Source: Naegleria gruberi | Taxonomy: Eukaryota | Assembly: GCA_000004985.1 (NCBI GenBank) | Contig: GG738870.1 | Strand: one strand, 5' to 3' | DNA length: 64,000 nucleotides | Shown: positions 1-64,000 of the stretch, in pieces | Numbering within the stretch: position 1 is the first letter of the stretch | Layout: each line of letters begins with the position of its first letter | The notes under the pieces: model-generated | The model's input: the letters and a program-made list of their open reading frames with translations, nothing else | Told to the model about the DNA's origin: nothing | The model's database searches: none | Position numbers and translations under genes: made by a program

Positions 1-363
1 ATCTGAACAGAATGATTTCAAACATAAGTTACAATTGACCATTTGATCCTCTTTACAATCATGAAATGCACAACAATTCTTTACACTCTCAACTTTACAA
101 CCATTTCTAATATGTCTCTCAATGACAATATTATTATCCTCATGTGGGAATCTCTTTGGCACAAGAGCCTGACACAAAGGACAGGTAGGAATGTGAGACT
201 TTTTCAATTCCTCATCAATATTATAAACACACTGATGGGAGGCACATTCACGATGTTCCGAACAAAAATGTTTCTTACAATGAGTACAAGTGAAGGGTAA
301 AAAGTCTTTTTGTCTACAAGTCTCCACACAACAATGTTTGCCAAGGTCAAAGAATTCAGTCAT
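1..363 (-). CDS. AN1-type zinc-finger protein (ZFAND2/AIRAP-like), 3' end beyond window start
   Basis: Reverse-complement translation from the ATG at 363..361 is open for all 121 codons to position 1. It gives MTEFFDLGKHCCVETCRQKDFLPFTCTHCKKHFCSEHRECASHQC... and a second CAFHDCKEDQMVNCNLCLKSFC block. These are two AN1 zinc-finger signatures (C-x2-C-x9-12-C-x2-C-x4-C-x2-H-x5-H-x-C). The ATG context is A-rich. The ORF track does not list it because it runs off the window edge. Confidence 0.7.
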   Translation of the reverse strand, partial: MTEFFDLGKHCCVETCRQKDFLPFTCTHCKKHFCSEHRECASHQCVYNIDEELKKSHIPTCPLCQALVPKRFPHEDNNIVIERHIRNGCKVESVKNCCAFHDCKEDQMVNCNLCLKSFCSD

Positions 364-795
364 TTCTTTTTGTTTTTAAATTCCTGAAAAACAACGCTGT
401 TTGATGTTCTATTAATACATAATTAATTTTCTCAACGTTTCCTTGTTGCCTTACAAGTTGAACAGGTAACAAACATTTAAAAATAGAATTTGTGTTCCAC
501 TTCCGAAACAACAAAAAATGATTTGTGCTAGCGCTATTACACTTCCGAAGTCAATAATTTGTGCGTGCTTGAGTTTTGCATTTGGATTGAATGAGGAGGA
601 ATTGAGAATTGTGGATGGCTTTCATATCGTCTATTGTTTACACTGAATTGTTCAATAAACATTTAAGATATTATTCCTTAAAAGGTTCAAAAAAACATTT
701 ATATTTGAAGAATTGACTTTTTCAATTCTTTCCAATTTCTTATAAATTTACCTTCTCTGCTTCTTTCATAATCCAATAACAAATTTGAAACAAAA

Positions 796-1189
796 ATGAA
801 AAGAACTTGTTTGGTAGCGCTCTTCTTCTTCCTTGGCTTATTATCTTTTGCATTGGGACAATACAATAATGCATATGGAGGTGCCTATGGATACAATGGA
901 GGTGCTGGTAAGTGCTTTTAAGATTTTCGATTAATTGATTCAAAATCATGTAATTTTAATGAGATTAGGTTCAAACTATGGAGTGGCAGGTGGAAATTAC
1001 AATCAATATGCACAAAATACTCAAGCTTATTCTAATCAAATAAGTGCAATTTCCTATAATCCATATAGTAGTTATGGTTCTTATTATAATGGACCATACA
1101 GTTATGGTAATAATTATGGTTCTGCCTATTCAATGCCTTATTATGGAGTCCCATACTATGGAGGATACTATCCATATAGATATTGGTAA
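796..1189 (+). CDS. small secreted Gly/Tyr/Asn-rich protein, 2 exons (796..907, 969..1189)
   Basis: The ATG at 796 gives a signal-peptide-like MKRTCLVALFFFLGLLSFALG. A GTAAGT donor lies at 908 and an AG acceptor ends at 968. Phase 1 joins into the 935..1189 frame, which holds a G/Y/S/N low-complexity repeat (YGGAYGYNGGAG...YYGGYYPYRYW). Confidence 0.55.
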
Positions 1190-1287
1190 ATAATTCGTGA
1201 TTTGAATAAATGTTGTGTGTGAATATTTTGTAAACGATTAAATTCTCAAAAAAAATGCTCAACAAGTAAAGAATAACCAATCGGATC

Positions 1288-2441
1288 ATGCAACAAGACA
1301 AAGATAACAAGAAAGATAATCAACAACCAATTGATTTTCAAAAAATTAGAGAAAAAATTGATGAAATTCCGCAAGATGTTTTCTATCAAGTGAATGATGA
1401 TATTGATGAAGATTTAATTAGGAAAAAAATTGAAAAGGACGCTGAACAAATTGCTAATCAGAAAATTAAATTAATGTTAAAGAAATTGGAGGAAATTCAA
1501 TTTGATTCAATTAAAAAGTATTATAAGGAAAAACCAATTTTAGAAGAGGAAAGAAGAAGAGCAGAGTTGGAAAAACAACAAGAATTATTTTACAAACAAG
1601 AGAGAGAAAGGTTACTAAAACAACAAGAGGAAGAGGAAAAGAAAAAAAATGAAGAGTTGAAGATAAAAAAGGAGAAGGATTTTATGCATTACAAGAATTA
1701 TATTGATAATCTTCATGATGAAATTGGCAGGTTAACAAGTAATATTATTGAAAATCCAACAGCTCCTTCGCTGATTGACCTGTATGATAAAAAGAATGAT
1801 CACCCCTTTACTGCCCAAATACTGCATCAATTTGAAATGGAAGGAATTATTGAAAATCCTACACTCAAACAAGAGCAGGATGATGATAGTATAATCAACT
1901 CTAGATTTGCTGAACAAAAAAGAAGAGAGGCAATGTTATTGAACCATTCTGAAGAAACTGCCCAAAAGAAGGAAGAAAGAGAAATTGATCTTAATCCTCT
2001 CAAGCAGACTTTGTAAGTTTTCAATTTTACAAATTTAATATTGAAAATTATTTCAGAAGCAAGTATGGCATTAAGGGTTTGAACGAATATTTAGATAAGA
2101 CAATTGAAGAGAAAACCAGAGCGTTCAAATTAGCAGAAGAAGAAATGCGAATGAATGAACTTCTTTTCATATTGAACATGTTGAAGGGTGGAAAAAAATT
2201 GAATAAGAATTGGATTTCACAAGTTTCTTCAAATAGTGAAACATGGATAGAATTCTTTTCTAAAAATTATCAATCCAAAGAGGAGAAATTAATTTCTACA
2301 AATCTAGTGCCAGAACAAGATCAAACGATATTGAGTCAGGAGCAACTAGCGTCCCAAAAAGAAAAAAGAATGTACCAATTCAATAACCCCCTATTCACAG
2401 AGGAGAGCGTGACTAATTTTGTTAGGGCTTCAAAATTATAA
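1288..2441 (+). CDS. charged coiled-coil protein of unknown function, 2 exons (1288..2012, 2057..2441)
   Basis: ORF 1288..2016 is E/K/Q-rich coiled-coil. A GTAAGT donor lies at 2013 and a tttcAG acceptor ends at 2056. Phase 2 joins exactly into the 2079..2441 frame. Total length is 1110 nt, or 370 codons. Confidence 0.55.
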
Positions 2442-2495
2442 AGGAAAGTGTATTAAGAAAACCATACCATTGATGCATCAATTATCTCAATATGA

Positions 2496-2566
2496 AGGGA
2501 GATAGTTCAGTGGTAGAACATGGGATTGTGGTTCCTAAGATCAGGGTTCGATTCCCTGTCTTCCTA
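2496..2566 (+). tRNA. tRNA-His (anticodon GTG)
   Basis: A cloverleaf can be folded by eye: acceptor AGGGAGA/TCTTCCT, D arm GTTC-AGTGGTA-GAAC, anticodon stem TGGGA/TCCTA with loop TTGTGGT (GTG), and T arm CAGGG-TTCGATT-CCCTG. The discriminator is A and there is no encoded G-1. An oligo-T Pol III terminator follows at 2571..2575. Confidence 0.8.
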
Positions 2567-3461
2567 CACCTTTTTAACAGCGTAATTTTGAATATGGTTG
2601 GTAAATAAGATTTGCTTGAATACTTAGTTGCGTCTAGACTACATTAACCACAAATTGTTTTTATTGGTCCAAAATCAAGTTTGACTAATCTTTATAATAA
2701 ATTCACAGATACTGTAACTCATTCCTATCTTGATTCTTCAGAATTAGTAAATATAGGTTCTCTCTTATTGTACTTTATATTAATTAGATTGTAAAATGAG
2801 ATAAAACAATTTTGCCAATTTTCTTTCTTCATTGACTAGGATTACTCGTCTGTTACGTTATTAATAAAATTTAGACCAATAACGGTTCCAAACTAATTAA
2901 CTATCTGAATACATGTTCCTTTTATCTGCATAGACCTATAGCCAATGAATATATCAAACAACTAACAAACGAAGACCTTAACATCTCCATTCTAATCCAA
3001 CTCAAATTGTTGAATGCTTCAAAAAAGAACAACTTGAAAAGATAACAGTAACAAAACAACTACTTGATGTTTAACCTTTTCATTGTAAAGTCTTTCATCA
3101 AACAACAAATAGATGTGAAAGTTGATAATCAACAATCAATACCTCACTTTTTTTTAAAATTCTTTAGTGGTGATTTTTTAAAATATCCAAAAATGAACCC
3201 GATTAACCGCTTGTGGCCTCTATCAAATTTTTTAGGCGCCATCTCGAACAAATAAGTCACTGACAAAGGAGGTTGTGCCATCAAATTCGCCTTATAAAGC
3301 TCTTATTAAGTTTGTTAGAATTTGTTGAGGTAAAATTTGATTCTTTAGTTTGATCCAAGAAGCTTGTTGAAGTACGTCCCCGTTGTTGTAATTCACTATA
3401 AAACGCTACTGGTTAGCTTCTAAAAAAAAGCACACAACAACAACAAATATAAACCTTAACA

Positions 3462-4439
3462 ATGCACAACAACTCTATTCACGAATATTTCCACGGTGTT
3501 CAATTGGCCGAATTGATTCCTGCTGGTCAAAAGCTCGTCGTCTTGAAGGAAGATGAAACCCTCCAAGAAGTTGTTAATCAATTGTCTACCCACCATCTCT
3601 TGGCTGCTCCCGTTGTTGATAAGCAAGGAAAGTTGGTCGGTATGCTCTCAATGCTCGACATTGTTCAATTCATTGTTGCTTCCTCACCAGAAAATGTTGA
3701 TTTCAAGAATTGGCAAGAACTCGAAATCTCAGGAAGATGTATTAACTTGCAAACTGTTAAGCACGTTATGGGATTCTCTGCTAGAGATCAATACATGCCA
3801 TTGAAGAGCAATCTCCCAGCCACTATGGCTATTGAATTGTTCGCCAAGGGTGTCCACAGAGCTATTGTAGAAGAAGACGTCACCACTGATAAATATATTG
3901 GTACTTTGTCTCAAACTGATATCCTCAAGAGATTGGCTGAACACCTCCACATGGGTAAGATGAAGCAATTGGGTGAACAATTGGTTAAGGATTTAGGTTT
4001 GGGTTTGGCTAAGCCAGTTACCATTGACGGAAGTGAAAATGTTTTGCACGCCATGAAGGAATTGGCTAAGGCTAATGTTTCTGCTCTCCCAGTTGTTGAT
4101 CACCACGGTCACTTAGTTGGTAACTTCTCTGCTTCCGATTTGAGAGGTTTCTACTTGGACAGAATTCCACACTTTGAACTTACCACTCGTACCTTCTTGG
4201 AAAAGTACTCACCAAAGTCTTTGGTTCCATTCTTTGTTGAATTGGATGGTTTGAAGTTTGTTGATTTGGTCAAGAAGTTGACTCACCCAGAAATTCATGA
4301 TGTTATCCACTCTCAAACTGTTAAGGTTGACCATTCCATGCACAGAGTTTGGGTTGTTTCTGATGAAAGAAAGGTTGTTGGTGTTATCACTCTCACTGAT
4401 ATCATGAAGGTTATTATTGACCATGTTGAAATGGACTAA
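3462..4439 (+). CDS. CBS-domain protein, AMPK gamma/SNF4-like (four CBS pairs)
   Basis: The 325-aa single exon carries the motif LIPAGQKLVVL...AAPVVDKQGKLVGMLSMLDIV and a later ALPVVDHHGHLVGNFSASDL. This matches the AMPK-gamma pattern LIPxxxKLVVxxxxL...AAPLWD...FVGMLTITD. Third codon positions are unusually C/G-rich (ctc, gtc, aag, ttc), which suggests high expression. Confidence 0.55.
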   Translation: MHNNSIHEYFHGVQLAELIPAGQKLVVLKEDETLQEVVNQLSTHHLLAAPVVDKQGKLVGMLSMLDIVQFIVASSPENVDFKNWQELEISGRCINLQTVKHVMGFSARDQYMPLKSNLPATMAIELFAKGVHRAIVEEDVTTDKYIGTLSQTDILKRLAEHLHMGKMKQLGEQLVKDLGLGLAKPVTIDGSENVLHAMKELAKANVSALPVVDHHGHLVGNFSASDLRGFYLDRIPHFELTTRTFLEKYSPKSLVPFFVELDGLKFVDLVKKLTHPEIHDVIHSQTVKVDHSMHRVWVVSDERKVVGVITLTDIMKVIIDHVEMD

Positions 4440-4582
4440 ATTAATTATTCTAACTTATTGGTGGAATTTATTTTACTAAATTATCGAGAAATTTTACCTT
4501 AATAAAAATAAAAAAAATTCATAAAATAGTAATTTGGAACAAATTTTGCAGAGCTGGTTGATACAAGTTTTTGATTTGACAT

Positions 4583-6142
4583 TTAATGTACTAACTGTAT
4601 TTTAAATTTCACAATTCCATCATAATCAATATTGACCAGTTTGATTCTCAATTTCTTTTCTCCAATTCTATGATAGAAAATTCTATCCTCAAACAATTCT
4701 ACAGATGGACTAATTTCTCCAAATAATTGAAGAACTCTATTGGATGCATCCTTTCTTACTTGTATGTCAGCTTCAATGCTTTCAAACACCTGATCACATC
4801 CGGCAGCCAATACTTCTAAAGTAACATTTTTTAGATGAGGAATACCTTCGAATAGTTGTGTGAGAGTAAGCTCTTCTAATTCAGAGTCAAGAAGGTACAA
4901 AGTTTCAAGATTTGGAAACTTTTTGTTTGCCAATTCAACAAATCCTTGCTCAACATTTTCATCATTGTCCCGTTCTTCCTCTTCTTGATGTTCCTCGTCC
5001 TCAGCTTCATTCTTAATGTAGCCAAATCTTGCCCATGTTAATCCTTTAAGTTTAGGGAATAATTCTTTTAAAACTCCATCATCATCACAGCCACTAAACT
5101 CATCAAAATTGAAATCAAACTTTTTAAGTTTTGTCAACTTGTCAAGATCTAATAAGTGTTCACCATAAGGTAACCCGTCAAATAGGTTAAGAGACTCAAG
5201 GCTATGTAGTTGATTAGTAATAATTGGAAGATTATCTGATTCATTCAAATAACGCTCTCCAAAAGTGAGGTCACTAAGTTTTTTACAATGTTCTACAAGT
5301 CCTAAAAACACAGCATTTTCATATGCCATGCAATATCCCATTTTCAACTTTCTCAAATTTGGTGCATGCTTGAATAAACTCACTAGTGTAGTAGAACTAA
5401 ATGATTCATTTCCACTAACAACATCAAAATATTCCAAATTTTCTAGAATAGGGAAAGAATCTCCAATTTCATATTCGCCTAAATCAATTCTAAGTTTCTT
5501 TAATTTGGGCATGCCAGTAAAAATACAATCTAAAATCTTGTTTGGAAATAGACTACCAAAGATTAATATTTCCAATTCTTTCAATCTAGAGATCCATTCA
5601 GTAAAAACATCCAATTGTTCTTCATCCCTTAAAAAAACAATAAATGAATTTGCCAATCTCAATTCTTTCAACCCATCAAAAACACCAGAACTAATACATC
5701 TCTTGAAAAATTCACTTGTTAATTCGAAACTCAATGACTCATTATATTCATCAATAGAGCCCAAATGCAAAACTTTACATCCATTCTTTGGTGAAACATT
5801 GATAATGTAATCGAGCAATCTATTCAAATAATCCCTATCGAACTTTCTAATTTTGAGAAAGGAACTTGTAGGATACCCATCTTTCACTGCAATGCTAACT
5901 CTTTCATAAACTAAACTCTTTCCTTCACCACCTCCCAAAATATTGTAAAACATTTTACAAACTGGCATTACATTTGGCAGCAATTCCCTAGTTGCTTCAA
6001 GATATGTAAACACATGAGCCCAAACATCAGAAACAATCCTTCCAACAGGTTCATGATTAGATTTCAACATGATCAACGATTCCGACTTGTAAGTTTTGCT
6101 GATCTTGTTATTTTCTTCAATAGTTTCAAGTTGTCGTTTCAT
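4583..6142 (-). CDS. F-box-like/leucine-rich-repeat protein
   Basis: The 519-aa ORF has an N-terminal F-box-like stretch (DVWAHVFTYLEATRELLPNVMPVCKMFYNIL). Many LxxLxLxxN-type LRR units follow (LKELRLANSF, LKKLRIDLGEYEIGDSFPILENLEYFDV...). Confidence 0.5.
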   Translation of the reverse strand: MKRQLETIEENNKISKTYKSESLIMLKSNHEPVGRIVSDVWAHVFTYLEATRELLPNVMPVCKMFYNILGGGEGKSLVYERVSIAVKDGYPTSSFLKIRKFDRDYLNRLLDYIINVSPKNGCKVLHLGSIDEYNESLSFELTSEFFKRCISSGVFDGLKELRLANSFIVFLRDEEQLDVFTEWISRLKELEILIFGSLFPNKILDCIFTGMPKLKKLRIDLGEYEIGDSFPILENLEYFDVVSGNESFSSTTLVSLFKHAPNLRKLKMGYCMAYENAVFLGLVEHCKKLSDLTFGERYLNESDNLPIITNQLHSLESLNLFDGLPYGEHLLDLDKLTKLKKFDFNFDEFSGCDDDGVLKELFPKLKGLTWARFGYIKNEAEDEEHQEEEERDNDENVEQGFVELANKKFPNLETLYLLDSELEELTLTQLFEGIPHLKNVTLEVLAAGCDQVFESIEADIQVRKDASNRVLQLFGEISPSVELFEDRIFYHRIGEKKLRIKLVNIDYDGIVKFKIQLVH

Positions 6143-6171
6143 TTTTTTTGGGTTTGTGTTTTCAAAATAAT

Positions 6172-6183
6172 TTTGGCGCCAAA
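6172..6183. promoter_or_regulatory. palindromic E2F-like element TTTGGCGCCAAA in a divergent promoter
   Basis: An exact TTTGGCGCCAAA lies 29 bp upstream of the F-box/LRR ATG (6142, minus) and about 200 bp upstream of the plus-strand gene at 6385. The motif is two overlapping inverted TTTSGCGC E2F half-sites, as in the DHFR TTTCGCGCCAAA element. Confidence 0.45.
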
Positions 6184-6384
6184 CAATAAAACTAACTCCG
6201 ACGGTAAACTGATTTTAACGTGTTACCTCTTGGAGTAATCCAATTATTCAATGATTTTCAAAGAACATAACACTTGAAAGTGTTGAAATTGGAATCAAAT
6301 GGCTCATCATACAACTGTGTTATTGTAAAGTATTACCACACAAAGAAGCTCTTCAATTTTGATATTTAATTTTTAATCAAAAAA

Positions 6385-7176
6385 ATGTCTCGTAGCTGCC
6401 ACACACGTCTCGCCCACAAACAAATGCTCAACGATTTGATCGACGATATAAAAAACGTTTTCGAAAGTGATTTAATTGTACAAGTTAGCGAAGCTCTTGG
6501 AGGTGCTCTATTTTTCTATCTCGATAAAAAGAATTCTAAATTTCACCTCTCACTATCCTATTCCTTCTCTGGTATGCAAAAATTTCATGTCTTTTCCTTC
6601 CAAGTAATTCACAAAAATGTACAGGATAGACAATTAGTAATTTCTATTCATTTACAAAAAGGAAAAAATATTTCAGAGCAGTCAACTCTGTTTATTGGAA
6701 GAGGAGAAAAGAATTCTAAAAAGATTTATCTAGTTAAGATTGAACCTTCTTTTAGTAGTTTGTCGTTGGCTAAATTGAATAAGAAACTTTTCACACCATT
6801 CGGAAGAAAGAGGAAATTGGATGCTTTTGATAATGTGAAAGCTAAATTCCTAATGATTAACATGAATCTTTTTCTTGTGGAGGAGGAAAATCATGCTATA
6901 CAGGAGGAATGCACATATATTATGAATAATCACTGGGGATACTGTGGTCTAAATGATTTATATTCATATTCAAGTCTACAATTCCAATATTGTGTTTTTA
7001 ATAGAGAAAATTACTATGTGAAAGGTAGTGTCACTAAATCTGTAGATGGTCATAAGAGATTTGGTTTTAACAAAATACCTTCCACAGCAAAATGTGATCG
7101 ATGGAGAAGATTGGTAAAGCCAGAGAATGATTCGGAAACTAGATGGACTAAATCTGTTGGATTTTATTGCGAATGA
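6385..7176 (+). CDS. hypothetical protein, weak THAP-like C-terminal motif
   Basis: The 263-aa ORF has a C-terminal HKRFGFNKIPSTAKCDRWRRLV that recalls THAP FHRFP...RW. The canonical N-terminal CxxC is missing, so the function call is speculative. Confidence 0.3.
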   Translation: MSRSCHTRLAHKQMLNDLIDDIKNVFESDLIVQVSEALGGALFFYLDKKNSKFHLSLSYSFSGMQKFHVFSFQVIHKNVQDRQLVISIHLQKGKNISEQSTLFIGRGEKNSKKIYLVKIEPSFSSLSLAKLNKKLFTPFGRKRKLDAFDNVKAKFLMINMNLFLVEEENHAIQEECTYIMNNHWGYCGLNDLYSYSSLQFQYCVFNRENYYVKGSVTKSVDGHKRFGFNKIPSTAKCDRWRRLVKPENDSETRWTKSVGFYCE

Positions 7177-7323
7177 ATTTTCATTTCAATTTCTCTTGAG
7201 AAATATGTGGCAGAAGTTACATAAAGATTGTCCTTATAATAAAAATCGAGTGGACAGAGAGAAGTGCCACACTTTGTGGTTAATGTAGTCTTGATCTTAT
7301 TTACCAAGCTGTCAAAAAAGGTG

Positions 7324-7394
7324 TAGGAAGACAGGGAATCGAACCCTGATCTTAGGAACCACAATCCCATGTTCTACCACTGAACTATCTCCCT
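7324..7394 (-). tRNA. tRNA-His (anticodon GTG), second identical copy in inverted orientation
   Basis: The reverse complement of 7324..7394 is base-for-base identical to the tRNA at 2496..2566. Immediate flanks are also similar (atgaaggg upstream, cacc plus T-run downstream). Confidence 0.8.
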
Positions 7395-7555
7395 TCATGT
7401 TATAGAGAATCCAAGCCAAGCATTGATGATAATAAAATAATGATTAAAAATAGATTCGAAAAAAATTATTCATACAAGACGAAGATCACATACAAAAAAT
7501 TACCGTCATCAAGATAATATTTAGGGCTGAATAATTATTAACTTAAATTTTAACA

Positions 7556-10500
7556 ATGCCCTATAACACTAGACATCATTCTACTCCACGTGGATCATAT
7601 TCCAAATTTTTTGATGATGCTGAAGAGGAAGAAGAAGAAGAAGAAGAAGCCCAAACTAGAAAGGTAGGTTTTATACAATTACTCTTTGACCATATATCAA
7701 ACATATCAATAGCCTCCGACAAGGAGAACAAGTACAAGGTCAAGTCATAGAAATTCATCAAGTGATAGTGAGGAAATAGATGATCTGACATCTAAACGAT
7801 CAACAAGACAAAATAAACCAAGACATAACAGAATAGAACAGGAAGAACCTGAGGATGAGTATTCCGAAAGTATTGCTTCTTCAAGACCAAAAAGAACACC
7901 AAAAAAAACAACATATACTGATTTTTATACGGAAGACTATGATGAAAATTCGGATAAGGAAACTCCAAAATCATCAAGGAAAAAAGCACCAGCAAGAAGA
8001 ACAACTGGCACTAAAGTACAAATTAAAAGGGAATTAATTGAAGCACATACTAGTGAAATCCCGAATCCAACAATTGTACAACAGCCATCCGAACAAGTTG
8101 AAACATCAGTAATAACTTCTGGTGTTATTGATGACGTATTTAAAGATATTATTCCAAATAATCAACCTATCACTACTGAACAAAACAGTATACCAACTAT
8201 GGAATTTCCAACTAGTACCGTACCACCAAGTAATATGGAATTTGATACATCACTCAACAGAAGCCAAAGTGCTATTTCAGAGCAAAGTGATGATCATAAA
8301 GGCAAAAAAAGAAAAAAGAATGAGGAGGATGAGGATTTCGTTATGGATGATGATGAACCAGAGGAGGAAGAAGCCATTGAAGTATCTGATGAAGCTTTAT
8401 CAGATGCTATTTCTTCCAATGATGAATTAGAAATGAGACCAACAAGAAGTAGAAAAAAGCCAAAATTTATTGTGGATGATGATGAGGAATTGGAAGAAAC
8501 AGAAACACCAAAAGAGAATGGAAAGGATATTAAAAAGAGATTAAGGCCAAGAACCCAAGCTCAACTTAATCCTTATAGCCACCCTATTCCAAATATTGAC
8601 AATATTGAAATTCCATCAAAGAGTACTATGATAAAGGAACAACAAGAACTCTTGGCACCTTTAGATTCCTTAACATTCCAATTTTCAGAGTCTGAATCAG
8701 AATCTGACAACGATGAAACAGGTTTGGTCAATCCAGCATTTGGTAAGAAAGGAGAATATGATCACATTAAGCCAATCAATATTGAACAACTTAAAAAGAA
8801 ACCATCTGCTGATATTGATCCAGTTTTTTCCAAACCTGTTGGATTTGACATGGTTGGTGGTCTTCATAAGCACATTAATGCATTGAAAGAAATGGTAGTA
8901 TTACCCCTTTTATATCCAGAAGTATTTAACAAATTTGATATTACTCCTCCAAGAGGTGTCATATTTTATGGTCCACCTGGTACGGTAAGTTTTGAAATCA
9001 GATATATTGTAATATTAACAACTAATTTTAGGGTAAAACACTTGTTGCTAGAGCTCTTGCTAGCACCTGTGGTACTGGAACAGATGGAAACAAACCTATT
9101 GCCTTCTTTATGCGTAAAGGTGCTGATATCCTCAGTAAATGGGTTGGTGAAGCTGAAAAACAATTAAGACTTTTGTTTGATGAAGCAAAGAGACTTCAAC
9201 CTTCCATTATTTTCTTTGATGAAATCGATGGTTTAGCACCAGTAAGATCATCAAAACAAGATTACATTCACAGCTCAATTGTATCAACTCTTCTTGCACT
9301 TATGGATGGTTTAGATAGTAGAGGTCAAGTCGTGGTAATCGGAGCCACTAATAGAATAGACTCTATTGATCCAGCTCTTAGAAGACCAGGAAGATTTGAC
9401 AGAGAGTTACTGTTTACTCTTCCTTCTAAAAAAGCAAGAAAAGAAATTTTACAAATTCATACTAAGAATTGGGTACCTCAAATACCAGACGATCTGAAAA
9501 ATTACATTTCTCTAAAATCTGTTGGATATTGTGGAGCTGACATTAAAGCACTCTGTGCTGAATCTGCTCTTAACGCTCTTAAAAGATCCTACCCACAAGT
9601 TTATACCAGTCAATCAAGATTAGTTCTTGAGCTTGATACAGTAGAAGTTACGAAGGTAGATTTCCTAAGAGCAATGAAATCAATAGTACCAGCATCACAT
9701 AGAAATGCCGTAATTCATGCATCTCCTCTTCCAACTCAACTTGCTCCTTGCCTAAGCCAAAAATTAGAAATGGTTTTGAGAATATGTACAGATGCCTTCC
9801 CATTATGTATCAAAACCCTAGAGGATAAAGTTGATAATGAAGACCTCGTAATAGAAACTGGTCCAATTTTGGATGATTTTGAAGGAGTAGATGAAAAAAC
9901 ATTTGAAAGCAATTCAAACGATTTCTTTATCAATCCTCCAACATTCAGACCTTGGGTCTTGATTCACGGACAAAAAGGAATGGGTCAAAATCTTATTGCA
10001 AGTGCAGTTTTGTATAGTTTAGAAGAGTTCCCATTGTTCTCCCTAAGATATGAAAACCTTATTTCGAATACCTCATCTAGGAGCGAAATTGAAGCAATTA
10101 TTAATATTATTGCCGACTCTAGAAAGAATTCACCATCTATCCTTTGGCTTCCTAATCTTGATGAGTGGTTTGAAAAGAGTACAGATTTAATGAAATCTAC
10201 TTTGATTTCACTCCTCAATGAGATACCCTCCTCTGTATATGTGTTCGTCCTTGCTACTTGTAACTACTCTTCTGAAGAATTACCACAAGAATTCACTGAA
10301 TTATTTGCTGATTATAGATTTGAAGTTAGCTCACCATCCAAAGACGAAAGAGTTGAAATGTTCAAACCTATTCTTGCTGATATTGTTAGATCTCCACTTA
10401 AGAAAACAAAGGTTAAGAAAGTTTATCCAACTTTACGTTTGGCTCCTCCAAAAGAACAAAAATCCTCAGAAATCGAGCCAAGCAAAGAAAAGAAATTGCA

Positions 10501-11506
10501 AAAGCAAGAGAAAGTCTATCTGAAAGACTTGAGAAGTGCACTTCGTGAAATTATAACTAGAATTATGGCAAATAAGGTATATACAGTATTTTTGAAACCT
10601 TCAAATGAGGAGCAAAGAAAGTTAATTCCTGATTCATCCAATGAGGAAGATGTTAAAATTTATCTAGTTGATATTTTATTTAAATTGGAAGCTAAGAAGT
10701 ATAATACAGTTAAAGAATTCGCAAAAGACATTGAAAAGATTGTTAGAAACGCAGAATCCTACATAAAACAACCAGCTAAGTATATTGATAGACTTACAGT
10801 GAAGAGTAAGGGTAATGCTCTTTATGACTCTGTAAGACAAGCAATCAAATTACAAATTTCAGAAGAATTAGCCAGAAAATGTAAACATATTGCCAAGAGA
10901 AGGATGTTACACGCACCTCAACATCAAGATTCAGATGAGGGAACAGAAGAGGTAACAGAAGTTGGACCAGGAACAAAGGAAAAAGATCCAATAATTATTG
11001 ATGAACAAATGACAGATGCCCCAGCAGAAGGAGGAGAACCAAATGACAAACAAATGGATATTAGTGATCCAGTAGTATCTACTATTGAAACAACACCAGT
11101 TACCACCACTACTACTGACTCTAATCCTTCAACTAGTAATAGCATTGAGAATACATGTGTGCTCACAACAACAGCACCACCTGTTGCCGAGTATCACACT
11201 CCTGAAGCAGAACAACAGACTATTGCTCTACTTCCTCCTATTGCAACATCATCAGTAGCACTTGAAATCCCAATTATTGTTGAGGAAGAAGTAGAACAAC
11301 CAGAAGTACCAGTTTGTGTCGACCACGATCGTATGAATAATTGGTTTGACAACCTTATCGCTCTCACTGAAAGTACCTCTCTAGAGGCACTCGACAAGGT
11401 CTTCAGTGTAGTATACAAGAGCATCTATCGATACAGATTTACAGCTGATAGAAACCCATTAATGGAAGAACTTGAACGTTATGGCCGAACATTTGAAAAA
11501 AAATAA
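7556..11506 (+). CDS. ATAD2/Yta7-like AAA+ ATPase with degenerate bromodomain, 3 exons (7556..7663, 7713..8984, 9032..11506)
   Basis: Exon 1 (MPYNTRHH...poly-E) ends at a GTAGGT donor at 7664. Exon 2 runs in frame from 7713 (acceptor AG at 7711..7712) through an acidic region to the Walker A start IFYGPPGT, with a GTAAGT donor at 8985. Exon 3 resumes at 9032 with GKTLVARALAS... It continues through the AAA D1 box (IFFDEIDGLAP, SRGQVVVIGATNR), a degenerate D2 (LIHGQKGMGQNL) and a bromodomain-like VFLKPSNEE...YLVDILFKLEAKKYNTVKEFAKDIEKIVRNAESY. Total length is 3855 nt, or 1285 codons. Confidence 0.7.
7621..7651 (+). repeat. (GAA)n coding microsatellite (poly-Glu) in ATAD2-like exon 1
   Basis: gaagaggaagaagaagaagaagaagaagc encodes E11. 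The antisense poly-Ser ORF 7576..7791 is an artefact of this repeat. Confidence 0.7.
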
Positions 11507-11645
11507 AACACCCTTAACGACCACTTTACCTCTCCCCTATTAATTTTACTGTAAATTTAAAATTTTGAGAGAGAAATAGAGAACATCAACAACAACTTGC
11601 TCGGAATAGATTATCATCATCATAGATACTTAATCTGCTTGGGAA

Positions 11646-12695
11646 ATGGCTGTAACAGGAAAACCATCAAGCAGCTCTTCACGGAGGACTAATAGTGCAC
11701 CTAAACCAACATCAATATTAAGCAGGAAGGATGTTGAAATTAATAGTAAATACAAAAGAGAACCAACTTTTGTAGATTTGTATCATCAACAAGGTATGTT
11801 TCTCCAAGTCCGAAAATAAGATCTTATACTTTCTCAAATAGCAAGAGATGCAAAGCTCTACTATCATCAACACGGAAATAGAAATGTTCAGCTGGACTAT
11901 ACGCCCAATAATAGTTTTGTTGAAAAAAGGGAACCTCACTTTGTGGATTACACAAAAAAGGGACAATATTTCAATAGATTATCGACATTAATTAATGATC
12001 AACCATCCTCTTTAGATTATACTCCAAATTATTCATATCTTCATGAACGAGTAAAGGGAGGTATAAATATGAGAAAGTCAACAGATAGAGAAACTCATTT
12101 TCATAATATTAATGAAGGGAAGAAACAACAAACAAAAGCAGTAGCATATGTAACACCAAAATCATCCTTAATAGACGATCAACAAAATAAGTTTGTTAAA
12201 AGATCTACAAATATTTATCAAGGAAAAGAATCTCATCCACCTGATTTTTTCAGAACTACCTCAAGAAAAGAAGAAAAGAAGCCAGACACTTCGAACACTA
12301 ATTATACGCCGTCATATTCTTTAACAACAAGCAGAACAACCCACTATTACGATTTTGAAAAGACAACAGACAGAGAAAAAGCAAAGACATCATGGATACC
12401 TTCAAGGTCTCAATTGGGTAAACATTACGATGTTGCTTATGATGTTGTTGAAATACCTTCCAAAAACTATGTAAATATGAAACGATCAGCTGGTAGAACT
12501 GCTCCTAAAAAAGGAGTAACAGTGGATTTATCTTATACTCCTATTCACAAATTAACAGAGAAGAATTTGGGATGGTCAACTGATTTATTCTTATCTACTG
12601 GAAGGGCTGATGATGTAAAAGCGATAACACAGAGTGCAGATAACTTGGTAAGAAGAGTAAGAGGAGAATTAAGAAAATTTAATAATTCGGAATAA
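11646..12695 (+). CDS. repeat protein with (D)YTP / REPxFVDY motifs, possibly an axonemal microtubule-associated protein, 2 exons (11646..11793, 11842..12695)
   Basis: The ATG at 11646 gives MAVTGKPSS...REPTFVDLYHQQ. A GTATGT donor lies at 11794 and an atAG acceptor ends at 11841. Phase 1 joins the 11943..12695 frame. The product carries repeated motifs DYTPNNSF, DYTPNYSY, NYTPSYSL, SYTPIHKL and REPHFVDYTKKGQYF. Confidence 0.45.
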
Positions 12696-12701
12696 ACTCA
12701 T

Positions 12702-15248
12702 TTAATTCTTTCGTTTATAGAAGTAGAGGTAGCCCATATCGAAAGGTGTGTTTTCACTTTGTAAAACTTTGCTATCATTAAACAAAACCCATCTCTTTTC
12801 ACCATTTCCAACATCCTTCTTGAGATGGCAAACATAGTGACCACATGAAGTATTTGAACCCATATGACTAATGAAACCAACAAGTTCATACTTTCCACTT
12901 CCATCCAAATACTCTTCTTCTTTCTTTTCAGCTGGTTTTTCATTAGAAGCTTCATTAAGATAACTGTCCATATCATCCATATGACTGAAGAGCCATTCAG
13001 CAGCTCTTTCAATATTGTTTTGAGTTTGCTTTAAAGCAACAACAGCATGAGTGGAAGGGAAACCAAGATTAGCTAGTGATTCAATGGCATCAGCAGAAGG
13101 AGCATTTCCTGATGAGCTCTTTTCTTGTTTAGCTTCAGGAAGTGGATTATCAATTTCAGGATCATCACAATGCTCAAATACCCATTCCATAGCCTCATTG
13201 ACACCCTTATTGTTGGATTTCCAAGCACCTCTCTTAGCTCTATTTTCTGGAATTCCCATTTCTACCAAAGATTGAACGATTTGCATATCAACAAAAATGG
13301 ATTCTGTCTTCTTTTCATCACTTGGAAGTTCTTGTTCATTTGGTTTAAGTCCAGTTCCTCTGAGATGAGTAATATCAATCTCTTCAGCATCAGTAATAAA
13401 TACATCCAATTTCTTTGGAACCCATCCATCTAAAATAAACTTTCTTACTTGAACAGCCAAATATTGTGGGAAAGTTGCAAGACTAGTTTGTTTCAAGCCA
13501 ATAGTATTTCTTCCAAGGGCAGAGCTATAGAAATGATCAACAGGTTCTGTCTCAGCAAAGGCTTCAATACACTTAGACATTGGAATCATTGGTCTAATTT
13601 GTTGTTTCTTTTCAGTACTTGTACTCAAAGGCTTGCTGTTTATATTCTCAGCCAATTTGAGTTCTTTTTCTATTCTTTCTCTTTCCTTCTCTTGTTTACA
13701 GAACTCTTCATATTCTGCCTTATTGGTTGCTTCAGAAAGTGGAACTGGGAGTGAAATCAAATTATCCTTTCTGTAAGTATATTTAACCTTAGATGTTTCT
13801 GAGCATTCAATTCTTTCTTCCACATTGTAATTGAAAATACTATTTACAGAGTCTGTACAGTTAATTCTCTTGTCTTCTCTTTCGATTAATTGGAGTAAGT
13901 GTTGGTAAAATTCTACAGCATCTTGTTGTCTCATAGTGCTGAACTCTGGATGGCCCTTTCCAACAACATTCTTGAATGATCTTGGTGGAATACCTTCTTG
14001 GAATGAATCGACGTGCTCTTCTGACTTGGAATAATCTCCAGAAAGTAATCCATTAGCGAGTTTTGCCATTTGAAGAGAGAAAGTATCCAATGAACTAGAT
14101 CCTGTATAACAAGACAATTCCTTATCGTGATATCTTTCTTGAACTTCTGGGAATGAGAAAAGAGTTTGCATGACACTAGCCAAATAGCAAGAATTACCAA
14201 TGTTCTTCAAACCAGTAAAACCTGGCCCATACATTGGTTGCAAATGCTTATCAGATTCTTGAATTCTAGTAAAATCAAAGTTCAAATTTTGGTCCAATTC
14301 CATTTCAGCCATAGTTTTAGTTGTTTTCTTCATTTCTCTGATATTAATTCCAAAATATTCCAAATGTTCAACAAGCTTGGAATCCTTAACCATCTTATCT
14401 TCAGCATATGAATATACGTCAGCCTTTGGTTCTCCGTTATCATCCAATTGAATAGTTCCCAATTTGACACAAACAGGGAATCCAGTCTTTTGATAATGTT
14501 CAACAGCATGATTATTACCACCAGTACCATCCCAGAATTTTCTACCACATCCAATATGACCGTCAGAAAGATTCAACCAAAGATTATCTGTGATATCACA
14601 CTCAGCACACTTCCATCCATGAGCTGGGACTTTAATATTTCCAATTTGTTTAAGCTCCATAGTATGTTTAGATTCAGTTAACTCTTCACCTTCCCATTTG
14701 AGAACTTCTTGTTTACGTTCTGCAGATTGGTTTTCCAAAATACCTTTAATTGAAAGTTTAACTTTCTCAGGTAAATCATTATTTGGTAATGGTATTACAA
14801 CATTATTTGGTTCTAATAATACAAGTGACAACAATTCATCATAAAGTTTTTCGTCATTTTCTTCCTCTTCTTTGATTTGGAATCCTCCTTCAACACCAAT
14901 AGCCATTTTGGTTGGTTGATCTTCAGATTTTTCTTCAATAGGCTTTTCCTTCTTGATCTTTTTAATATTCAAGAATACAGTATTACCAGTTAATTGATGA
15001 TGTCTTCTTGTGTACTTTGGAGAGAAAGCCAAGAATGTATTCAAACAAACATTGATTCCTCCTTCCGATTTCTAATGATCAAACCAATAAAAGTTACTTT
15101 TATACACAAGTTTAAAAACAAATATACTTACTGGTGAATCAAAAGAAAGACAACATTCTTCCTTATGAATTGGAGTATGACTAGTTGGAATATTGATCCT
15201 GCTAAAATCAAACTTTAAAGAAGAAACATCAACGTGGGATTGAGACAT
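12702..15248 (-). CDS. USP5: ubiquitin carboxyl-terminal hydrolase 5 / isopeptidase T (UBP14-like), 2 exons (15248..15132, 15071..12702)
   Basis: Exon 1 gives MSQSHVDVSSLKFDFSRINIPTSHTPIHKEECCLSFDSP. This matches the human USP5 N-terminus [34 protein letters not shown] donor and a cattAG acceptor flank a 60-nt intron. Exon 2 (KSEGGINVCLNTFLAF...) holds the ZnF-UBP (GWKCAECD), the Cys box GLKNIGNSCYLASVMQ, two UBA domains and the His box YELVGFISHMGSNTSCGHYVCH. Total length is 2487 nt, or 829 codons. Confidence 0.85.
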
Positions 15249-15439
15249 TTTTTTTGTTCTAAATTTAATTTTATGGTTCCTCTCACTTGTAATGATCAGT
15301 CTTTGTTATCCAGATGTTCAATTGCTATTTGTAAGAAGTTCTTGTTTTTCGGGTTCAACATCACACAAGAAGGCTTTTTTTCATCATCACTTGCATCAAA
15401 TATAAACATAAATAAATTTTAATTAATTTTATTAAAAAA

Positions 15440-17533
15440 ATGAGTACACTTTATCAACAGGTACCAAAATATATTATTCAAGATGAATTGACGAATATTG
15501 TTCAGAAGAGAGAGGAAAAATATATTGGAGGGAAAATTGGGAACGATGTTATTCCAAGACACTTGACAATATGTAATCAATCTAGAGAATGTATTTATTT
15601 TTCTGAGCAATCGGAAACACTTTATTATATTGATGCTCGTCAATCAACTATGAAAAATATTAAACATGCTAAAATACAAAAGGTAATTAATTTGGAATGG
15701 GAATTTATTAATAATAATTAAATAGATCCTAAAGACTGATTTGATTTTAAGAAATATTAAACAAATTAGTTATAATAGCAGTGGAAATAGATTATTAGTA
15801 ATTAGTGACTTTGATATTAATGTTATTTCTATTCCAGAATATAAATCTGGTGATTCCGAATCGGTTAACACAACAATAGAATTTTCTCTTTCTTTATTAG
15901 AACACTCTAGTCAAAATGTAAAAGTTTCTTGGCATCCACTCAGTAATGATCATATTGTTGCTCTTGATAGTGATTCAATTTTAAGAATTATTCAAGTTAG
16001 TTCTGGTAAAATTGAAGAAATACCTCTCTTAGAAAAGACAAAAGATTCTGTTGCATCATTTTCATTTGGATCTAAGAAATTATGGGAACGTTTTACCATT
16101 TACCTTACAACAACGACACAAGCATTATTTGCTCTATGCCCAATTATTCCAAGTGGATGTGTTGTTTCGGAAAAATTCTTAGCTGATATTGTTAACAGTA
16201 CCTATAGTTTTGAAATGGAATCGGTCAAACATTTTTTTAGTGGAATTATTTCAAATGTATCTGATGATGAAGAGAATAGAGAAGTAACCTTAAAAACATC
16301 CACAAAGGAAAATCATGCATTCAAAAACAGGATAATTCCAATCCACAATAAGAAAGTATCGAATTTAGATATAGCAGATATGATTACAATTAATCAAAAT
16401 TCCAATTTACCATCATGTCTAGTAACTGTAAACACAAGTGGAGTTATTCATCTTTTTGTAATTACTGACAATATTAGACCTGTATGGAAAAAAAAGTCAT
16501 TCGATGTAAACGTATCACCACAAGTTATTGAAGCTAGTTGTATACAAGAGGTTTTAACAGGAGATAAAATGAATAGCTCACTGCCTCCTTATTTAACTTT
16601 ACATCCATTATCTATTGAGACAGTTTATTGCGTTCATGAAAGAGGTGCTAATGAAATTACTTTCCCATTTATTTCTACTATGTTTACAGAAAAAATTGCT
16701 GCTATCCAATTTGAGAAAACCGTCTCTTGCCCTTTATTTATTTCTACTGAACTGTATGTACAATTTTATCATATTTCAACTTATTATTGTTTAGTGTTGA
16801 GCCTCCTAAAGCCTTTGATATTTTACACGACATTTTATATGGTACCACAATCTTCTATATTGAGAATAAGAACCAACGTGTGTTAATTTCCTCTGCAAAT
16901 ATTCCTGTTATATATGACAATGAAGAAAGTTGTACTTCAGTCTATAATTCTGATTTCTCCAATGCACTTGATAATATTGTCAACAATCTTCACAAACCAG
17001 TCCAAATTAATAAGGGTTGGAATAAGCTTGAACTTCCATTTATTCAAATTTCTGAAAATACAGCTGTTGCTGACGAACTCATCAGCTTTACCCTCCAAAA
17101 GTTGAAAAAGATGGCAGAAACTCAGAATAGACATCAACAATCACTCGAAAAGTTGACTGTGATGGATACTCAAATGAGACAAACTCAGAATAATATCGAT
17201 GACAAATGTAAGAAATTATATGACAAACACAAAGAATTGCATGATAGAATCAAAAGAATCTATGAGCTTGTTTTCGTAAGAGAGCTCAATAAGGAAGAAA
17301 AACAATTTATCAAGGATATTAGAGAAAAAGATAAGATTATCAGTGCTTACAAACAAAAGTTAGAAAACACTAGACAAGTTTTAGAAAATTATAAGGATAA
17401 ACCAATCAATACCAACCAAGAAAGCAATAACTACACTCCTGAAATAATGGAAAAGATTACCACTTATATGGATAAGACATCAAGGATAATTGAGGCTACA
17501 AGAGAAGAATTACTTTCAATAAAGCAAAAATAA
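15440..17533 (+). CDS. nucleoporin Nup88-like (beta-propeller N-terminus plus coiled-coil C-terminus), 3 exons (15440..15682, 15726..16753, 16795..17533)
   Basis: The track's three adjacent plus ORFs join in frame. The first intron is GTAATT...atAG and the second is GTATGT...ttAG. The stretch SWHPLSNDHIVALDSDSILRI resembles Nup88 [22 protein letters not shown]. The C-terminal heptad coiled coil (KLTVMDTQMRQTQNNIDDKCKKLYDKHKELHDRIKRIYELV) fits Nup88/Nup82. Total length is 2010 nt, or 670 codons. Confidence 0.5.
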
Positions 17534-17534
17534 G

Positions 17535-19406
17535 TTATTCATTTTTCTTTTGCAGAATTGTGTCACCTAAACGAACTTTTTGTCCTTTGTGAAGATTGAA
17601 TTCTAAGCGATCTTCTTCATTGCTTTCAAAAATGAGGATAATGGTTGAACCAAGTTTGAAATAACCTAATTCTTCACCCTTCTCTATCGAAAGACCTCCT
17701 TGAACATAATTTCTTGACAAAACAACAACTTCTTCACCTTGTTCTGGATCCTTGATGTGCTCTTCCTTTGTCTTCTTATCTACAAGTTCAACCTTTTCAG
17801 TTTGAGTTGGTTGGGCTGGTTGAGATGGTTTGGTCTTCTTCTTTCTTGGTCTCTTTACATTGGTTCTCAAAGAATTATCAAAGTTTACAACACATGACCC
17901 CACATTCAAAGCACCAACAATAACATAATGCATGTTACCATAATCCCATTTACCATTAAGAACAACTCTTTCATTTTGTGTGTACAAATTAGGATACTTG
18001 TTCAAATAGAGAGGCATGACAGGATAAAGTTTACCATAAATATGTTTTCTTGACTCTACAGTCATATCACAAGGGCTGTGGAATCTGTGATAATCACCAG
18101 GAGCCAAATATAATACACAATAATGTAATTGTTTCTTTTGCTTTGTGTTTTGATTGTTGTTCGATACAGCAGCTTGATCATGTTCCGAATATTCTTCTCC
18201 AATAGTAATTTCTTCATCTTGTTGTGGTTGATATCCATTACGCTTTGAAAATACAGAAAAGTGATTGTTAAATGTAATGTTTTGTGACTTTTCCTTTTGT
18301 AATAATTGTTGCATTGAATAAGTTACACCTTTAACTTGTGGAAGGTAAATATGTTCATAGGTTTCATCCAATTGGTCAAGTTCAACAGATAATGTACCAA
18401 ATCTTGCAACTGTACCATCGACAGGAGAAACCATTAGTGATCTTTGATATTCACGTTCAATATCATTCAAGTCAGCATTTTCATCGAGATGGATCTTTCT
18501 CAGAATCTTTCTCTTGTGTTGAACACTGAGTGAAGGTCTTGTTGTTGGTTTTAATTTTCTTGAGAAAAAGTCTTGAAGACTGGCATATTCTTCTAACGGC
18601 TTTTCAATCTCTTCCATATTTACATTATAAAACCAACCATAGGCATTATATACCAATGGTCTAAGTATTTCTGGACGAAGTTCTGTGCTTCCGATATTAC
18701 CCCAACATCTTGATATAAAGTTTGTTGGAATAGCCTTTGATAATAATTGTAAAAAGGTTTGCTTTTCTGGTTGTTGGTGTAATTGTTTTTGTTCCTCCAA
18801 GTCTACTAAAAAGTCATCATTGATATCGGTCATGTCAAGATAATTAAAGAAGGATCCTAGTATTAGTAGTATGGTGGATGTTGTTGCGGCACCCAACAAG
18901 AAATATTTGAAGAATTTTTTTATGTAACCTTTTTTCTTCTTCTTTGGAGGTTCTTGGTTGTTCGATGAGTTATTATTACCACCCCTGTTATTGGTGCTGC
19001 TACTGGATGATGATTTTTCATCACCTGTTGTTGTTGTAGTGCTAGTAGTAGAAGTTGTAGAAGATGGATTGATTCCTGTGGAAGTATTGTTATTATTAGA
19101 GGTAGACATGACAGGAATTGAATGATGATATAATCTTTTAGAATTAATAGAAATCATCGGATTATTTAAATTCATAGATGACACTGAATGATTTAGACTT
19201 GTTGAAAAACATCTCCAACTTTGATTTAAATTACTAGTGTTATTATTAATAATAGAATTAGAAGCAGTAAAACCAGATGAAATGATATTACTACCAACAA
19301 TATTGACAATAGGATTACTCGAGGAATTTGATGAATTGATGAAGGAAGCCGAGTGCAAGCTCTTCTTGATAAGTTGAGCCTTCTTTAATGCAAAACACTG
19401 CTTCAT
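17535..19406 (-). CDS. psd: phosphatidylserine decarboxylase proenzyme
   Basis: The 623-aa ORF carries the PSD hallmarks YHRFHSPCDMTV and the autocleavage site FKLGSTIILIFE (LGST). The N-terminus is long, S/N/T-rich and low-complexity, with a hydrophobic segment. Confidence 0.8.
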   Translation of the reverse strand: MKQCFALKKAQLIKKSLHSASFINSSNSSSNPIVNIVGSNIISSGFTASNSIINNNTSNLNQSWRCFSTSLNHSVSSMNLNNPMISINSKRLYHHSIPVMSTSNNNNTSTGINPSSTTSTTSTTTTTGDEKSSSSSSTNNRGGNNNSSNNQEPPKKKKKGYIKKFFKYFLLGAATTSTILLILGSFFNYLDMTDINDDFLVDLEEQKQLHQQPEKQTFLQLLSKAIPTNFISRCWGNIGSTELRPEILRPLVYNAYGWFYNVNMEEIEKPLEEYASLQDFFSRKLKPTTRPSLSVQHKRKILRKIHLDENADLNDIEREYQRSLMVSPVDGTVARFGTLSVELDQLDETYEHIYLPQVKGVTYSMQQLLQKEKSQNITFNNHFSVFSKRNGYQPQQDEEITIGEEYSEHDQAAVSNNNQNTKQKKQLHYCVLYLAPGDYHRFHSPCDMTVESRKHIYGKLYPVMPLYLNKYPNLYTQNERVVLNGKWDYGNMHYVIVGALNVGSCVVNFDNSLRTNVKRPRKKKTKPSQPAQPTQTEKVELVDKKTKEEHIKDPEQGEEVVVLSRNYVQGGLSIEKGEELGYFKLGSTIILIFESNEEDRLEFNLHKGQKVRLGDTILQKKNE

Positions 19407-19506
19407 TTTTTATGTCAACACTTTTCACAATGCCCACCAACACATTCAATCGATTGGATAACACATTGAAATAAGATTAAAAAAAATAATAAGGATAATA
19501 AATTAT

Positions 19507-20169
19507 TTAAAAGAAATCATCCAAATCTTTAGATTCTTCAACTTCGTCACCACCATCTCCGAAAAAGTCATCATTATAGTTGCTATGGGCTTTCTTCTTA
19601 TTATTACTGGAGAAGAGTGAATCATACGATTTGGCTTCAGCTTCCTTCTTTCTTCTTTCTAATTCTTCCTTTTCCTTCTTTGCTCTTTCTTTTGATTCAC
19701 GTTTTTGCATTTCTCTGAAATTCTTGTCTCTTTGCATCTTTTCCTTTTCAAAATCTACTTGTTTTTCAACTTGAGTCTTGTTTAATCTGTTACAGATTTC
19801 CTTATTCTTTTGAATGACAACGTGACGAACAGCCTTTCTGTCAAAGAATCCAACTTCACCAGTGTCCATGTCACCTGTTTTTTTAAGATTTGAAGCCATT
19901 GTATAAACTACTTTGACTTGTGGTTCCTTTTTACCTTGAATTGAATTGTATTTTGTAAGTTGAGACAAGTCTTCAATAACTTCCTTCGGAATATCGTTGA
20001 TTGTCTGTCCTGTATGTAAACGTAAATAAACGTGAGCAGAACTGAATCCGTCAACGTGGAACCAGACATCTTCTGGGAATGAATACTTGATGAGATCTTC
20101 ATTTTCAAACTTGTCTCTACCCATGTAAACTACATAGGAAGGATCAATACAGGTAAAGTAAAAGACCAT
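19507..20169 (-). CDS. CCDC25 homolog (NFACT-R / DUF814 domain)
   Basis: MVFYFT...[37 protein letters not shown]...[18 protein letters not shown] aligns almost colinearly with human CCDC25 (MVFYFTSS...[37 protein letters not shown]). Confidence 0.8.
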   Translation of the reverse strand: [220 protein letters not shown]

Positions 20170-20217
20170 TTTTTTTTAAATTTCAAAATTTAATTAATTG
20201 ATGAATTTAAATTTAGA

Positions 20218-21885
20218 TTAATGTTTATTTTCTAATTTTTGTTCCAAAGCTTGAATTCTTTCTAAACAAAATTCAATCAATTGGTCTTGTCTTTGAATGG
20301 TTTCTTCCAAGTTTTCAACTTTCTTATTTAAAATTTTGATAATTTCAGAGTTGACAGCTGTGGAATTCTCAACATTAATTGTTTGATCCAAATGTTTTCT
20401 TTCAATTGAGTGAATAATATCTTCATCTTTAGCTAAATCTATTGGTGTTTTACCTTGAGCATTTTTCAATTGAATATTTGCACCAGCGTCAAGTAAAGCA
20501 GTTGTAATTTTCTTCTTGAAATCGAGTTCTTCATCTGTCGTTGCTGGTAGAACTGCAATATGAAGAGCAGAGTTGCCTTCTTTATCAACTGAGTTTACAA
20601 ATTCAGGAAACATTTTGACAATGAAATAAACAACTGATTCTCTCATATTTTCCACAGCAACATGTAGAGGTTGTCTATTCTTATTATCAACATTCTTTTC
20701 ATCAATATTAAGGGTAAACGGAGGATTTAACAACACTTTCAATAATTCTATCTGACCTCCAGCTGCAGCCCAATAAACACAAAATGATTTCTGAATATTA
20801 ATTCCCTTTGATTGGAAAAAAGAAACCATTTCCAAGTCTCCCAGATATGATGCAAGCGCTATAACATTCATGTTAACCTTTCCAAATTTCTTATGTTTGA
20901 ATTTTCTGTTCATATCAGCATTCTTGTTGATTAAGAAAAGAATCATTTCCTTTTGCTTATTCATGACAGCCTCACATAATGGGGTCCAGTTCTGATAATG
21001 AGTGGAGAAAAAACAAGCATCAATGTAAGCTCCTTTTTGCAACAGATAATTTACAAGTACAGATGAACCGTGGCGAACAGCAAGGTGAAGGGAAGTCTTT
21101 ATATTTGTTACTGAAATCAAAGAAACCAAAATACTTACTTCATGTTCACTCAATGGTTGTAAAATATCCACACCTAACATGTTCAATAATTTTAGATAAT
21201 CCAAATTACTATTAATGGCACATTTTATGACACAATTAAGGATCGTTTCTTTAAATTCTTTTGCAACAATCCAAGCATCAAAATTATCTGCCTTCTCAAT
21301 GGCATTAGCAACAAAGTATTCACTAATATAACTATCGTACAAAATATTAATACAATCATAAAGATTAGTGTGACAGACCATGTAGTGAAAAGGAGCTGTA
21401 ATCATGTTATCGTTAATGAACAATGAATAAAACATACTCAGTCCATTTGAATCTTTAAGCTTCAAAAACTCATCCAAAAATTTCAATTCTTTCATCTTCT
21501 CAAACACAAAGCTCCCGTTAGAAAAATCAAGGTCATTTGAACCTTTATGTTTGAAACCATATTGAATGGCCAAGTGAAGACAATTTCTATTCTCCAAACA
21601 AAGATGAGGTCCTTTTAATTGACTTGCATTGGAAGTTGTAAATAACAGTTTTAGTCTGGAAACGGAACCTTCTTTCAATGAAAACACAAACTCTTTCAAT
21701 ACATCCGATTCAAAAGTTTTTGATTTTATATCTTCCATTATGCTTGCATTCCTCTTTCTTCCTAATTCCTTTTCACTCTCGTCTTTGACATGAAGACCTT
21801 CATTCATCTTCATGATTGTATTTTTCCTTAATACACTTTGCCTCCTTGAAGGAGAAATAGGAAGCTGAGGTAATGGCTTGCTCAT
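20218..21885 (-). CDS. ankyrin-repeat protein with C-terminal coiled coil
   Basis: The 555-aa ORF has several ANK repeats (LHLAVRHGSSVLVNYLLQKGAYID; PLHVAVENMRESVVYFIVKMF; GNSALHIAV...LLDAGANIQLKNAQGKTPIDLA). The tail is a heptad coiled coil. Confidence 0.55.
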   Translation of the reverse strand: MSKPLPQLPISPSRRQSVLRKNTIMKMNEGLHVKDESEKELGRKRNASIMEDIKSKTFESDVLKEFVFSLKEGSVSRLKLLFTTSNASQLKGPHLCLENRNCLHLAIQYGFKHKGSNDLDFSNGSFVFEKMKELKFLDEFLKLKDSNGLSMFYSLFINDNMITAPFHYMVCHTNLYDCINILYDSYISEYFVANAIEKADNFDAWIVAKEFKETILNCVIKCAINSNLDYLKLLNMLGVDILQPLSEHEVSILVSLISVTNIKTSLHLAVRHGSSVLVNYLLQKGAYIDACFFSTHYQNWTPLCEAVMNKQKEMILFLINKNADMNRKFKHKKFGKVNMNVIALASYLGDLEMVSFFQSKGINIQKSFCVYWAAAGGQIELLKVLLNPPFTLNIDEKNVDNKNRQPLHVAVENMRESVVYFIVKMFPEFVNSVDKEGNSALHIAVLPATTDEELDFKKKITTALLDAGANIQLKNAQGKTPIDLAKDEDIIHSIERKHLDQTINVENSTAVNSEIIKILNKKVENLEETIQRQDQLIEFCLERIQALEQKLENKH

Positions 21886-21944
21886 TTTTTTAATAAGACA
21901 CTATGCTACTGGGATGTGTTATCATTACAGCAATATTAATAAAA

Positions 21945-22079
21945 ATGAATAGAGGATGTATGGATGTTAACAGTTTAGTAGTTGGAGGAGTACAGGATGT
22001 AAAAGACAATGTGGTCGGAGGATTCCACACTTTGAATAAGGCTACATCAATTTTGAAGAGAACACTTATCACCTGTTGA
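21945..22079 (+). pseudogene. partial paralogous copy of the GVQDVK-repeat first exon of the gene at 26296
   Basis: Region 21913..22070 is about 85% identical to 26254..26460, including the upstream ...ttacagcaa[t/c]attaataaaaATGaatagagga. It encodes MNRGCMDVNSLVVGGVQDVKDNVVGGFHTLNKATSILKRTLITC and then stops, with two repeat units against three in the parent. It lies in the intergenic spacer between the ankyrin gene and the EGF gene. Confidence 0.45.
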
Positions 22080-22499
22080 TCATTCAATCCTTTGAATATG
22101 TTTACTTTTCCATTGACAGAATTTCACATTATTTGTAGATTTGAATTCAGCTTCTTCCTCCTGTTTTTCAGTTAGTAGTTTTACATTAATTTATAATTCA
22201 TTCTTTGTATTTGTTTACACAAGAGAATAGTTAATAATAAGAATAGACAAAAGATTCTTGAATGTCCAAGTTTTTACAATGATAAAATGGCCAAACACAA
22301 CCCTAACTACCGATAGAAATAAAAAATCAATCTCATTCATGACGGTTGAAATATGAGAATGACAGTTTACAATGATTTTGAAACTAAAATGATTGGATGA
22401 TCATAGACTTATTGTATTGACGTAGAGAATTCACAACCCATACAAACTCTTAAAAGTGTTTGGTCTAAGAGAAAGAAAGGTATTAAAAAAAACATAACA

Positions 22500-23783
22500 A
22501 TGAAAGTTTCAAATTTATTATTCATTTGTCTATTCCTATTCACTTTTGCTTACAAGTTGACTGTTGCCTCTAGCACTTCCAACATGCTACAACCAGTCAA
22601 TTTATTTCAGAAGAGAACATCTCAAGCAGTGTGCACATGTCCTAGATGTCCAGACAAAATTAACATCAACAATTTCTTGTTCTCAACTGAGGTGAATTGT
22701 CCCACCAAGTGTCCCACAGGCTATTACGTCAATGGAATGGATCTCTTGATTTCACCATTTAATGACTACCATACCTACATTATTGAAACTACATCCACTG
22801 ACACTTCAAACAAAATTAATGACTTGTCAAAAGATCAAACCAGATACAATCTTGGAGATTGTTTCAGTGCCTCTACTTCCTTAAATCTTGATACCACTGA
22901 TTACACTACCAAGATTACATGTAAGAATGCCATTACTCAATGCTCAGTTCAAGTGAAAAATGTTTGTTTTTGCTCCAAATCCCCTTCAAAATTGGTTATT
23001 ATTGCTCCTTCTCTTGTTGTGACTGGATCTAAATACACACCTGAAGTAAGAATTGTTGACAATGATGGAAATATAGTTCCAAGAAACTATCTCATTGAAT
23101 TCATTTCACCTGGTCAATCCTATACTTCTATGGCATCAAATGGTATCATGAAAGTTAATGAACTTATTGCCCCAAGCTCTGGTACTGTTACATTAAGAGC
23201 TTCTATCAGTTCTCTTTCAGGTTCTGCTCCTTCATTGACTTCTGCTGAGTTTACTGTCACTGTCACTCAATCCTTATTCACATGTTATGGTGCTTCACCT
23301 TCCAACAGTTCTGTTTGTAGTGGTAAAGGAACATGTACTGCTCAAGATGTTTGCTCATGTTTCACAGGATACAGTGGTAGTAAATGTGAAACATTCTCCT
23401 CAACCACTCAAGTTTCCAGCATTAAACTCTCAGTTCCCTCCACTGTGAATAGTGGTTCTCAATTTACTGCAACTGTTTCAATGTTGGATTCAAGTGGAAG
23501 TACCATGAAATCAGGTTCAGGAACTATCACTTTGGATATTGTTGGTGCATCTTCTGATGTTACAATGGTTGGTGATAAGTCCAAAGTGGCAGGTGAAGGT
23601 GTTGCTTCATTCTCTGTTCAATTGTCAACATTGACATCAACTTCGATCTCTCTAAAGGCGAACTATCAAACACTTTCAGATACCAAATCAGTTAATGTGG
23701 ATATATCCAGGACATCTCAATGTGCTGCCATTTGGAGTTATCTTTTCACAATAACCTTTTTTGTAATTTTATTTATTATCTAA
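22500..23783 (+). CDS. secreted Cys-rich/EGF-domain surface protein, probably GPI-anchored
   Basis: The N-terminus is a signal peptide (MKVSNLLFICLFLFTFAYKLTVASS). An EGF-like module follows (CYGASPSNSSVCSGKGTCTAQDVCSCFTGYSGSKCE), then S/T-rich repeats. The C-terminus is a hydrophobic tail (CAAIWSYLFTITFFVILFII) consistent with a GPI signal. Confidence 0.55.
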   Translation: MKVSNLLFICLFLFTFAYKLTVASSTSNMLQPVNLFQKRTSQAVCTCPRCPDKININNFLFSTEVNCPTKCPTGYYVNGMDLLISPFNDYHTYIIETTSTDTSNKINDLSKDQTRYNLGDCFSASTSLNLDTTDYTTKITCKNAITQCSVQVKNVCFCSKSPSKLVIIAPSLVVTGSKYTPEVRIVDNDGNIVPRNYLIEFISPGQSYTSMASNGIMKVNELIAPSSGTVTLRASISSLSGSAPSLTSAEFTVTVTQSLFTCYGASPSNSSVCSGKGTCTAQDVCSCFTGYSGSKCETFSSTTQVSSIKLSVPSTVNSGSQFTATVSMLDSSGSTMKSGSGTITLDIVGASSDVTMVGDKSKVAGEGVASFSVQLSTLTSTSISLKANYQTLSDTKSVNVDISRTSQCAAIWSYLFTITFFVILFII

Positions 23784-23838
23784 TAATAATAATATTGCAT
23801 TAAATAAATTTAATATTACAAAATTTAATTATTATAAA

Positions 23839-24177
23839 TGGATCAAGACTTCATTGACTCAAGTTATTTCTCAAATGATCTGACAAAGTCTAATAACATC
23901 AAGTCATGTATTAGAATAGTGTTCAAGTAGGTAATACCAGTAGTATTTTACGTGAATTTTATCATGAGCTTCCAAAGAAACATTCTAAGGGAGGTCAATC
24001 TCTTGAAAGATTTGCTAGAAATAGAGAAATTGCCAAGAATGAATATCTAAAGATTATTGCAGAGAAGGCAAATTCTTTATTCGTATCGCCAACTTTGAAT
24101 GCTCCAACTGTAGATGCTATTATTCTTGCTGGATGTGCTGAATTGAAGAATGAATTACTTTCTCTCAAATCTGATTG
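23839..24177 (+). pseudogene. eRF1 (peptide chain release factor subunit 1) domain-2 fragment with retained GGQ motif; frameshifted and truncated
   Basis: The frame open from 23915 gives VGNTSSILREFYHELPKKHSKGGQSLERFARNREIAKNEYLKIIAEKANSLFVS...AIILAGCAELKNELLSLKSD. This is colinear with eRF1 [33 protein letters not shown]...GLILAGSADFKTDLAKSELFD. An upstream ATG at 23839 opens a 30-codon +1-shifted frame (MDQDFIDSS...IRIVFK*) that may correspond to the preceding eRF1 segment. There is no N-terminal domain and no domain 3. It is far more diverged than a functional eRF1 should be. Confidence 0.5.
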
Positions 24178-24217
24178 TTTGGTAATAGTAAAATAGTAAA
24201 AAGTAACTAAGAGTGAT

Positions 24218-25313
24218 TTAGGTCAATTTGAACATGCCTTGAATTGCCTTGGCAGAGTAAGCTTCTTCCAAACTCTTCTTTTCTTCATCGGTTAATTGAA
24301 TTTCCAATGCTTGCACATTGAGTTCAATATTTACAGCTTTAGTGGCGCCAACAATTGGACAAGCAACACCTGGCTTGGAAAGCAACCAAGCAAGTGCAAT
24401 TTGAGCAGGTGGTACATTTCTCTTCTTTGCAATTTCTGAAACTCTTCTCAATGTTTCTTTATCACCCTCTGTTAAATTTTCCTTAAATATATTTTGGAAA
24501 TAATCAGAGGTAGCTCTCTTGGAATCAATTGCTTGTTCAGCATTGACAAATTCATGAGCACGAGCGAGCATTCCATTGGAAAGAGGTCCCCATGGAGTGA
24601 GAGAAACATGTTGGTCAACACATAATGGATTCATTTCTCTTTCTTCTTCTCTATAGATGAGATTGTGGAGATTTTGCATGGAAATGAATTTGGTCAATCC
24701 CTTCTTCTCAGCATAGTGTTGAGCTTTAGCAAATTGCCAAGCAAACATTGTGGAAGCACCAATGTATCTGACCTTTCCAGACTTGACTAAATCATGGAGT
24801 GTTTCCATAGTTTCTTCAATTGGAGTATTTTCATCCCAACGATGGATAATGTACAAATCAATGTCTATTCAATCAATCATTATTAATCAAATGAAATATT
24901 TCAGTAAACTTACAATCGAGACCTAATCTTTGCAATGAATCTTCAACTGCATGCATAATGTGCTTTCTGGAGAGACCAAAAGTGTTTGGTTTCAACTTGC
25001 TAAAGTCCATTACCATAGATTGTTCACCACTTCTGTCCACTGGAGCACAAACTTTGGTAGCCACAACAATTTCCTCTCTTGAAATGTTGAATTTCTTAAT
25101 GAAATTTCCTAAAATTCTTTCACTTTCTCCATTACTATAAACATTGGCAGTATCGAAAAAGTTAATTCCCAAATCCCATGCCTTCTTCAAAATGATCATT
25201 GATTCCTCTTCATTCAATACCCAAGGCATCCACTTGGAAGATCCAAAACTCATACAACCCAAACAAAGTTGAGAAACCTTCAAACCACTATTACCCAAAT
25301 TGACGTATTTCAT
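24218..25313 (-). CDS. aldo-keto reductase family protein, 2 exons (25313..24914, 24864..24218)
   Basis: Exon 1 gives MKYVNLGNSGLKVSQLCLGCMSFG...LQRLGLD. A GTAAGT donor and a gaatAG acceptor flank a 49-nt intron. Exon 2 begins YIDLYIIHRWDENTPIEETM..., matching the AKR consensus L.Y.DLY..H. Later AKR blocks follow (GKVRYIGAS; IALAWLLSKPGVACPIVGATK). Total length is 1047 nt, or 349 codons. Confidence 0.75.
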
Positions 25314-25426
25314 TGTTTCTTTAATATTTTTTCTCTATCAAACTATGAAGCTTATTCAATAAGAATTGAATTTGTTTTTTTTGTTTTTGAAATTGTTCTT
25401 CTTTATTGCCAGCGAATTTAAGTAGG

Positions 25427-25528
25427 AAAATTTGTGCTCATATTTTCGCGAGCAGATTAATGTTTTGATGGTTTTGGATGGATATGATGATTTAAAATTG
25501 TGCTCACATTTTCACGAGCAGATTAATG
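25427..25528. repeat. imperfect 35-bp direct repeat (two copies, 67-bp period) upstream of tRNA-Met
   Basis: Copy 1 at 25427..25462 is aaaatttgtgctcatattttcgcgagcagattaatg. Copy 2 at 25494..25528 is aaaattgtgctcacattttcacgagcagattaatg. There are two mismatches and one indel. Each copy contains TTTTCGCG / TTTTCACG, an E2F-like half-site. Confidence 0.6.
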
Positions 25529-25675
25529 ACTGTAGACATTTAAAAAAAGTGAATTCTTTTTGTAAATTGGTACAAGGTCAATCTGGTTTTGGATGTTATG
25601 TAATTCCTTTTGTAAGCACTCAAGCACTCACTTTGGACTTCAACAAGCATTCATACTTTTGGCTAATAATGTATC

Positions 25676-25748
25676 GGGGTCATGGCGCAGTCGGTAGCGC
25701 GTAGGTCTCATAATCCTAAGGTCGTGAGTTCGATCCTCACTGACCCCA
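25676..25748 (+). tRNA. elongator tRNA-Met (anticodon CAT)
   Basis: The fold has acceptor GGGGTCA/TGACCCC, D arm GCGC-AGTCGGTA-GCGC, anticodon loop CTCATAA (CAT) and T arm GTGAG-TTCGATC-CTCAC. The GCGCGT...GTCTCATAATC...AAGGTCGTGAGTTCGATCCTCAC core matches eukaryotic elongator tRNA-Met. A T5 terminator follows. Confidence 0.8.
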
Positions 25749-25890
25749 ACTTTTTGCTTTCAATTAGTCATATTTAAGAACCCTTATTGAACTTTCCACG
25801 AAGAGGATTCTGGAACAACAAGGTGGAAATAGTATTAGATTTTTAAATTTATGCCTTCAAGATTGGTTTCAACATCATCTGTTAAATCTG

Positions 25891-26106
25891 TTAAACCACA
25901 AAAGAAAGATAAAAACAAAGCCAGTAAATCCTGTGAGAAAGAAGCTCAAAACCAATAATGCCAAACTTCATACCAGCCCACAACAAAGCTAAAATCCAAA
26001 TCCCACAACCAGCGAAAATAGTGCCTGAGCACGTGGTGATATTAGCCAACTCCAGAATTCGGTATTTTATTATAGAATAGAAACAGAAATATGAAGGAAT
26101 TTTCAA
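25891..26106 (-). other. unassigned 71-codon hydrophobic ORF between tRNA-Met and the Vps51-like gene (possible small membrane protein or spurious)
   Basis: The ORF reads MKIPSYFCFYSII...GTIFAGCGIWILALLWAGMKFGIIGFELL. It has two hydrophobic helices but no homology signal and atypical codon usage. Confidence 0.2.
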
Positions 26107-26295
26107 ATTAATGTTGCTAAATGGCTTTTAGGCTGTATTAAGACAGATGTTAAGAATTTGAGAATGAAAGTTGGTGCCCTGTTACAAGGTGCTCAGTCGT
26201 CTTTTAACAGACATTATCAATGGCTTGTTCTGTTTTTTAACGATAAAACATCTATGCTTCTTGGACGTGTTATTATTACAGCAACATTAATAAAA

Positions 26296-28680
26296 ATGAA
26301 TAGAGGATTTATAACGGAAGGTGTACAGGATGTTAAAGGTTTAGTGGTCGGTGGTGTTCAGGATGTTAAAGGCTTAGTAGTTGGAGGAGTACAGGATGTA
26401 AAGGACAAGGTGGTTGGAGGATTCCACACTTTGAATAAGGCTACATCAATATTGAGGAGAAAAATTATTAGTGATGTTGGAAATGCTAAGGAACTAAATA
26501 AGAAGGTGATCAGTTATTTTACAGGAAAAGAGAGTAGGTTGATGAAGAATATTATTTAATAATTAATAATTATAAATAATATTTTAAATAGAGGCTCTTG
26601 AACATCCTTCAACAATTAATTTTGCATCAGATGAATTTGATCCTGAGGATTGTAGGTTATCATCAATGTTTAATAATTCTGATTTTTAGATACTGATACC
26701 TTATTCACAAAATCCGATTACAAACAAATTGAAAGCAATTGGCTTGCAGGATTATCTATTGAACAAACAAAAGCAAAGGAAAAATTACAAGAATTAGTTT
26801 CAGATAATTATATACAATTCATTGATGCTTCAAAAGAGGTTTCAAGTTTTATGGATGTTGATTTGATTGAAATTGGTAATCTTGTAACTTCTATGAAAAA
26901 TGTTATTTCAGACATTGACTCAGTTGATTTGACTTTGGATTATAGATGTTTGTACCCAACTTTTAAAAGTGTTGATGTTGAGGCTTTAAGAGAAGTTGAA
27001 TATACAATGCTACCAGAATTGGAAATGATAATTTCTCAAAGACTATTTCACAAAGCAGCAGAATTGGTTGAATTAATAGATAAAAAACTAGTGTTGGAAG
27101 ATGATATCAAAATGGAAAAAGACTACAGAGCGTCACTTCAACAATTGAAAAAGAAATTCTACCAAAAAAGAATTGAACTCAGTGAATCTGTTTCTGAGTC
27201 GGTCAAAAGTGGCCTTTCCAGTAATAAGGATGTTAAATTATTGGAAAAAATTTCAGGAACAGAGATTGCTATTACAACTTATCTAAAAGGAAAAAAGGTT
27301 AGAATTAAGAATATTCTTACAAAGATAGAATGCAGAGGAAATGTTGAGGACTACACAAAAACAGCCTCCAAACATGTTTTCAAGATGATTGAAGTAGTTT
27401 GTGCGGAGTTTAGAGAGTTATTTACTGATGATACAAATACCTCTTTTTTTATTCAGTGGTCATTTGAGGTGTTAGAAAAATTAGTCTCCACTGTCAAAGT
27501 TCAAATATTAGGTCAACAATGTTTTGAAACCACATCTAACAGTATCAATGTTATCATTAAGAAGGCTCAACAGTTAGAAAAGATGGGTATCACAGTATCT
27601 TTCTACATACATAAACTGTTGTTACCTGATGTTGAGAAAACAATGAGACAACGATGTATTGAATTAAGAGAGGAGATATTTAGAATAGCTTGTTCTGAAT
27701 TATGGAATTACAAAAATGTTCCCTGCGATTTATTTGCTGTTGCCCTTCCAGATGTTGTAAAGCAATTGAAGGTGGGGCAAAGTTGCCTTGTATTTGTGAA
27801 TAGTATTCGTACTTTTATTATTAATTGTAGTTTAATAGTTTCCTCATATGTAAGTAATCACATACCAATATCTTACACCGTCAAGTCTTTCAATATTGTA
27901 AATATGTGTGTCACAGAACTCTTTGAGACTACCTTATCAAAATATTATGAGATTGGTTTGTCAAAAACCATTAGTGAGAAACAATTCTTTGTAATTTTAT
28001 CAAGTTCAAGGTTTATCTTACAAGGAATGTTGGAGGAGGTTTCAGAGATGTTAAAGGTTTGTTCTTGTAAACATATTTTCTCTTTAACATTTGATTAGTT
28101 ATTATTTGATAAGAATTTACCAGTAGAAATTACAATTCTTAAATCTAAAATATTTGGTTTTGATTCAAGATTGTTAGAGAAATATTGTGAGAACAAAGCT
28201 TTCAATTTAGTAGATGAAAAAATAGGATGGAATCACAGCTACATTGCTCAAGAAATATCATCTGTAACGAGTGTCAGCAAATTCTTTGCTCAGGTCATCT
28301 CATACTTTGATAAATTATCGAATCATATAGCTTCATCTTTTGACAAGGATTCTATCCCAATAATGAGGCTTTTCATTAAATATACGGTAGAATATCTTAC
28401 TGACAAGAGTAATGCAATGACAAGCATGATTGAGGATACAAAAGAATCAGCAAAGAAACATAAGGTTAATCAGATTATTCTTGATCTGAGCTACTTTAAA
28501 CAACAATTATCAAGCAGAGATTTTATTTCAGAGGAAGTAAGTATTGTTTTAATCATAATTATTTACCCATGATAGGATGAGGATACGATTATATCATATA
28601 TTGATTTCATAAGAGATTTAAACCATGGATCAGAGAGTGTGCTCTCTAATCGAGCAATTGAAGAGATACTTAATAAATAA
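26296..28680 (+). CDS. Vps51/Dor1-type vesicle-tethering complex subunit (GARP/exocyst/COG family) with an N-terminal GVQDVK-repeat exon; 5 exons (26296..26533, 26592..26651, 26690..28056, 28099..28536, 28576..28680). An alternative in-frame start lies at 26158.
   Basis: All donors and acceptors are phase-consistent (GTAGGT at 26534 and 26652, GTTTGT at 28057, GTAAGT at 28537). The joined product reads ...FTGKE|KALEHPSTINFASDEFDPED|YTDTLFTKSDYKQIESNWLAGLSIEQTKAKEKLQELVSDNYIQFIDASKEVSSFMDVDL.... This parallels the Vps51 N-terminus FDPEVYLDKL....LVYENYNKFISATDTIRKM. Total length is 2208 nt, or 736 codons. Exon 1 encodes MNRGFITE(GVQDVKGLVVG)x3... Confidence 0.5.
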
Positions 28681-28751
28681 ACTTTGCCGCCAATTTCTCC
28701 CGCTTTTTGTTGGCGTTTTTCAGTACAACAATAAAAATCAATATCAAAAAA

Positions 28752-30815
28752 ATGCACTCAAGTTACTTCCTCAATCACAAGTCATCTAGGCCTAAGAATG
28801 ATGATACGGAAGAAGATGAAGACATTATTGTTGAATTATCAACAAAAAAAGACCAAAGAAAAGTTATCTTAACTGGGTCTAAGGAAGAAATAAATACATC
28901 TGAAGATGAAGTTGAAGAAGGATATTTATCGGATAGCTTAAAAGAGGTTGACTATCATAACTTGGAAGAACCATCTTTCATTGAAAATTCGGATGAAGAA
29001 GATATGGATCTCATAACGATACAATCACTAAGGGAATCTCATCAGCAAAAATTAGACCAAGTGGAACGAGAATACCTCTCTCTTAGAGAAAAGAACAATA
29101 TGTCAGTTGATGTGCATAAAACAAGAAATGTTCGGATTAAAAACCCAATGAATTCATACAGAACAGTCACATTTAGTGACCAATTTGATGAGGAGCCAAG
29201 AAACTCTCCTAAATCTGACACTGAAGAAAGGGATTTCTCTCAAGTAAACAGAAGAGTATCTGAGATCATCAGTGAGGTCAGTTTGGACGACGATAATACC
29301 AGTGTCAGTTCTGATGACACTGAGTTCAAACAAGATTACAAACACTATTTCAATGACCCAAGTTTACATAATCAATTGATTGATGAAGAGTCAGTAGAAC
29401 GAGACTATAACTATAATGATATTAGTGACACTTGTACAGTGATTTCGGATGTGTCAGAATTTGTAAAGGAAAGAGATGCCGAGGGACCAACAGAAAACAT
29501 CGAACGTAAAAACATCACTGTGCCTCTTCCATTCAAATTTGAGGACAGAGAGGCCAGAAAGCCTTTGGGCATTCATAGAAGGAAGATGGATGACTATATC
29601 AATAAGATTAAAATGGAAGAAGAACATCATCTCAACAAAAGATTCAAAGCAAATCCAGTTCCAAAATCAACAAAGACTCCTTTATATGAATCTGTAAGAA
29701 TAAGGACTGAATTACAGACAAAGCTGGAGAGAAAGGCTCTTGAGGAAATGACTAAAAAAATAATTAAGCCATTTTATTTTGCTGAGAGAGACGAAAGGAG
29801 GTCCAAACAATTAGAAGAAGAGAAAATACTAAAACAAGAGGAGCATTATATGAGATTTGAAAAAGGATTTGTGGCTAATCCAGGTTTGTTTCAAATTTTC
29901 CTATATTCTTACATCCAAAGTTCCCTCACATACTTTCAGACATATTTATACTATAAAACAAGAAAGAGAATCACAAAGGAGAAGTGAAAGAGTTCAAGAA
30001 AGATCCCAACGACTTCTTCGCCAATCCTCTCTCCCTCCTAGAATGGAAATGTGGAATAAGGTCGGAAAATCACAAGCTATATGTAAGTAATACTCCCTTT
30101 GAGATCCAATTTCTAAAATATGTAGCAAACCCATTAGAAAACGATTTAACATTACATCCAAAAATCAATCATAACGTTCCTGTAAGTATTAGGATAAATT
30201 TTATTCTAACAAGATCAGGACTTTGACCATCTTCACCGAAAATTCCAAGAAACTCTGTATCTTGCAAAGAGAACTCAAAAGCTAACAGTTCCACAACCAT
30301 TCAAGTTCAATAGTACGTTAACTGAAAAAGATATGAAGAGAATTGCAGATGAGGTAGGATTAGATGATGTGGTTCTTCACGATTCAAGGTCAGACTGGGA
30401 AAAACAAGATTTCAAGGCAAAAATTTCAAAACGACCATCATCTGCAACCCAAAGCAGGCCTCAAAAGGATACCTTTGCAACTAGAATGAGAAATGAACAA
30501 ATTAAAAAACAAATAGCTGAAAGAGAGGAAAGGAAAAAGGAATTGGAAACATTGAGAGGAAAGCAATTCAATCAACAACGAAAGATTTTCAACAGAGTGG
30601 CGCCAAATATTGACAAACAAGAAAACAAAGAGAATTTTTATGCCACTCTTTCGAATACTCAAAAAAGGAGAGAGAAAGATGCTCTCATTGATGCAAAACC
30701 CTATCTTTTCGAAACCTCTTTGAAGAAGGAAGCTAAGGAGAAAGTCTATGAGGATCTGAAGAAAACTCTTTCAGAAAATGGAACAGCCTATTTATTATCC
30801 TCTCTTAAATTGTAA
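28752..30815 (+). CDS. TPX2-like microtubule-associated protein, 3 exons (28752..29883, 29921..30082, 30214..30815)
   Basis: The ATG at 28752 has an aaaaaaATG context. TPX2-family motifs recur: KRFKANPVPKSTKTPLYESVRIR, GFVANP|VPSHTFRH (spanning a 37-nt GTTTGT..AG intron) and TVPQPFKFNSTLTEKDMKR. Compare human FKARPLN / PKFKALPLPHF / TVPVSPKF. The second intron is GTAAGT..acaAG, 131 nt. The protein is acidic and S-rich with a coiled-coil C-terminus. Total length is 1896 nt, or 632 codons. Confidence 0.5.
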
Positions 30816-30842
30816 CAAATTAAATTATTGTAAAATAAAAAA

Positions 30843-31223
30843 ATGAGCAAACAACAACCTGGTGACAATGAGGACAAGAACAAGACGGAGAGGAGAATGA
30901 AAAATTTATATAGATGGTTAAATCCAAAAGAAACAAATGAATTTTTAAATTCCGATTTTGAAACTCCAAAAACTATTGCAAATGCAGAAAAGGATGCAAA
31001 ACTTTTTCCTACTGAATTAGAAATTTTAGATAGAGCAAAATTAATTGAAAAAAATCAAGTTGATGATGAAGAATTATACTCCTTCAGTTCTCAATTTGGA
31101 CCAATTAGTAGATTAACAAAAGATCAAAAGAAGGATATTTTAAAATTAATTGAAAAGAATAGAATTGATATTCCAATAGAATACAAGACATATTTAACAG
31201 ATTTAATCGATGAAGATATTTAG
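30843..31223 (+). CDS. hypothetical small acidic protein (126 aa)
   Basis: It is a clean single ORF with an A-rich ATG context. No recognisable domain is present. Confidence 0.4.
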   Translation: MSKQQPGDNEDKNKTERRMKNLYRWLNPKETNEFLNSDFETPKTIANAEKDAKLFPTELEILDRAKLIEKNQVDDEELYSFSSQFGPISRLTKDQKKDILKLIEKNRIDIPIEYKTYLTDLIDEDI

Positions 31224-31231
31224 TTTACAAA

Positions 31232-31693
31232 TTAATATGAAAAATCTTCATCTGATTCACCACAACGCAGCTTCTTTCCGAAAACTCTTCCAACGAAAAA
31301 GATAAAGGTTGCAATACAAGCAAACAAGGAATGTAAGAATGGAGCAACTGCACACCAAGCCATTTTCTTATTGACGTCAACAAGATCAACAATCATAATA
31401 ACTGATCCACTAATAACACCTCCAAAAACAATAAATAATCCAAAGAATAACCATGCCCTAGCAAAGTAAACTACTTTGACATCATGTTCATGATCGGAAT
31501 CCAAAAATAAATTATCTTTTGGAACAACATTCACCAGTATAAACCCAATAGCGCAAATTATTGTTGGGATCCAATTTACAAATGTTGATTCACTTCCTTG
31601 AATTAATTGAGCATCCAAAACCACAAGATAAGCAACAGCAATTAAAAAACCTGTCAGGTAGGCCCAGGTTGTCTGTGGTACTTTAATTTGCAT
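31232..31693 (-). CDS. hypothetical 4-TM small membrane protein (153 aa)
   Basis: Four hydrophobic helices are visible (AYLTGFLIAVAYLVVL; IPTIICAIGFILVNVV; AWLFFGLFIVFGGVISGSVIMIV; LHSLFACIATFIFFVG). The C-terminus is acidic. Confidence 0.4.
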   Translation of the reverse strand: MQIKVPQTTWAYLTGFLIAVAYLVVLDAQLIQGSESTFVNWIPTIICAIGFILVNVVPKDNLFLDSDHEHDVKVVYFARAWLFFGLFIVFGGVISGSVIMIVDLVDVNKKMAWCAVAPFLHSLFACIATFIFFVGRVFGKKLRCGESDEDFSY

Positions 31694-31824
31694 TTTTTTA
31701 ATTAAATTTGTTTTCGAAAAAGAGTTTTATTAGAAGGACTTGTTTGGGAAGTAACATTTGTACAACCTTCCAATTACTATCTAATATCTTAATACATATT
31801 GTTGTACAAGGTTTATTTATTTAT

Positions 31825-32486
31825 TTAAATTTCTCTTTTAACTTCGAACCACATTCTCAAAACATAGATTTGAACACCTGAAAGACAAACTAACAAAAAG
31901 ATGGAGAATAAATTGTAATAGGTAACTCTTTCGTTTGTAGCTTCACAAATATTTCTATGAGTAGCTTCTCTAGCACGGAATTCTTGTTGTTCATTTTGAA
32001 TATGGCTTAATCCTTCAGATAATTTTTGAATTGTTTGTTCAACTGGTGAAAGATGTTCCAATTTGGCAATATTAGTGTCCACAAAATCACCAATAGAAAT
32101 ATGGAATGAAACAGTCTTTGGTGTAAGAGTAGAAATCTTATTAGAGAAACAAAACTTGTAAGTTCCTTTCTTATCAGCATTAATAGAAAACTTTCCTTCC
32201 GATTCTCTTTCTTGTTGATGCAAAATTTCTCCATCAGGATCAAAAACTCTAAATAAATTAATATTTCCATTAATCCAATTACTAAAACCTACACTAAATC
32301 GATATCTAAAAATCCTCCTTTAATTACTTGATATTTTAATGACAATTTTGATGGCTTATCCAATGTTTCAAAAAGGCATCGTTCCTCAGCCGGATCCAAT
32401 GTATAAGTTAAAGCATTTGTATGTTGAATAAGAATAGAAACAATGATCAACAGAGTTGCCATCAAGCAACAGGAACTGACTTTCAT
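31825..32486 (-). CDS. p24/emp24 (TMED) GOLD-domain cargo receptor, 2 exons (32486..32293, 32248..31825)
   Basis: Exon 1 has a signal peptide followed by LTYTLDPAEERCLFE...YQVIKGGFLDIDL. A GTAGGT donor and a tttAG acceptor flank a 44-nt intron. Exon 2 begins VVFDPDGEILHQQERESEGKFSINADKKGTYKFCFSN. It ends with a coiled region, a TM helix and a KREI tail. Total length is 618 nt, or 206 codons. Confidence 0.75.
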
Positions 32487-32783
32487 TGTATGATCGTGAT
32501 GATGAAAGGCTAATTTTTTTAAAAAATTAAAAATTAAAAAAATTAAAGGTGATGTAATGCTGTACAGATCACTACCAGGCTATTTTCATCCGATATCGAG
32601 ATGAAACAGCTTGATTTTATTATGGTGTTCTATGGTACATGGAATATAATTACACTATAGTTTACTACAGCTCTTAGAATTTTCATCACCACAAATATAG
32701 ACAATTTTGATAGAGAACCTTTTCAAAAAAAATACACATTCATTGTGCACTGCATTCTCCCAATTTCAAAATTTATCATTAAA

Positions 32784-33731
32784 ATGTCATGCTGTTGTAA
32801 GAAGGATTCATCACTTGCTGAATTGATTGTTTTTGGTGGTTTTGGTATCGGAACTATTCTTGCTACTTTGTTATTGAAGAAGGAAAAGAAACCACAACCA
32901 ATTGTTGAAACTCCTACTACTATTGAATCATTCTATCCATTCATTTGTGAAAGAATTCAAGTTGTTGCTTCCAAGTTAGGAGTTTCTGCAGATGATATCT
33001 ATCAAGTTCTTCCTCATTTACAAGCTGGTTCTTCAATTTCAATTAATGAACCAGAAAATGGATTGAATCTTGCTAAATATATTGACCATACCATTTTGAA
33101 GGCTAATGCAAAGCAAAGTGAAGTTGAACAGTTGTGTAAAGAAGCTTTGGATAATCAATTTGCTGCTGTTTGTGTTAATGCATCAAATGTTGCTCTTTGT
33201 AAAACATTATTAGAAAATTCTAATATTAAGATTGCTTCAGTTGTTGGTTTCCCACTTGGCGCTACTACTACAGAAACTAAGGTATTCGAAACTAGACAAG
33301 CTATCGATCTTGGAGCTCATGAAATTGACGTTGTTATTAATGTTGGAAAATTATTGGATGGTGATTATCAATACATGTTTAATGAAATGAAACAAGTTGC
33401 AGATGCTTGTATTGAAAAGAATGCAGTTTTGAAGGTCATTTTAGAATGTTGTTTGTTGGATAAGAATTTGATTGCTGATGCCTCAATCATTTGCATGTTG
33501 GCTAAATGTCACTTTGTTAAAACTAGTACTGGTTTCAGCACTTCTGGAGCTAAATTGGAAGATTGTAAATTGATGAAAGCAATCTGTGGTAATGTTGGTC
33601 AAGTTAAGGCTGCAGGTGGTATTAGAGATAAGGAAGCTGCTGTTAAATTCATCAATGAAAGTAAGATTGCTAGAATTGGTACTAGCAGTGGTATTAGTAT
33701 TATCAATTCTGGACAAGCAACTGGATATTAA
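32784..33731 (+). CDS. deoC: deoxyribose-phosphate aldolase (DeoC type) with N-terminal MSCCCKK plus a hydrophobic anchor-like segment
   Basis: DeoC blocks are present: YIDHTILKANAKQSEVEQLCKEALDNQFAAVCV, IASVVGFPLGATTTETKVFETRQAIDLGAHEIDVVIN and the Schiff-base Lys region CHFVKTSTGFS...AAGGIR. The preferred start MSCCCKKDSSLAELIVFGGFGIGTILATLLL sits in an A-rich ATG context. The ORF track begins earlier, at 32745. Confidence 0.7.
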   Translation: MSCCCKKDSSLAELIVFGGFGIGTILATLLLKKEKKPQPIVETPTTIESFYPFICERIQVVASKLGVSADDIYQVLPHLQAGSSISINEPENGLNLAKYIDHTILKANAKQSEVEQLCKEALDNQFAAVCVNASNVALCKTLLENSNIKIASVVGFPLGATTTETKVFETRQAIDLGAHEIDVVINVGKLLDGDYQYMFNEMKQVADACIEKNAVLKVILECCLLDKNLIADASIICMLAKCHFVKTSTGFSTSGAKLEDCKLMKAICGNVGQVKAAGGIRDKEAAVKFINESKIARIGTSSGISIINSGQATGY

Positions 33732-33742
33732 AATAATATTTA

Positions 33743-35449
33743 TTACTTATCATATGACTTTTGAATGGTCAATCTTAATTTATAACAAACATCCCATTTA
33801 TCCAGTGATAGTAACATATTTGAAATACCAGCATGTTGTTGTAATACTTTGAAATTTGAAGGTTTACAAATACCAACAAGAATACTCTTCAATGGAGAGT
33901 ATAATGGGAATGAATTTTGAATTTGGGAAAATATTTGGAATGCCTTTCCTAACTCATTTCTTTGTAATAGTGTATTACCCAACTCGAATAATAAATTAAT
34001 ATCTCTTGAACCACAGTTTGATTCATGGTTAATTGAATCATAAAGTAATACCTCCTTTTTCATTACTTCAATTTCTCCTGTAAAACCAAAATTACAAATA
34101 ATTAAATATTCCACAAATGGTTCCAAGTAGGTACCCTTAGCTTTTGTTTTAAAGTTATCTAAAGAAATTTTAAAATTATGCTTATCCAAAATCAAGTTAT
34201 CATGTTGAAGTTTAACCAGCTCCGTCCTCAAATTGTTGATTACTAAAGCTTGTTCTCTGTTACTACTTGGTAATCTTGAATTGAAAATAGATTCCTTAGA
34301 AATATCATCCAAATCTACAAGTAAATATCCAGATGGTATATATGATAAATGATTATTTCCTTTAAATTCCTTTCTCAAAAAATTCATTACTGTTTCATTA
34401 CTTTTCAAATCATCTTTTGAAATAATTTGTCTCTTATAAAGATCCATAATAAAACTTGATAAAAAGAATGATTCCGAGTTGGCATTTGGATTTTCATACT
34501 TATTTTCTAATTTTCTCATATATTCCTTTTCTTCTTGTGTTATTTCAATTCCTCTTTGAATCTTTTCTAAACTTTCTCCAATTCTATTTTCATAATCATT
34601 TTGTAATTTTGATAATATTAAATTTCTATTATTTAAATTTTGAATAGTATTTTGAATATCTTTAATAGTCAAATTAACATCAAGTTCTTCTGCTATTTTA
34701 ATTGTATTAATAAATCCAGATAATTGAATTGATACATCTTCAAATTTTTCATTCTTTAAAATTTCTTCAACACTTTCATTTCCATTGATAGAAGTAAATT
34801 TAAATCCATTTTCAAGTAATTCTTTAATTGAATTTTTTACAGTTTCAATATCACTTGATTGAATTACATTTTTATCACATTTTAAAACACAATAAATTAA
34901 ACTTGTTAATTCTGATAATAATTTTGAATTTCCTGCTTTTTTACATTCTTTAGAAAATTGTTCAATAATTGATGGTAAATAATTTCTCAATAATTCAACA
35001 CCATCCCTATTATTTAATTTCAACCATTTCATTATATTTGAAATCTTTTCATGATCCATTTCATTTAAATTATCTAAAATATTCTTTAAAGAATCTGTTT
35101 CTTTAATATTTTGTAAATAATAAATTAATAAAGCAATAGCAATTAGTGAAAACCCAATCAATGTTCCATTTGAAATATATTTCAACTCCTTTACATGATG
35201 TTTTTCAATTAATTTATAAAATTGAACTTCATTAAATTTTAAATTTTCTTGAACATTTTGAGGAATTTTAATATTTGGTAAAATAGGCTTTGTGATTTGA
35301 TTTTCATTTTCTTTAAAATTATTCACGGATTGATGAAATCTTCTTAAAATATTATTAGGAGTTTTAAACACGTGTTCACCTCCAAAAAGATAATATTTTC
35401 TTCTCAGTACTTTCATCGGAGATGTTGTTGTTGGCAAGCCTTTCAGCAT
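33743..35449 (-). CDS. hypothetical protein, single TM, N/K/I-rich (568 aa)
   Basis: It is one long ORF with one hydrophobic helix (LIGFSLIAIALLIYYL). No recognisable domain is present, and it is very AT-rich. Confidence 0.35.
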   Translation of the reverse strand: MLKGLPTTTSPMKVLRRKYYLFGGEHVFKTPNNILRRFHQSVNNFKENENQITKPILPNIKIPQNVQENLKFNEVQFYKLIEKHHVKELKYISNGTLIGFSLIAIALLIYYLQNIKETDSLKNILDNLNEMDHEKISNIMKWLKLNNRDGVELLRNYLPSIIEQFSKECKKAGNSKLLSELTSLIYCVLKCDKNVIQSSDIETVKNSIKELLENGFKFTSINGNESVEEILKNEKFEDVSIQLSGFINTIKIAEELDVNLTIKDIQNTIQNLNNRNLILSKLQNDYENRIGESLEKIQRGIEITQEEKEYMRKLENKYENPNANSESFFLSSFIMDLYKRQIISKDDLKSNETVMNFLRKEFKGNNHLSYIPSGYLLVDLDDISKESIFNSRLPSSNREQALVINNLRTELVKLQHDNLILDKHNFKISLDNFKTKAKGTYLEPFVEYLIICNFGFTGEIEVMKKEVLLYDSINHESNCGSRDINLLFELGNTLLQRNELGKAFQIFSQIQNSFPLYSPLKSILVGICKPSNFKVLQQHAGISNMLLSLDKWDVCYKLRLTIQKSYDK

Positions 35450-35668
35450 TTTTTATTATCATTAATTAAAAAAATCTATTTTTACACAACAATTTAGCAC
35501 TTAGTCCTCCACGTTAAATGTTGTGTCCTCCACCAAGCGTTTTTTGGCTAGGACAGTTGACAAACTCAATAGATTTCTTGGCAATAACCTTGAAAAACAT
35601 TTAACGTTGGCTCAGCACAGCCACGGTAAAGTTTGATAGGCTGCTAATTTGTGGTGAAAAGAAAAAAA

Positions 35669-36178
35669 ATGAAAATTTCATCATCAATTGTTTTTATTGT
35701 TTTGGTTGCATTGATTGCCTTGTCATCCTATTGTTTTGCTGAAGAAGTAGCTATGGGTGCTGCTGATAGTCCAAATATGCAAATGAATGATCAAAAAGAT
35801 ATTGCTAGAATTGAAGTAAGTTTTCCGATCATTGATTTCAAACAAATCGTCCTTTCATTATTATAAATTCATTTAATGTTAATAATTAACGTGTGAAATC
35901 ATTTTAATGATGTGCATCACTCTCCATTAATTTGATAAATGATGTAGACTTGTGTTGGAGCATGTTTAAAGAAATATCAAGGTGCTTTTGAATTTATTTC
36001 TCAAAAATCAATGAGAATGTCTGGATTACAAGTTCTTTTTATTGGACAATATCCAAAACTTATTCTCTACACTGCTGAGCATGAAACTAAGGAAGAAATT
36101 GATATCAGAGACAAGTCAGCTCAAGAAATTGAAGAAATTCTTATTAAAGCAGGTTGTAGATTTAGAAAAATGAATTAA
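35669..36178 (+). CDS. SelM/Sep15-family thioredoxin-like ER protein, Cys-containing (no Sec), 2 exons (35669..35815, about 35948..36178; ±1 nt)
   Basis: Exon 1 has a signal peptide (MKISSSIVFIVLVALIALSSYCFA)...QKDIARIE and ends at a GTAAGT donor at 35816. The acceptor gtAG lies near 35947. Exon 2 gives TCVGACLKKYQGAFEFISQKSMRMSGLQVLFIGQYPKLILYTAEHETKEEIDIRDKSAQEIEEILIKAGCRF, colinear with human SelM [46 protein letters not shown]. No in-frame TGA occurs at the redox position. Its stop overlaps the stop of the convergent ATPase gene. Confidence 0.55.
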
Positions 36179-39100
36179 ACATCTCTCAATTCTGTTACTG
36201 CAGAATTATTTGTTTCCATTGGTGGTTTCTTTGTTGTGTTATTCTTCTTTTTCTTTGAGGTGTCATACATTTTCAATTTTTGATAATAGTCAGGCCATAC
36301 CAAGTATTTGATACCATAGAAAAATAAATCAAAAGCAAGAGGAGTTACAACACATAAAATGTGAACTAACCAAAATCTAGCAGATTGTACAACTGTATAC
36401 CAAACATAATAAGTTTGATTGGCAGTACCACCAACTGATTGAATACCTGCATAAGCAAATGCAAATGCATAATATGTTAAGAAAGAGAATGCCATACATA
36501 AATGGTGAAGAATTGTGAAATTTTCCATCTCCAAGTAACATTTGAGATTAACAACACAAAATACGCATGAACAGACAAGTGTTGAAACAGACCAAAGACC
36601 ATCATCTTGACCTGTTGTTAAAATGCCTGCTTCATTGGCATAAATAACAAAGAAGAAGATTATGGTTGCGTGAATAATAGCTCCAAGAATCCACTTGATA
36701 AAAGTATACCAATTGAAAATATAATCCTTTCTCAAATTGGTATAAAGTACTGGACCAATTGTAGAATCTTCCAAATATTCTTCCTTGATATCCTTTTCTA
36801 AAAGTCCAAATACAAATGGATTTAACAATGTAAATACCAAGTTATAGAAGGTAAGAACGTAACTGTCAACAAGTGTTTGACCAGAGTACATGGTATAGAA
36901 AGTGAAATAAACTTGAATAAATGTAATGACAATATTCTTATAGAAAGAATATTGAATGAATTGAGCTGATCTCTTGAATGAATATCTACCGTGAGTAACT
37001 AATAAACGTTTAAGCATAAAGAATTTTGGAATGGCATAATCGGAAGATAATTTAGCTTGAGAACCTTCTTTACCCATAACACCAACACCAACTTTAGCTT
37101 TTTGAATCATTGGAACATCGTTAGCACCATCACCAATAGCCAAACCATTCTTACCAAGTTTCTTCTTTGCTAAATCTACAAGCATTGACTTTTGTTTTGG
37201 AGTAGCACGACAACAAATTACTGTTTTACATTTCTTAATCAAATTAATAAAGAACTTTTGAGATTTGGTTTCCATACAGTGTGTGAATGCATGTCCATCA
37301 AGAACGAGAGCTACATTCTTCTTTTGGAATTCATTTAACTTTTCAATATTAGCTAAATGTGCTAAAATGGCAGATGCACTAGTATCATCATCATGAATAG
37401 ATCCATCATCTCCATCTAAAGTAAATGTTTGGGAATCAGAATCTAAAAAGTTAGACATTTGAGCAATATTAACAGCTGTTTCTCTCTTATCACCAGTAAG
37501 TAACCAAAGTTGAAGACCAGAATCTAAGAAAAATTTGATAGTTTCAGGAACAAAAGGTTGCAATCTATCTTCAATAGCAGTAGCACCAGTAATTAAAAGA
37601 TCCTTTTCAATTTCTAATTCTGCTGATTCAATAGCTTGCTTTCTCTTCTTTGAAAGGAGAGATTTGGCAGCATTATATCTAGTGATCCAATCATTAAATT
37701 GAGAAGCAGGAATAAACTTATAAGCCAAGAGTAAAGTTCTCAAACCATCTCTAGCAAAATTAAGAATATGTTCATCCAATCTTGGTTTCAATTGTTTGCT
37801 ATTGTTTGGTTCAATAAAAGGGAACAAGAAACTGTCAGCACCCTTTGAATAACAAACATAAATACCTTGTGGACCATTAACTTCTTGAGATGGAATACCT
37901 TGTAATAAAGCCATTCTCTTAAAGGCAGGGAAATCATTCAAAAAATCAGCTGGAATAAGGAAGAATGTAGACATTCTCTTTCTATCTGGTGTGAATGGAA
38001 TTTCTGTTTCTCTTTCAAAAGTGTATTCCTTGTCAAAGATTTTAACAACTGTCTTTTTTTCAGAGTAAAATTTGAGGGTAAAATTATTATTGACAGCACC
38101 CAAAACGAGGGCAACTTCATCAACACTTTCACCTTCATAGAATGATTTACTCTCACCACTTCCATTATGTATTGGTTTTTCTCTTAGGGAAACATTATGG
38201 CAAAGTGCAAGGAGAAGGAAAACATTCATACCTAGGAAGAATTCATTCTCATTAGAGAATGCCAATTTTCTATCTGAAATAACAGAATCAATTTCAGCTT
38301 GAGAAATTTCTTTAGACATTCTATGCTTTTTCATTTGATTATAATCTTTCAATTGTTCCAAGACTCTACCAACATGTCCTTTGGTTTGATAATCATCATG
38401 AACATAATCATGTCCAATACAACACTTATTGAAAACCATAGAGTTTTCTGTAAGTGTTCCTGTCTTATCTGAGAAAATAATATCAACTTGGGATAAATCA
38501 GCGTTAAGGTCACTGGAAATTGAAATAGAGTTGATAAAGACCTTACGATCTGGATCATGAGGATCAGTATCATAAATAGCCATTTGATTGTCCATTGTAA
38601 TAAACCAAGCTTGAATCATTTTGACAAATTCCAAAGAAACAAACAATGAAACTGGAATTAACATGTTAAGCAAAATGAAATAAGTAAGGAATGAAAGGAC
38701 AACATATGCAGCATCTGTAATATTTGACTTTGGTTTACCAGTGTAAGGAGAAATTCTAGCCAAAGTAAATTCCTTATATGAACCCAAACCAACAAAGATT
38801 AAGCAGAAAATAATTTGAATAGTAAATAAAGCTCCAATGAAATAGTTCAACATGGAATTAACAAAACTGAATTTGACCTTTCCTTTTTGCATATTCTTCA
38901 TAATCTTAGTATCAGGACCAGAATAAATGACAATACCATAAATATGTTGTGTTGATCTAAGAATTGATCCTTTCAATAAAAGATTTTGATGAGATAATGG
39001 AATTTCTGGACCTAATCCATCTATTTTGATAGAACCTTTAAATTTGTATAATTGTTCACTAGGTGGTTGACAATCAACAATTCCTTTCATATCTGCTAAC

Positions 39101-40022
39101 TTTTCTGGAGTGCTAAATACTGATAAACCCTTTGGACAATATCTTGCTTTCAAATTAGTTTCACCATCAAGGTTTGCTGTTTCAATTTTACAACTACCAT
39201 CTTCAAAATTTGATGAAATAAGTAAAATATCAGCAGGGAAAGCATAATCTTCCTCAACTTTAACAATATCACCAACTCTAACATCACAAGTATCAATTCT
39301 CTTAATTTCCTTTCCTCTTATCACATATGCCGCTGTTTTGTTCACTTTTCTGTCATTTAAATAACGCAGAAAATCTTCACCTCCTTCTCTAACCATATTA
39401 ACACCGAGAATGAAAATGACAGGAAGAACAGAAGTTACTGGAGTTGTAGGACTGACATCTGGAATAAAAGCGAAAATCATAATAACAATAAAATAAATAT
39501 TACCAATTTTCTTAAATTGGTAAAGTAAATTCAAAAATAAAAAGTTCCACCAAGTATACTAAAAAGATCTCAATAGTAAACTCTTTGAATCAATTAAATA
39601 TTACCTACCTTCGTTGTACTAATATAATTAGTTGGAAATCTTTGTCTCTTAATACCAAGAAACCATTTCTTCTTTTCTAAACGATTCACCTCCCAATCAT
39701 TAATTTGAATTTTATGTTTATCCTCCTCTTCCTCAACAGGTGTTGGCGTTGTTTGATTTGGTTGATCTTGTGTATTGGTCGGTTCTTGTTGGGTTGGTTC
39801 TTCTTGATTAGATTGATCGTTTGTTTCTTCTGTTTTTCCAATAACAATAACTTGATCTGTAGGTTCCATGAAAATGCTGGAATCAACTGAAGTATAAGCT
39901 CTGCACTTACTCATTTCTGTACTTCCCTGTCTCTCAAGTTCGTGATTGACAGATCTAAAACTTGTGCTAATTCCCGATGGGGATGCAATATTCTGGCCTT
40001 GTTGGGCCGAATAGAAACTCAT
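36175..40022 (-). CDS. phospholipid-transporting P4-ATPase (flippase, Drs2/ATP8-like), 2 exons (40022..39609, 39558..36175)
   Basis: Exon 1 (...QRFPTNYISTTK) ends at a GTAGGT donor. A tctttttAG acceptor follows, then exon 2 (YTWWNFLFLNLLYQFKKIGNIYF...) with the P-type hallmarks DKTGTLT, TGDKRETAVNIA and GDGANDV. It has ten predicted TMs. Total length is 3798 nt, or 1266 codons. Confidence 0.8.
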
Positions 40023-40649
40023 TTTGAAATAAATAGAAAGTTTTTTAATGTTTAATTGGAGATTGTATAAAATTGTTGAAAATTAAAAGCGTTCTTAATT
40101 AAACGTTTTTAATTTTTCGCAATATAATAACAAATCTCGCCTCTTCAAAAAACTATTTATCCTCTCCAGATGAGTGATGATGACAATATCGGCTGCTGAT
40201 GTAAAAATCTACGCACGCGGTGCAGGCAAAATGTTTTTGCGTATTTTTTTTGAAAATGGGTAATGTCGTTGGGAGTGTTTGGTTGTGAGGCTTGGAGCAG
40301 ACTTGTTTTCTAAATAATCAAGTTTTGAACGTTGGGCAACATTCATGTTCACTATCCACAAACTTTTACTCTATGGGTAGTTGTTCAATCAACGACTTGT
40401 TGCTGACTTTGTATGAAAATTGGTGTAAGCAGAGTTCGTAAACATCGAGTCGTTGCTGATCTGAAGTGTTAACGATTGCGATTGAAGTTAAAAGGGAGTC
40501 GGAATTCTATTGGTTAAATGATCCTCTCCATTTCAAATTGGAAAGGAAATCAGCAAATTCATCTTGGCGCTTTTTATTAATACTTTTGGAAGTTTATTTA
40601 CAGTGCAACTTTAAACATTCCTTTTAATGGATATTAAATAATTGTGAGT

Positions 40650-43600
40650 TTAATGTTTTTGTGCTTGATTTAATTTTTCTTCTAATTTTTCAATAATGTC
40701 AATCATATCTTCATTATCTTGTTCAAGTTCTTGTATTCTCTTTTCTTGATCTGATGTTGTTTTTTGTTGTTTAGCAAGTGCTTCTTGTGCAGTAATTTGT
40801 TGTTGTTGAGCTTGTTGTAAATTGAGTGTTAATTGTGCAATATATTGTTTCAAATTTTCATTCTCAGTAAATAGTGTTGAAATTTGATTATCTTTAACCA
40901 TTGTTTGATTTCTCATATTATTAATATCATTATCCATATTCTTAATAATTACTTCCTTATGATCAATATCTTTTAGAATATTTTCAATATCTTCATCTTT
41001 TTGTTTTAGTTGCATTTGAATATTTGTCAATTGTTCTTGTTGAATATTATTCTTGAATTGTTTTTCTTTTGTTTCATGTTCGAGATTTTCGTGAAGAGTT
41101 CTTAATTGTGATTCAAGTCCTTCTATATTTGATTTATATTCCTTAATCTTTTGTTGAGAATGTGTTAAATCTCTTTCTAATTGTTGACTTGTTTCTAATA
41201 ATTTTGATTTTTCTTCTTCAATTGTTTCAAGTCTTGAAGAGAGATCAGTGATTCTTGTTTTTAATCTTTGATTTTCAGTTGAGAGATTTTGAACTTGATT
41301 TTGGAAAGATTCATTGGTTTCATTAATTTCACTTTGAGCATTTTCCTTTTCAACTCTAAGTTTTTGAATTTCTTCATCCGCAATTCTTAATTTTTCTTTA
41401 CAGTCTTTCAATAAAATTTCTCTCTTTTCAATTTCTTGATTCTTCTCGATTATGATTTTTTGTTTTTCTTCTTCTTGAAGTTTCTTATTATTCTTTTCAA
41501 GTTCTTTCAAAAGAGTATTTTCTTGATTGTTTTCAATGTTTGAAAATTCTGGACTTGATAAAAATGTTAAAATATTACTCATAGATGATGTAATTAATGA
41601 GACAAATTCAAGATCAACTGGTAATACTTCAATCGGTCTTGTTTCTTGAATATCAAGTGATTCATAATTTAATTTAGGTTGATTGGCTGCCTTACTAATC
41701 ATTTCACTTTGTCTCAAAATATCGAACCTTTCTCTAATTCTTTGTAATCCTACACGACGAATGAATAAATCAATAAGAGATAATCTATTGAAAGTAATTA
41801 TTAATGATAGCGGAAAGAATACTTACTTTGAGAATTTTCCAACAGGTGAAAGTGTAAGGTTATCTTCTTCTGAACTATAGTTTGATATTAACTTGGATGG
41901 ATCCTCATATTCAACGCAAACAAGTCCCAAAAGCATACAACAGAGAGATTGAACAATTGGGCTTGAATTGAGTCCTTGAGAAGAATTAATCACTTCAATG
42001 AACTATATTGAATAATAAGTGTTGTTTCATGAATATATTTGATTGATTAAACACATATTGGAGAACTAAACTTACAAATAAAAGAGTAGAATAACTGTGT
42101 TCCATAAACTTTTTAGCAGATGAAGAACTACCATTAATCCATTCACATAATAATCTCAGCAGGGCAATCGTATAGTAATCTTGAATACGTGCCTTAATTG
42201 CATAAACAATAGCATTAACTAAACAGGTAAAGAATGGTTTTGGCTGAGCTCCAGTTTGTGCATCATATGGAATTTCCAAAAGAATTTCTTTACATTTGGT
42301 ACTTTGTCTAATAATTGAACTTAAAATTGAAACAGCATGAACACATTCTAAAATGTGATATTTTGGTTTTTCAAGAGAGAATAAAGCATCAGATAGAATA
42401 ATACCACACAACATATTCTCCTCCAGTGAAGATGAAATGAATGTTGGTGCTTTAACTGTTGAAGCAATCAATAATTGACCTTCCTTATTATTATGTAAAA
42501 ATCTTCTAAGAGTAGAATAGGATAATTGTCTTCTGTATTCATTTTCAGAATAGAGAATAATTTTACAAAGTCTAATAATTGCAGATTCTTCAGATAATAG
42601 AGCATGAACAACACCATTACCACTTGAACCTGAAGATACTGCCTTTGATACACCATTAAACATTAATGTTTTACCTTGTTGAGGTACATTAATAACATTA
42701 TTTGGATATTGGAATGTGTAGGATTCCATAATTTCTTGAGCAGGTCTATTGTTAAATAGCAAATGACCCAATAAGAAAATAGATTTCATATTAATATCAT
42801 ACATTATAGTTCTAATAAGTTCTGGAATTGAAAAATCTGATTCTGATGTTAAAATTGAAGAAAATGTATAATCAAATGAAAGTCTTAATATTGGAATAAG
42901 AATATTAGAGTTTGAATTATTTACAAACTTTGTACCTCCCTTTCCAGAAGAGACGTTACAAATAATTTCCTTAACAGGTTCTTTTGTTGATTTCATTAAT
43001 TCTAATAAAATATCCAATACTTGTGACATGATTTCTAATTGCTTCTCGCTGTTAGCAATTTTTTTAAAATCCTTTTCTTCTTCCTGTTCATTGTGGGATG
43101 ATAATTTTGTTGGTTGATGATTCATTGAATTTTCATCTTCATTGAGATGTGAAGATAATGTCTCTGATCCACCACCCGAGACCAAAGTCATGGCAACACC
43201 AGCAAAAGCTTGAAGAAAACCAACTTTACCATTTTCTGAATCGGAATGTTTCTTAACTGCTAAATGTTTTTTAATAGCCTCTGGAATTAATAAAAGAGGA
43301 TGTAAATAGGTCATTCCTCCATTTTGTAGCATTAAAAATTGTTTTCTATTCAATTCATTATTTTGTAATAGATAGTGAATAATAACTAGACAATCTAATA
43401 CAATAATTCCTCCTTGATTGCCACCTTCTTGAAGAATAATTCCAAATAAAATATCAAAAATTCCTTCAAATACTAAAATTTTCTTCAACTCTGAAGTATT
43501 TAATGACTCTTCAACACTAATACTTTCAACTAGTTTTTTCAGGAAAATAATTCCTTCATTCCTCAAAGCACCATAACTATTAAAAACTGAAATGATTAAA

Positions 43601-44235
43601 GGAATTGCAGCTTCTCTCAAGATACAATCCTGAACTACTTGAGGATTAAACTTTAAAAGACTTGTTAAAATTTGTATTGAATGAAATCTAATATGAGAAT
43701 TATTCTCATTTAAAAGTGATAATATAATAGTTACATAGGTTGGTTTTTGGGTCAGCGCGTCAAGATAAATTTGCCCATAATGTCCTAATTGAGTTAAATT
43801 AGAAACAATAGTTAAATATTCCATTGTTGATGATTCATTTTCATTTTGATTAATAATATTAAATAATTTAGGTAAAATTGTTTTAAATTCTCTATGATTT
43901 CCATTACTTTCGTAATCTCTAGATGATAATTCAATTAAACTTTCTAGAGCATCTATTTTATCATCGAGAAGAGATGAAGTTTCAATTCTATGAAAAAGAT
44001 CCGATACGTTCAATTCAATTTGTTTTGGTGTTCTGCGAGAAGTTTGTTCAAAATTTTGTTGTTGTTGTTGACCAACGATTGTGGTTGAATTATTATCAAC
44101 CCTACTACTATTAATGATTGATTGTGATTGTATAGTTGGAGATGATTCGTCCGATGATCCTTGTTGTTGTTGTAATATTGGTGCTTCTTCACTACCACTC
44201 CCTCCCAGATAGTTTTGGAATATCCAAGACGCCAT
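40650..44235 (-). CDS. general vesicular transport factor p115/Uso1-like golgin, 3 exons (44235..42076, 42002..41827, 41784..40650)
   Basis: The N-terminal 720-aa region is armadillo-like (RIETSSLLDDKIDALESLIELSSRDYE). It ends at a GTAAGT donor. An atAG acceptor opens a 58-codon exon (FIEVINSSQGLNSSPIVQSLCCMLLGLVCVEYEDPSKL...), which also ends at GTAAGT. A caatAG acceptor opens exon 3, a long E/K/Q coiled coil with an acidic end. Total length is 3471 nt, or 1157 codons. Confidence 0.55.
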
Positions 44236-44787
44236 TTTTTTATTTTTTTAATTAAAATTCTATTTTTTGATTCAGCAACAACACATCTATGTCACGATCT
44301 GAGGTATGAGTCTCATTCAATTCATTCGATAAAGTAGTAACATTTTCAATTAATCCACCACTAAATGTTAATTTGCTCCACTACAACCCTTTCAACACCA
44401 TTGTTTAACAACCCAGAATAAAGACTTCAATTAGACAATAGACCAAACACAAACAGCCAACTACCCAATGCGATAAGAAAACAATAACCACTACAATACG
44501 ATTTTGTAAACTAAATCCAAGCATTAATTGGATGCCGAACGAAATTAAACCAAGCAAGCAAGGAAGTGTTATACATCAAAGCAGGTAATTACCATTAGCC
44601 ATTCATTGCAATGAATCGAATAGAAAACCACTAGCCATCAACCTTTATTTCCACCACCAACAGTGCTCATACTAAAACAACCAAAGCCTTGATAAACATT
44701 ATGATATTCCAAATAAATATATATATAAAGTATATAAATATTGTAAAATTAAAAAAGATTAATAATACTCATACTAATAGTAATAAA

Positions 44788-45628
44788 TTATCTTCTAGGT
44801 GAATAATTTGGTGATCTATCAGAATTTCCATAAGGTTCATATCTTCTTCCAACATGTTTTGGTGGTCTTCTTTCTCTTCCACTATCTCCTCCTCTTCTAT
44901 CGTCTCTACGATAATCATCTCTGTCATCTCTTCTATCATCATATCTATCATATGAATCTCTTCTATCATCTCTACGATAATCATCCCTTCTATCATCTCT
45001 TCTATCGTATCTATCATAATCATCTCTTCTATCATAATCGTCATCATCATATCTACTATATCTTCGAGGTGGTGATCTGTATCTACGTGGAGGTGGTGAT
45101 CTTCTTCTATTGTCTCCTCCTCTAGAAGATCCTCCTCTTCTTTGTTTTCTTCCATAGTCATAATCTAACTTGATTGTTCTTTCTCCAATTTTATAATCTT
45201 TTAACTTTTCAAAAGCATCTTCGGAATCTCTTAAAATTTCGTATTCAACAAAACAATAAGCATATCCACTTTCTTTCTTCTTTTTATCCATAGAACACAT
45301 TGCTACTCTGATAATTGGACCAAATTTATCAAAGATTTCACGAATTTGTTCCTCTGATGTTTCATAAGGAATATTTCCAACAAATAATGTTCTACTTGTA
45401 CCTCTACGATCTCTAATAAATTTTTTTCATATCATGATGATTAATTATTATTATTATTAACAAAATTTACCTTACATCACGCTCATCCCTACGATCATTT
45501 GATTGTTTGGAATCATTGTTAGAATTATTGTTATCGTTTGATGGTTCATTTGATGGTGAACCGTTATTATTGTTGTTGTTATTTGAAGCGGATTCTTCTT
45601 CAAAGTGAATTTCTGTGGTTGTACTCAT
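44788..45628 (-). CDS. RRM protein with RD/RS/DY-repeat tail (CstF-64/Rna15-type RRM), 2 exons (45628..45471, 45412..44788)
   Basis: Exon 1 is MSTTTEIHFEEESASN(7)...RRDERDV and ends at a GTAAAT donor. A tttattAG acceptor opens exon 2, [59 protein letters not shown]. Compare CstF-64 [28 protein letters not shown]. The tail holds (RRDD/YDRY)n and RSPPPRRYRSPPRRYSR. Total length is 783 nt, or 261 codons. Confidence 0.55.
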
Positions 45629-45841
45629 TTTTTTTTGAAGTTTACATTAATTGTCTTTCTATTATTGATTGTAATAGAATGTTGTATTATTAGATCAAGA
45701 AATAATTTTCTTTCATTTAATAAGAATTGGTTCTAAACATTCTACAATTTAATGTGTTTGAAAATTTCAGAGTTAAGAATATATTGATTTTTAAAACCAT
45801 TCAATTTTTTACCGCCAATTGTAGTTTTTCCCTCCAAAAAA

Positions 45842-48122
45842 ATGTCTTCGGATCTACAAACAAAACTTGATATTCTCAAAACGAGTAGTGTCTCTTCGAA
45901 TTGTTTGAAACTTTTCCCTGTAGGAAAGAAGAGAACTCAAAGGGTCTGTGTTGGTGATAATGAAGGTGTAACCCAAGCATTTGCAATTAAGAAAGGATCT
46001 GTAAATGTATGTGTTGTATATTGAAATTAATTTCTTAAACTTGCAATAGACATCATTCAAAACGCTTGCTCAAGGAAAACCAATCAAAGGAGTCGAATTA
46101 CATAAGAGTCGTGTTTTTTATGCTTGTGGACAAACAGTCAGAGGAGTTTCAAAGAAAGGAAAGGAATTTTATAGATTGGACAGTAATATTTCAGAAGATG
46201 CAACAGGAATGGCTGTAAGAGTTCCGAGCCTATGGTTAAGTGGTAATTATATTTTGTATCACTATGTAGATTCTGTTGAAAAGGGATTTTTCATGTCCCC
46301 TGATAGAATTAATACAAGTGCACCTCATTTTGACTCTAATGATCCAGGTAATGATAAGGTTTTCGTTGGGTGTCAAGATAGAAAAATAAGAATTGTTAGA
46401 AACACTGATTGTGATGGACATATTAGCACCGAAGGTGGTGTAACATCACTTCTAGTTAATGAAGAACAAAAAACTGTTTATTATGGAACGGAATCAGGTC
46501 ATGTTGTTGCAATGCAAATGCAAGGAAATGATTCTAGCGCAAAATGGAAAATTGATTCAGAAAAATCTGGTGTAAATGAAATGATGTTGTATGATATTAA
46601 TGGAGATGGAAAGGATGAGATAATTATTGCAAGAAATGATGGTTCTTTGGAGATTTATTCATTCCTTAGTGGAAATGAACCAACAAGAATATTGAAAAGA
46701 TCTCTTGATGAAAGTATTACCTGTGTTCAAGCTGGTAAGCTTATTTCACCAGAGTTTGATGATATTTTGGTTTCAACTTTCAGTGGAAGATTAATTGCCT
46801 TTACAAACCATCAATACAATTCTACAAGCACTCCAACTTCAACATTTGGATTTTTGGACGATAAGAAGAAGGTTGTTGGGTTGTCAAAAACAGAAAGAAT
46901 TTCAAATCTCCAGAAAGAATTGGAAGGATTAGAGGATAAGTTAGCAAAAGTCAAGGTTAACTATTCTAAATTATCTTCAGAAATTGTTGCTGTGCATTGT
47001 CAATACGAAACAAAAGCTTCATTCATTCTTGATACAAAAGAAGCTTTTTATAGGTTGAATGTAGAGTCAGATGTACATTTAGAAATGGTTATTATAAGAT
47101 CAGAAATAGCACTAGATTTATTAGATTCTTCCGGAGACAACAATGTAGTAGTTAGTAATATTACTGTCGATGAAAAGAAGGATGGTAGCAGCAAATTCAT
47201 TGCGTCATTCAGATTTACTGATAATTGTAAGAGGATTGAAATTCTGTTGAGAACTTATGAAGGAAAATACGGAGCTATTGAGGCTTACACTATTCCTAAA
47301 TTGAATCCAAAGATTTCAAAGATTCACCAATTCCATGTCAAACCACTCTCATTGCATGAAAGAATGGATGATGAGAAGGCAAAAACATTTATTCAAAATA
47401 GACCTTTGAACAAATTGACTGTTTCAGGTTCTTTCACTCTTTCAGAGGTGCATTCTTGGATTGGGTTGTGTGTTGAAGGAATTCCTGACAAGTAAGTTTT
47501 AATACTCTTTAATTTATTAACTTTATGTCAAGAGTATCTGACGATGAAGTTGTGTATTATTTCCATTCAACATTCCAAGAAACATGTCTAGTCATTAGAT
47601 TGAAACGTGGTGAAGCTGTTGTTGAATCTGATAACATTACTGCAATTTCAGTTGTTGAAGAAGTTGTTACAAAGGCAGCCACTGATAGAAAGACTAAAGT
47701 TAATATCAGTTTTGGTATGTATTTAAATCATTGAGTTCTAATTCAATTTTAAAGATATTAACGATTCCTCTTTCGAATATGTACTGAATTTATTGTATCC
47801 TAAGGTTGAATATCAACTTTCATTGAGTGAAAAAGTTAAACTTATTGATGCTTTGAAAGAAATTCAATTACAAGAAGAAGATGTATCTTTCCTCTCAAAA
47901 GAATTTAAAGCAATTTTAGAAGAGGCTGATCAATTACTTGAAGATTCTAAATATCAAACAAAGAGATTAGACTTTTTAAATGAAATTCTCATTAGATTAT
48001 TCTTGGATTGTATTAAATTTAAGAGAAAGAATGCTCAAGTCTATCTTCCATCATTTAAACAATTACTGGAGAGTAGAAAGTACACTCTAGAATCAATTGT
48101 TAAATCCTTCAAACAATTTTAA
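45842..48122 (+). CDS. BBS7: Bardet-Biedl syndrome 7 protein (BBSome subunit), 4 exons (45842..46006, 46050..47491, 47533..47714, 47755..48122)
   Basis: The product is colinear with human BBS7. LDILKTSSVSSNCLKLFPVGKKRTQRVCVGDNEGVTQAFAIKKGS matches [70 protein letters not shown] matches [53 protein letters not shown] and PKVEYQLSLSEKVKLIDALKEIQ match [23 protein letters not shown]. The splice sites are GTATGT/atAG, GTAAGT/caAG and GTATGT/aaAG, all phase-consistent. Total length is 2157 nt, or 719 codons. Confidence 0.8.
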
Positions 48123-48147
48123 ATAAAATAAGACTGTTAAGTTTTTG

Positions 48148-48159
48148 TTTGGCGCCAAA
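48148..48159. promoter_or_regulatory. palindromic E2F-like element TTTGGCGCCAAA, 22 bp upstream of the DNAJC11 ATG
   Basis: An exact 12-mer lies in the 59-bp spacer between the BBS7 stop (48122) and the ATG at 48182. Confidence 0.45.
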
Positions 48160-48181
48160 ATTTAAAATCTAATCAAAAAAA

Positions 48182-50347
48182 ATGAAAGAAAAGATTAAAG
48201 ACTTGTTCGGAAAAAAGGATGGTGTTGAAAATATTAAAGAACACATCCAGGATGGTATGTTTTGAAAGTAATAGTAGTAGTAGTTACTATTGTTTTATTG
48301 AAATGATATAAATTATGCGGAATATGATGAATGATTTATATCATTGAAAAAACCTCTCTCTAATCATTTAATAATAACATGAATAACATTATTTGGAATA
48401 TATTATTTGGATGTATTTAATCAATTTTATTTAGAAATTGAAGATAGTGATGATGAAGGTGTTGAAATTGAAGAAATTTATAAAAAGAAGAGAACCTATT
48501 ATGAAGTATTGGGTATTAAAAAGACAGCAACACAAAAAGAGATTACAGATGCGTTTAGAAAAAAGTCTAGAAAATGCCATCCAGATGTTCAAAGATTAAC
48601 TCCCGAACAAAAGAAGATTTTCAAACCAAAAGAATTGGAAGAATATTTTGAAGAAAAACAAAAACAACTTAATGAAGCCTATGAAGTACTTTCAAATGAA
48701 AGAAAAAGGGCACAATATGATGTACTAGGAAAATGTATTACTTCGCTTGTATTAGTTGATGATTCTGAAAATGTAAATTTTCAAGAATTAAAAGAAAGAT
48801 ATAAGAATTACAAAAGAGAACAACGTAAAATTCATCGTGATACAAAAACTCAAGGAAGTAGTTCTGCAACACTAGGTGTAGATTTAGCTGGAATGTTTTT
48901 AAGTGAAGAGGAATCTGAACAAATTGTTGAAGAGGATGGTAAAACATATCGTGTCATTATTCCAAAAGTTTCATTTACAAATTCTTCATTTTCACAATCA
49001 TTCCAAACACCAATTACAAAATTAGATACTGTTCTATTTCATGGAAATGCAAATTGTGATCAATTAGAATCAGAAAATGTTGCTCATACAATTGCTGTTC
49101 AATGGAGACATGTTATGGATCCAACAAAGGAATCAACTCAAATGGATCTTGCAACTATTTATTCAAGTCAAAATCCAACTGATTTATCAATTGTTGCTTC
49201 TGGAAGTACAAAATTATCAGAATTTAGTCAAGGTTCAATGCAATGGGTAGGTCAATTTAATGGTGTTAGTCCTACTGTTTTAAATTGGTTAACTGTTGCT
49301 GGGTTCCAAGTTGTTTATAAGAGACAATTATTTTCTGATAATACTTTAAGTGGATCAATACTTTTCAGTTTCCCTAGGGATAATAATGTTACATTTACGC
49401 TAGATAAGAGTTTTGTACATGATGGATCTTCAATTTCTTCAGAATTAAGAATTGGTGCTGCTAGTTCTCATATTTCATGTGAATTTAGAAGAAATTTACC
49501 TGAATGGTTACGAAATGCAATTGTTAGATCAAAATCTGAAGAAGAAGAGGATGATATTGAATTAGTATCGGATTTAACACTGTCGACAACAGATTTTGTT
49601 AGTGAATATGATCTTGGATTTAATATACTTTTAGTTAAACCAGTTGCAGAGGATACAGAAATAGGTTTTGGAGTTGGAGCTAGTATTCAAGATGGTGTTA
49701 ATATGAAATTTAATCTTAGACGATTCAGACATAATTTCAATGTACCAATTGCATTGACACATATTTTTGATTGGAAAATGTTATTATTTGCTACCATAAC
49801 ACCAATTGCTTGTTTCTCTCTTTTCAAATCATTTATTTTTGATCCAATTTCAAGTTATTGGAAGAAGAAGGATATTAAGAATCAACGTAAGACTGCCTTC
49901 CTTGCAACACAAGAAAAGAGACAAAAGGCACTTGCTGAATTGGAAAAGATTAGAGAACAAGCACTTCAATCAAGAAATGCAGAAGAAGAAGTTAATGGTT
50001 TAGTAATTATTAATGCTAAATATGGAGACTTGGAAGGTGATATCGATGAAGGTGAATATCCATCATGGATTGATCTTACTGATCAACTTCAATTCTTGGT
50101 TTCAAATTCTAAACTTTACTTGCCAGAATATAGCAAGTCAAGAATGGAAGGTTCTTTTGATCCTGCACCAGGTGTATCAAAAACTTTACTTGTTTGGTAT
50201 AGATTTAATGGTAAAACTCATAGAGTTGAAGTAGATGATGAGGAAGAATTGAGAATTCCAATTCTGGAAGATGTAATTGATAAGACTGAAGGTAAAGCTA
50301 CTGCTAGTGCATCCTCATCAGATGATGAATATGAAAGTGATGAATGA
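48182..50347 (+). CDS. DNAJC11: DnaJ homolog subfamily C member 11 (J-domain plus DUF3395), 2 exons (48182..48254, 48435..50347). An alternative start lies at 48407.
   Basis: The J domain is YYEVLGIKKTATQKEITDAFRKKSRKCHPD...AYEVLSNERKRAQYDVLGK. The C-terminus reads GLVIINAKYGDLEG...WIDLTDQLQFLVSNSKLYLPEYS. Compare DNAJC11 GLIIVNAWYGK...[21 protein letters not shown]. A possible 24-codon 5' mini-exon (MKEKIKDLFGKKDGVENIKEHIQD) joins by GTATGT..tttAG (180 nt, phase 1). Total length is 1986 nt, or 662 codons. Confidence 0.7.
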
Positions 50348-50415
50348 GAAGATTCATTTTAGTTGATTTGGTTAATAATTTATTTGAAGCAGCTATTTAA
50401 GAATGTGCTGATTCA

Positions 50416-52913
50416 TTATTCTCCACAATAAAATACTTTTTCACCATCAATAATACAGAAAGTTTGATCTTCCAAGTCTTTCAAAACCTTTTGTAATTGA
50501 GATTTTGGAAGTGAAGCATTCTCTCCTGCACATAATAAGGTTTCCATTTCTTCAATTGCAAATCCATTTTGTGCATTTTCGAAGATAGCCTTCTTGATGA
50601 TTTCAATAGCTTCCTCTTCATCAATTGGTTCATTCTCAAATTCTTCTCTACCTCTCTTATTAGTGGTAGCAGTAGTACTCTCATCAGATTGTTCAGTATT
50701 GGTGAGGGTGAGTGGTTTCTTCTTTTTCTTTTTACTCTCACCTTCCACAGATGAAAGTTGAGCAAGAATAGCATCACTATTGGTATTATTTAAAAACCAA
50801 ATAGAGTAATACATTAATTTGAAAGCAGATTCAACATCACTCTTAGTAATTTCTGTACCTAATCTCATTTTTGCATGTGCAGTTGATAATCTAATTAATG
50901 ATTCTAATGTTCTAGCTGTGATTGGAAGTGTTTTTTGACCATTATTTGTTCTCAATTCTAAATATTTGATATGCATAAATTCTCTAGCTTCTTCAGTTAA
51001 CCTTGGTGTTGTTTGTTTGGCATATTTAACATATTTCTTCAAGAATGAGAGAGGTATAATTAAGTGTTGATGTTTCTTGCTATAATCATCATTTTCATGA
51101 GATATCTTTTCAATTTCATTAAAGAATGAATTCATTTCATCAAGTTCAGTTAAATGTGTTTCAGTTGAAATACCAACTTTAGAGGTGTGATAATCTTGTG
51201 ATTGTTGTCTGTGAACATTTAAAACGTGACTACCAACTAATCTATCTTTCTCTCCATTTCTTTCATCTAAAAGAATGTAAATTAAATCAAAACGTGATAG
51301 TAATGAATCAGGTAAACCAATATTTCTTTGAATTGATACTTGTCTATTATATTGACCATAAATAGGATTAGCAGCAGCTAAAACTGAACATCTTGCATTC
51401 AATGAACAGTGAACACCTGCTTTTTGAATTGTAACAGTTTGTTGTTCCATAACTTCGTGCATTGCAGTTCTATCTTGATCTGACATTTTGTCAAATTCAT
51501 CAACACAAACAATACCACGATCTGCTAAAACCATTGCACCTGCTTGAAGGGATCTTTCACCTGTATCTCTATCAGCAACAACAGCAGCAGTTAAACCAAC
51601 ACCTGTTGATGCTCTACCTGTTGTTGAAATTGCCAATGGAACTGATTTTAAAACAAATCTTAACATTTGTGATTTGGCAGTTGATGGATCACCAACAAGT
51701 AAAATATTAATATCACCTCTAAGGTGAGTATTGGAAGTTGAAAAATTCTTTTCTACACCCCCTAGCATTTGTAAAAGTAAACTCTTCTTAATAAAATCAT
51801 GTCCAAATATAGTTGGTGCCATTCCCCTAGATAAAATATCAAAAAGATCACTTCTCTTTGATAATTTTGTAATGTTAACAATTTCATTTTCTGAAAATTC
51901 TTCTTGTTGTGTTTGAAGTTCTCTGGTTACAATATGATTTACAATGAAAACCATTCTCATTTTGCTTGATAACTTAGTTTGACTTTGACCTGATGGTGGT
52001 AATGCTTTATAAACACCATACATTGTAACACGATCACCTGGTTTAACTTTATCAACCAAATCATCTTCTACTATACATTCAACTGATCTTGGAAGTTGAC
52101 CTGCAGGTGCATTCTCAGGTGCTTCTTGAATAAATAATGTTTGTGTATCACAAAATTGTGATAATCCAAATTCAGTCTCCAATACATTACCATTAGCATC
52201 TTGAAAATTTAAATTTGAAGCACCAGCTCCTAAATTTGCATCACTTGTAAAGTCTGTTTCATGAAATTTGTTAGTATCTGGACAATAATAAATAACTCTC
52301 ATCACCTTTTCAATAACAGATGAGCCTTTTTTTGAAAGATTAGAACAAATTAATGTTAATGTGATGTTGATGTTTTGTTGATGAGCAAGTGATAGTTGAT
52401 AACATATTAAAGTGAAAGTTAATAGTGTTCGTGTGTGTTTGATAATTGTCATCATTATTAATTATTGTGATAAATAGAAGAAAACAAACATTTTGTTATA
52501 ATTCCAGATAAACAAAGTAATTGATTTGCATAATTTGCTAATAAATGTCTCGGAGAAACATGATTATTATCACCCAATTCACCATCAAAGCCTAAATGAA
52601 TTTCAGCATTAGGTGATTCTTCAAAAAACTTTGGAAAATTAATATTAATATATTCATGGAGTGCAATTTCAAAATCATATAAATAATTGAGAGGTTGTTG
52701 TTGTATTTGTTGTGAACTTCGATGATCAAAATTTCTAAAGTCATTCATGTTAATTATTAATCGATTAATACCGGAATCACTTGAAGTACCACCATAATTA
52801 CTACTACTACTACTAGCTATATTGTTTGACACAATTTCTGATAGTTTATCATGATACTTTCTATTGGAGAGCAGAAAGTTTTTAAATAAACTCTGATTGT
52901 GTTGTGATTGCAT
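50416..52913 (-). CDS. MCM3: DNA replication licensing factor MCM3, 2 exons (52913..52490, 52325..50416)
   Basis: Exon 1 (track ORF 52458..52913) ends ...EIHLGFDGELGDNNHVSPRHLLANYANQLLCLSGIITKC, matching human [45 protein letters not shown] donor and an aaaAG acceptor join to SSVIEKVMRVIYYCPD... Exon 2 holds the Walker A ILLVGDPSTAKSQ and VDEFDKMSDQDRTAMHEVMEQQTVTIQKAGVHCSLNARCSVLAAANP, near-identical to the MCM3 arginine-finger region. The first 40 aa of the track's 679-aa ORF are intronic read-through. Total length is 2334 nt, or 778 codons. Confidence 0.8.
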
Positions 52914-52959
52914 TTTTTTTTAAAGTTTTATGTGTTTGGTTTAACGGTTAGTTTAATAT

Positions 52960-52971
52960 TTTCGCGCCAAA
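52960..52971. promoter_or_regulatory. palindromic E2F element TTTCGCGCCAAA in the MCM3 / DRC7-like bidirectional promoter
   Basis: It is identical to the classical DHFR-type E2F palindrome. It sits 46 bp upstream of the MCM3 ATG (52913, minus) and 28 bp upstream of the plus-strand ATG at 52999. Confidence 0.5.
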
Positions 52972-52998
52972 TTTTAATTAATATTCAACTACAAAAAA

Positions 52999-55978
52999 AT
53001 GGCTCCATCAAGTCTTGATCTTGGTATTGAATGGCATGCTATGGATAGAGCCCAACGTTTGGCTCAAATATACGAGTTGTATGAAAAGGCTCAAAAAGAA
53101 AAATTAAATACATTGGAATCAAAATTGGCAAATTCATCGGAACCATTAGAATATAGAGTTAGTGAGGATAAACCAATTGAATTGGATAGAGTCATTTCTT
53201 TCGTTCCCGATTCTTACAGATCAAATGAAAATAGAGAGGATGTTATTTTGGAATTTGTTGAAAATTTTAATTTACAATATTCTCAATTATTTAAGGATAG
53301 AAAGCCTTTAATTTTATATCCTGAAAATGAAGTTGGCATTCATGTAGGTATTTTATTCTAAAGATAGTGAATATAATATTATTTATTGGAACAATTGTTT
53401 TTATTTCTAATATTAAGAAATTTATTTGTACATACATTAAACCAACTCTATTGCCATATCCTGATTTATATGATGCTAAAGGAATAGCTCAGTTTATTCA
53501 CCATCATACAACTTTTGAATCATTGGATAGACCATTTGAAATTGTAAGTTTGGATTGGTTTGTGTGAAATAATTCTAATAACTTTAGCCTGAAGTTGTTT
53601 GTAGTCCAACTACAACTCTATATTGGCAAAAAGGAAATAGTTTTGATTTATCAACTTTATTAGTTTCTTTATTAATTGGAGCAGGATTTAATGCTTATTG
53701 TGTATCTGGATATGCTAAAAAGAGTATAGTTCTAAACGATCAAACTCAAAGTAATTCACCAATTGAAATTGAACCTGAAGAAGAGGAAATTACAGAAGAA
53801 CAAAGAGTTTTCAAGCCAAGTAAATACAAATTAAAGACAAGACCAAATTTAACAAGTCATTTTAGAAGGGAAGATTATCCACTCAAGGAAGATATTGATA
53901 TAATTGAAAGTAAAGTTAGTGAAGTATTAGGTGAAGATATTGAATCAGAGCAAGAAAAGATTCAACAAAATATTGGGAAAATTCTCAATTATGTTCATTG
54001 TTGGGTTGCAGTTCTACCTGGTAGAAGAGATGTTAAAGCACCATTCTTTATTGAACCAAGTTCAGGACAAGTATTTGAATTGAATGAAATTGATGAAGCT
54101 GGTTATTATGGAATTGAAAGTTTGTGGAATCATGAAAACTATTGGTGTAATATTTCATTTGAAAAGAAGATTTCTGAAATTGTTTTTGATTTGAAGAATT
54201 TACGTCATTGGGAATATGTTTTCATTCAACATTCAAAAGAGAGTGAAATTGAAGATGAAGATGAAAATGCTCAAGAAGAGAAGAGAATTGAATTTTTAAC
54301 TGTAGATGAAGGTGAATATGATGATGATGTATTGGATGTTCCTTCTTCATGGGTTGGAAGAATTTCAATTGCTAAAAGAAAATATGAAGATAGATATCCG
54401 CTCAATTACAAACTTGTTGAATATGCGAATACTACTATTGAATATTTCTCTCCTTATTTTAGAAGTGATTTAGTTACAAAGATTATTACTTGTTTTCATG
54501 ATGAAATGAAGGAAAAGACAAAAGAAATTCATTATTATTATAGTAATAGAAAGTAAGTTTCAATTATTATCATTATTAATGATTCACAATTTCATATTAT
54601 TATATATGACAATTAATACCAATTCAACTATAGAGATTTATTAAGAAGAAGATCAGTCTATTACATTTATTCATCAGCAGATTCTGATGTACCAATTAGA
54701 GAGAGAATTCATGAATGGTTTGATCCTGGAAGAAAGACAACTTCTAATTTTGAAGCCTTGAAAGAATTTGTATTTGAGAAGGGAGTTAGAAGAGAATATA
54801 AATTTTATAGTGAAGCAAGATTGGATGGATTAGAAAAGAGAACTGAATTATTTGAATCTAAAAATTTAATTCAACCTAAAAAAGTAATTGAATATTTCCA
54901 TAATAGAATTGATTTCGGAGATTATTTATGTTATAGATCTGTTACTTATGATATTGATAAATCAAGTGCAGGATTATTAAGTCAAGATCATCCAGAAGAT
55001 GATAAATATGGACCAATTATTGGAGATTTAGGATCAACACAAAATAATAATTCAAATGGATTGAGTGGATCAATGATTGATTTTTCAAATACAACTGATA
55101 AAAGTTTTACAGATGGAGCCTTAACAAGAAGAAAACAATTGAATGATAATATCATTATTAAAATGACAGAAAAATTCCTTAGAGATGAAAGTAGAAATGC
55201 TAATGAAGATGTTGCCAAGAGAACATTCTATATTGTTGATAAAAAGATTAGATTAGAATATCATTATGGTGAAGGTAAAATAACAAGATCAGTGAGAGAA
55301 TATACAAAAGATGGTCAATTTTATACAGAAATTATTGATCCATTCATGCCAAGACCTAAACTTGTTGATACAGTTGAAGAATATCATGCACTCTTACAAA
55401 CTGAAGTTAAATGTAAAGAAGATATTATTAAGAGTACTGCTGAAATGGCAAATATACTTCAAACAAGATATTCAGAAGAGAAGAATATTCAATTTACCAC
55501 AACTATTTATGATGTTGAAAGAAATAGACCAACTGAAGAAGAATTGAGATTATTAAGAGAAAAGGAAAGAGAATTAGAAGAACAACGTAAGAATAAGGAC
55601 CTAGTTGATCATTTAATACCTAAAGATGGTGTTAAAAGTGTTCAACAAGCTGAAGAAATTTATTATACAGTTATGAAAGATCTTAAAGATCAACTCATGA
55701 TGAGAATTAATATTATTGAAGAAAGATTACAAAAAGAAAAACAAAAATTGGCAAGAAGAAGAACCATGTATCAAAAAAGTCAAGAAGGAGTTGATAGAAA
55801 TAGTGAAGAATATGTTCAATTCTGTCAAGATACTTTATTCAAAATTAAAATTCTCAAACAAAGAGCAGAAGATCACAATGCAAGAGCTGCAAAGAAATTT
55901 GCAGAATTGAAAGAAAAATTATTGAATCACAAACAATTAGGAGGATTCTTAAAACATTTGAAAAATAAGAAGAATTAA
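52999..55978 (+). CDS. large coiled-coil protein with transglutaminase-like cysteine-protease core; possible nexin-dynein regulatory complex subunit 7 (DRC7/CCDC135)-like; 4 exons (52999..53343, 53418..53543, 53588..54552, 54634..55978)
   Basis: The four track ORFs join phase-consistently via GTAGGT/taAG, GTAAGT/ttAG and GTAAGT/atAG. The transglutaminase-like core is PTTTLYWQKGNSFDLSTLLVSLLIGAGFNAYCVSGYAKK. The C-terminal half is extensive coiled coil. Total length is 2781 nt, or 927 codons. The DRC7 assignment rests on architecture only. Confidence 0.4.
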
Positions 55979-56327
55979 TTGTTTGGTGAAATAGTACATA
56001 TTTAATTATTAATAAATATAATATTATACTATAAATAGACTAACCGTAATTGTATTTAACAATGTATTGTACAGTAAAGTTTCAAATTTATTAAGGGGTG
56101 GTTGATAAATTAATTGATGGTTCAATATTTGTTCATGATGATACATGTAGTTGTGGTTGTTAACATGTTCTTAATAGTGAGTGCACTGAACCAATGTTAA
56201 GAGATTGATTGTTATTTAATTGTTATATACTCTCGTTGTTGTGTGAGAGGAGTATTTGAACTTGGTGGTAGTTACTATTAAGATTAAGAATAATCATCAT
56301 CTTGTTCATCTTCATCTCTTTAAAAAA

Positions 56328-58564
56328 ATGAATGATCATCACAATGATGAAAACTCTAAGGAAAATATAGATTATATAAAACAATCTAATGATGATCAAT
56401 CCTTATATCTATTAAATACTACCATTACTATCACTACTACAACTTCTAATAATAATAATAATAATAATACTATTAATAATACTTTTGAAAATAATAATGA
56501 AAGAATACAAGATGAAGATGAATTATCACTTCATTTAGGACAAGAACATTTAAATAATAACACAATTACATATGATGAAGCTATTAATGAGTTAGGATTT
56601 GGTTTATTTCAAATTTTATTAATGCAAGTTTGTGGTGCTGGTTGTTTGGTAAGTTTTTATATATTAAATAAATTATTTAAGTAATATTAAATTATTTAAC
56701 ATTACAATATTTAATATATTATTGTAATAGTTTGATGGTATTGAATTATCTTTAATTTCATTTGTAATTCCAGGTATTAAACAACAATGGAATTTAAATG
56801 CTATTGAAACAGGTGCATTAGGAAGTATTGTATTTTTTGGAATGATGTTTGGTGCTTGGTTTGGAGGTTTTTTAAGTGACAAATTTGGAAGAAAATTAGT
56901 TTTTTGTAGTTCCATTTTTATTTCTTCTGTATTTTTATTAGCAAGTTGTTTTTCTGTTCATTTAGGAATGTTAATTACTTTAAGATTTTTTGTAGGTGTT
57001 GGTTTAGGTGCAATGGGTATGTTTTTATTTATACTTTCTATATTTAGTATTAATAATTTTATATTAAAAAATATAATTTAATAACAATTAATTTAAAAAT
57101 AATAATTTAATATTTAAAATAGTACCATGTGATTTTTCATTAATGTTAGAATTTTTACCATCTAAAAATAGAGGTGCCTTATTAGGATTATTACAAATAT
57201 ATTGGAGTGTAGGAGCAGCACTTGAATGTTTAATTTCCTATTTATGTATTGAAGTAATTTCTAAACAATTTGAAAAAGGAAATCTATTAAATGATGGATG
57301 GAGATGGTGCATGTTTTTTTCTTCCATATTTGGATTTTTAATTTTCTTTTTAAGATTATTTGTTCCAGAATCTCCAAGATTTTATTTAATTAAAAGAAAT
57401 TTTGAAAAAGTTGATCAAGTAATTGAAAAAATTTCAAAATTAAATAGAAAATCTTTAAATGATAAAAAAGTAAGATTAGCAACAACTACTAGAACACAAT
57501 CTTCAATGAAATTATTTTCCAAATCAAGAGATTTCCAAATTGAGATGACACATCAAGAAGAATTTAAATCTTTAACTATTTTTAATCAATTTAAAATGTT
57601 ATTTTCAAAGGAATTTTTATTTTCAACAATATTATTATTTATTATTTGGTTCATGTTAAGTTATGGTGGTTGGGGTTTTAATTGTATGTTTTAATATTAA
57701 TTTATTAATTTTATTTAATTTAATTTTATTTTAATTTTATTTAAATTTTATTTAATTTAATTTTTTAATATTTTTAAAATAGTTTTAATTCCAATTGTAT
57801 TTGAAAAAATTCAACATAATAATGTATATTTAAATTCCTTTTATGTAACAAGTGTTGGATTTATATCGAATATATTAACATTATTTATTATAGATAAAAT
57901 GTCAAGAAGAACACTTATGGGAATAACATTTATATTTACAGGAATATTTACAGCCTTAGTAGGAGTATCAAATAATCCATATTCAGTTTTAACATTTTCA
58001 ATGTTAGCAAATTTCATGTCTTCATTTCCATGGGCATTATTATATACTTATACTCCTGAATTTTATCCAACTTCAATTAGAACAACTGGAATGGGTGCAT
58101 GTTCTGTTTTTACTAGATTAGCAGGTGCAATTACTCCAATGTTTGGTACTTTGGTTTTAGAATCTGGTTATTTCATTCCTTTTTTAACTTATGGAATTGC
58201 TTTAATCATTGCTGGTATTTGTTCTTTTTTATTAAGAAAGGAAACTTTAAATTCTACTTTACAAGATGTTTCAATTCATCAAAAATCAAAAGAAGAATAT
58301 TTTTATTCTGAATTATCTTTAAATGAACCTATTTTAAATGATTTAATTCAACAAGATGATAATAATACTAATAATACTAATAATAATAATAATATGGAGG
58401 AGGATGACAACATGGATGAACAGAGTCAACAAACAAGTCATAACATTAATAATAATAACAACAGCATGTTATTTGAAAGAAATGTTTCTATTGCTACTGA
58501 GCCATCAATGAAACAAGATGAAATTGATTCAAATGATTATGTTATTGCTTCAAATAAATTCTAG
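56328..58564 (+). CDS. MFS transporter (SV2/SVOP / SLC22-like), 4 exons (56328..56648, 56731..57016, 57123..57683, 57783..58564)
   Basis: An N-rich cytosolic N-terminus precedes 12 TM-like segments. MFS motifs are present (GFLSDKFGRKLVF; LRFFVGVGLGAMG; PEFYPTSIRTTGMGACSVFTRLAGAITP). The donors are GTAAGT, GTATGT and GTATGT, and the acceptors are atAG, aatAG and aatAG. Total length is 1950 nt, or 650 codons. Confidence 0.7.
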
Positions 58565-58730
58565 TTTCATTCAGCTTTTCAAACATTGTATTTCAATTAA
58601 ATTTCAATTAAATTTCAATTTTATTTTTTTAATAAGGAAGTAAACAAGTAATTTAATATTGTCATACAAGAGCCTTTCTTTTAAATTTACAATATGCTTA
58701 GAGTTTTTTGACCAATGTAGTCAAAAATAA

Positions 58731-59681
58731 TTAAAAAGTACCAGACATGTTAACAGAACCACCGAATAGAACTGAACGTGTAGGGAATGATTTAGTACCA
58801 CAACTCATTGGTTTGAAAATTGGTTTCTTTTGTTCCTTTTCATCCTTTTTAGATAAAGTTCTCTTATCATATGGATCTTCAATATAAGCAGGGAAATCAC
58901 TTCTTTGTTTAACAGGAGATGGATAGAATGGTTTTCTCTTATCTTCATTTTCCTTCTTTGGTGAAGAAGATTCCTTTTCTAATGCCTTTTTAATTGTTGC
59001 TTCAACTTTATCATCTGTACCTAAAATTCTAGGAGCAGCAACAGATTTATGAGTATCAAAATAATCTAAATGATGTGATGATGAAATAAAAGCCTTCTTT
59101 GCAACTTGTTTAGCCTTTTCATTTTCCTTTTCCTTTTTCTTTTCCATTGAATGATCAAATGGATCAGTTTCGTATTTGTATTCTGTACCTCTTGAAATTG
59201 TTAAACCTAAATATCCAAATGTACCTCTTTTAGGTGGAGATGTATAAATTGGTCTCTTTTGTTCCTTAATTGGTTGTGGTTTTTCACCCTTAGCTAAAAC
59301 TTCATATTCTTGTTCATGTTGAAAAACAGAACCAATTGTACCATAATATGTTCCCAAGCCTACTGATTTCTTTGGAGGTGATGATGGTTTAAATGGTGTC
59401 TTGTGTGTTTGTTGTACTTTAACCTCATTTTCCTTTCTATACTTTCTTTCATTGGTTCCTGGATCCATATAAGGATCACCTTCATAAAGTGATTTAAAGT
59501 CTCCAAATGTAATTCCTTTACCAACTTTACCTCTCTTTGTTGGTCCAGTTAAAAATTGTTTACCAAGTGTTCTACCATCTTTCATTCGTTGGTCTCTTAA
59601 TATTTTACTCTTATCATATTCATCACCAATTGTTGTATATCCTAAATCAACTGGTTCGTTAACGTTTGGTTTGTTACTCAT
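58731..59681 (-). CDS. hypothetical basic repeat protein, possibly a CFAP96/C4orf47 (DUF4586)-like ciliary protein
   Basis: The ATG at 59681 gives MSNKPN.... The track ORF starts at an upstream GTG. Modules of the form P.K+G..G...F.....DP(Y/F)D recur (GKQFLTGPTKRGKVGKGITFGDF...GDPYMDP; IYTSPPKRGTFGYLG...ETDPFDH; KPFYPSPVKQRSDFPAYIEDPYDKR). The family assignment is tentative. Confidence 0.4.
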   Translation of the reverse strand: MSNKPNVNEPVDLGYTTIGDEYDKSKILRDQRMKDGRTLGKQFLTGPTKRGKVGKGITFGDFKSLYEGDPYMDPGTNERKYRKENEVKVQQTHKTPFKPSSPPKKSVGLGTYYGTIGSVFQHEQEYEVLAKGEKPQPIKEQKRPIYTSPPKRGTFGYLGLTISRGTEYKYETDPFDHSMEKKKEKENEKAKQVAKKAFISSSHHLDYFDTHKSVAAPRILGTDDKVEATIKKALEKESSSPKKENEDKRKPFYPSPVKQRSDFPAYIEDPYDKRTLSKKDEKEQKKPIFKPMSCGTKSFPTRSVLFGGSVNMSGTF

Positions 59682-60381
59682 CTTATTGTTATTTTTATGA
59701 TTGTCGTCGTAATATTGTAGTAAATTTACAGTCACCGTTAGAGCGGTAAGGTTTTATATAAATACACTCTCTGAGGGTGTTGTGTTGTTGAGGTATTTTT
59801 TTTAAGATTGGTTTTTAAAACGTAACTGTAGATTTTTTATTCTCTCCCTCAGAGTTCGTTAATAACTGAAAAACTTTACAAGACGTAACGGCAAGTGTCG
59901 ATAAATTTCATCATTTCTCTCTCTCGTACATTTTCAATCAGCAGCAATTAATAATATTTGATGATTGCTGCTACAATCAGTTGATGATTTTAAATATAAT
60001 ATAATATTAAGGAGGATTGATGCTTAATAATAATAATCATGATTCTTAAAGGAACAATATTAATTGAATATATATTAATCAAATAGTGTAACGGTAACAC
60101 GTAAATTTCAAATGTTGATTTGGCGCTAAATTTCAAATCCATCAATGGTCATCAAATTTACTTCTAATTTGAATTTCTAAATATTAAATCAATTATTCAA
60201 AATATAAATATGAAGGAAATCCTTCAAAATATTTAAAGGGAGTTAAATATTTTACACTCTCTTGAACAAAATAACATTCAATTAAAATAATAATATTTAA
60301 AATTAAATTCATTTTAATATTTTACAATTTACTATATTACACAATCAATAATCATTTAAAATAATCATTTAAAATAATAAT

Positions 60382-60592
60382 NNNNNNNNNNNNNNNNNNN
60401 NNNNNNNNNNNNNNNNNNNNNNNNNNNNNNNNNNNNNNNNNNNNNNNNNNNNNNNNNNNNNNNNNNNNNNNNNNNNNNNNNNNNNNNNNNNNNNNNNNNN
60501 NNNNNNNNNNNNNNNNNNNNNNNNNNNNNNNNNNNNNNNNNNNNNNNNNNNNNNNNNNNNNNNNNNNNNNNNNNNNNNNNNNNNNNNNNNNN
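60382..60592. other. assembly gap (211 N)
   Basis: A run of n interrupts the 3' part of the Ras-like CDS. A 16-bp direct repeat (aatcatttaaaataat x2) abuts the left gap edge at 60346..60381. Confidence 0.95.
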
Positions 60593-61209
60593 CACTTGTT
60601 TCAAAATAGGGAGTATCAGATGGTAATTGTAATTCTTCTACAATATATTGTAATGCTTCTTTCTTTGTTATTATTCTTTGATCTGCTAAATCACATTTAT
60701 TAGCAACAATAACAAATGGAACTGAAGTATATAACATGTTATCTTCTTTCACTCTTTTAATTCCCTCTACAAAATTAATTAATTCTTCAAGTGATTGTTT
60801 CATTGTAACATCAAAAACAAGTACAAATCCATCATTTCTTCTCATATATGTATCTCTTAATGCTATTATTATTATGTTATGTTATTATTATATTATTATA
60901 TTATATTATATTGTTATTATTATTTAAATAATTAAATTGTAATAAATTATTATTATAATATTATTAATATTAATAAATGTTATTAAACATACCAATAAAT
61001 TCATCTTGACCAGCAGTATCAGTAATTTCTAATTGTACAACTTTATCATCAACTTTAATTTGTTTCTGATATGAATCTTCTATTGTTGGATCATATTGAG
61101 CTTGATAATAATGTTGTACGAATTGAATTGTTAAGGAACTCTTGCCAACACCACCCCCACCTACTACTGCTATTTTATATTCTGCTTGTTTTCTATTTGA
61201 TGATGACAT
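60593..61209 (-). CDS. Ras-family small GTPase, 3' end lost in gap; exons 61209..60993 and 60862..(gap)
   Basis: Exon 1 is [79 protein letters not shown] donor and a taatAG acceptor flank a 130-nt AT-rich intron. Exon 2 is [20 protein letters not shown]...[14 protein letters not shown]..., matching Ras SAMRDQYMRTGEGFLCVF...NKCDL. G1 to G4 are present; G5 and the CAAX box are presumably in the gap. Confidence 0.65.
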
Positions 61210-61572
61210 TTTTTTAATTGTTGTTTTAATTGATGATGGAACATGTCGCAAAGATCTTGTTAAATGTCATCGAGACAGGATATGAACTTGTGAAGTTTGT
61301 TCAAATACTTAGAATGAACACAAGCACCTCAACTATTTGAACATATTATTACATGTAGAGAAATTGGTTCCATGTTCATTAGTTTTTTGCAAGTCAATAA
61401 ACTGTTGAATATTTGGAAGAGTATTAATAAGGTATGTAATGAAGAGATGTATTGTAGCAGGAATTTTCACATTATTGTAAATGAATTGGTCTCTTAATTC
61501 CTTTATTGAGTACGGAATAATAAGAACTGAAGAAGGCTCCACACTCACTATAACAACATGACCGTATAACTA

Positions 61573-62817
61573 ATGCACACACCCAGTGAGTATATTAATG
61601 AAATTCTCTATGAAAAAAAAATGTCTCAACGTTATGAAATTACAGAATCATCTAAAAGCCTTGATGAAACTATTAAGGAAATTATAAGTGATGCTAAAAA
61701 TCCACTTTCATGTACAATAACATTATCAGATGAATGTTATAATCAAAATTTAACTATTATTGAATGTTCTAATATTAAACAATTACAAATATTAAAAGAA
61801 CGTAATTCAACTAATAATACTAATAACAATAATAATAATACAGCAAATAGTAATAATAACAATACAACATCTACATCAACTGCCCATAATAATACTTCAA
61901 CATCTACTACTACTGATTATAGTAATATTATTAAAAGTGATATTTTATTAAGTAATGAAAATATAATTGAAATTACTAATAATACCAATGATTATACAAA
62001 TATAGAATTTAAAAATTTAACATTTAAAACTAAAGAAGGAACAAATACAATTTTATTTAATAATATAAATATAAAATTAATTAAATGTCAATTTTATGGA
62101 ATTCAATTACAATTTAAAGGTAAATGTAATATTGAAATTGATGAATGTGATTTTAAATATTCACAATTAAATGGAATTGAAATTACTGATGAATCTAAAG
62201 CAAATATTAAAAATTCTATTTTTAATTCAAATGATAAAAATGGAATTAGATTAATTAAAAATAGTAAATTAATTATTGATAAAAGTACATTAAATAATAA
62301 TTTAGGTAATGGTATTGTAACACAAGATGAATCTAATTTAAATATTACAAATTCTATTTTAAAATTTAACCAAACTTATGGTATTTTAACTTACCATAAA
62401 AGTTATATTAATATAAATAGAAATATAATATCTAATAATAAACAAAGTGGATTATATTTAACAAATACAGATAATAAATCAATAATTAAAGATAATCAAA
62501 TAATTAAAAATGAAGAACATGGTATTACTATAGGAGGTATTTCTAATTTAGGAGAAATGGAAATATTAAATAATGAAATTAATAATAATTATTATTATGG
62601 TATTCATGTAATTGATGGAGTTGGTATTCCAATTAAAATAGAAGGTAATAAAATAATTGGTAATCAAAGTGGACCATTAAAAGATGATACTTTAAATGGT
62701 GATTTAAATTTTAAAAATGTTCAAGAATTTATTCAATTTATTAATAAGAATTCACAAGTTTTAACTTTAAATAATAATGATTTAAAATTTAATAATTCAA
62801 ATTGTTTATTAAATTAA
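61573..62817 (+). CDS. parallel beta-helix (PbH1/CASH) repeat protein, N-rich
   Basis: Repeated N.I..N...GI.L units appear (NGIEITDESKANIKNSIFNSNDKNGIRLIKNS...GNGIVTQDESNLNITNSIL...GLYLTNTDNKSIIKDNQIIKNEEHGITIGG...YGIHVIDG). This is the right-handed beta-helix architecture of FBXO11 and SHCBP1 CASH domains. An alternative start lies at 61621. Confidence 0.5.
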   Translation: MHTPSEYINEILYEKKMSQRYEITESSKSLDETIKEIISDAKNPLSCTITLSDECYNQNLTIIECSNIKQLQILKERNSTNNTNNNNNNTANSNNNNTTSTSTAHNNTSTSTTTDYSNIIKSDILLSNENIIEITNNTNDYTNIEFKNLTFKTKEGTNTILFNNINIKLIKCQFYGIQLQFKGKCNIEIDECDFKYSQLNGIEITDESKANIKNSIFNSNDKNGIRLIKNSKLIIDKSTLNNNLGNGIVTQDESNLNITNSILKFNQTYGILTYHKSYININRNIISNNKQSGLYLTNTDNKSIIKDNQIIKNEEHGITIGGISNLGEMEILNNEINNNYYYGIHVIDGVGIPIKIEGNKIIGNQSGPLKDDTLNGDLNFKNVQEFIQFINKNSQVLTLNNNDLKFNNSNCLLN

Positions 62818-64000
62818 TAAAATTTAATTGTTCTTTTAATTGATGTGGTGATTGATTTGAATGATTTGAATGGTGTGATTGAGTTGAATGATGATGTAAA
62901 TGATTGAGTGAATGACTAGTTGAATGATTGATTGAATGATTTAAATGATTGATTGAATAATGTAATCTTGTTGTTTGTGGTTGTACAAGTGATGTTGATG
63001 ATTGTTTTAATTCTTCTTCTTTTTGTTTTAATTTATTAAATTCTACTTGTTCATTATTATTTAAATGTAATTGTTCAATATTTAATTGTTCATTTTGTAA
63101 TTGTTCATTCTGATTATTTAATTGATTATTTAATTGATTATTATAAATATATAAAAAACAATAAGATTGTGAAATCATAATCCATTCTTCAATTCCATCA
63201 AACATTGGATGTTTTTTATGAATTAAATTTAAAATTTTATCATTTTTAATAATTAAATTATAAATATTAAATAAATTATCACATGCAATTAAATGATTAT
63301 TTTGTAAATAATATTTTGAAAATCTTTGTAATTGTTCTTTTAAATCTTTACTAATAGAATTAAATGGACAATTTCTTTTATTTAAATTATTTATCATTTG
63401 TTTACCATAATTATTATTTTCATCTATAATTGGTTCATATATTAAAAATCTTGTATTTTCTTTAAATAAATTATATATAGTATCTATTAATTCATTACTA
63501 TCTTTAGTATTCATATAACATAATGATACTTCACTTATAAATAATGTTTTTATATTTAAATTACAATTATTTATTATTATATTTTTAAATAATTCAATAT
63601 CATTTAAATTACATGATTCTAATATATAATTTATATTTATTTTATTATTATTTAAATTATTTAAATTATTATTTATATTTTTATTATTAGTTATATTTTT
63701 ATTATTATTAATTAAATTAATAAAATTCTTTTTATTTTGAATAACATTATTAAAATCTAAATCAATTAATTTAATATTTATATTAACATTTAAATTATTT
63801 AAAAATTCATTATTATTTAAATAAAAATATAAAGTATCATAACCGCAACCTAAATTAATAATTTGTAATTCATTAAATGTATTATTATTATTTAATTCAT
63901 TATTTAAATTATTTAAATTATCTAAAATATAATGTAAAACTAATTGTTTAATTAATTTATATCTAATATAATAACCTTTAATTATAATAGGAGATGTTAA
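62789..64000 (-). CDS. LCMT1: leucine carboxyl methyltransferase 1 (PP2A methyltransferase), 5' end beyond window
   Basis: The minus frame is open from the window edge. It reads ...GYYIRYKLIKQLVLHYILD...QIINLGCGYDTLYFYL...ISEVSLCYM...FLIYEPIIDENNNYGKQMINNLNKRNCPFNSISKDLKEQLQRFSKYYLQNNHLIACDNLFNIY. This is colinear with LCMT1 NRGYFARVHGVSQLIKAFL / QIVNLGAGMDTTFWRL / ISECVLVYM / [59 protein letters not shown]. It has large N/K/I-rich insertions and a His/Ser/Asn-rich tail. Its last 29 nt overlap the 3' end of the convergent beta-helix CDS. Confidence 0.7.
   Translation of the reverse strand, partial: LTSPIIIKGYYIRYKLIKQLVLHYILDNLNNLNNELNNNNTFNELQIINLGCGYDTLYFYLNNNEFLNNLNVNINIKLIDLDFNNVIQNKKNFINLINNNKNITNNKNINNNLNNLNNNKININYILESCNLNDIELFKNIIINNCNLNIKTLFISEVSLCYMNTKDSNELIDTIYNLFKENTRFLIYEPIIDENNNYGKQMINNLNKRNCPFNSISKDLKEQLQRFSKYYLQNNHLIACDNLFNIYNLIIKNDKILNLIHKKHPMFDGIEEWIMISQSYCFLYIYNNQLNNQLNNQNEQLQNEQLNIEQLHLNNNEQVEFNKLKQKEEELKQSSTSLVQPQTTRLHYSINHLNHSINHSTSHSLNHLHHHSTQSHHSNHSNQSPHQLKEQLNFINLINNLNY

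What the first reader, a model, noticed from the sequence alone, without database searches (positions are those of the whole stretch)
6172..6183. Recurrent palindromic TTT(G/C)GCGCCAAA element 20–45 bp upstream of start codons in tiny intergenic spacers
Exact or near-exact copies occur at four sites. 6172..6183 (TTTGGCGCCAAA) lies between the divergent F-box/LRR and 6385 genes. 48148..48159 (TTTGGCGCCAAA) lies in the 59-bp gap between the BBS7 stop and the DNAJC11 ATG. 52960..52971 (TTTCGCGCCAAA) lies between MCM3 and the DRC7-like gene. 60119..60130 (TTTGGCGCTAAA) is an orphan next to the assembly gap. Weaker variants sit at 3231..3242 (TTTAGGCGCCAT, upstream of the CBS gene) and 28683..28696 (TTTGCCGCCAATTT, about 55 bp upstream of the TPX2-like ATG). 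Against a roughly 70% AT background, an 8-bp GC core recurring as a 12-bp palindrome is very unlikely by chance. The motif equals two overlapping E2F half-sites (TTTSGCGC) and is identical to the classical DHFR E2F palindrome. MCM3, TPX2 and ATAD2 are canonical E2F targets in animals. However, the motif's fixed proximity to ATGs, including in front of DNAJC11 and a ciliary-type gene, could instead indicate a lineage-specific core-promoter or TSS element.
Basis: partly seen in the sequence, partly recalled or inferred. Interest (0 to 1): 0.62.

Follow-up and report, generated by a model that had tools for sequence, protein, structure and literature searches.

The report
E2F binding sites in Naegleria promoters
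The recurring palindrome TTTGGCGCCAAA in this Naegleria gruberi window is most likely an ordinary E2F cell-cycle transcription-factor binding site, kept in front of the replication gene MCM3 and two neighbouring genes in related amoebae; this is an expected kind of element, not described so far for this lineage in the papers I could search.

Summary
TTTSGCGCSAAA occurs exactly at 6172, 48148 and 52960, and with one mismatch at 60119; shuffles give 0.00 and 0.12 expected matches. The window is Naegleria gruberi (its MCM3 is 100% identical).

The motif equals the E2F consensus TTTSSCGC, the DHFR site and the SELEX E2F palindrome. Published N. gruberi protein sets list E2F, DP, an E2F7/8-like protein and RB. 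The E2F DNA-binding domain aligns with the human E2F4 domain in 1CF7 (E = 7e-25), with RRIYD and most of its surroundings identical.

An E2F-consensus site lies 35-43 bp before the MCM3 ATG in four other heterolobosean sequences. The G/C positions vary and the orientation flips, as E2F degeneracy allows. It is also kept before DNAJC11 and before the ciliary gene DRC7 in a Naegleria species where MCM3 has moved away. The chance per promoter is about 0.1-1.6%.

Only about 5 of 31 promoters in the window carry it, so it is gene-specific and not a general core-promoter element.

- The 'TPX2-like' gene is FAM161.
- ATAD2 has no site.
- 60119 and 3231 are not near a start codon.

Binding and cell-cycle expression were not tested. 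Verdict: new member of a known kind, modest interest.

The parts
6172..6183 (.). Perfect palindromic E2F site TTTGGCGCCAAA. It lies 29 bp upstream of the F-box/LRR-like gene ATG (6142, minus strand) and 201 bp upstream of the ATG of the unknown gene at 6385.
   Evidence: identical to the HT-SELEX E2F motif
48148..48159 (.). Perfect palindromic E2F site TTTGGCGCCAAA in the 59-bp spacer between the BBS7 stop (48122) and the DNAJC11 ATG (48182).
   Evidence: The orthologous spacer in L005 keeps CCCGCCAAA 23 bp before the DNAJC11 ATG.
52960..52971 (.). E2F palindrome TTTCGCGCCAAA in the 85-bp divergent spacer between MCM3 (ATG 52913, minus strand) and DRC7 (ATG 52999, plus strand).
   Evidence: identical to the DHFR E2F site. 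An E2F-consensus site is conserved upstream of MCM3 in L001, L002, L003 and L004, and upstream of DRC7 in L002 and L005.
60119..60130 (.). One-mismatch copy TTTGGCGCTAAA (one intact half-site, TTTGGCGC). It lies about 438 bp upstream of the CFAP96 ATG and downstream of a Ras-like GTPase gene that runs into the assembly gap. Its target is unknown.
   Evidence: no Rfam RNA nearby
28683..28690 (+). Single half-site TTTGCCGC starting 69 bp upstream of the FAM161A/B gene ATG (28752). TTCTCCCGC and TTGGCG lie just downstream of it. Weak candidate.
52940..52950 (-). Second conserved box of the MCM3 promoter, TAACCGTTAAA (Myb-type core TAACGG on the plus strand), between the E2F site and the MCM3 ATG.
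   Evidence: CCGTTAAA is kept in N. gruberi, N. lovaniensis, L003 and L004. It is not a general element (CGTTAAA 5 observed against 4.5 expected).
50416..52913 (-). MCM3 gene, a canonical E2F target class. 100% identical to N. gruberi MCM3.
52999..55978 (+). DRC7 (dynein regulatory complex subunit 7) gene, which shares the E2F-bearing spacer with MCM3.
48182..50347 (+). DNAJC11 gene, immediately downstream of the 48148 site.
4583..6142 (-). F-box/LRR-like orphan gene, the nearest gene to the 6172 site.
   Evidence: no homologue other than itself

Best explanation
The palindromes are binding sites for the Naegleria E2F family. The likely binders are the single typical E2F paired with DP, and possibly the E2F7/8-like 'DEL' protein. 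The sites sit in very short promoters close to the transcription start.

Each palindrome is two overlapping, oppositely oriented half-sites (TTTSGCGC). It can therefore be read from either side, which suits the 85-bp divergent MCM3/DRC7 promoter.

By analogy with animals, plants and green algae, E2F/DP bound here would be held repressed by the RB pocket protein outside S-phase entry and would activate transcription at G1/S. This would give replication genes such as MCM3 cell-cycle-dependent expression. The same sites at DNAJC11, DRC7 and the F-box/LRR gene would put those genes under the same proliferation-linked control.

Shown here: the sequence identity to E2F sites, the enrichment, the promoter location, the conservation in orthologous promoters, and the presence and conservation of the factors' DNA-binding domains.

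Inferred: actual binding, RB dependence and cell-cycle timing.
For: 1. The motif is real and non-random.

2. It equals the in vitro E2F consensus TTTSSCGC. The 52960 copy equals the DHFR site ATTTCGCGCCAAA. The 6172 and 48148 copies equal the SELEX E2F palindrome TTTGGCGCCAAA.

3. The window is N. gruberi. Supplementary files of Medina et al. 2016 (PMC4862756) list NgruE2F, NgruDP, NgruDEL and NgruRB. NgruE2F hits Pfam E2F_TDP and E2F_CC-MB, and NgruDP hits E2F_TDP and DP, all above the curated cut-offs. The NgruE2F DNA-binding domain aligns with human E2F4 in the DNA complex 1CF7 at E = 7e-25, with [23 protein letters not shown] identical.

4. Footprint upstream of MCM3: N. gruberi TTTGGCGCGAAA, N. 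lovaniensis GCGCGCCAAAA, L003 ACCGCCAAAAA, L004 TTTCCCGCC, Willaertia magna TTACCGCCAAAAA. In the four other sequences the site starts 35-43 bp before the ATG (in N. gruberi, 46 bp separate the motif from the ATG). Only the S positions and the orientation vary.

5. In L005 MCM3 is no longer between DNAJC11 and DRC7. Even so, CCCGCCAAA lies 23 bp before the DNAJC11 ATG and GGCGCCAAAA 55 bp before the DRC7 ATG.

6. The chance of a consensus hit in each of these promoters is 0.07-1.6% by shuffling. It was found in 6 of 7. It was not found in the control BBS7 promoter.

7. Only about 5 of 31 promoters in the window carry it. Outside the MCM3 and DRC7 promoters it occurs at 1 of 8 in L001 and 0 of 10 in L002. 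This fits a gene-specific factor site.
Against: - There are no binding, TSS or expression data.
- Only one canonical replication gene (MCM3) is in the window, so enrichment by gene class could not be tested.
- ATAD2, an E2F target in animals, has no site.
- Three of the site-bearing genes (DNAJC11, DRC7, the orphan F-box/LRR gene) are not classical E2F targets.
- The DNAJC11 site is absent in Willaertia.
- The Acrasis kona DRC7 locus has no E2F consensus anywhere in 16 kb.
- The 60119 copy has no assignable gene.
- N. lovaniensis and L003 are close relatives (MCM3 90% identical), so they are not fully independent.
Confidence: 0.8

Rival explanations
1. A lineage-specific core-promoter or TSS-positioning element, used generally by Naegleria RNA polymerase II promoters and recognised by a basal factor rather than by E2F.
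For: Three copies lie 22-46 bp from an ATG in very short spacers. In orthologous promoters the site stays 23-55 bp before the ATG. From memory, the E2F palindrome of mammalian DHFR also sits at the TSS, so a role in start-site choice is not excluded even for a true E2F site.
Against: Only about 5 of 31 promoters in the window have it. The widespread upstream features are different: the A-run before the ATG, TTAATTAA and ACACAACA. Orientation flips between orthologues (L004 against the others) and the distance varies. 60119 is about 438 bp from any ATG. The degeneracy seen across species is exactly that of E2F sites.
Confidence: 0.06
2. A site for a different sequence-specific factor that happens to share the GGCGCC/CGCCAAA core, for example another winged-helix, CXC or Myb-type protein of Naegleria. 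E2F would not be involved.
For: No binding data exist. The most conserved part across species is the half-site SCGCCAAA(A) rather than the full palindrome. A Myb-like TAACGG box accompanies several copies.
Against: The full 12-mers are identical to the best-characterised E2F sites. The E2F recognition helix is identical to human E2F4. The canonical target MCM3 keeps the site in four lineages.
Confidence: 0.08
3. Chance G/C-rich palindromes, or remnants of a repeated or mobile element, with no function.
For: None beyond the small sample. One copy (30600, GCGCCAAA) lies inside the FAM161 coding sequence and may be chance.
Against: Shuffles expect 0.00-0.12 matches. The flanks of the copies share nothing beyond the motif. 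The sites are conserved in orthologous promoters whose other sequence has diverged.
Confidence: 0.02

Closest known systems
E2F/DP binding sites of G1/S genes in animals and plants (consensus TTTSSCGC; DHFR palindrome TTTCGCGCCAAA)
   Same: The sequence is identical. The position is promoter-proximal. The site is present at an MCM gene. It has overlapping inverted half-sites. E2F, DP and RB are present in the organism.
   Different: The host is a heterolobosean (Discoba) with promoters only tens of bp long. Two conserved site-bearing genes (DNAJC11, DRC7) are not classical targets. No binding or cell-cycle data exist.
Atypical E2F7/8 (plant DEL) sites, TTCCCGCC(AAAA)
   Same: Several orthologous sites read CCCGCCAAA or TTTCCCGCC, which resembles the E2F7 motif. 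N. gruberi has a two-domain DEL-type protein.
   Different: The sequence alone cannot tell whether typical E2F/DP or DEL binds. The N. gruberi copies are GGCGCC-centred palindromes rather than TTCCCGCC.
CDE/CHR and plant MSA (Myb) modules of DREAM-type cell-cycle promoters
   Same: In the MCM3 promoter, an E2F-like site is followed within 4-9 bp by a second conserved box whose core is TAACGG, a Myb/MSA-type core known to me from memory.
   Different: No TTYGAA CHR lies at the defining 4-nt spacing. The second box is not enriched in the window and is absent in Willaertia. MCM3 is a G1/S gene, not a G2/M gene.

Membership tests
E2F-family binding site (E2F/DP-RB pathway cis-element) | DNA sequence fits the consensus TTTSSCGC, optimally the palindrome TTTSGCGCSAAA | tested here: met
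   consensus and reference sites
E2F-family binding site (E2F/DP-RB pathway cis-element) | The organism encodes E2F and DP with intact winged-helix DNA-binding domains (RRxYD recognition motif) | tested here: met
   NgruE2F and NgruDP sequences come from the PMC4862756 supplement. Pfam finds E2F_TDP, E2F_CC-MB and DP above the cut-offs. Alignment to 1CF7 E2F4 gives E = 7e-25 with an identical RRIYD helix.
E2F-family binding site (E2F/DP-RB pathway cis-element) | A pocket protein (RB) is present to confer cell-cycle-dependent repression | not tested
   NgruRB is listed in supplement file 6 of PMC4862756. I did not analyse that sequence myself.
E2F-family binding site (E2F/DP-RB pathway cis-element) | Located in the proximal promoter of DNA-replication or cell-cycle genes | tested here: inconclusive
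   Met for MCM3. ATAD2 has no site. The other site-bearing genes (DNAJC11, DRC7, F-box/LRR) are not classical targets. The window has only one replication gene.
E2F-family binding site (E2F/DP-RB pathway cis-element) | The site is kept in orthologous promoters, with variation confined to the degenerate positions | tested here: met
   MCM3 in four further sequences, and DNAJC11 and DRC7 in L005: 6 of 7 promoters, with a chance of 0.07-1.6% each.
E2F-family binding site (E2F/DP-RB pathway cis-element) | Physical occupancy by E2F/DP and cell-cycle-dependent transcription that depends on the site | not testable with these tools
   Needs EMSA, DAP-seq or ChIP, and expression data from synchronised cultures.
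General core-promoter element (TATA- or Inr-like, lineage-specific) | Present in a large fraction of promoters | tested here: not met
   About 5 of 31 promoters in the window. Outside the MCM3 and DRC7 promoters, 1 of 8 in L001 and 0 of 10 in L002.
General core-promoter element (TATA- or Inr-like, lineage-specific) | Fixed distance and orientation relative to the transcription start | tested here: inconclusive
   No TSS data. Relative to the ATG, site starts range from -23 to -69, with one copy at about -438, and orientation flips in L004.
CDE/CHR tandem element (DREAM/MuvB) | CHR (TTYGAA) placed 4 nt downstream of the E2F-like CDE | tested here: not met
   The aligned flanks of 16 oriented sites show no conserved CHR at fixed spacing.

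The most novel reading that the evidence does not exclude
In Naegleria, which lacks RFX, FOXJ1 and XAP5 (review PMC12183034), E2F-family sites may also feed into the amoeba-to-flagellate programme. A canonical E2F site is kept upstream of the axonemal gene DRC7 even where MCM3 is no longer its neighbour (L005). E2F-like half-sites also lie upstream of the centriole gene FAM161. If E2F/RB or the DEL-type repressor holds such genes off in cycling amoebae and releases them on cell-cycle exit, this would parallel E2F4/5-multicilin control of centriole and cilia genes in animal multiciliated cells. It would also give a first candidate regulator of cilia genes in this lineage.
Probability: 0.12. Interest if true: 0.7.

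Novelty: new member of a known kind. Interest (0 to 1): 0.35.

Why it matters
The result extends the E2F-MCM regulatory link, at the level of the DNA site itself, to Heterolobosea (Discoba). This fits the published inference that the E2F/DP/RB module dates back to the last eukaryotic common ancestor. It also gives Naegleria workers a concrete, testable promoter element in an organism where, as far as my searches show, no promoter elements have been described.

The conserved sites at DRC7 and DNAJC11 hint that the Naegleria E2F regulon reaches beyond replication genes. That question could be settled with the published differentiation transcriptomes and a genome-wide motif scan.

Tried and rejected
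1. The look-up of encoding contigs for N. gruberi proteins (F-box/LRR ORF and MCM3 P0001) found nothing on record. No additional N. gruberi DNA could be fetched, so a genome-wide or gene-class enrichment test was impossible.

2. The homologue search with the F-box/LRR protein returned only the protein itself. Conservation of the 6172 site could not be tested, and the gene looks like an orphan. PDB and Pfam gave only weak LRR hits. The gene at 6385 has no Pfam or PDB hit.

3. Two metagenome scans for DRC7 exon 1, one with the single sequence and one with a three-species alignment, found no relatives.

4. The idea that BBS7 and FAM161 share a cilia-specific CCGCCAATT box was rejected for BBS7. 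The orthologous L005 promoter reads GCTGCCAAC there and keeps only TTTTCCCTCCAAAAAAATG.

5. The idea that CGTTAAA or TAACGG is a general promoter element was not supported. CGTTAAA gives 5 observed against 4.5 expected. TAACGG gives 10 against 5.2, with 4 of 100 shuffles reaching that number. TWACCGTY has 4 hits, all intergenic and 3 of them next to E2F sites, but I derived that pattern from those same sites.

6. A CDE/CHR reading was rejected because there is no CHR at fixed spacing.

7. No Rfam RNA explains the orphan site at 60119.

8. The Acrasis kona DRC7 locus has no E2F consensus, so the DRC7 site is not conserved at that evolutionary distance.

9. Literature searches for a described Naegleria E2F or promoter motif found none.

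Full report
**1. Observation**

The pattern TTTSGCGCSAAA matches exactly at 6172, 48148 and 52960. With one mismatch allowed it also matches at 60119. Dinucleotide-preserving shuffles of the window give 0.00 and 0.12 expected matches, and the sequences were read directly.

The 8-mer consensus TTTSSCGC gives 9 strand hits at 6 loci against 0.63 expected. Using my gene map, 15.4% of the window is intergenic. Five of the six loci are intergenic (binomial 4.6e-4).

An unbiased k-mer scan finds TTTGGCG and GCGCCAAA five times out of seven in the 4.4% of the window that lies within 120 bp upstream of start codons (p about 3e-6). The window (about 30% G+C) has only eight runs of six or more G/C. Seven of them are GGCGCC, GCCGCC or CGCGCC.

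**2. Organism and gene context**

The MCM3 reading frame is 100% identical to Naegleria gruberi MCM3. Pfam scans of the open reading frames give the gene map. Near the sites:
- F-box/LRR-like gene, 4583-6142, minus strand.
- Unknown gene, 6385-7176, plus strand.
- BBS7, 45843-48122, plus strand.
- DNAJC11, 48182-50347, plus strand.
- MCM3, 50416-52913, minus strand.
- DRC7, 52999-55978, plus strand.
- CFAP96, 58731-59681, minus strand.

Distances from motif to ATG are 29 bp (F-box/LRR), 22 bp (DNAJC11), 46 bp (MCM3) and 27 bp (DRC7). The 60119 copy lies about 438 bp upstream of the CFAP96 ATG. It is also downstream of a Ras-like GTPase gene that runs into the assembly gap at 60382-60592. The weak variant at 3231 does not fit the consensus and is 230 bp from the CBS gene ATG.

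**3. What the motif is**

The in vitro E2F consensus is TTTSSCGC (PMC3069401). The published DHFR site is ATTTCGCGCCAAA, identical to the 52960 copy. TTTGGCGCCAAA is listed as an E2F-family HT-SELEX motif, identical to the 6172 and 48148 copies.

The supplementary sequence files of Medina et al. 2016 (PMC4862756) contain N. gruberi E2F, DP, a two-domain DEL (E2F7/8-type) protein and RB. I checked two of them:
- NgruE2F carries Pfam E2F_TDP and E2F_CC-MB, above the curated cut-offs.
- NgruDP carries E2F_TDP and DP, above the curated cut-offs.
- The NgruE2F DNA-binding domain aligns with the human E2F4 chain of the E2F4-DP2-DNA complex 1CF7 at E = 7e-25. The stretch [23 protein letters not shown] is identical.

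The trans-acting machinery is therefore present, and its DNA specificity should be the same.

**4. Conservation in related species**

I fetched orthologous loci:
- N. lovaniensis (L001).
- Willaertia magna (L002).
- A Naegleria species from an ENA assembly (L003 and L005). Its MCM3 is 90% identical to that of N. lovaniensis.
- A further Naegleria-like lineage from a JGI metagenome (L004). Its MCM3 is 73% identical to that of N. lovaniensis.

Upstream of MCM3 the sites read:

| Source | Site |
|---|---|
| N. gruberi | TTTGGCGCGAAA |
| N. lovaniensis | GCGCGCCAAAA |
| L003 | ACCGCCAAAAA |
| L004 | TTTCCCGCC |
| W. magna | TTACCGCCAAAAA, plus TTTTGGGCGCG nearer DRC7 |

In the four other sequences the site starts 35-43 bp before the ATG. 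Every one fits TTTSSCGS. Only the S positions and the orientation differ, which is the tolerance pattern of E2F sites. The rest of the promoters aligns poorly.

In W. magna, MCM3 and DRC7 are divergent neighbours, as in the window. In the N. lovaniensis clade MCM3 has moved elsewhere. L005 shows BBS7, DNAJC11 and DRC7 in a row. There the BBS7-DNAJC11 spacer keeps CCCGCCAAA 23 bp before the DNAJC11 ATG. The DNAJC11-DRC7 spacer keeps GGCGCCAAAA 55 bp before the DRC7 ATG.

By shuffling, each of these promoters has a 0.07-1.6% chance of containing a consensus hit. Six of seven do. The control BBS7 promoter does not.

Exceptions are the W. magna DNAJC11 promoter, which has no site, and the Acrasis kona DRC7 locus, which has no consensus in 16 kb.

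**5. Not a general promoter element**

About 5 of 31 promoters in the window carry a consensus site: F-box/LRR, FAM161, DNAJC11, MCM3 and DRC7. In the other loci, apart from the MCM3 and DRC7 promoters, it occurs at 1 of 8 promoters in L001 and 0 of 10 in L002.

The extra L001 site (TTTCGCGC at 15712) is itself conserved in L003 at 6531. It lies upstream of a conserved gene of unknown function.

The features common to most promoters are different: an A-run directly before the ATG, TTAATTAA and ACACAACA. The flanks of the E2F-like sites share nothing beyond a partial second half-site, so the sites are not part of a repeat family.

**6. Mechanism**

The best-supported model is that E2F/DP, and possibly the DEL-type protein, binds these promoter-proximal sites. 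By analogy with the pathway in animals, plants and Chlamydomonas (my own knowledge), RB would repress the bound E2F outside G1/S.

The palindrome provides one half-site facing each way. That fits the 85-bp divergent MCM3/DRC7 promoter.

Shown here:
- Sequence identity to E2F sites.
- Enrichment and promoter location.
- Conservation in orthologous promoters.
- Presence and conservation of the factors.

Inferred:
- Actual occupancy of the sites.
- Dependence on RB.
- Cell-cycle timing.

The sequence cannot tell whether typical E2F/DP or the atypical DEL protein is the binder. E2F7 prefers TTCCCGCC, and several orthologous sites have that form.

**7. Open points**

- Gene-class enrichment could not be tested.
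- The 6172 site could not be footprinted. Its nearest gene has no detectable homologue.
- The 60119 copy has no assignable target, and no Rfam RNA lies nearby.
- DNAJC11 and DRC7 are unexpected but conserved site-bearing genes.

Naegleria lacks RFX, FOXJ1 and XAP5, and its cilia-gene regulators are unknown. The DRC7 and FAM161 sites therefore allow a speculative link between E2F and the flagellate programme. With four ciliary genes in the window, one of which shares its promoter with MCM3, the evidence for this is weak.

**8. Novelty and score**

Searches for Naegleria with E2F, and for Naegleria promoter motifs, found no description of these sites. Presence of the E2F, DP and RB genes in Naegleria was already published. 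E2F sites at MCM genes are textbook in animals and plants.

This is therefore a new member of a known kind. It is a well-supported, conserved E2F cis-element in a heterolobosean, of modest interest (0.35). A low-probability extension to cilia-gene control would be more interesting.

Noticed in passing
window 52940-52950; L001 about 9975-9985; L003 about 387-397; L004 about 141-149: A second conserved box, (A)ACCGTTAAA (core TAACGG, Myb/MSA-like), lies 4-9 bp downstream of the E2F site in the MCM3 promoters of four Naegleria lineages. It is not present in Willaertia.
   Followed up: partly
window 6200, 7500, 52943, 60090; and 59735, 59886, 60089: TWACCGTY has only 4 hits in 64 kb. All are intergenic, and 3 lie within 30 bp of an E2F-like site (the fourth is upstream of ATAD2). 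I derived the pattern from those same sites. Three TAACGG copies cluster upstream of CFAP96. TAACGG overall gives 10 observed against 5.2 expected.
   Followed up: partly
window 48182-55978 compared with L002 7059-14343 and with L005 and L003: Gene order DNAJC11 / MCM3 (opposite strand) / DRC7 is shared by N. gruberi and Willaertia magna. In the N. lovaniensis clade MCM3 has been excised to another locus (next to RGS and NADAR genes), leaving DNAJC11 and DRC7 adjacent. Both MCM3 and DRC7 kept an E2F-type site.
   Followed up: partly
window 45806-45818 and 28683-28696: The promoters of the ciliary genes BBS7 and FAM161 share CCGCCAATT (an ATTGGCGG E2F-like half-site, or a CCAAT box). In the L005 BBS7 promoter this part is not conserved; only TTTTCCCTCCAAAAAAATG is.
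   Followed up: yes
window 28752-31223, 45843-48122, 52999-55978, 58731-59681: Four cilium or centriole genes (FAM161A/B, BBS7, DRC7, CFAP96) lie within 31 kb.
   Followed up: partly
window 2489-2575 and 7315-7401: Two tRNA-His(GTG) genes form an 87-nt, 99% complementary inverted repeat. They bracket the CBS gene, the F-box/LRR gene and the unknown gene at 6385. A tRNA-Met lies at 25676-25748.
   Followed up: partly
window 4583-6142: The 519-aa F-box/LRR-like protein next to the perfect palindrome has no detectable homologue other than itself in the 5.8-billion-protein search. It appears to be a species-specific orphan.
   Followed up: yes
L001 15712-15719 and L003 6531-6538: TTTCGCGC is conserved between N. 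lovaniensis and the L003 species, in the spacer between a NADAR gene and a conserved 301-359-aa protein with no Pfam family. This is a possible further E2F target of unknown function.
   Followed up: partly
window 48123-48181: Only 59 bp separate the BBS7 stop codon from the DNAJC11 ATG, and the E2F site sits in the middle. The BBS7 3' end and the DNAJC11 promoter must therefore overlap.
   Followed up: no
window, upstream regions generally: Features enriched within 120 bp upstream of ATGs are an A-run directly before the ATG, TTAATTAA (7 of 14 copies) and ACACAACA (6 of 12 copies). These are candidates for general promoter or 5'-UTR signals.
   Followed up: no
window 60382-61210: A 211-N assembly gap (60382-60592) truncates a Ras-like small GTPase gene on the minus strand (ATG about 61210, intron about 60860-60990).
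   Followed up: no
window 30600-30607: One GCGCCAAA half-site lies inside the FAM161 coding region. It is the only genic consensus hit in the window and is probably chance.
   Followed up: no

Follow-up and report, generated by a model that had tools for sequence, protein, structure and literature searches.

We report that positions 23844-24182 of the window (the whole stretch of Naegleria gruberi DNA that was analysed, 64 kb in length) very probably constitute an eroding pseudogene; i.e., a partial duplicate of a Naegleria eRF1-like paralog for which the intact N. gruberi copy is P0273. We arrive at this verdict because two copies of the fragment are available that carry independent disabling lesions and display progressive deletion. 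The comparison of intact family members suggests, moreover, that the parent genes would themselves depend on a +1 ribosomal frameshift just past their NIKS codons.

The best-preserved part of the relic is an eRF1 M-domain segment with an intact KKHSKGGQS loop (23930-24182, + strand; Pfam eRF1_2, E=2.5e-17), contained within a + frame open for 93 codons (23915-24193, stop at 24194-24196) that reads NSVQVGNTSSILREFYHELPKKHSKGGQSLERFARNREIAKNEYLKIIAEKANSLFVSPTLNAPTVDAIILAGCAELKNELLSLKSDCLVIVK. Within this frame lies ELPKKHSKGGQSLERFARNREIAKNEYL, with the GGQ codons at 23990-23998. Against the GGQ frame, Pfam eRF1_2 scores 63.9 bits (cut-off, 27.1 bits) over profile positions 19-93 of 133, and solved eRF1 structures match it with E values of 6e-15 to 5e-12; the resemblance to eRF1 is far above chance. 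The proposal that some 85 codons are colinear with eRF1 domain 2, intact KKHSKGGQS included, is thus borne out. In a tblastn search of the 64-kb window with human eRF1 (serving as a probe only), a single block was returned (23930-24157, 45% identity, E=3e-13), with no N- or C-domain eRF1-like sequence elsewhere in the window. The relic and its immediate neighbours comprise the features below, in window coordinates, for which L001 (541 nt, GCA_006365155.1) is the contig bearing the second copy of the relic and L007 (SRR17423268) is a contig bearing an intact relative.

22500-23783 (+): upstream neighbour, gene for a 427-aa secreted EGF-like protein, the stop of which lies 55-60 nt before the relic
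23838-23930 (+): incidental 30-codon mini-ORF, the ATG of which is window-specific (TTG in L001)
23844-23928 (+): block A, parent N-domain NIKS helix (blastn to L007 and ORF1 protein match)
23877-23878 (+): 1-nt deletion (caaatg-atc), from alignment with L001 and the parent and from frame translations
23910-23914 (+): destroyed recoding site, reading ATT/AGA in the window after loss of 5 nt (TAACA) between 23912 and 23913
23915-24196 (+): open frame holding block B, 93 codons, of which the last 4 (VIVK) and the stop are non-eRF1
23928-23930 (+): junction of a ~350-nt internal deletion (blastn block coordinates; junction sequences)
23930-24182 (+): block B, M-domain segment with KKHSKGGQS (blastn to L007, identity to P0273, Pfam eRF1_2)
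24182-24183 (+): 3' breakpoint, at which homology to the parent and to L001 stops
24218-25313 (-): downstream convergent neighbour, aldo/keto reductase (AKR) gene, the stop of which lies 35 nt from the relic 3' breakpoint

A word-index protein search with the fragment yielded a single relative, P0001, encoded on L001; the parent family surfaced in an exhaustive HMMER search and not in the word-index search. The best HMMER match was a 376-aa Naegleria lovaniensis protein (XP_044545318.1; 75% identity, E=3e-31), with canonical eRF1s at 41-50% identity to the fragment. Used as a query in turn, the N. lovaniensis protein recovered the family, namely N. gruberi P0273 (annotated 'eukaryotic peptide chain release factor subunit 1'), P0272 and P0274 from Logan assemblies, P0275 from a metagenomic Naegleria-like gene, and the Willaertia copies P0276, P0124, and P0277. 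Block B is identical to P0273 at 79/84 aa (94%), to P0274 at 90.5%, to the N. lovaniensis protein (P0122; C9374_008678) at 75%, and to the Willaertia protein (Willaertia magna ABK040_015578) at 67%, and has in common with this heterolobosean paralog the signature KKHSKGGQSxERFARNREIAKNEYLK. The original prediction had expected an intact gene elsewhere, with which the fragment could be compared; P0273, with orthologues in N. lovaniensis, Willaertia, and others, is such a gene, and the 94% is the outcome of the comparison.

Canonical eRF1 proteins (human, yeast, and plant structures, e.g., 1DT9 and 8IP8; P0302 of Acrasis kona) share the eRF1_2 domain, the GGQ loop, and the NIKS remnant with the relic, and block B is 45% identical to the canonical eRF1 of both the heterolobosean Acrasis and human. 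With the motif skeleton kept at ~45% identity, one might envisage an ancient duplicate of the canonical working eRF1 that has decayed heavily, its low similarity reflecting long neutral drift; we consider this extremely improbable. The closest relative is instead an intact, divergent Naegleria gene (94% versus 45%), to an orthologue of which block B is 85% identical at the nucleotide level without gaps. The loop is not of canonical type, being replaced by the KKHSKGGQS.ERFARNREIA signature of the heterolobosean paralog, and the nearest neighbours of the relic are Naegleria members. Neutral drift to 45% could not, moreover, spare 93 open codons at 32% GC, and a rough NJ tree sets the parent clade, which has an N-domain insertion, apart from canonical eRF1s, that of Acrasis included. 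The low similarity to canonical eRF1 was therefore inherited from the divergent intact parent P0273, and was not brought about by decay as had been claimed. Of the two origins originally put forward, the remnant of a divergent GGQ-family paralog stands, and the old decaying duplicate, if of canonical eRF1, does not.

By virtue of its M domain (eRF1_2) and GGQ loop, the relic belongs by sequence to the eRF1/aRF1 superfamily. Dom34/Pelota proteins have an eRF1-like fold without GGQ and NIKS; the relic has the GGQ loop and a relic of NIKS, and its every best match is an eRF1 and not Dom34/Pelota. A functional eRF1/aRF1 would possess complete N, M, and C domains in one translatable frame, of which the relic has left the NIKS helix and 75/133 M-domain profile positions, in pieces spread over three frames with no usable start codon. 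The label "eRF1 gene" is wrong for it and should not be applied in annotation.

As a separate matter, Willaertia magna P0276 (457 aa), P0124 (389 aa), and P0277 (226 aa) are near-identical copies on three contigs, with P0277 a truncated, internally deleted version. Partial duplication and erosion of the eRF1-like gene may be recurrent, or the Willaertia copies may be haplotigs.

The architecture of the parent explains the frame structure of the relic. The intact relatives (8 genes from independent assemblies) are all split into two ORFs just after NIKS, at N-UU UAA C. On the N. lovaniensis contig L004, an 80-aa ORF with eRF1_1 ends in ...TKASNIKSSL-TAA, and the 376-aa ORF takes an internal Met as its start; directly from the stop, the sequence of the +1 frame is ...NRKSVETATRTIIGRLKQIKTPPNGLAVFCG, without a start codon of its own. 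The frame-break sites are located as follows.

L004 (N. lovaniensis): 9895-9912
L005 (SRR29240419): 9895-9912
L006 (Willaertia): ~6205-6222
L007 (SRR17423268): ~163-180
L008 (metagenome): ~3605-3622
L009 (metagenome): ~2021-2038
L010 (distant metagenomic gene): ~274-291
L013 (distant metagenomic gene): ~203-220
L014 (distant metagenomic gene): ~64-81
Relic: window 23901-23915

The genes on L010, L013, and L014 are much more distant (~37-40% aa identity), and the neighbours of that on L014 are eukaryotic. The site consensus is invariable (AAG TCN NGY [C/A/G]TT TAA C). The true stops of 8/8 genes are TAA A, and TAA-C is the rarest TAA context in the long ORFs of the window (2/34). A +1 shift on N-UU U gives proteins of 448-513 aa that are exactly colinear with canonical eRF1, in which NIKS is followed by 16 residues and RLK as in human and in which GTS, N/RIKS, YxCxxxF, GGQ, and the acidic C-terminus are retained. 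Conserved residues reach the site in both frames, and one Pfam eRF1_1 alignment spans the ORF1/ORF2 junction. Upstream of the stop, pairwise differences by codon position number 160/124/236 in frame 0; beyond it, the count in the +1 frame is 221/126/318. Coding constraint therefore switches from frame 0 to +1 at the site. The parent genes thus display the sequence attributes of a prfB-like shift, i.e., a slippery P-site codon, a weak-context stop, an ORF2 without a start, and a colinear product. From these sequence patterns, expression of the intact parent genes most likely requires +1 ribosomal frameshifting at N-UU UAA C.

Other causes of the frame break were considered. Sequencing error was rejected, as the 8 independent assemblies agree. 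A tiny intron would need GT..AG segments of 13-19 nt that are inconsistent between species and remove the conserved NRxSV, and the 58-nt intron of the Willaertia model would take out the NIKS helix, in which changes fall mostly on third codon positions; we dismissed both as unlikely. Independent initiation of ORF2 was excluded.

Public gene models conceal the site. In N. lovaniensis (L004, 9667-11131) it is hidden by two separate genes (80 aa and 376 aa), in N. gruberi by a P0273 model that starts at an internal Met (MVNP...), and in Willaertia (L006, 6001-7432) by a 58-nt GT-AG 'intron' that deletes the NIKS helix. A different pattern was observed in the environmental eRF1 genes on metagenome contigs L015, L027, L031, and L043, with in-frame TAA/TAG inside conserved N-domain sequence; this is typical of reassigned stop codons, e.g., those of ciliates, and is unrelated to the relic.

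Set against this architecture, the two blocks of the relic are colinear with the intact gene on L007. Block B aligns gap-free with L007 548-800 at 85% nt identity (blastn, E=4e-82). Window 23844-23936 aligns with L007 99-203 at 70% with gaps (blastn, E=1e-6; 76% and E=6e-17 for the L001 copy of block A), and the protein reading of block A matches ORF1 of L004-L009. Both the NIKS helix and the two sides of the recoding site in the paralog find their match in block A, which reads IKTSLTQVISQM in one frame and DLTKSNNIKSCI ... NSVQV in another (NNIKS at 23892-23906; L007 counterpart, ...KTSLTQVLSQMDQRYTKSNNIKSCL), the 1-nt deletion after 23877 dividing it between the two. Relative to the paralog, the relic is without the 5' end, starting at the 'KTS...' helix before NIKS, and without ~115 internal codons that comprise the last part of the N domain and the first part of the M domain (parent L007 ~198-547), the rest of the M domain, and the C domain. 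In sum, the C domain is absent altogether, the N domain is reduced by half, the M domain is incomplete, and the frames are broken.

The upstream mini-ORF (23838-23930, +; 30 codons, MDQDFIDSSYFSNDLTKSNNIKSCIRIVFK and a stop) drew no support from Pfam in any frame, and was recognised as the NIKS helix through comparison with ORF1 of the intact genes. The original prediction had tentatively taken it for the preceding eRF1 segment in a +1-shifted frame: it is indeed eRF1-derived, but ~115 codons have been deleted between it and the GGQ frame such that it does not immediately precede, and the offset is +2/-1, not +1. By the same token, the supposed absence of the NIKS-bearing N-domain does not hold, as SNNIKS in the mini-ORF belongs to the parent NIKS helix; the supposed absence of domain 3 does, with no C-domain sequence in 64 kb. 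The offset itself has two sources. L001 keeps, between its NIKS piece and its NRNSVQ-VGNT... piece, the +1 offset of the intact genes; the +2/-1 of the window results from this inherited +1 plus the 5-nt deletion. One half of the shift of the mini-ORF therefore goes back to the inherited recoding site, and the other to damage sustained afterwards. The parent site (C/ATT TAA CAG G) is kept as ATT TAA CAG G in L001 and is lost from the window. An ORF1 ending NIKSxx-TAA-C with a +1 continuation, as found throughout the paralog, is thus no longer present in the relic, from which 5 nt including the TAA are gone, and this is part of the reason to regard the window copy as a dead derivative.

The second copy bears on the fate of the relic. 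L001 is 95.2% identical to window 23794-24182 over 396 nt, and the two have in common 45 nt of non-eRF1 5' flank; L001 therefore represents the same insertion in another strain or a close species. The internal deletion is also the same, with an identical junction, as are four derived residues relative to P0273. L001 nevertheless differs from the window copy in its lesions, with its GGQ codons disrupted by one additional G and its frame interrupted by a TGA, and it retains the 5 nt missing from the window. On its 3' side, L001 runs on with eRF1-like DYRLRT*IVTVVDVACGG, matching human DQRLQSKVLKLVDISYGG, and its M-domain match reaches Pfam profile position 116. Since the split of the two copies, block B has accumulated ~5 non-synonymous versus 3-4 synonymous changes, plus indels; though these counts are small, they suggest an absence of purifying selection.

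The intact GGQ loop and the 93-codon open frame could nonetheless be taken to favour a functional element, whether an exon of a spliced or recoded eRF1-like gene or a GGQ-only mini-protein, particularly in a family that most likely uses recoding and in which frame breaks alone are hence no proof of death. We hold this to be very unlikely. The GGQ frame has no Met codon with which to start, no other eRF1 pieces occur within 64 kb, and the recoding site is destroyed in the window, where the frame relation is +2/-1 rather than +1. The L001 copy has different frameshifts and an in-frame stop, and large portions of the three domains are missing. The relic is, furthermore, confined to 434 nt between convergent genes. 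An open frame of 93 codons at 32% GC with an intact loop could hint at residual constraint; it is equally expected of a young copy, and the loop is frameshifted in L001. The non-functional state originally proposed is thereby upheld (no start codon, broken frames, and missing domains), and spliced exons for the N-domain or domain 3, by which it would have been overturned, were not found within the 64-kb window.

The gap of 434 nt between the stop codons of the EGF-like and AKR genes is mostly filled by the relic, and there is no room in it for a complete eRF1 gene. The AKR gene has a 49-nt GT-AG intron (24865-24913). The surroundings are those of ordinary host DNA, with a window GC of ~32% and a eukaryotic gene content that includes genes for an Exo84-like protein, a USP5-type hydrolase, a P4-ATPase, a PS decarboxylase, and an ankyrin protein. 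The USP5-type ORF is 76% identical to that of Naegleria fowleri and 67% identical to that of Willaertia magna, which by itself places the window in a heterolobosean of the Naegleria group; in the Willaertia USP5 neighbourhood synteny is not kept on the relevant side. In such a position, convergent transcripts could overlap, and a regulatory role may be imagined in which antisense or small RNAs from the convergent 3' UTRs act on the mRNA of the parent eRF1-like gene, to which 85-94% similarity has been retained. This is pure speculation with little probability in our estimation: indels and a 3' truncation set the two copies apart, and neither points to a conserved structure.

Several other elements were observed in the window. 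A direct repeat of ~170-220 nt (90-91% identical; 21901-22069 and 26252-26468), the second copy of which holds 33-nt internal tandem units, brackets a 4.35-kb segment comprising the EGF-like gene, the eRF1 relic, the AKR gene, and a tRNA-Met. The short ORFs of the repeat have no Pfam match, and the repeat could be a dispersed element or a duplicated spacer relevant to local rearrangement. A 35-nt motif occurs twice (91% identical; 25428-25462 and 25494-25528, 66 nt apart), 150-250 nt upstream of the tRNA-Met(CAU) at 25676-25748 (+). Two tRNA-His(GUG) genes, at 2496-2567 (+) and 7323-7394 (-), lie in opposite orientation ~4.8 kb apart. Over the last 8 kb (56000-64000), GC drops from ~32% to 15-22%, with ORFs of 140-414 codons still listed; for one of 241 aa (62789-63514, -), no Pfam match was obtained.

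We propose the following history for the pseudogene. A copy of the eRF1-like paralog would have come to rest in the 3' intergenic space between the convergent genes and been whittled by deletions, with loss of the 5' end such that it began at the 'KTS...' helix, and with removal of the ~350 nt separating the NIKS helix from the GGQ-bearing part of the M domain. Later, in the window lineage, the 1-nt and 5-nt deletions and the loss of everything 3' of 'SDCL' would have followed. Lacking a start codon in the GGQ frame and spread over three frames, the relic encodes no protein and is at most a passive passenger in the 3' UTRs of its neighbours. The homology, breakpoints, frame disruptions, and structure in common with L001 are directly observed; the order of events and the mode of duplication (at the DNA level or via cDNA capture) we infer. 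Neither a poly(A) tract nor a target-site duplication is visible at the relic, with the window copy 3'-truncated and the L001 contig ending inside the gene, and contig ends of the parent family show no clear poly(A). The parent ORF2 is intronless, hence intron loss is uninformative as to a processed-retropseudogene origin. In its form, the relic is the same as the ordinary unprocessed or fragmentary pseudogenes of compact protist genomes, differing in nothing essential; i.e., a frame-broken partial copy shrinking in a spacer. It is thus a routine pseudogene, of practical value for annotation, the divergence of which is not to be taken as antiquity.

The frameshift proposed for the parent genes has a bacterial precedent. 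Bacterial prfB, encoding RF2, undergoes an autoregulatory +1 frameshift at CUU UGA C. The parent family is organised in the same manner, with a short ORF1 closed by a stop that has C as its next base, a P-site N-UU able to re-pair on UUU, and the remainder of the release factor in the +1 frame without a start of its own; the parent heptamer is the UAA analogue of CUU UGA C. It differs in encoding a factor of the eukaryotic/archaeal type, in using UAA as the stop, and in having an ORF1 of 70-80 codons that includes NIKS, and no Shine-Dalgarno-type stimulator applies to it.

Since eRF1 genes are present in giant viruses, in some cases with a frameshift at CUU UAA C, and a virus infecting Naegleria exists, the fragment might have been captured from a giant virus as an endogenous viral element. 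We judge this exceedingly remote. Neither the fragment nor the family alignment retrieved a relative when scanned against IMG/VR. The 20 giant-virus eRF1 loci retrieved from IMG/VR with a broader alignment are all of canonical type, with none showing a NIKS-adjacent frameshift: 18/20 carry a NIKS-like motif and read on in frame, and the other 2 are likewise without such a shift. The nearest relatives of the relic are cellular genes in a conserved chromosomal context, with a Laminin_G_3/C2 gene upstream in N. lovaniensis, SRR29240419, and ERZ27315067, and the DNA around the relic is that of the host. A partial duplicate of the cellular paralog thus remains our reading of its origin.

The viral systems are of interest for the mechanism in the parent genes. 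The class-I release factors of Mimivirus (R726) and Megavirus (mg280) use a +1 frameshift at CUU UAG C and CUU UAA C, respectively, a mechanism then regarded as otherwise exclusive to bacteria, with eukaryotic release factors described as free of internal stops (Jeudy et al. 2012, PMC3521657). For such a frameshift, a 2016 recoding review cites the giant virus only, and the literature searched yielded no case in which the eRF1 of a cellular eukaryote had been reported to need a frameshift. The Megavirus CUU UAA C heptamer is identical to the Naegleria and Willaertia site; the viral genes differ from the parent family in also needing UGA readthrough and in having been described without a close cellular relative.

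Ultimately, Naegleria and its kin possess a fast-evolving and presumably second eRF1-type factor, which keeps every stop-recognition and catalytic motif, the gene for which is interrupted at a conserved CUU/AUU/GUU UAA C, and which we found in Naegleria, Willaertia, and more distant uncultured eukaryotes; a canonical eRF1 is expected in Naegleria as well, given that Acrasis has one. That the relic is the fossil of a cellular eukaryotic class-I release factor paralog requiring a conserved prfB-like +1 frameshift after its own NIKS, and forming a termination-efficiency sensor or autoregulatory loop, is a proposal drawn from sequence comparison that we regard as evenly poised between right and wrong. 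Precedents for such a loop come so far from bacterial RF2 and Mimivirus/Megavirus alone. If programmed, the shift would be, within the literature searched, the first autoregulatory circuit of the prfB kind in a release factor of a cellular eukaryote, and would supply a cellular counterpart to the Mimiviridae factor that was reported as unique. The common CUU UAA C heptamer would then raise the question of a joint origin with the giant-virus factors, and culturable amoebae, the pathogen N. fowleri among them, would allow the frameshift to be tested directly.

What the first reader, a model, noticed from the sequence alone, without database searches (positions are those of the whole stretch)
26158..26651. 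An ORF that the six-frame track lists separately (33-nt GVQDVK tandem repeat) appears to be the spliced first exon of a Vps51/Dor1-type tethering-complex gene
ORF 26158..26559 looks like an independent small gene. It encodes MNRGFITE followed by three 11-aa units (GVQDVKGLVVG) produced by a perfect 33-nt tandem repeat at roughly 26330..26428. But a GTAGGT donor at 26534 and an aaatAG acceptor ending at 26591 join it in phase to KALEHPSTINFASDEFDPED. A second GTAGGT intron then leads to YTDTLF...LVSDNYIQFIDASKEV, the hallmark Vps51/Dor1 N-terminal region. All five exons sum to 2208 nt, an in-frame 736 codons. A Gly/Val repeat module grafted in front of a conserved tethering subunit is unusual. 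The repeat number differs in the paralogous fragment (2 units against 3), so the repeat is VNTR-like.
Basis: seen in the sequence. Interest (0 to 1): 0.5.

Follow-up and report, generated by a model that had tools for sequence, protein, structure and literature searches.

The report
First exon of Naegleria Exo84 gene
The small repeat-containing ORF is not a gene of its own but the first exon of the amoeba Naegleria gruberi's Exo84 gene, an exocyst vesicle-tethering subunit. That gene appears to be missing from the species' published protein set and carries a short N-terminal repeat extension shared with related amoebae.

Summary
The window is Naegleria gruberi: two ORFs match its annotated proteins exactly.

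- **Core reading holds.**
- **Gene identity.** The joined protein is Exo84, an exocyst subunit. Pfam gives Exo84_C at 65 bits and VPS51_Exo84_N at 29 bits. It is not Vps51 or Dor1.
- **Evidence for splicing.** The same exon 1, 60-nt exon 2, exon 3 layout, with both introns in phase 1 at the same positions, occurs in N. fowleri and in a third, metagenomic relative. One N. fowleri model (CAG4715816.1, 735 aa) is built this way. Exon 1 is under purifying selection (pN 0.21, pS 0.77). The ORF tail after the donor is not conserved.
- **Corrections.**
  - The start ATG is at 26296.
  - The 33-nt repeat is not perfect: units are 82% and 70% identical, and most differences are synonymous.
  - A sixth exon exists, because a conserved in-frame 36-nt intron (27850..27885) was missed. 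The protein is 723 aa, not 735.
- **The paralogous fragment.** 21872..22069 is a relic of exon 1 at the gene's ancestral position, next to an ankyrin gene.
- **Open point.** No PH domain was detected. The function of the conserved N-terminal module is unknown.

This is a sound annotation fix of ordinary biology.

The parts
26158..26295 (+). Upstream part of the ORF. It is open in frame but is most likely non-coding leader or promoter sequence. 26219..26295 is the duplicated ancestral ankyrin-start plus intergenic sequence.
   Evidence: N. fowleri and the third species have in-frame stops 6 and 15 nt upstream of their homologous ATG. Homology to the relic copy starts at 26219.
26296..26533 (+). 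Exon 1 of Exo84 (238 nt, 79 codons plus 1 nt, ends in phase 1). It encodes MNRGFITE, three 11-aa units, and a conserved basic stretch, GGFHTLNKATSILRRKIISDVGNAKELNKKVISYFTGKE.
   Evidence: 65% amino-acid identity to N. fowleri exon 1, with pN 0.21 against pS 0.77. The donor sits at the same codon position in three species.
26320..26418 (+). Three 33-nt units encoding GVQDVKGLVVG, GVQDVKGLVVG and GVQDVKDKVVG.
   Evidence: Tandem Repeats Finder: period 33, 78-83% matches. Units differ at 6 and 10 nt with only 1 and 2 amino-acid changes. N. gruberi exon 1 is exactly 33 nt longer than N. fowleri exon 1.
26534..26591 (+). Intron 1 (58 nt, GTAGGT...TAG, phase 1). It contains the non-conserved ORF tail SRLMKNII and the TAA stop.
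   Evidence: The tail is SK* in N. fowleri and SKLKSGETNDGA* in the third species. Intron identity is at background level, about 55%.
26592..26651 (+). Exon 2 (60 nt), encoding (K)ALEHPSTINFASDEFDPED. It is the start of the Vps51/Exo84 N-terminal domain.
   Evidence: A conserved 60-nt exon in N. fowleri (L001 6256..6315) and a 57-nt exon in L003 (994..1050) have canonical splice sites. The Pfam score drops from 29.3 to 21.5 bits without it.
26652..26689 (+). Intron 2 (38 nt, GTAGGT...TAG, phase 1).
   Evidence: Same position in N. fowleri and L003.
26690..27849 (+). Exon 3 (1160 nt). It holds the rest of VPS51_Exo84_N (aa 91-176), Exo84_C (aa 207-400) and helical body.
   Evidence: Pfam. Its length is identical to N. 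fowleri exon 3.
27850..27885 (+). Intron 3 (36 nt, GTAAGT...AAG, phase 0).
   Evidence: It corresponds exactly to the 12-aa gap against N. fowleri. N. fowleri has a 45-nt intron at the same SSY|SF position.
27886..28056 (+). Exon 4 (171 nt).
   Evidence: Same length as in N. fowleri.
28057..28098 (+). Intron 4 (42 nt, GTTTGT...TAG).
   Evidence: This acceptor choice gives LLFDKNLP, which aligns with N. fowleri LLFNQNSP.
28099..28536 (+). Exon 5 (438 nt).
28537..28575 (+). Intron 5 (39 nt, GTAAGT...TAG).
   Evidence: Same position as the last N. fowleri intron.
28576..28680 (+). Exon 6 (105 nt including the TAA stop).
21872..22069 (+). Truncated relic copy of the ankyrin-start, intergenic region and 5' part of Exo84 exon 1. 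It holds ORF 21903..22079 and encodes MNRGCMDVNSLVVGGVQDVKDNVVGGFHTLNKATSIL.
   Evidence: 71% identity across the alignment including gaps, with few mismatches in the ungapped blocks and 15 + 33 nt missing in the coding part. No other Exo84-like sequence is in the window.
20218..21885 (-). Ankyrin-repeat gene NAEGRDRAFT_68103. It is the ancestral divergent neighbour of Exo84.
   Evidence: Exact protein match. Pfam ankyrin domains. Its ortholog (44% identity, E = 1.7e-119) lies directly upstream of Exo84 in the metagenome relative.
22070..26218 (.). 4.15-kb block between the two direct copies. It holds an EGF-like gene (NAEGRDRAFT_79923), an aldo/keto reductase gene on the minus strand, and tRNA-Met.
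28752..29984 (+). First long ORF of the downstream FAM161A/B-family gene, which is a syntenic neighbour.
   Evidence: Pfam FAM161A_B, E = 2.4e-18. The same neighbour follows Exo84 in N. fowleri.

Best explanation
Positions 26296..28680 (+) are the six-exon Exo84 gene of Naegleria gruberi, encoding a 723-aa exocyst subunit. ORF 26158..26559 is made of three parts: a non-coding leader that happens to be open in frame, exon 1, and the start of intron 1.

**Shown**
- Exon 1 is joined through two short phase-1 introns and a 60-nt exon 2 to the Vps51/Exo84 N-terminal helix domain and the Exo84_C helical body.
- Exon 1 encodes a lineage-specific N-terminal extension of about 79 aa, maintained by purifying selection. 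It has two or three 11-residue GVQDVKxLVxG units followed by a conserved basic segment.

**Inferred**
- The protein acts as the Exo84 subunit of the exocyst in tethering vesicles to the plasma membrane.
- Its extension forms an amphipathic helix with 11-residue periodicity. That helix either extends the N-terminal assembly helix or contacts acidic membrane. The second role would be one that the PH domain serves in yeast and animal Exo84. No PH domain was detected here.
- The fragment at 21872..22069 is the remnant left at the gene's ancestral position beside the ankyrin gene. A 4.15-kb block came to lie between two copies of the shared 5' region.
For: **Identity of the gene**
- Pfam Exo84_C scores 65 bits against a cut-off of 32. 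VPS51_Exo84_N scores 29.3 bits against 24.2.
- The best homolog is N. fowleri FDP41_013256, which UniRef names an Exo84 C-terminal domain protein. It shows 49% identity over 98% of the query.
- The downstream neighbour is FAM161 in both species.

**Splicing**
- All five intron positions and phases are shared with N. fowleri. Exon lengths are 60/60, 1160/1160 and 171/171.
- A third species (L002/L003) has the same first three exons.
- N. fowleri model CAG4715816.1 (735 aa) joins exons 1, 2 and 3 in the same way.

**Coding constraint**
- Exon 1 has pN 0.21 against pS 0.77. Exon 2 has pN 0.17. The whole gene has pN 0.31.
- Differences between repeat units are mostly synonymous.
- Introns and the ORF tail after the donor are not conserved.
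- Exons 2 and 3 have no in-frame ATG upstream of the conserved domain region; the first, at 26851, lies inside it. The downstream part therefore cannot start on its own.

**Start codon**
- Both other species have in-frame stops just upstream of the homologous ATG.

**Helix inference**
- The AlphaFold2 model is all-helical with no strands, and residues 3-65 form one helix, but confidence is low (pLDDT 49).
- The hydrophobic moment is 0.3-0.4, and net charge is +3 to +4 in the second half of the extension.

**Relic**
-.
Against: - No transcript data could be consulted, so every junction rests on comparative evidence.
- One N. fowleri model, KAF0980773.1, skips exon 2. Skipping keeps the frame, so exon 2 could be alternatively spliced.
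- The structure model has too little confidence to establish either the helix or the absence of a PH domain.
- Nothing tests the proposed role of the N-terminal module. It has no significant match in Pfam or the PDB.
- In-frame ATGs at 26164 and 26254 would lengthen the protein if transcription starts far enough upstream.
Confidence: 0.9

Rival explanations
1. ORF 26158..26559 is an independent small gene. It would encode a repeat peptide of 87-131 aa that ends at its own TAA, and Exo84 would be transcribed separately.
For: The ORF is uninterrupted and ends in a stop codon inside AT-rich sequence. ORF-style gene calling on N. fowleri and metagenome contigs also reports it as a 68-70 aa protein.
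Against: The residues after the donor differ in every species: SRLMKNII*, SK* and SKLKSGETNDGA*. Conservation stops exactly at a conserved GT donor in the same phase. Exons 2 and 3 have no in-frame ATG upstream of the conserved domain. An N. fowleri model joins the exons.
Confidence: 0.03
2. The gene is as described, but exon 2 (26592..26651) is a cassette exon. Two isoforms would then be made, of 723 and 703 aa, with and without the first part of the Vps51/Exo84 N-terminal domain.
For: Both flanking introns are in phase 1, so skipping keeps the frame: 'a'+'at' gives N, as in N. fowleri GREN|TDTLF. N. fowleri has one annotated model of each kind.
Against: Exon 2 is about 70% identical at the protein level across species, with pN 0.17. 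It completes the Pfam domain. The skipping model may simply be a gene-prediction miss of a 60-nt exon.
Confidence: 0.15
3. Translation starts upstream, at ATG 26254 (MLLGRVIITATLIK...) or ATG 26164. This would add a hydrophobic N-terminal extension of 14 or 44 residues.
For: The frame is open from 26158, and these ATGs are in frame. The relic copy also keeps MLLGCVIITAILIK in frame.
Against: The two other species have in-frame stops 6 and 15 nt upstream of the homologous ATG, and their proteins begin at MSK. 26219..26295 corresponds to the ancestral ankyrin-Exo84 intergenic region plus the ankyrin start. The sequence before 26296 is A-rich (ataaaaATG), as in the other species.
Confidence: 0.08
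4. The gene is a Vps51 (GARP) or Dor1/COG8 (COG) subunit.
For: The N-terminal domain matches the Pfam family shared by Vps51, Exo84 and COG1.
Against: The body matches Exo84_C at 65 bits. No Dor1 family appears at E up to 1, and COG2_N reaches only a weak 12.4 bits, below its cut-off. UniRef names the N. fowleri homolog an Exo84 C-terminal domain protein.
Confidence: 0.03

Closest known systems
Exo84 / EXOC8, exocyst complex subunit (Pfam PF08700 + PF16528)
   Same: It has the N-terminal Vps51/Exo84 helix domain followed by the Exo84_C helical bundle, both above Pfam's curated cut-offs. It is orthologous and syntenic to the N. fowleri protein that UniRef names an Exo84 C-terminal domain protein.
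   Different: No PH domain was detected. Only about 30 residues separate the two Pfam domains, there is no PH hit at E up to 1, and the low-confidence model is all-helical. It also has a 68-79 aa N-terminal extension with 11-residue repeats, found so far only in Naegleria and one related metagenomic organism. It has no significant sequence match to any solved Exo84 structure.
N. fowleri gene models CAG4715816.1 (735 aa) and KAF0980773.1 / FDP41_013256 (715 aa)
   Same: Same exon-intron layout, and the same N-terminal GVQDVK module fused to Exo84.
   Different: N. fowleri has two repeat units, not three, so its exon 1 is 33 nt shorter. KAF0980773.1 omits the conserved exon 2. The C-terminal exons differ in length: 438 against 447 nt, and 105 against 165 nt.
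Vps51 (GARP) and Dor1/COG8 or COG1 (COG) tethering subunits
   Same: They share the N-terminal helix domain family PF08700. From general knowledge, they also share the all-helical CATCHR-type build.
   Different: The body domain is Exo84_C. No Dor1 family matched, and COG2_N gave only a sub-threshold hit.
Amphipathic 11-residue-repeat helices (alpha-synuclein KTKEGV repeats, perilipins and apolipoproteins, group 3 LEA proteins)
   Same: It shares the 11-residue period. On an 11/3 helix the hydrophobic residues (V2, V5, L8, V/F9) fall on one face, with a lysine at the boundary. That projection is my own calculation by hand, supported by the moment values. The Gly/Val-rich composition is also similar. 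Alpha-synuclein repeats appear among sub-threshold PDB hits at E 0.5-10.
   Different: There is no significant sequence similarity. Only 2-3 units are present. Lipid binding is untested. This is a resemblance, not membership.

Membership tests
Exo84 (exocyst subunit) | Exo84_C helical domain (PF16528) above Pfam's gathering score | tested here: met
   65.0 bits against a cut-off of 32, E = 1.1e-17, residues 207-400 covering profile positions 7-202 of 205.
Exo84 (exocyst subunit) | N-terminal Vps51/Exo84/COG1 helix domain (PF08700) | tested here: met
   29.3 bits against a cut-off of 24.2, residues 91-176. This holds only when exon 2 is included; without it the score is 21.5 bits.
Exo84 (exocyst subunit) | PH domain between the N-terminal helix and the C-terminal bundle, as in yeast Exo84 (PMC6784791) | tested here: not met
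   No PH family at E up to 1. Only about 30 residues separate the two domains. The AlphaFold2 model has no strands, but its pLDDT is 49. To my knowledge the PH domain is not treated as obligatory for the family, so I still file this as an Exo84 ortholog of atypical architecture.
Exo84 (exocyst subunit) | Orthology to a recognised Exo84 (best hit plus conserved gene neighbourhood) | tested here: met
   N. fowleri FDP41_013256 was the only hit in both searches with the full protein or its profile. FAM161 lies downstream in both species. All intron positions are shared.
Exo84 (exocyst subunit) | Assembly into the exocyst octamer | not testable with these tools
   Needs co-purification or a multimer structure prediction.
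Vps51 (GARP) / Dor1-COG8 (COG) | Family-specific body domain, such as Pfam Dor1, rather than only the shared N-terminal helix | tested here: not met
   Only the shared PF08700 domain matched. The body is Exo84_C. COG2_N scored 12.4 bits, below its cut-off of 24.3.
VNTR / minisatellite | Near-identical tandem units | tested here: not met
   Units are 82% and 70% identical at the DNA level, and most differences are synonymous.
VNTR / minisatellite | Copy number polymorphic between individuals or strains | not testable with these tools
   Only one N. gruberi sequence was available. Between species and copies the unit number does differ: 3, 2, about 1.5, and 1-2 degenerate units.
Membrane-binding 11-mer amphipathic helix (synuclein or perilipin type) | Significant sequence or profile similarity to a known 11-mer repeat family | tested here: not met
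   No Pfam hit. PDB alpha-synuclein hits reach only E 0.5-10.
Membrane-binding 11-mer amphipathic helix (synuclein or perilipin type) | Amphipathic helix with 11/3 periodicity | tested here: inconclusive
   Hydrophobic moment is 0.27-0.43 at 98 degrees per residue. A helix is predicted only at low confidence.

The most novel reading that the evidence does not exclude
Heterolobosean Exo84 may have no PH domain and carry in its place a lineage-specific N-terminal module. That module combines 11-residue amphipathic repeats with a conserved basic helix, and would bind acidic or curved membrane, or a partner GTPase. It would take over the membrane-contact role of the PH domain, and the number of repeat units would tune the strength of binding.
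Probability: 0.2. Interest if true: 0.45.

Novelty: new member of a known kind. Interest (0 to 1): 0.25.

Why it matters
- **Filling a gap.** Two database searches with the full protein or its profile returned no N. gruberi protein for this locus. Earlier comparative genomics failed to find Exo84 in excavates (Koumandou et al. 2007, as reported in PMC6784791). A verified six-exon model fills that gap in the exocyst inventory of a reference free-living amoeba.
- **Correcting a pathogen's annotation.** It also shows that the N. fowleri RefSeq model drops a conserved 60-nt exon.
- **A lead for trafficking biology.** The conserved N-terminal repeat extension, in an Exo84 with no detectable PH domain, is a modest, testable lead on how divergent exocysts contact membranes.
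- **Otherwise ordinary.** An ORF list read with bacterial rules split a eukaryotic gene at its first intron.

Tried and rejected
- **Word-index protein search with the 79-aa exon-1 peptide.** Nothing scored at E up to 10. The exhaustive HMMER search then found the two true relatives. Its other hits were unrelated repeat proteins, and I rejected them after reading the ten I fetched.
- **Profile search with an alignment of the three species.** It found only the same N. fowleri cluster again.
- **Two metagenome scans for more orthologs.** Neither confirmed any locus.
- **Looking up the N. gruberi contig by exact protein.** It is not on record, so the official gene calls at this locus could not be listed.
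- **Structure prediction of the spliced N. gruberi protein.** I used the N. fowleri protein with window exon fragments as the alignment instead. The result had pLDDT 48.7, too low for a fold search, so none was run.
- **PDB sequence searches.** There was no significant hit for the whole protein or for the N-terminal module.
- **Literature.** I found no statement on whether N. gruberi Exo84 had been identified. The supplementary table of PMC6784791 is not held.
- **Rfam scan of 21000..29500.** It found only tRNA-Met.
- **Other acceptors for intron 4 (28113, 28123).** I rejected them because only 28098 gives the LLFDKNLP alignment with N. fowleri.
Full report
**Source and setting.** The window has 30.5% G+C and short GT..AG introns. 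Two intron-free ORFs are exact matches to Naegleria gruberi proteins. ORF 20221..21885 (-) is NAEGRDRAFT_68103, and ORF 22500..23780 (+) is NAEGRDRAFT_79923. The window is therefore N. gruberi nuclear DNA.

**Checking the observation.**
- ORF 26158..26559 (+) exists, at 133 aa counted from a bacterial-style TTG start.
- It contains MNRGFITE followed by GVQDVKGLVVG, GVQDVKGLVVG and GVQDVKDKVVG.
- The DNA repeat is real but not perfect. Tandem Repeats Finder reports period 33 with 78-83% matches.
- Unit 1 differs from unit 2 at 6 of 33 nt with one amino-acid change. Unit 2 differs from unit 3 at 10 of 33 nt with two changes.
- Under random mutation, so few amino-acid changes would occur with P = 0.004 and P = 0.0003. 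The peptide is therefore under selection in this frame, and the units are old.
- The units lie at 26320..26418, and the ATG of MNRGF is at 26296.

**What the gene is.**
- The joined protein matches Pfam Exo84_C (65 bits, cut-off 32, residues 207-400) and VPS51_Exo84_N (29.3 bits, cut-off 24.2, residues 91-176).
- It is therefore Exo84, a subunit of the exocyst tethering complex. It is not Vps51 or Dor1.
- The only database relative found with the full protein or its profile was N. fowleri FDP41_013256. UniRef names it an Exo84 C-terminal domain protein. It is 49% identical over 98% of the query.
- No N. gruberi protein turned up in those searches, so the gene appears to be absent from that species' deposited protein set.
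- An earlier comparative study failed to find Exo84 in excavates, according to PMC6784791.

**Evidence that the ORF is exon 1.**
- The N. fowleri protein begins MSKELIAEGVQDVKELFAEGVQDVKDKFVGGINMMNKATNMLKKKIKSEVGIAKEVNKKVISIFTGRE. This is the same module, with two units, fused to Exo84.
- In N. fowleri DNA (L001), exon 1 ends at a|GTAAGT in the same phase.
- Inside what model KAF0980773.1 treats as a single intron lies a 60-nt exon with canonical splice sites. It encodes (K)TLEHPSTINFSDDDFYPEE, the counterpart of window exon 2.
- The exhaustive search with the 79-aa exon-1 peptide found two true relatives. One was the N. fowleri exon-1 ORF. The other was a 68-aa ORF on metagenome contigs.
- On those contigs (L002, L003) the same layout recurs. 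Exon 1 ends at GGKE a|GTAAGT. A 38-nt intron follows, then a 57-nt exon 2 encoding (K)QLDHPSSINFGEDFDPEE, a 39-nt intron, and exon 3 starting YTDNLF.
- Across the three species, the residues after the donor differ completely: SRLMKNII*, SK* and SKLKSGETNDGA*.
- Exon 2 has no in-frame ATG, and the first in-frame ATG of exon 3 (26851) lies inside the conserved domain. The downstream part therefore cannot be translated on its own.
- Between N. gruberi and N. fowleri, exon 1 has pN 0.21 against a saturated pS of 0.77. Exon 2 has pN 0.17, and the whole gene has pN 0.31. Introns are at background identity of about 55-65%.
- Removing exon 2 lowers the VPS51_Exo84_N score from 29.3 to 21.5 bits, which is below the cut-off. 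The match then covers only profile positions 28-85, not 2-85.

**Correction of the gene model.**
- The BLAST alignment showed a 12-residue insertion in N. gruberi, VSNHIPISYTVK.
- Its DNA is GTAAGT...AAG, 36 nt long, in frame and free of stops (27850..27885).
- N. fowleri has a 45-nt intron at exactly this SSY|SF position.
- The corrected model has six exons: 26296..26533, 26592..26651, 26690..27849, 27886..28056, 28099..28536 and 28576..28680. That gives 2172 nt and 723 aa.
- All five intron positions are shared with N. fowleri. Exons 2, 3 and 4 have identical lengths in the two species.
- Exon 1 differs by exactly 33 nt, which is one repeat unit.
- By nucleotide distance, N. gruberi unit 3 corresponds to N. 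fowleri unit 2. The extra unit is a duplicate of the first type.

**Start codon.** The other two species have in-frame stops 6 and 15 nt upstream of the homologous ATG. The stretch 26158..26295 of the ORF is therefore most likely non-coding, and translation starts at 26296 in the context ataaaaATG. The in-frame ATGs at 26164 and 26254 remain a minor alternative.

**The paralogous fragment.**
- 26219..26468 aligns with 21872..22069. There are few mismatches in the ungapped blocks, and the fragment lacks 15 + 33 nt of the coding part.
- It covers the first 14 nt of the minus-strand ankyrin gene (ATG at 21885), the intergenic region, and the 5' part of exon 1. Homology then ends, and no other Exo84-like sequence is in the window.
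- In the metagenome relative, the ortholog of this ankyrin gene (44% identity, E = 1.7e-119) lies directly upstream of Exo84 on the opposite strand.
- I infer that ankyrin and Exo84 were ancestral divergent neighbours.
- In N. gruberi, a 4.15-kb block (22070..26218) now lies between two copies of their shared 5' region. The block holds an EGF-like gene, an aldo/keto reductase gene and tRNA-Met.
- Each gene kept one copy of that shared region. The copy next to the ankyrin gene decayed into the relic.
- Downstream synteny with a FAM161-family gene is kept between N. gruberi and N. fowleri.

**How it probably works.**
- Shown: the gene encodes a divergent Exo84 whose N-terminal 79 residues are conserved and translated.
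- Inferred from the established role of Exo84: it is one of eight exocyst subunits. It assembles through its N-terminal helix and helps to tether secretory vesicles at the plasma membrane. These roles are summarised in PMC6784791, which also notes PH lipid-interaction domains in Sec3 and Exo84.
- Here, no PH domain is detectable. Only about 30 residues separate the two Pfam domains, and no PH family matches at E up to 1.
- A low-confidence AlphaFold2 model of the N. fowleri protein is entirely helical (pLDDT 48.7).
- The extension is predicted as one long helix, again at low confidence.
- On an 11/3 helix, V2, V5, L8 and V/F9 of each unit fall on one face, with K6 at the boundary. This projection is my own hand calculation.
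- Hydrophobic moments are 0.27-0.43, and the second half of the extension carries a net charge of +3 to +4.
- I therefore propose an amphipathic helix that either lengthens the assembly helix or contacts acidic membrane. This proposal is untested.
- Its only similarity to known 11-residue repeat proteins is periodicity and composition. Alpha-synuclein appears only at E 0.5-10, and there is no Pfam match.

**Verdict.** The family label, the exon count, the 'perfect' repeat and the coordinates need correcting. The biology is ordinary: a eukaryotic gene was split by an ORF list read with bacterial rules. Three modest points of value remain:
- an apparently unannotated N. gruberi Exo84;
- a dropped exon in the N. 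fowleri RefSeq model;
- a lineage-specific N-terminal repeat extension on an Exo84 with no detectable PH domain.

Noticed in passing
window 2489..2575 and 7315..7401: Two tRNA-His(GTG) genes, at 2496..2567 (+) and 7323..7394 (-), lie in an 87-nt inverted repeat. The arms are 99% complementary and 4739 nt apart.
   Followed up: partly
window 56000..64000: G+C falls to 15-22%, and the region has dense AT-rich tandem repeats, unlike the rest of the window at about 32%. What this region is remains undetermined.
   Followed up: no
window 21872..26468: A 4.15-kb block holding three genes is flanked by direct copies of 200-250 bp. Each copy contains the ankyrin start, the intergenic region and the 5' part of Exo84 exon 1. 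It looks like an insertion or rearrangement at a shared divergent 5' region that left both genes with a copy of it. The mechanism is not resolved.
   Followed up: partly
L001 6206..6374 (N. fowleri VFQX01000017.1): The N. fowleri model KAF0980773.1 / XP_044565486.1 (FDP41_013256, 715 aa) treats this stretch as one intron and skips a conserved 60-nt exon at 6256..6315. Model CAG4715816.1 (735 aa) includes it.
   Followed up: yes
window 24218..25313 (-): An aldo/keto reductase gene is split into two ORFs, 24873..25313 and 24218..24856, presumably by a short intron. tRNA-Met(CAT) lies at 25676..25748 (+), between it and Exo84.
   Followed up: no
window 25891..26106 (-): A 71-aa hydrophobic ORF with no Pfam match sits in the 548-bp gap between tRNA-Met and the Exo84 start. 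Whether it is coding was not assessed.
   Followed up: no
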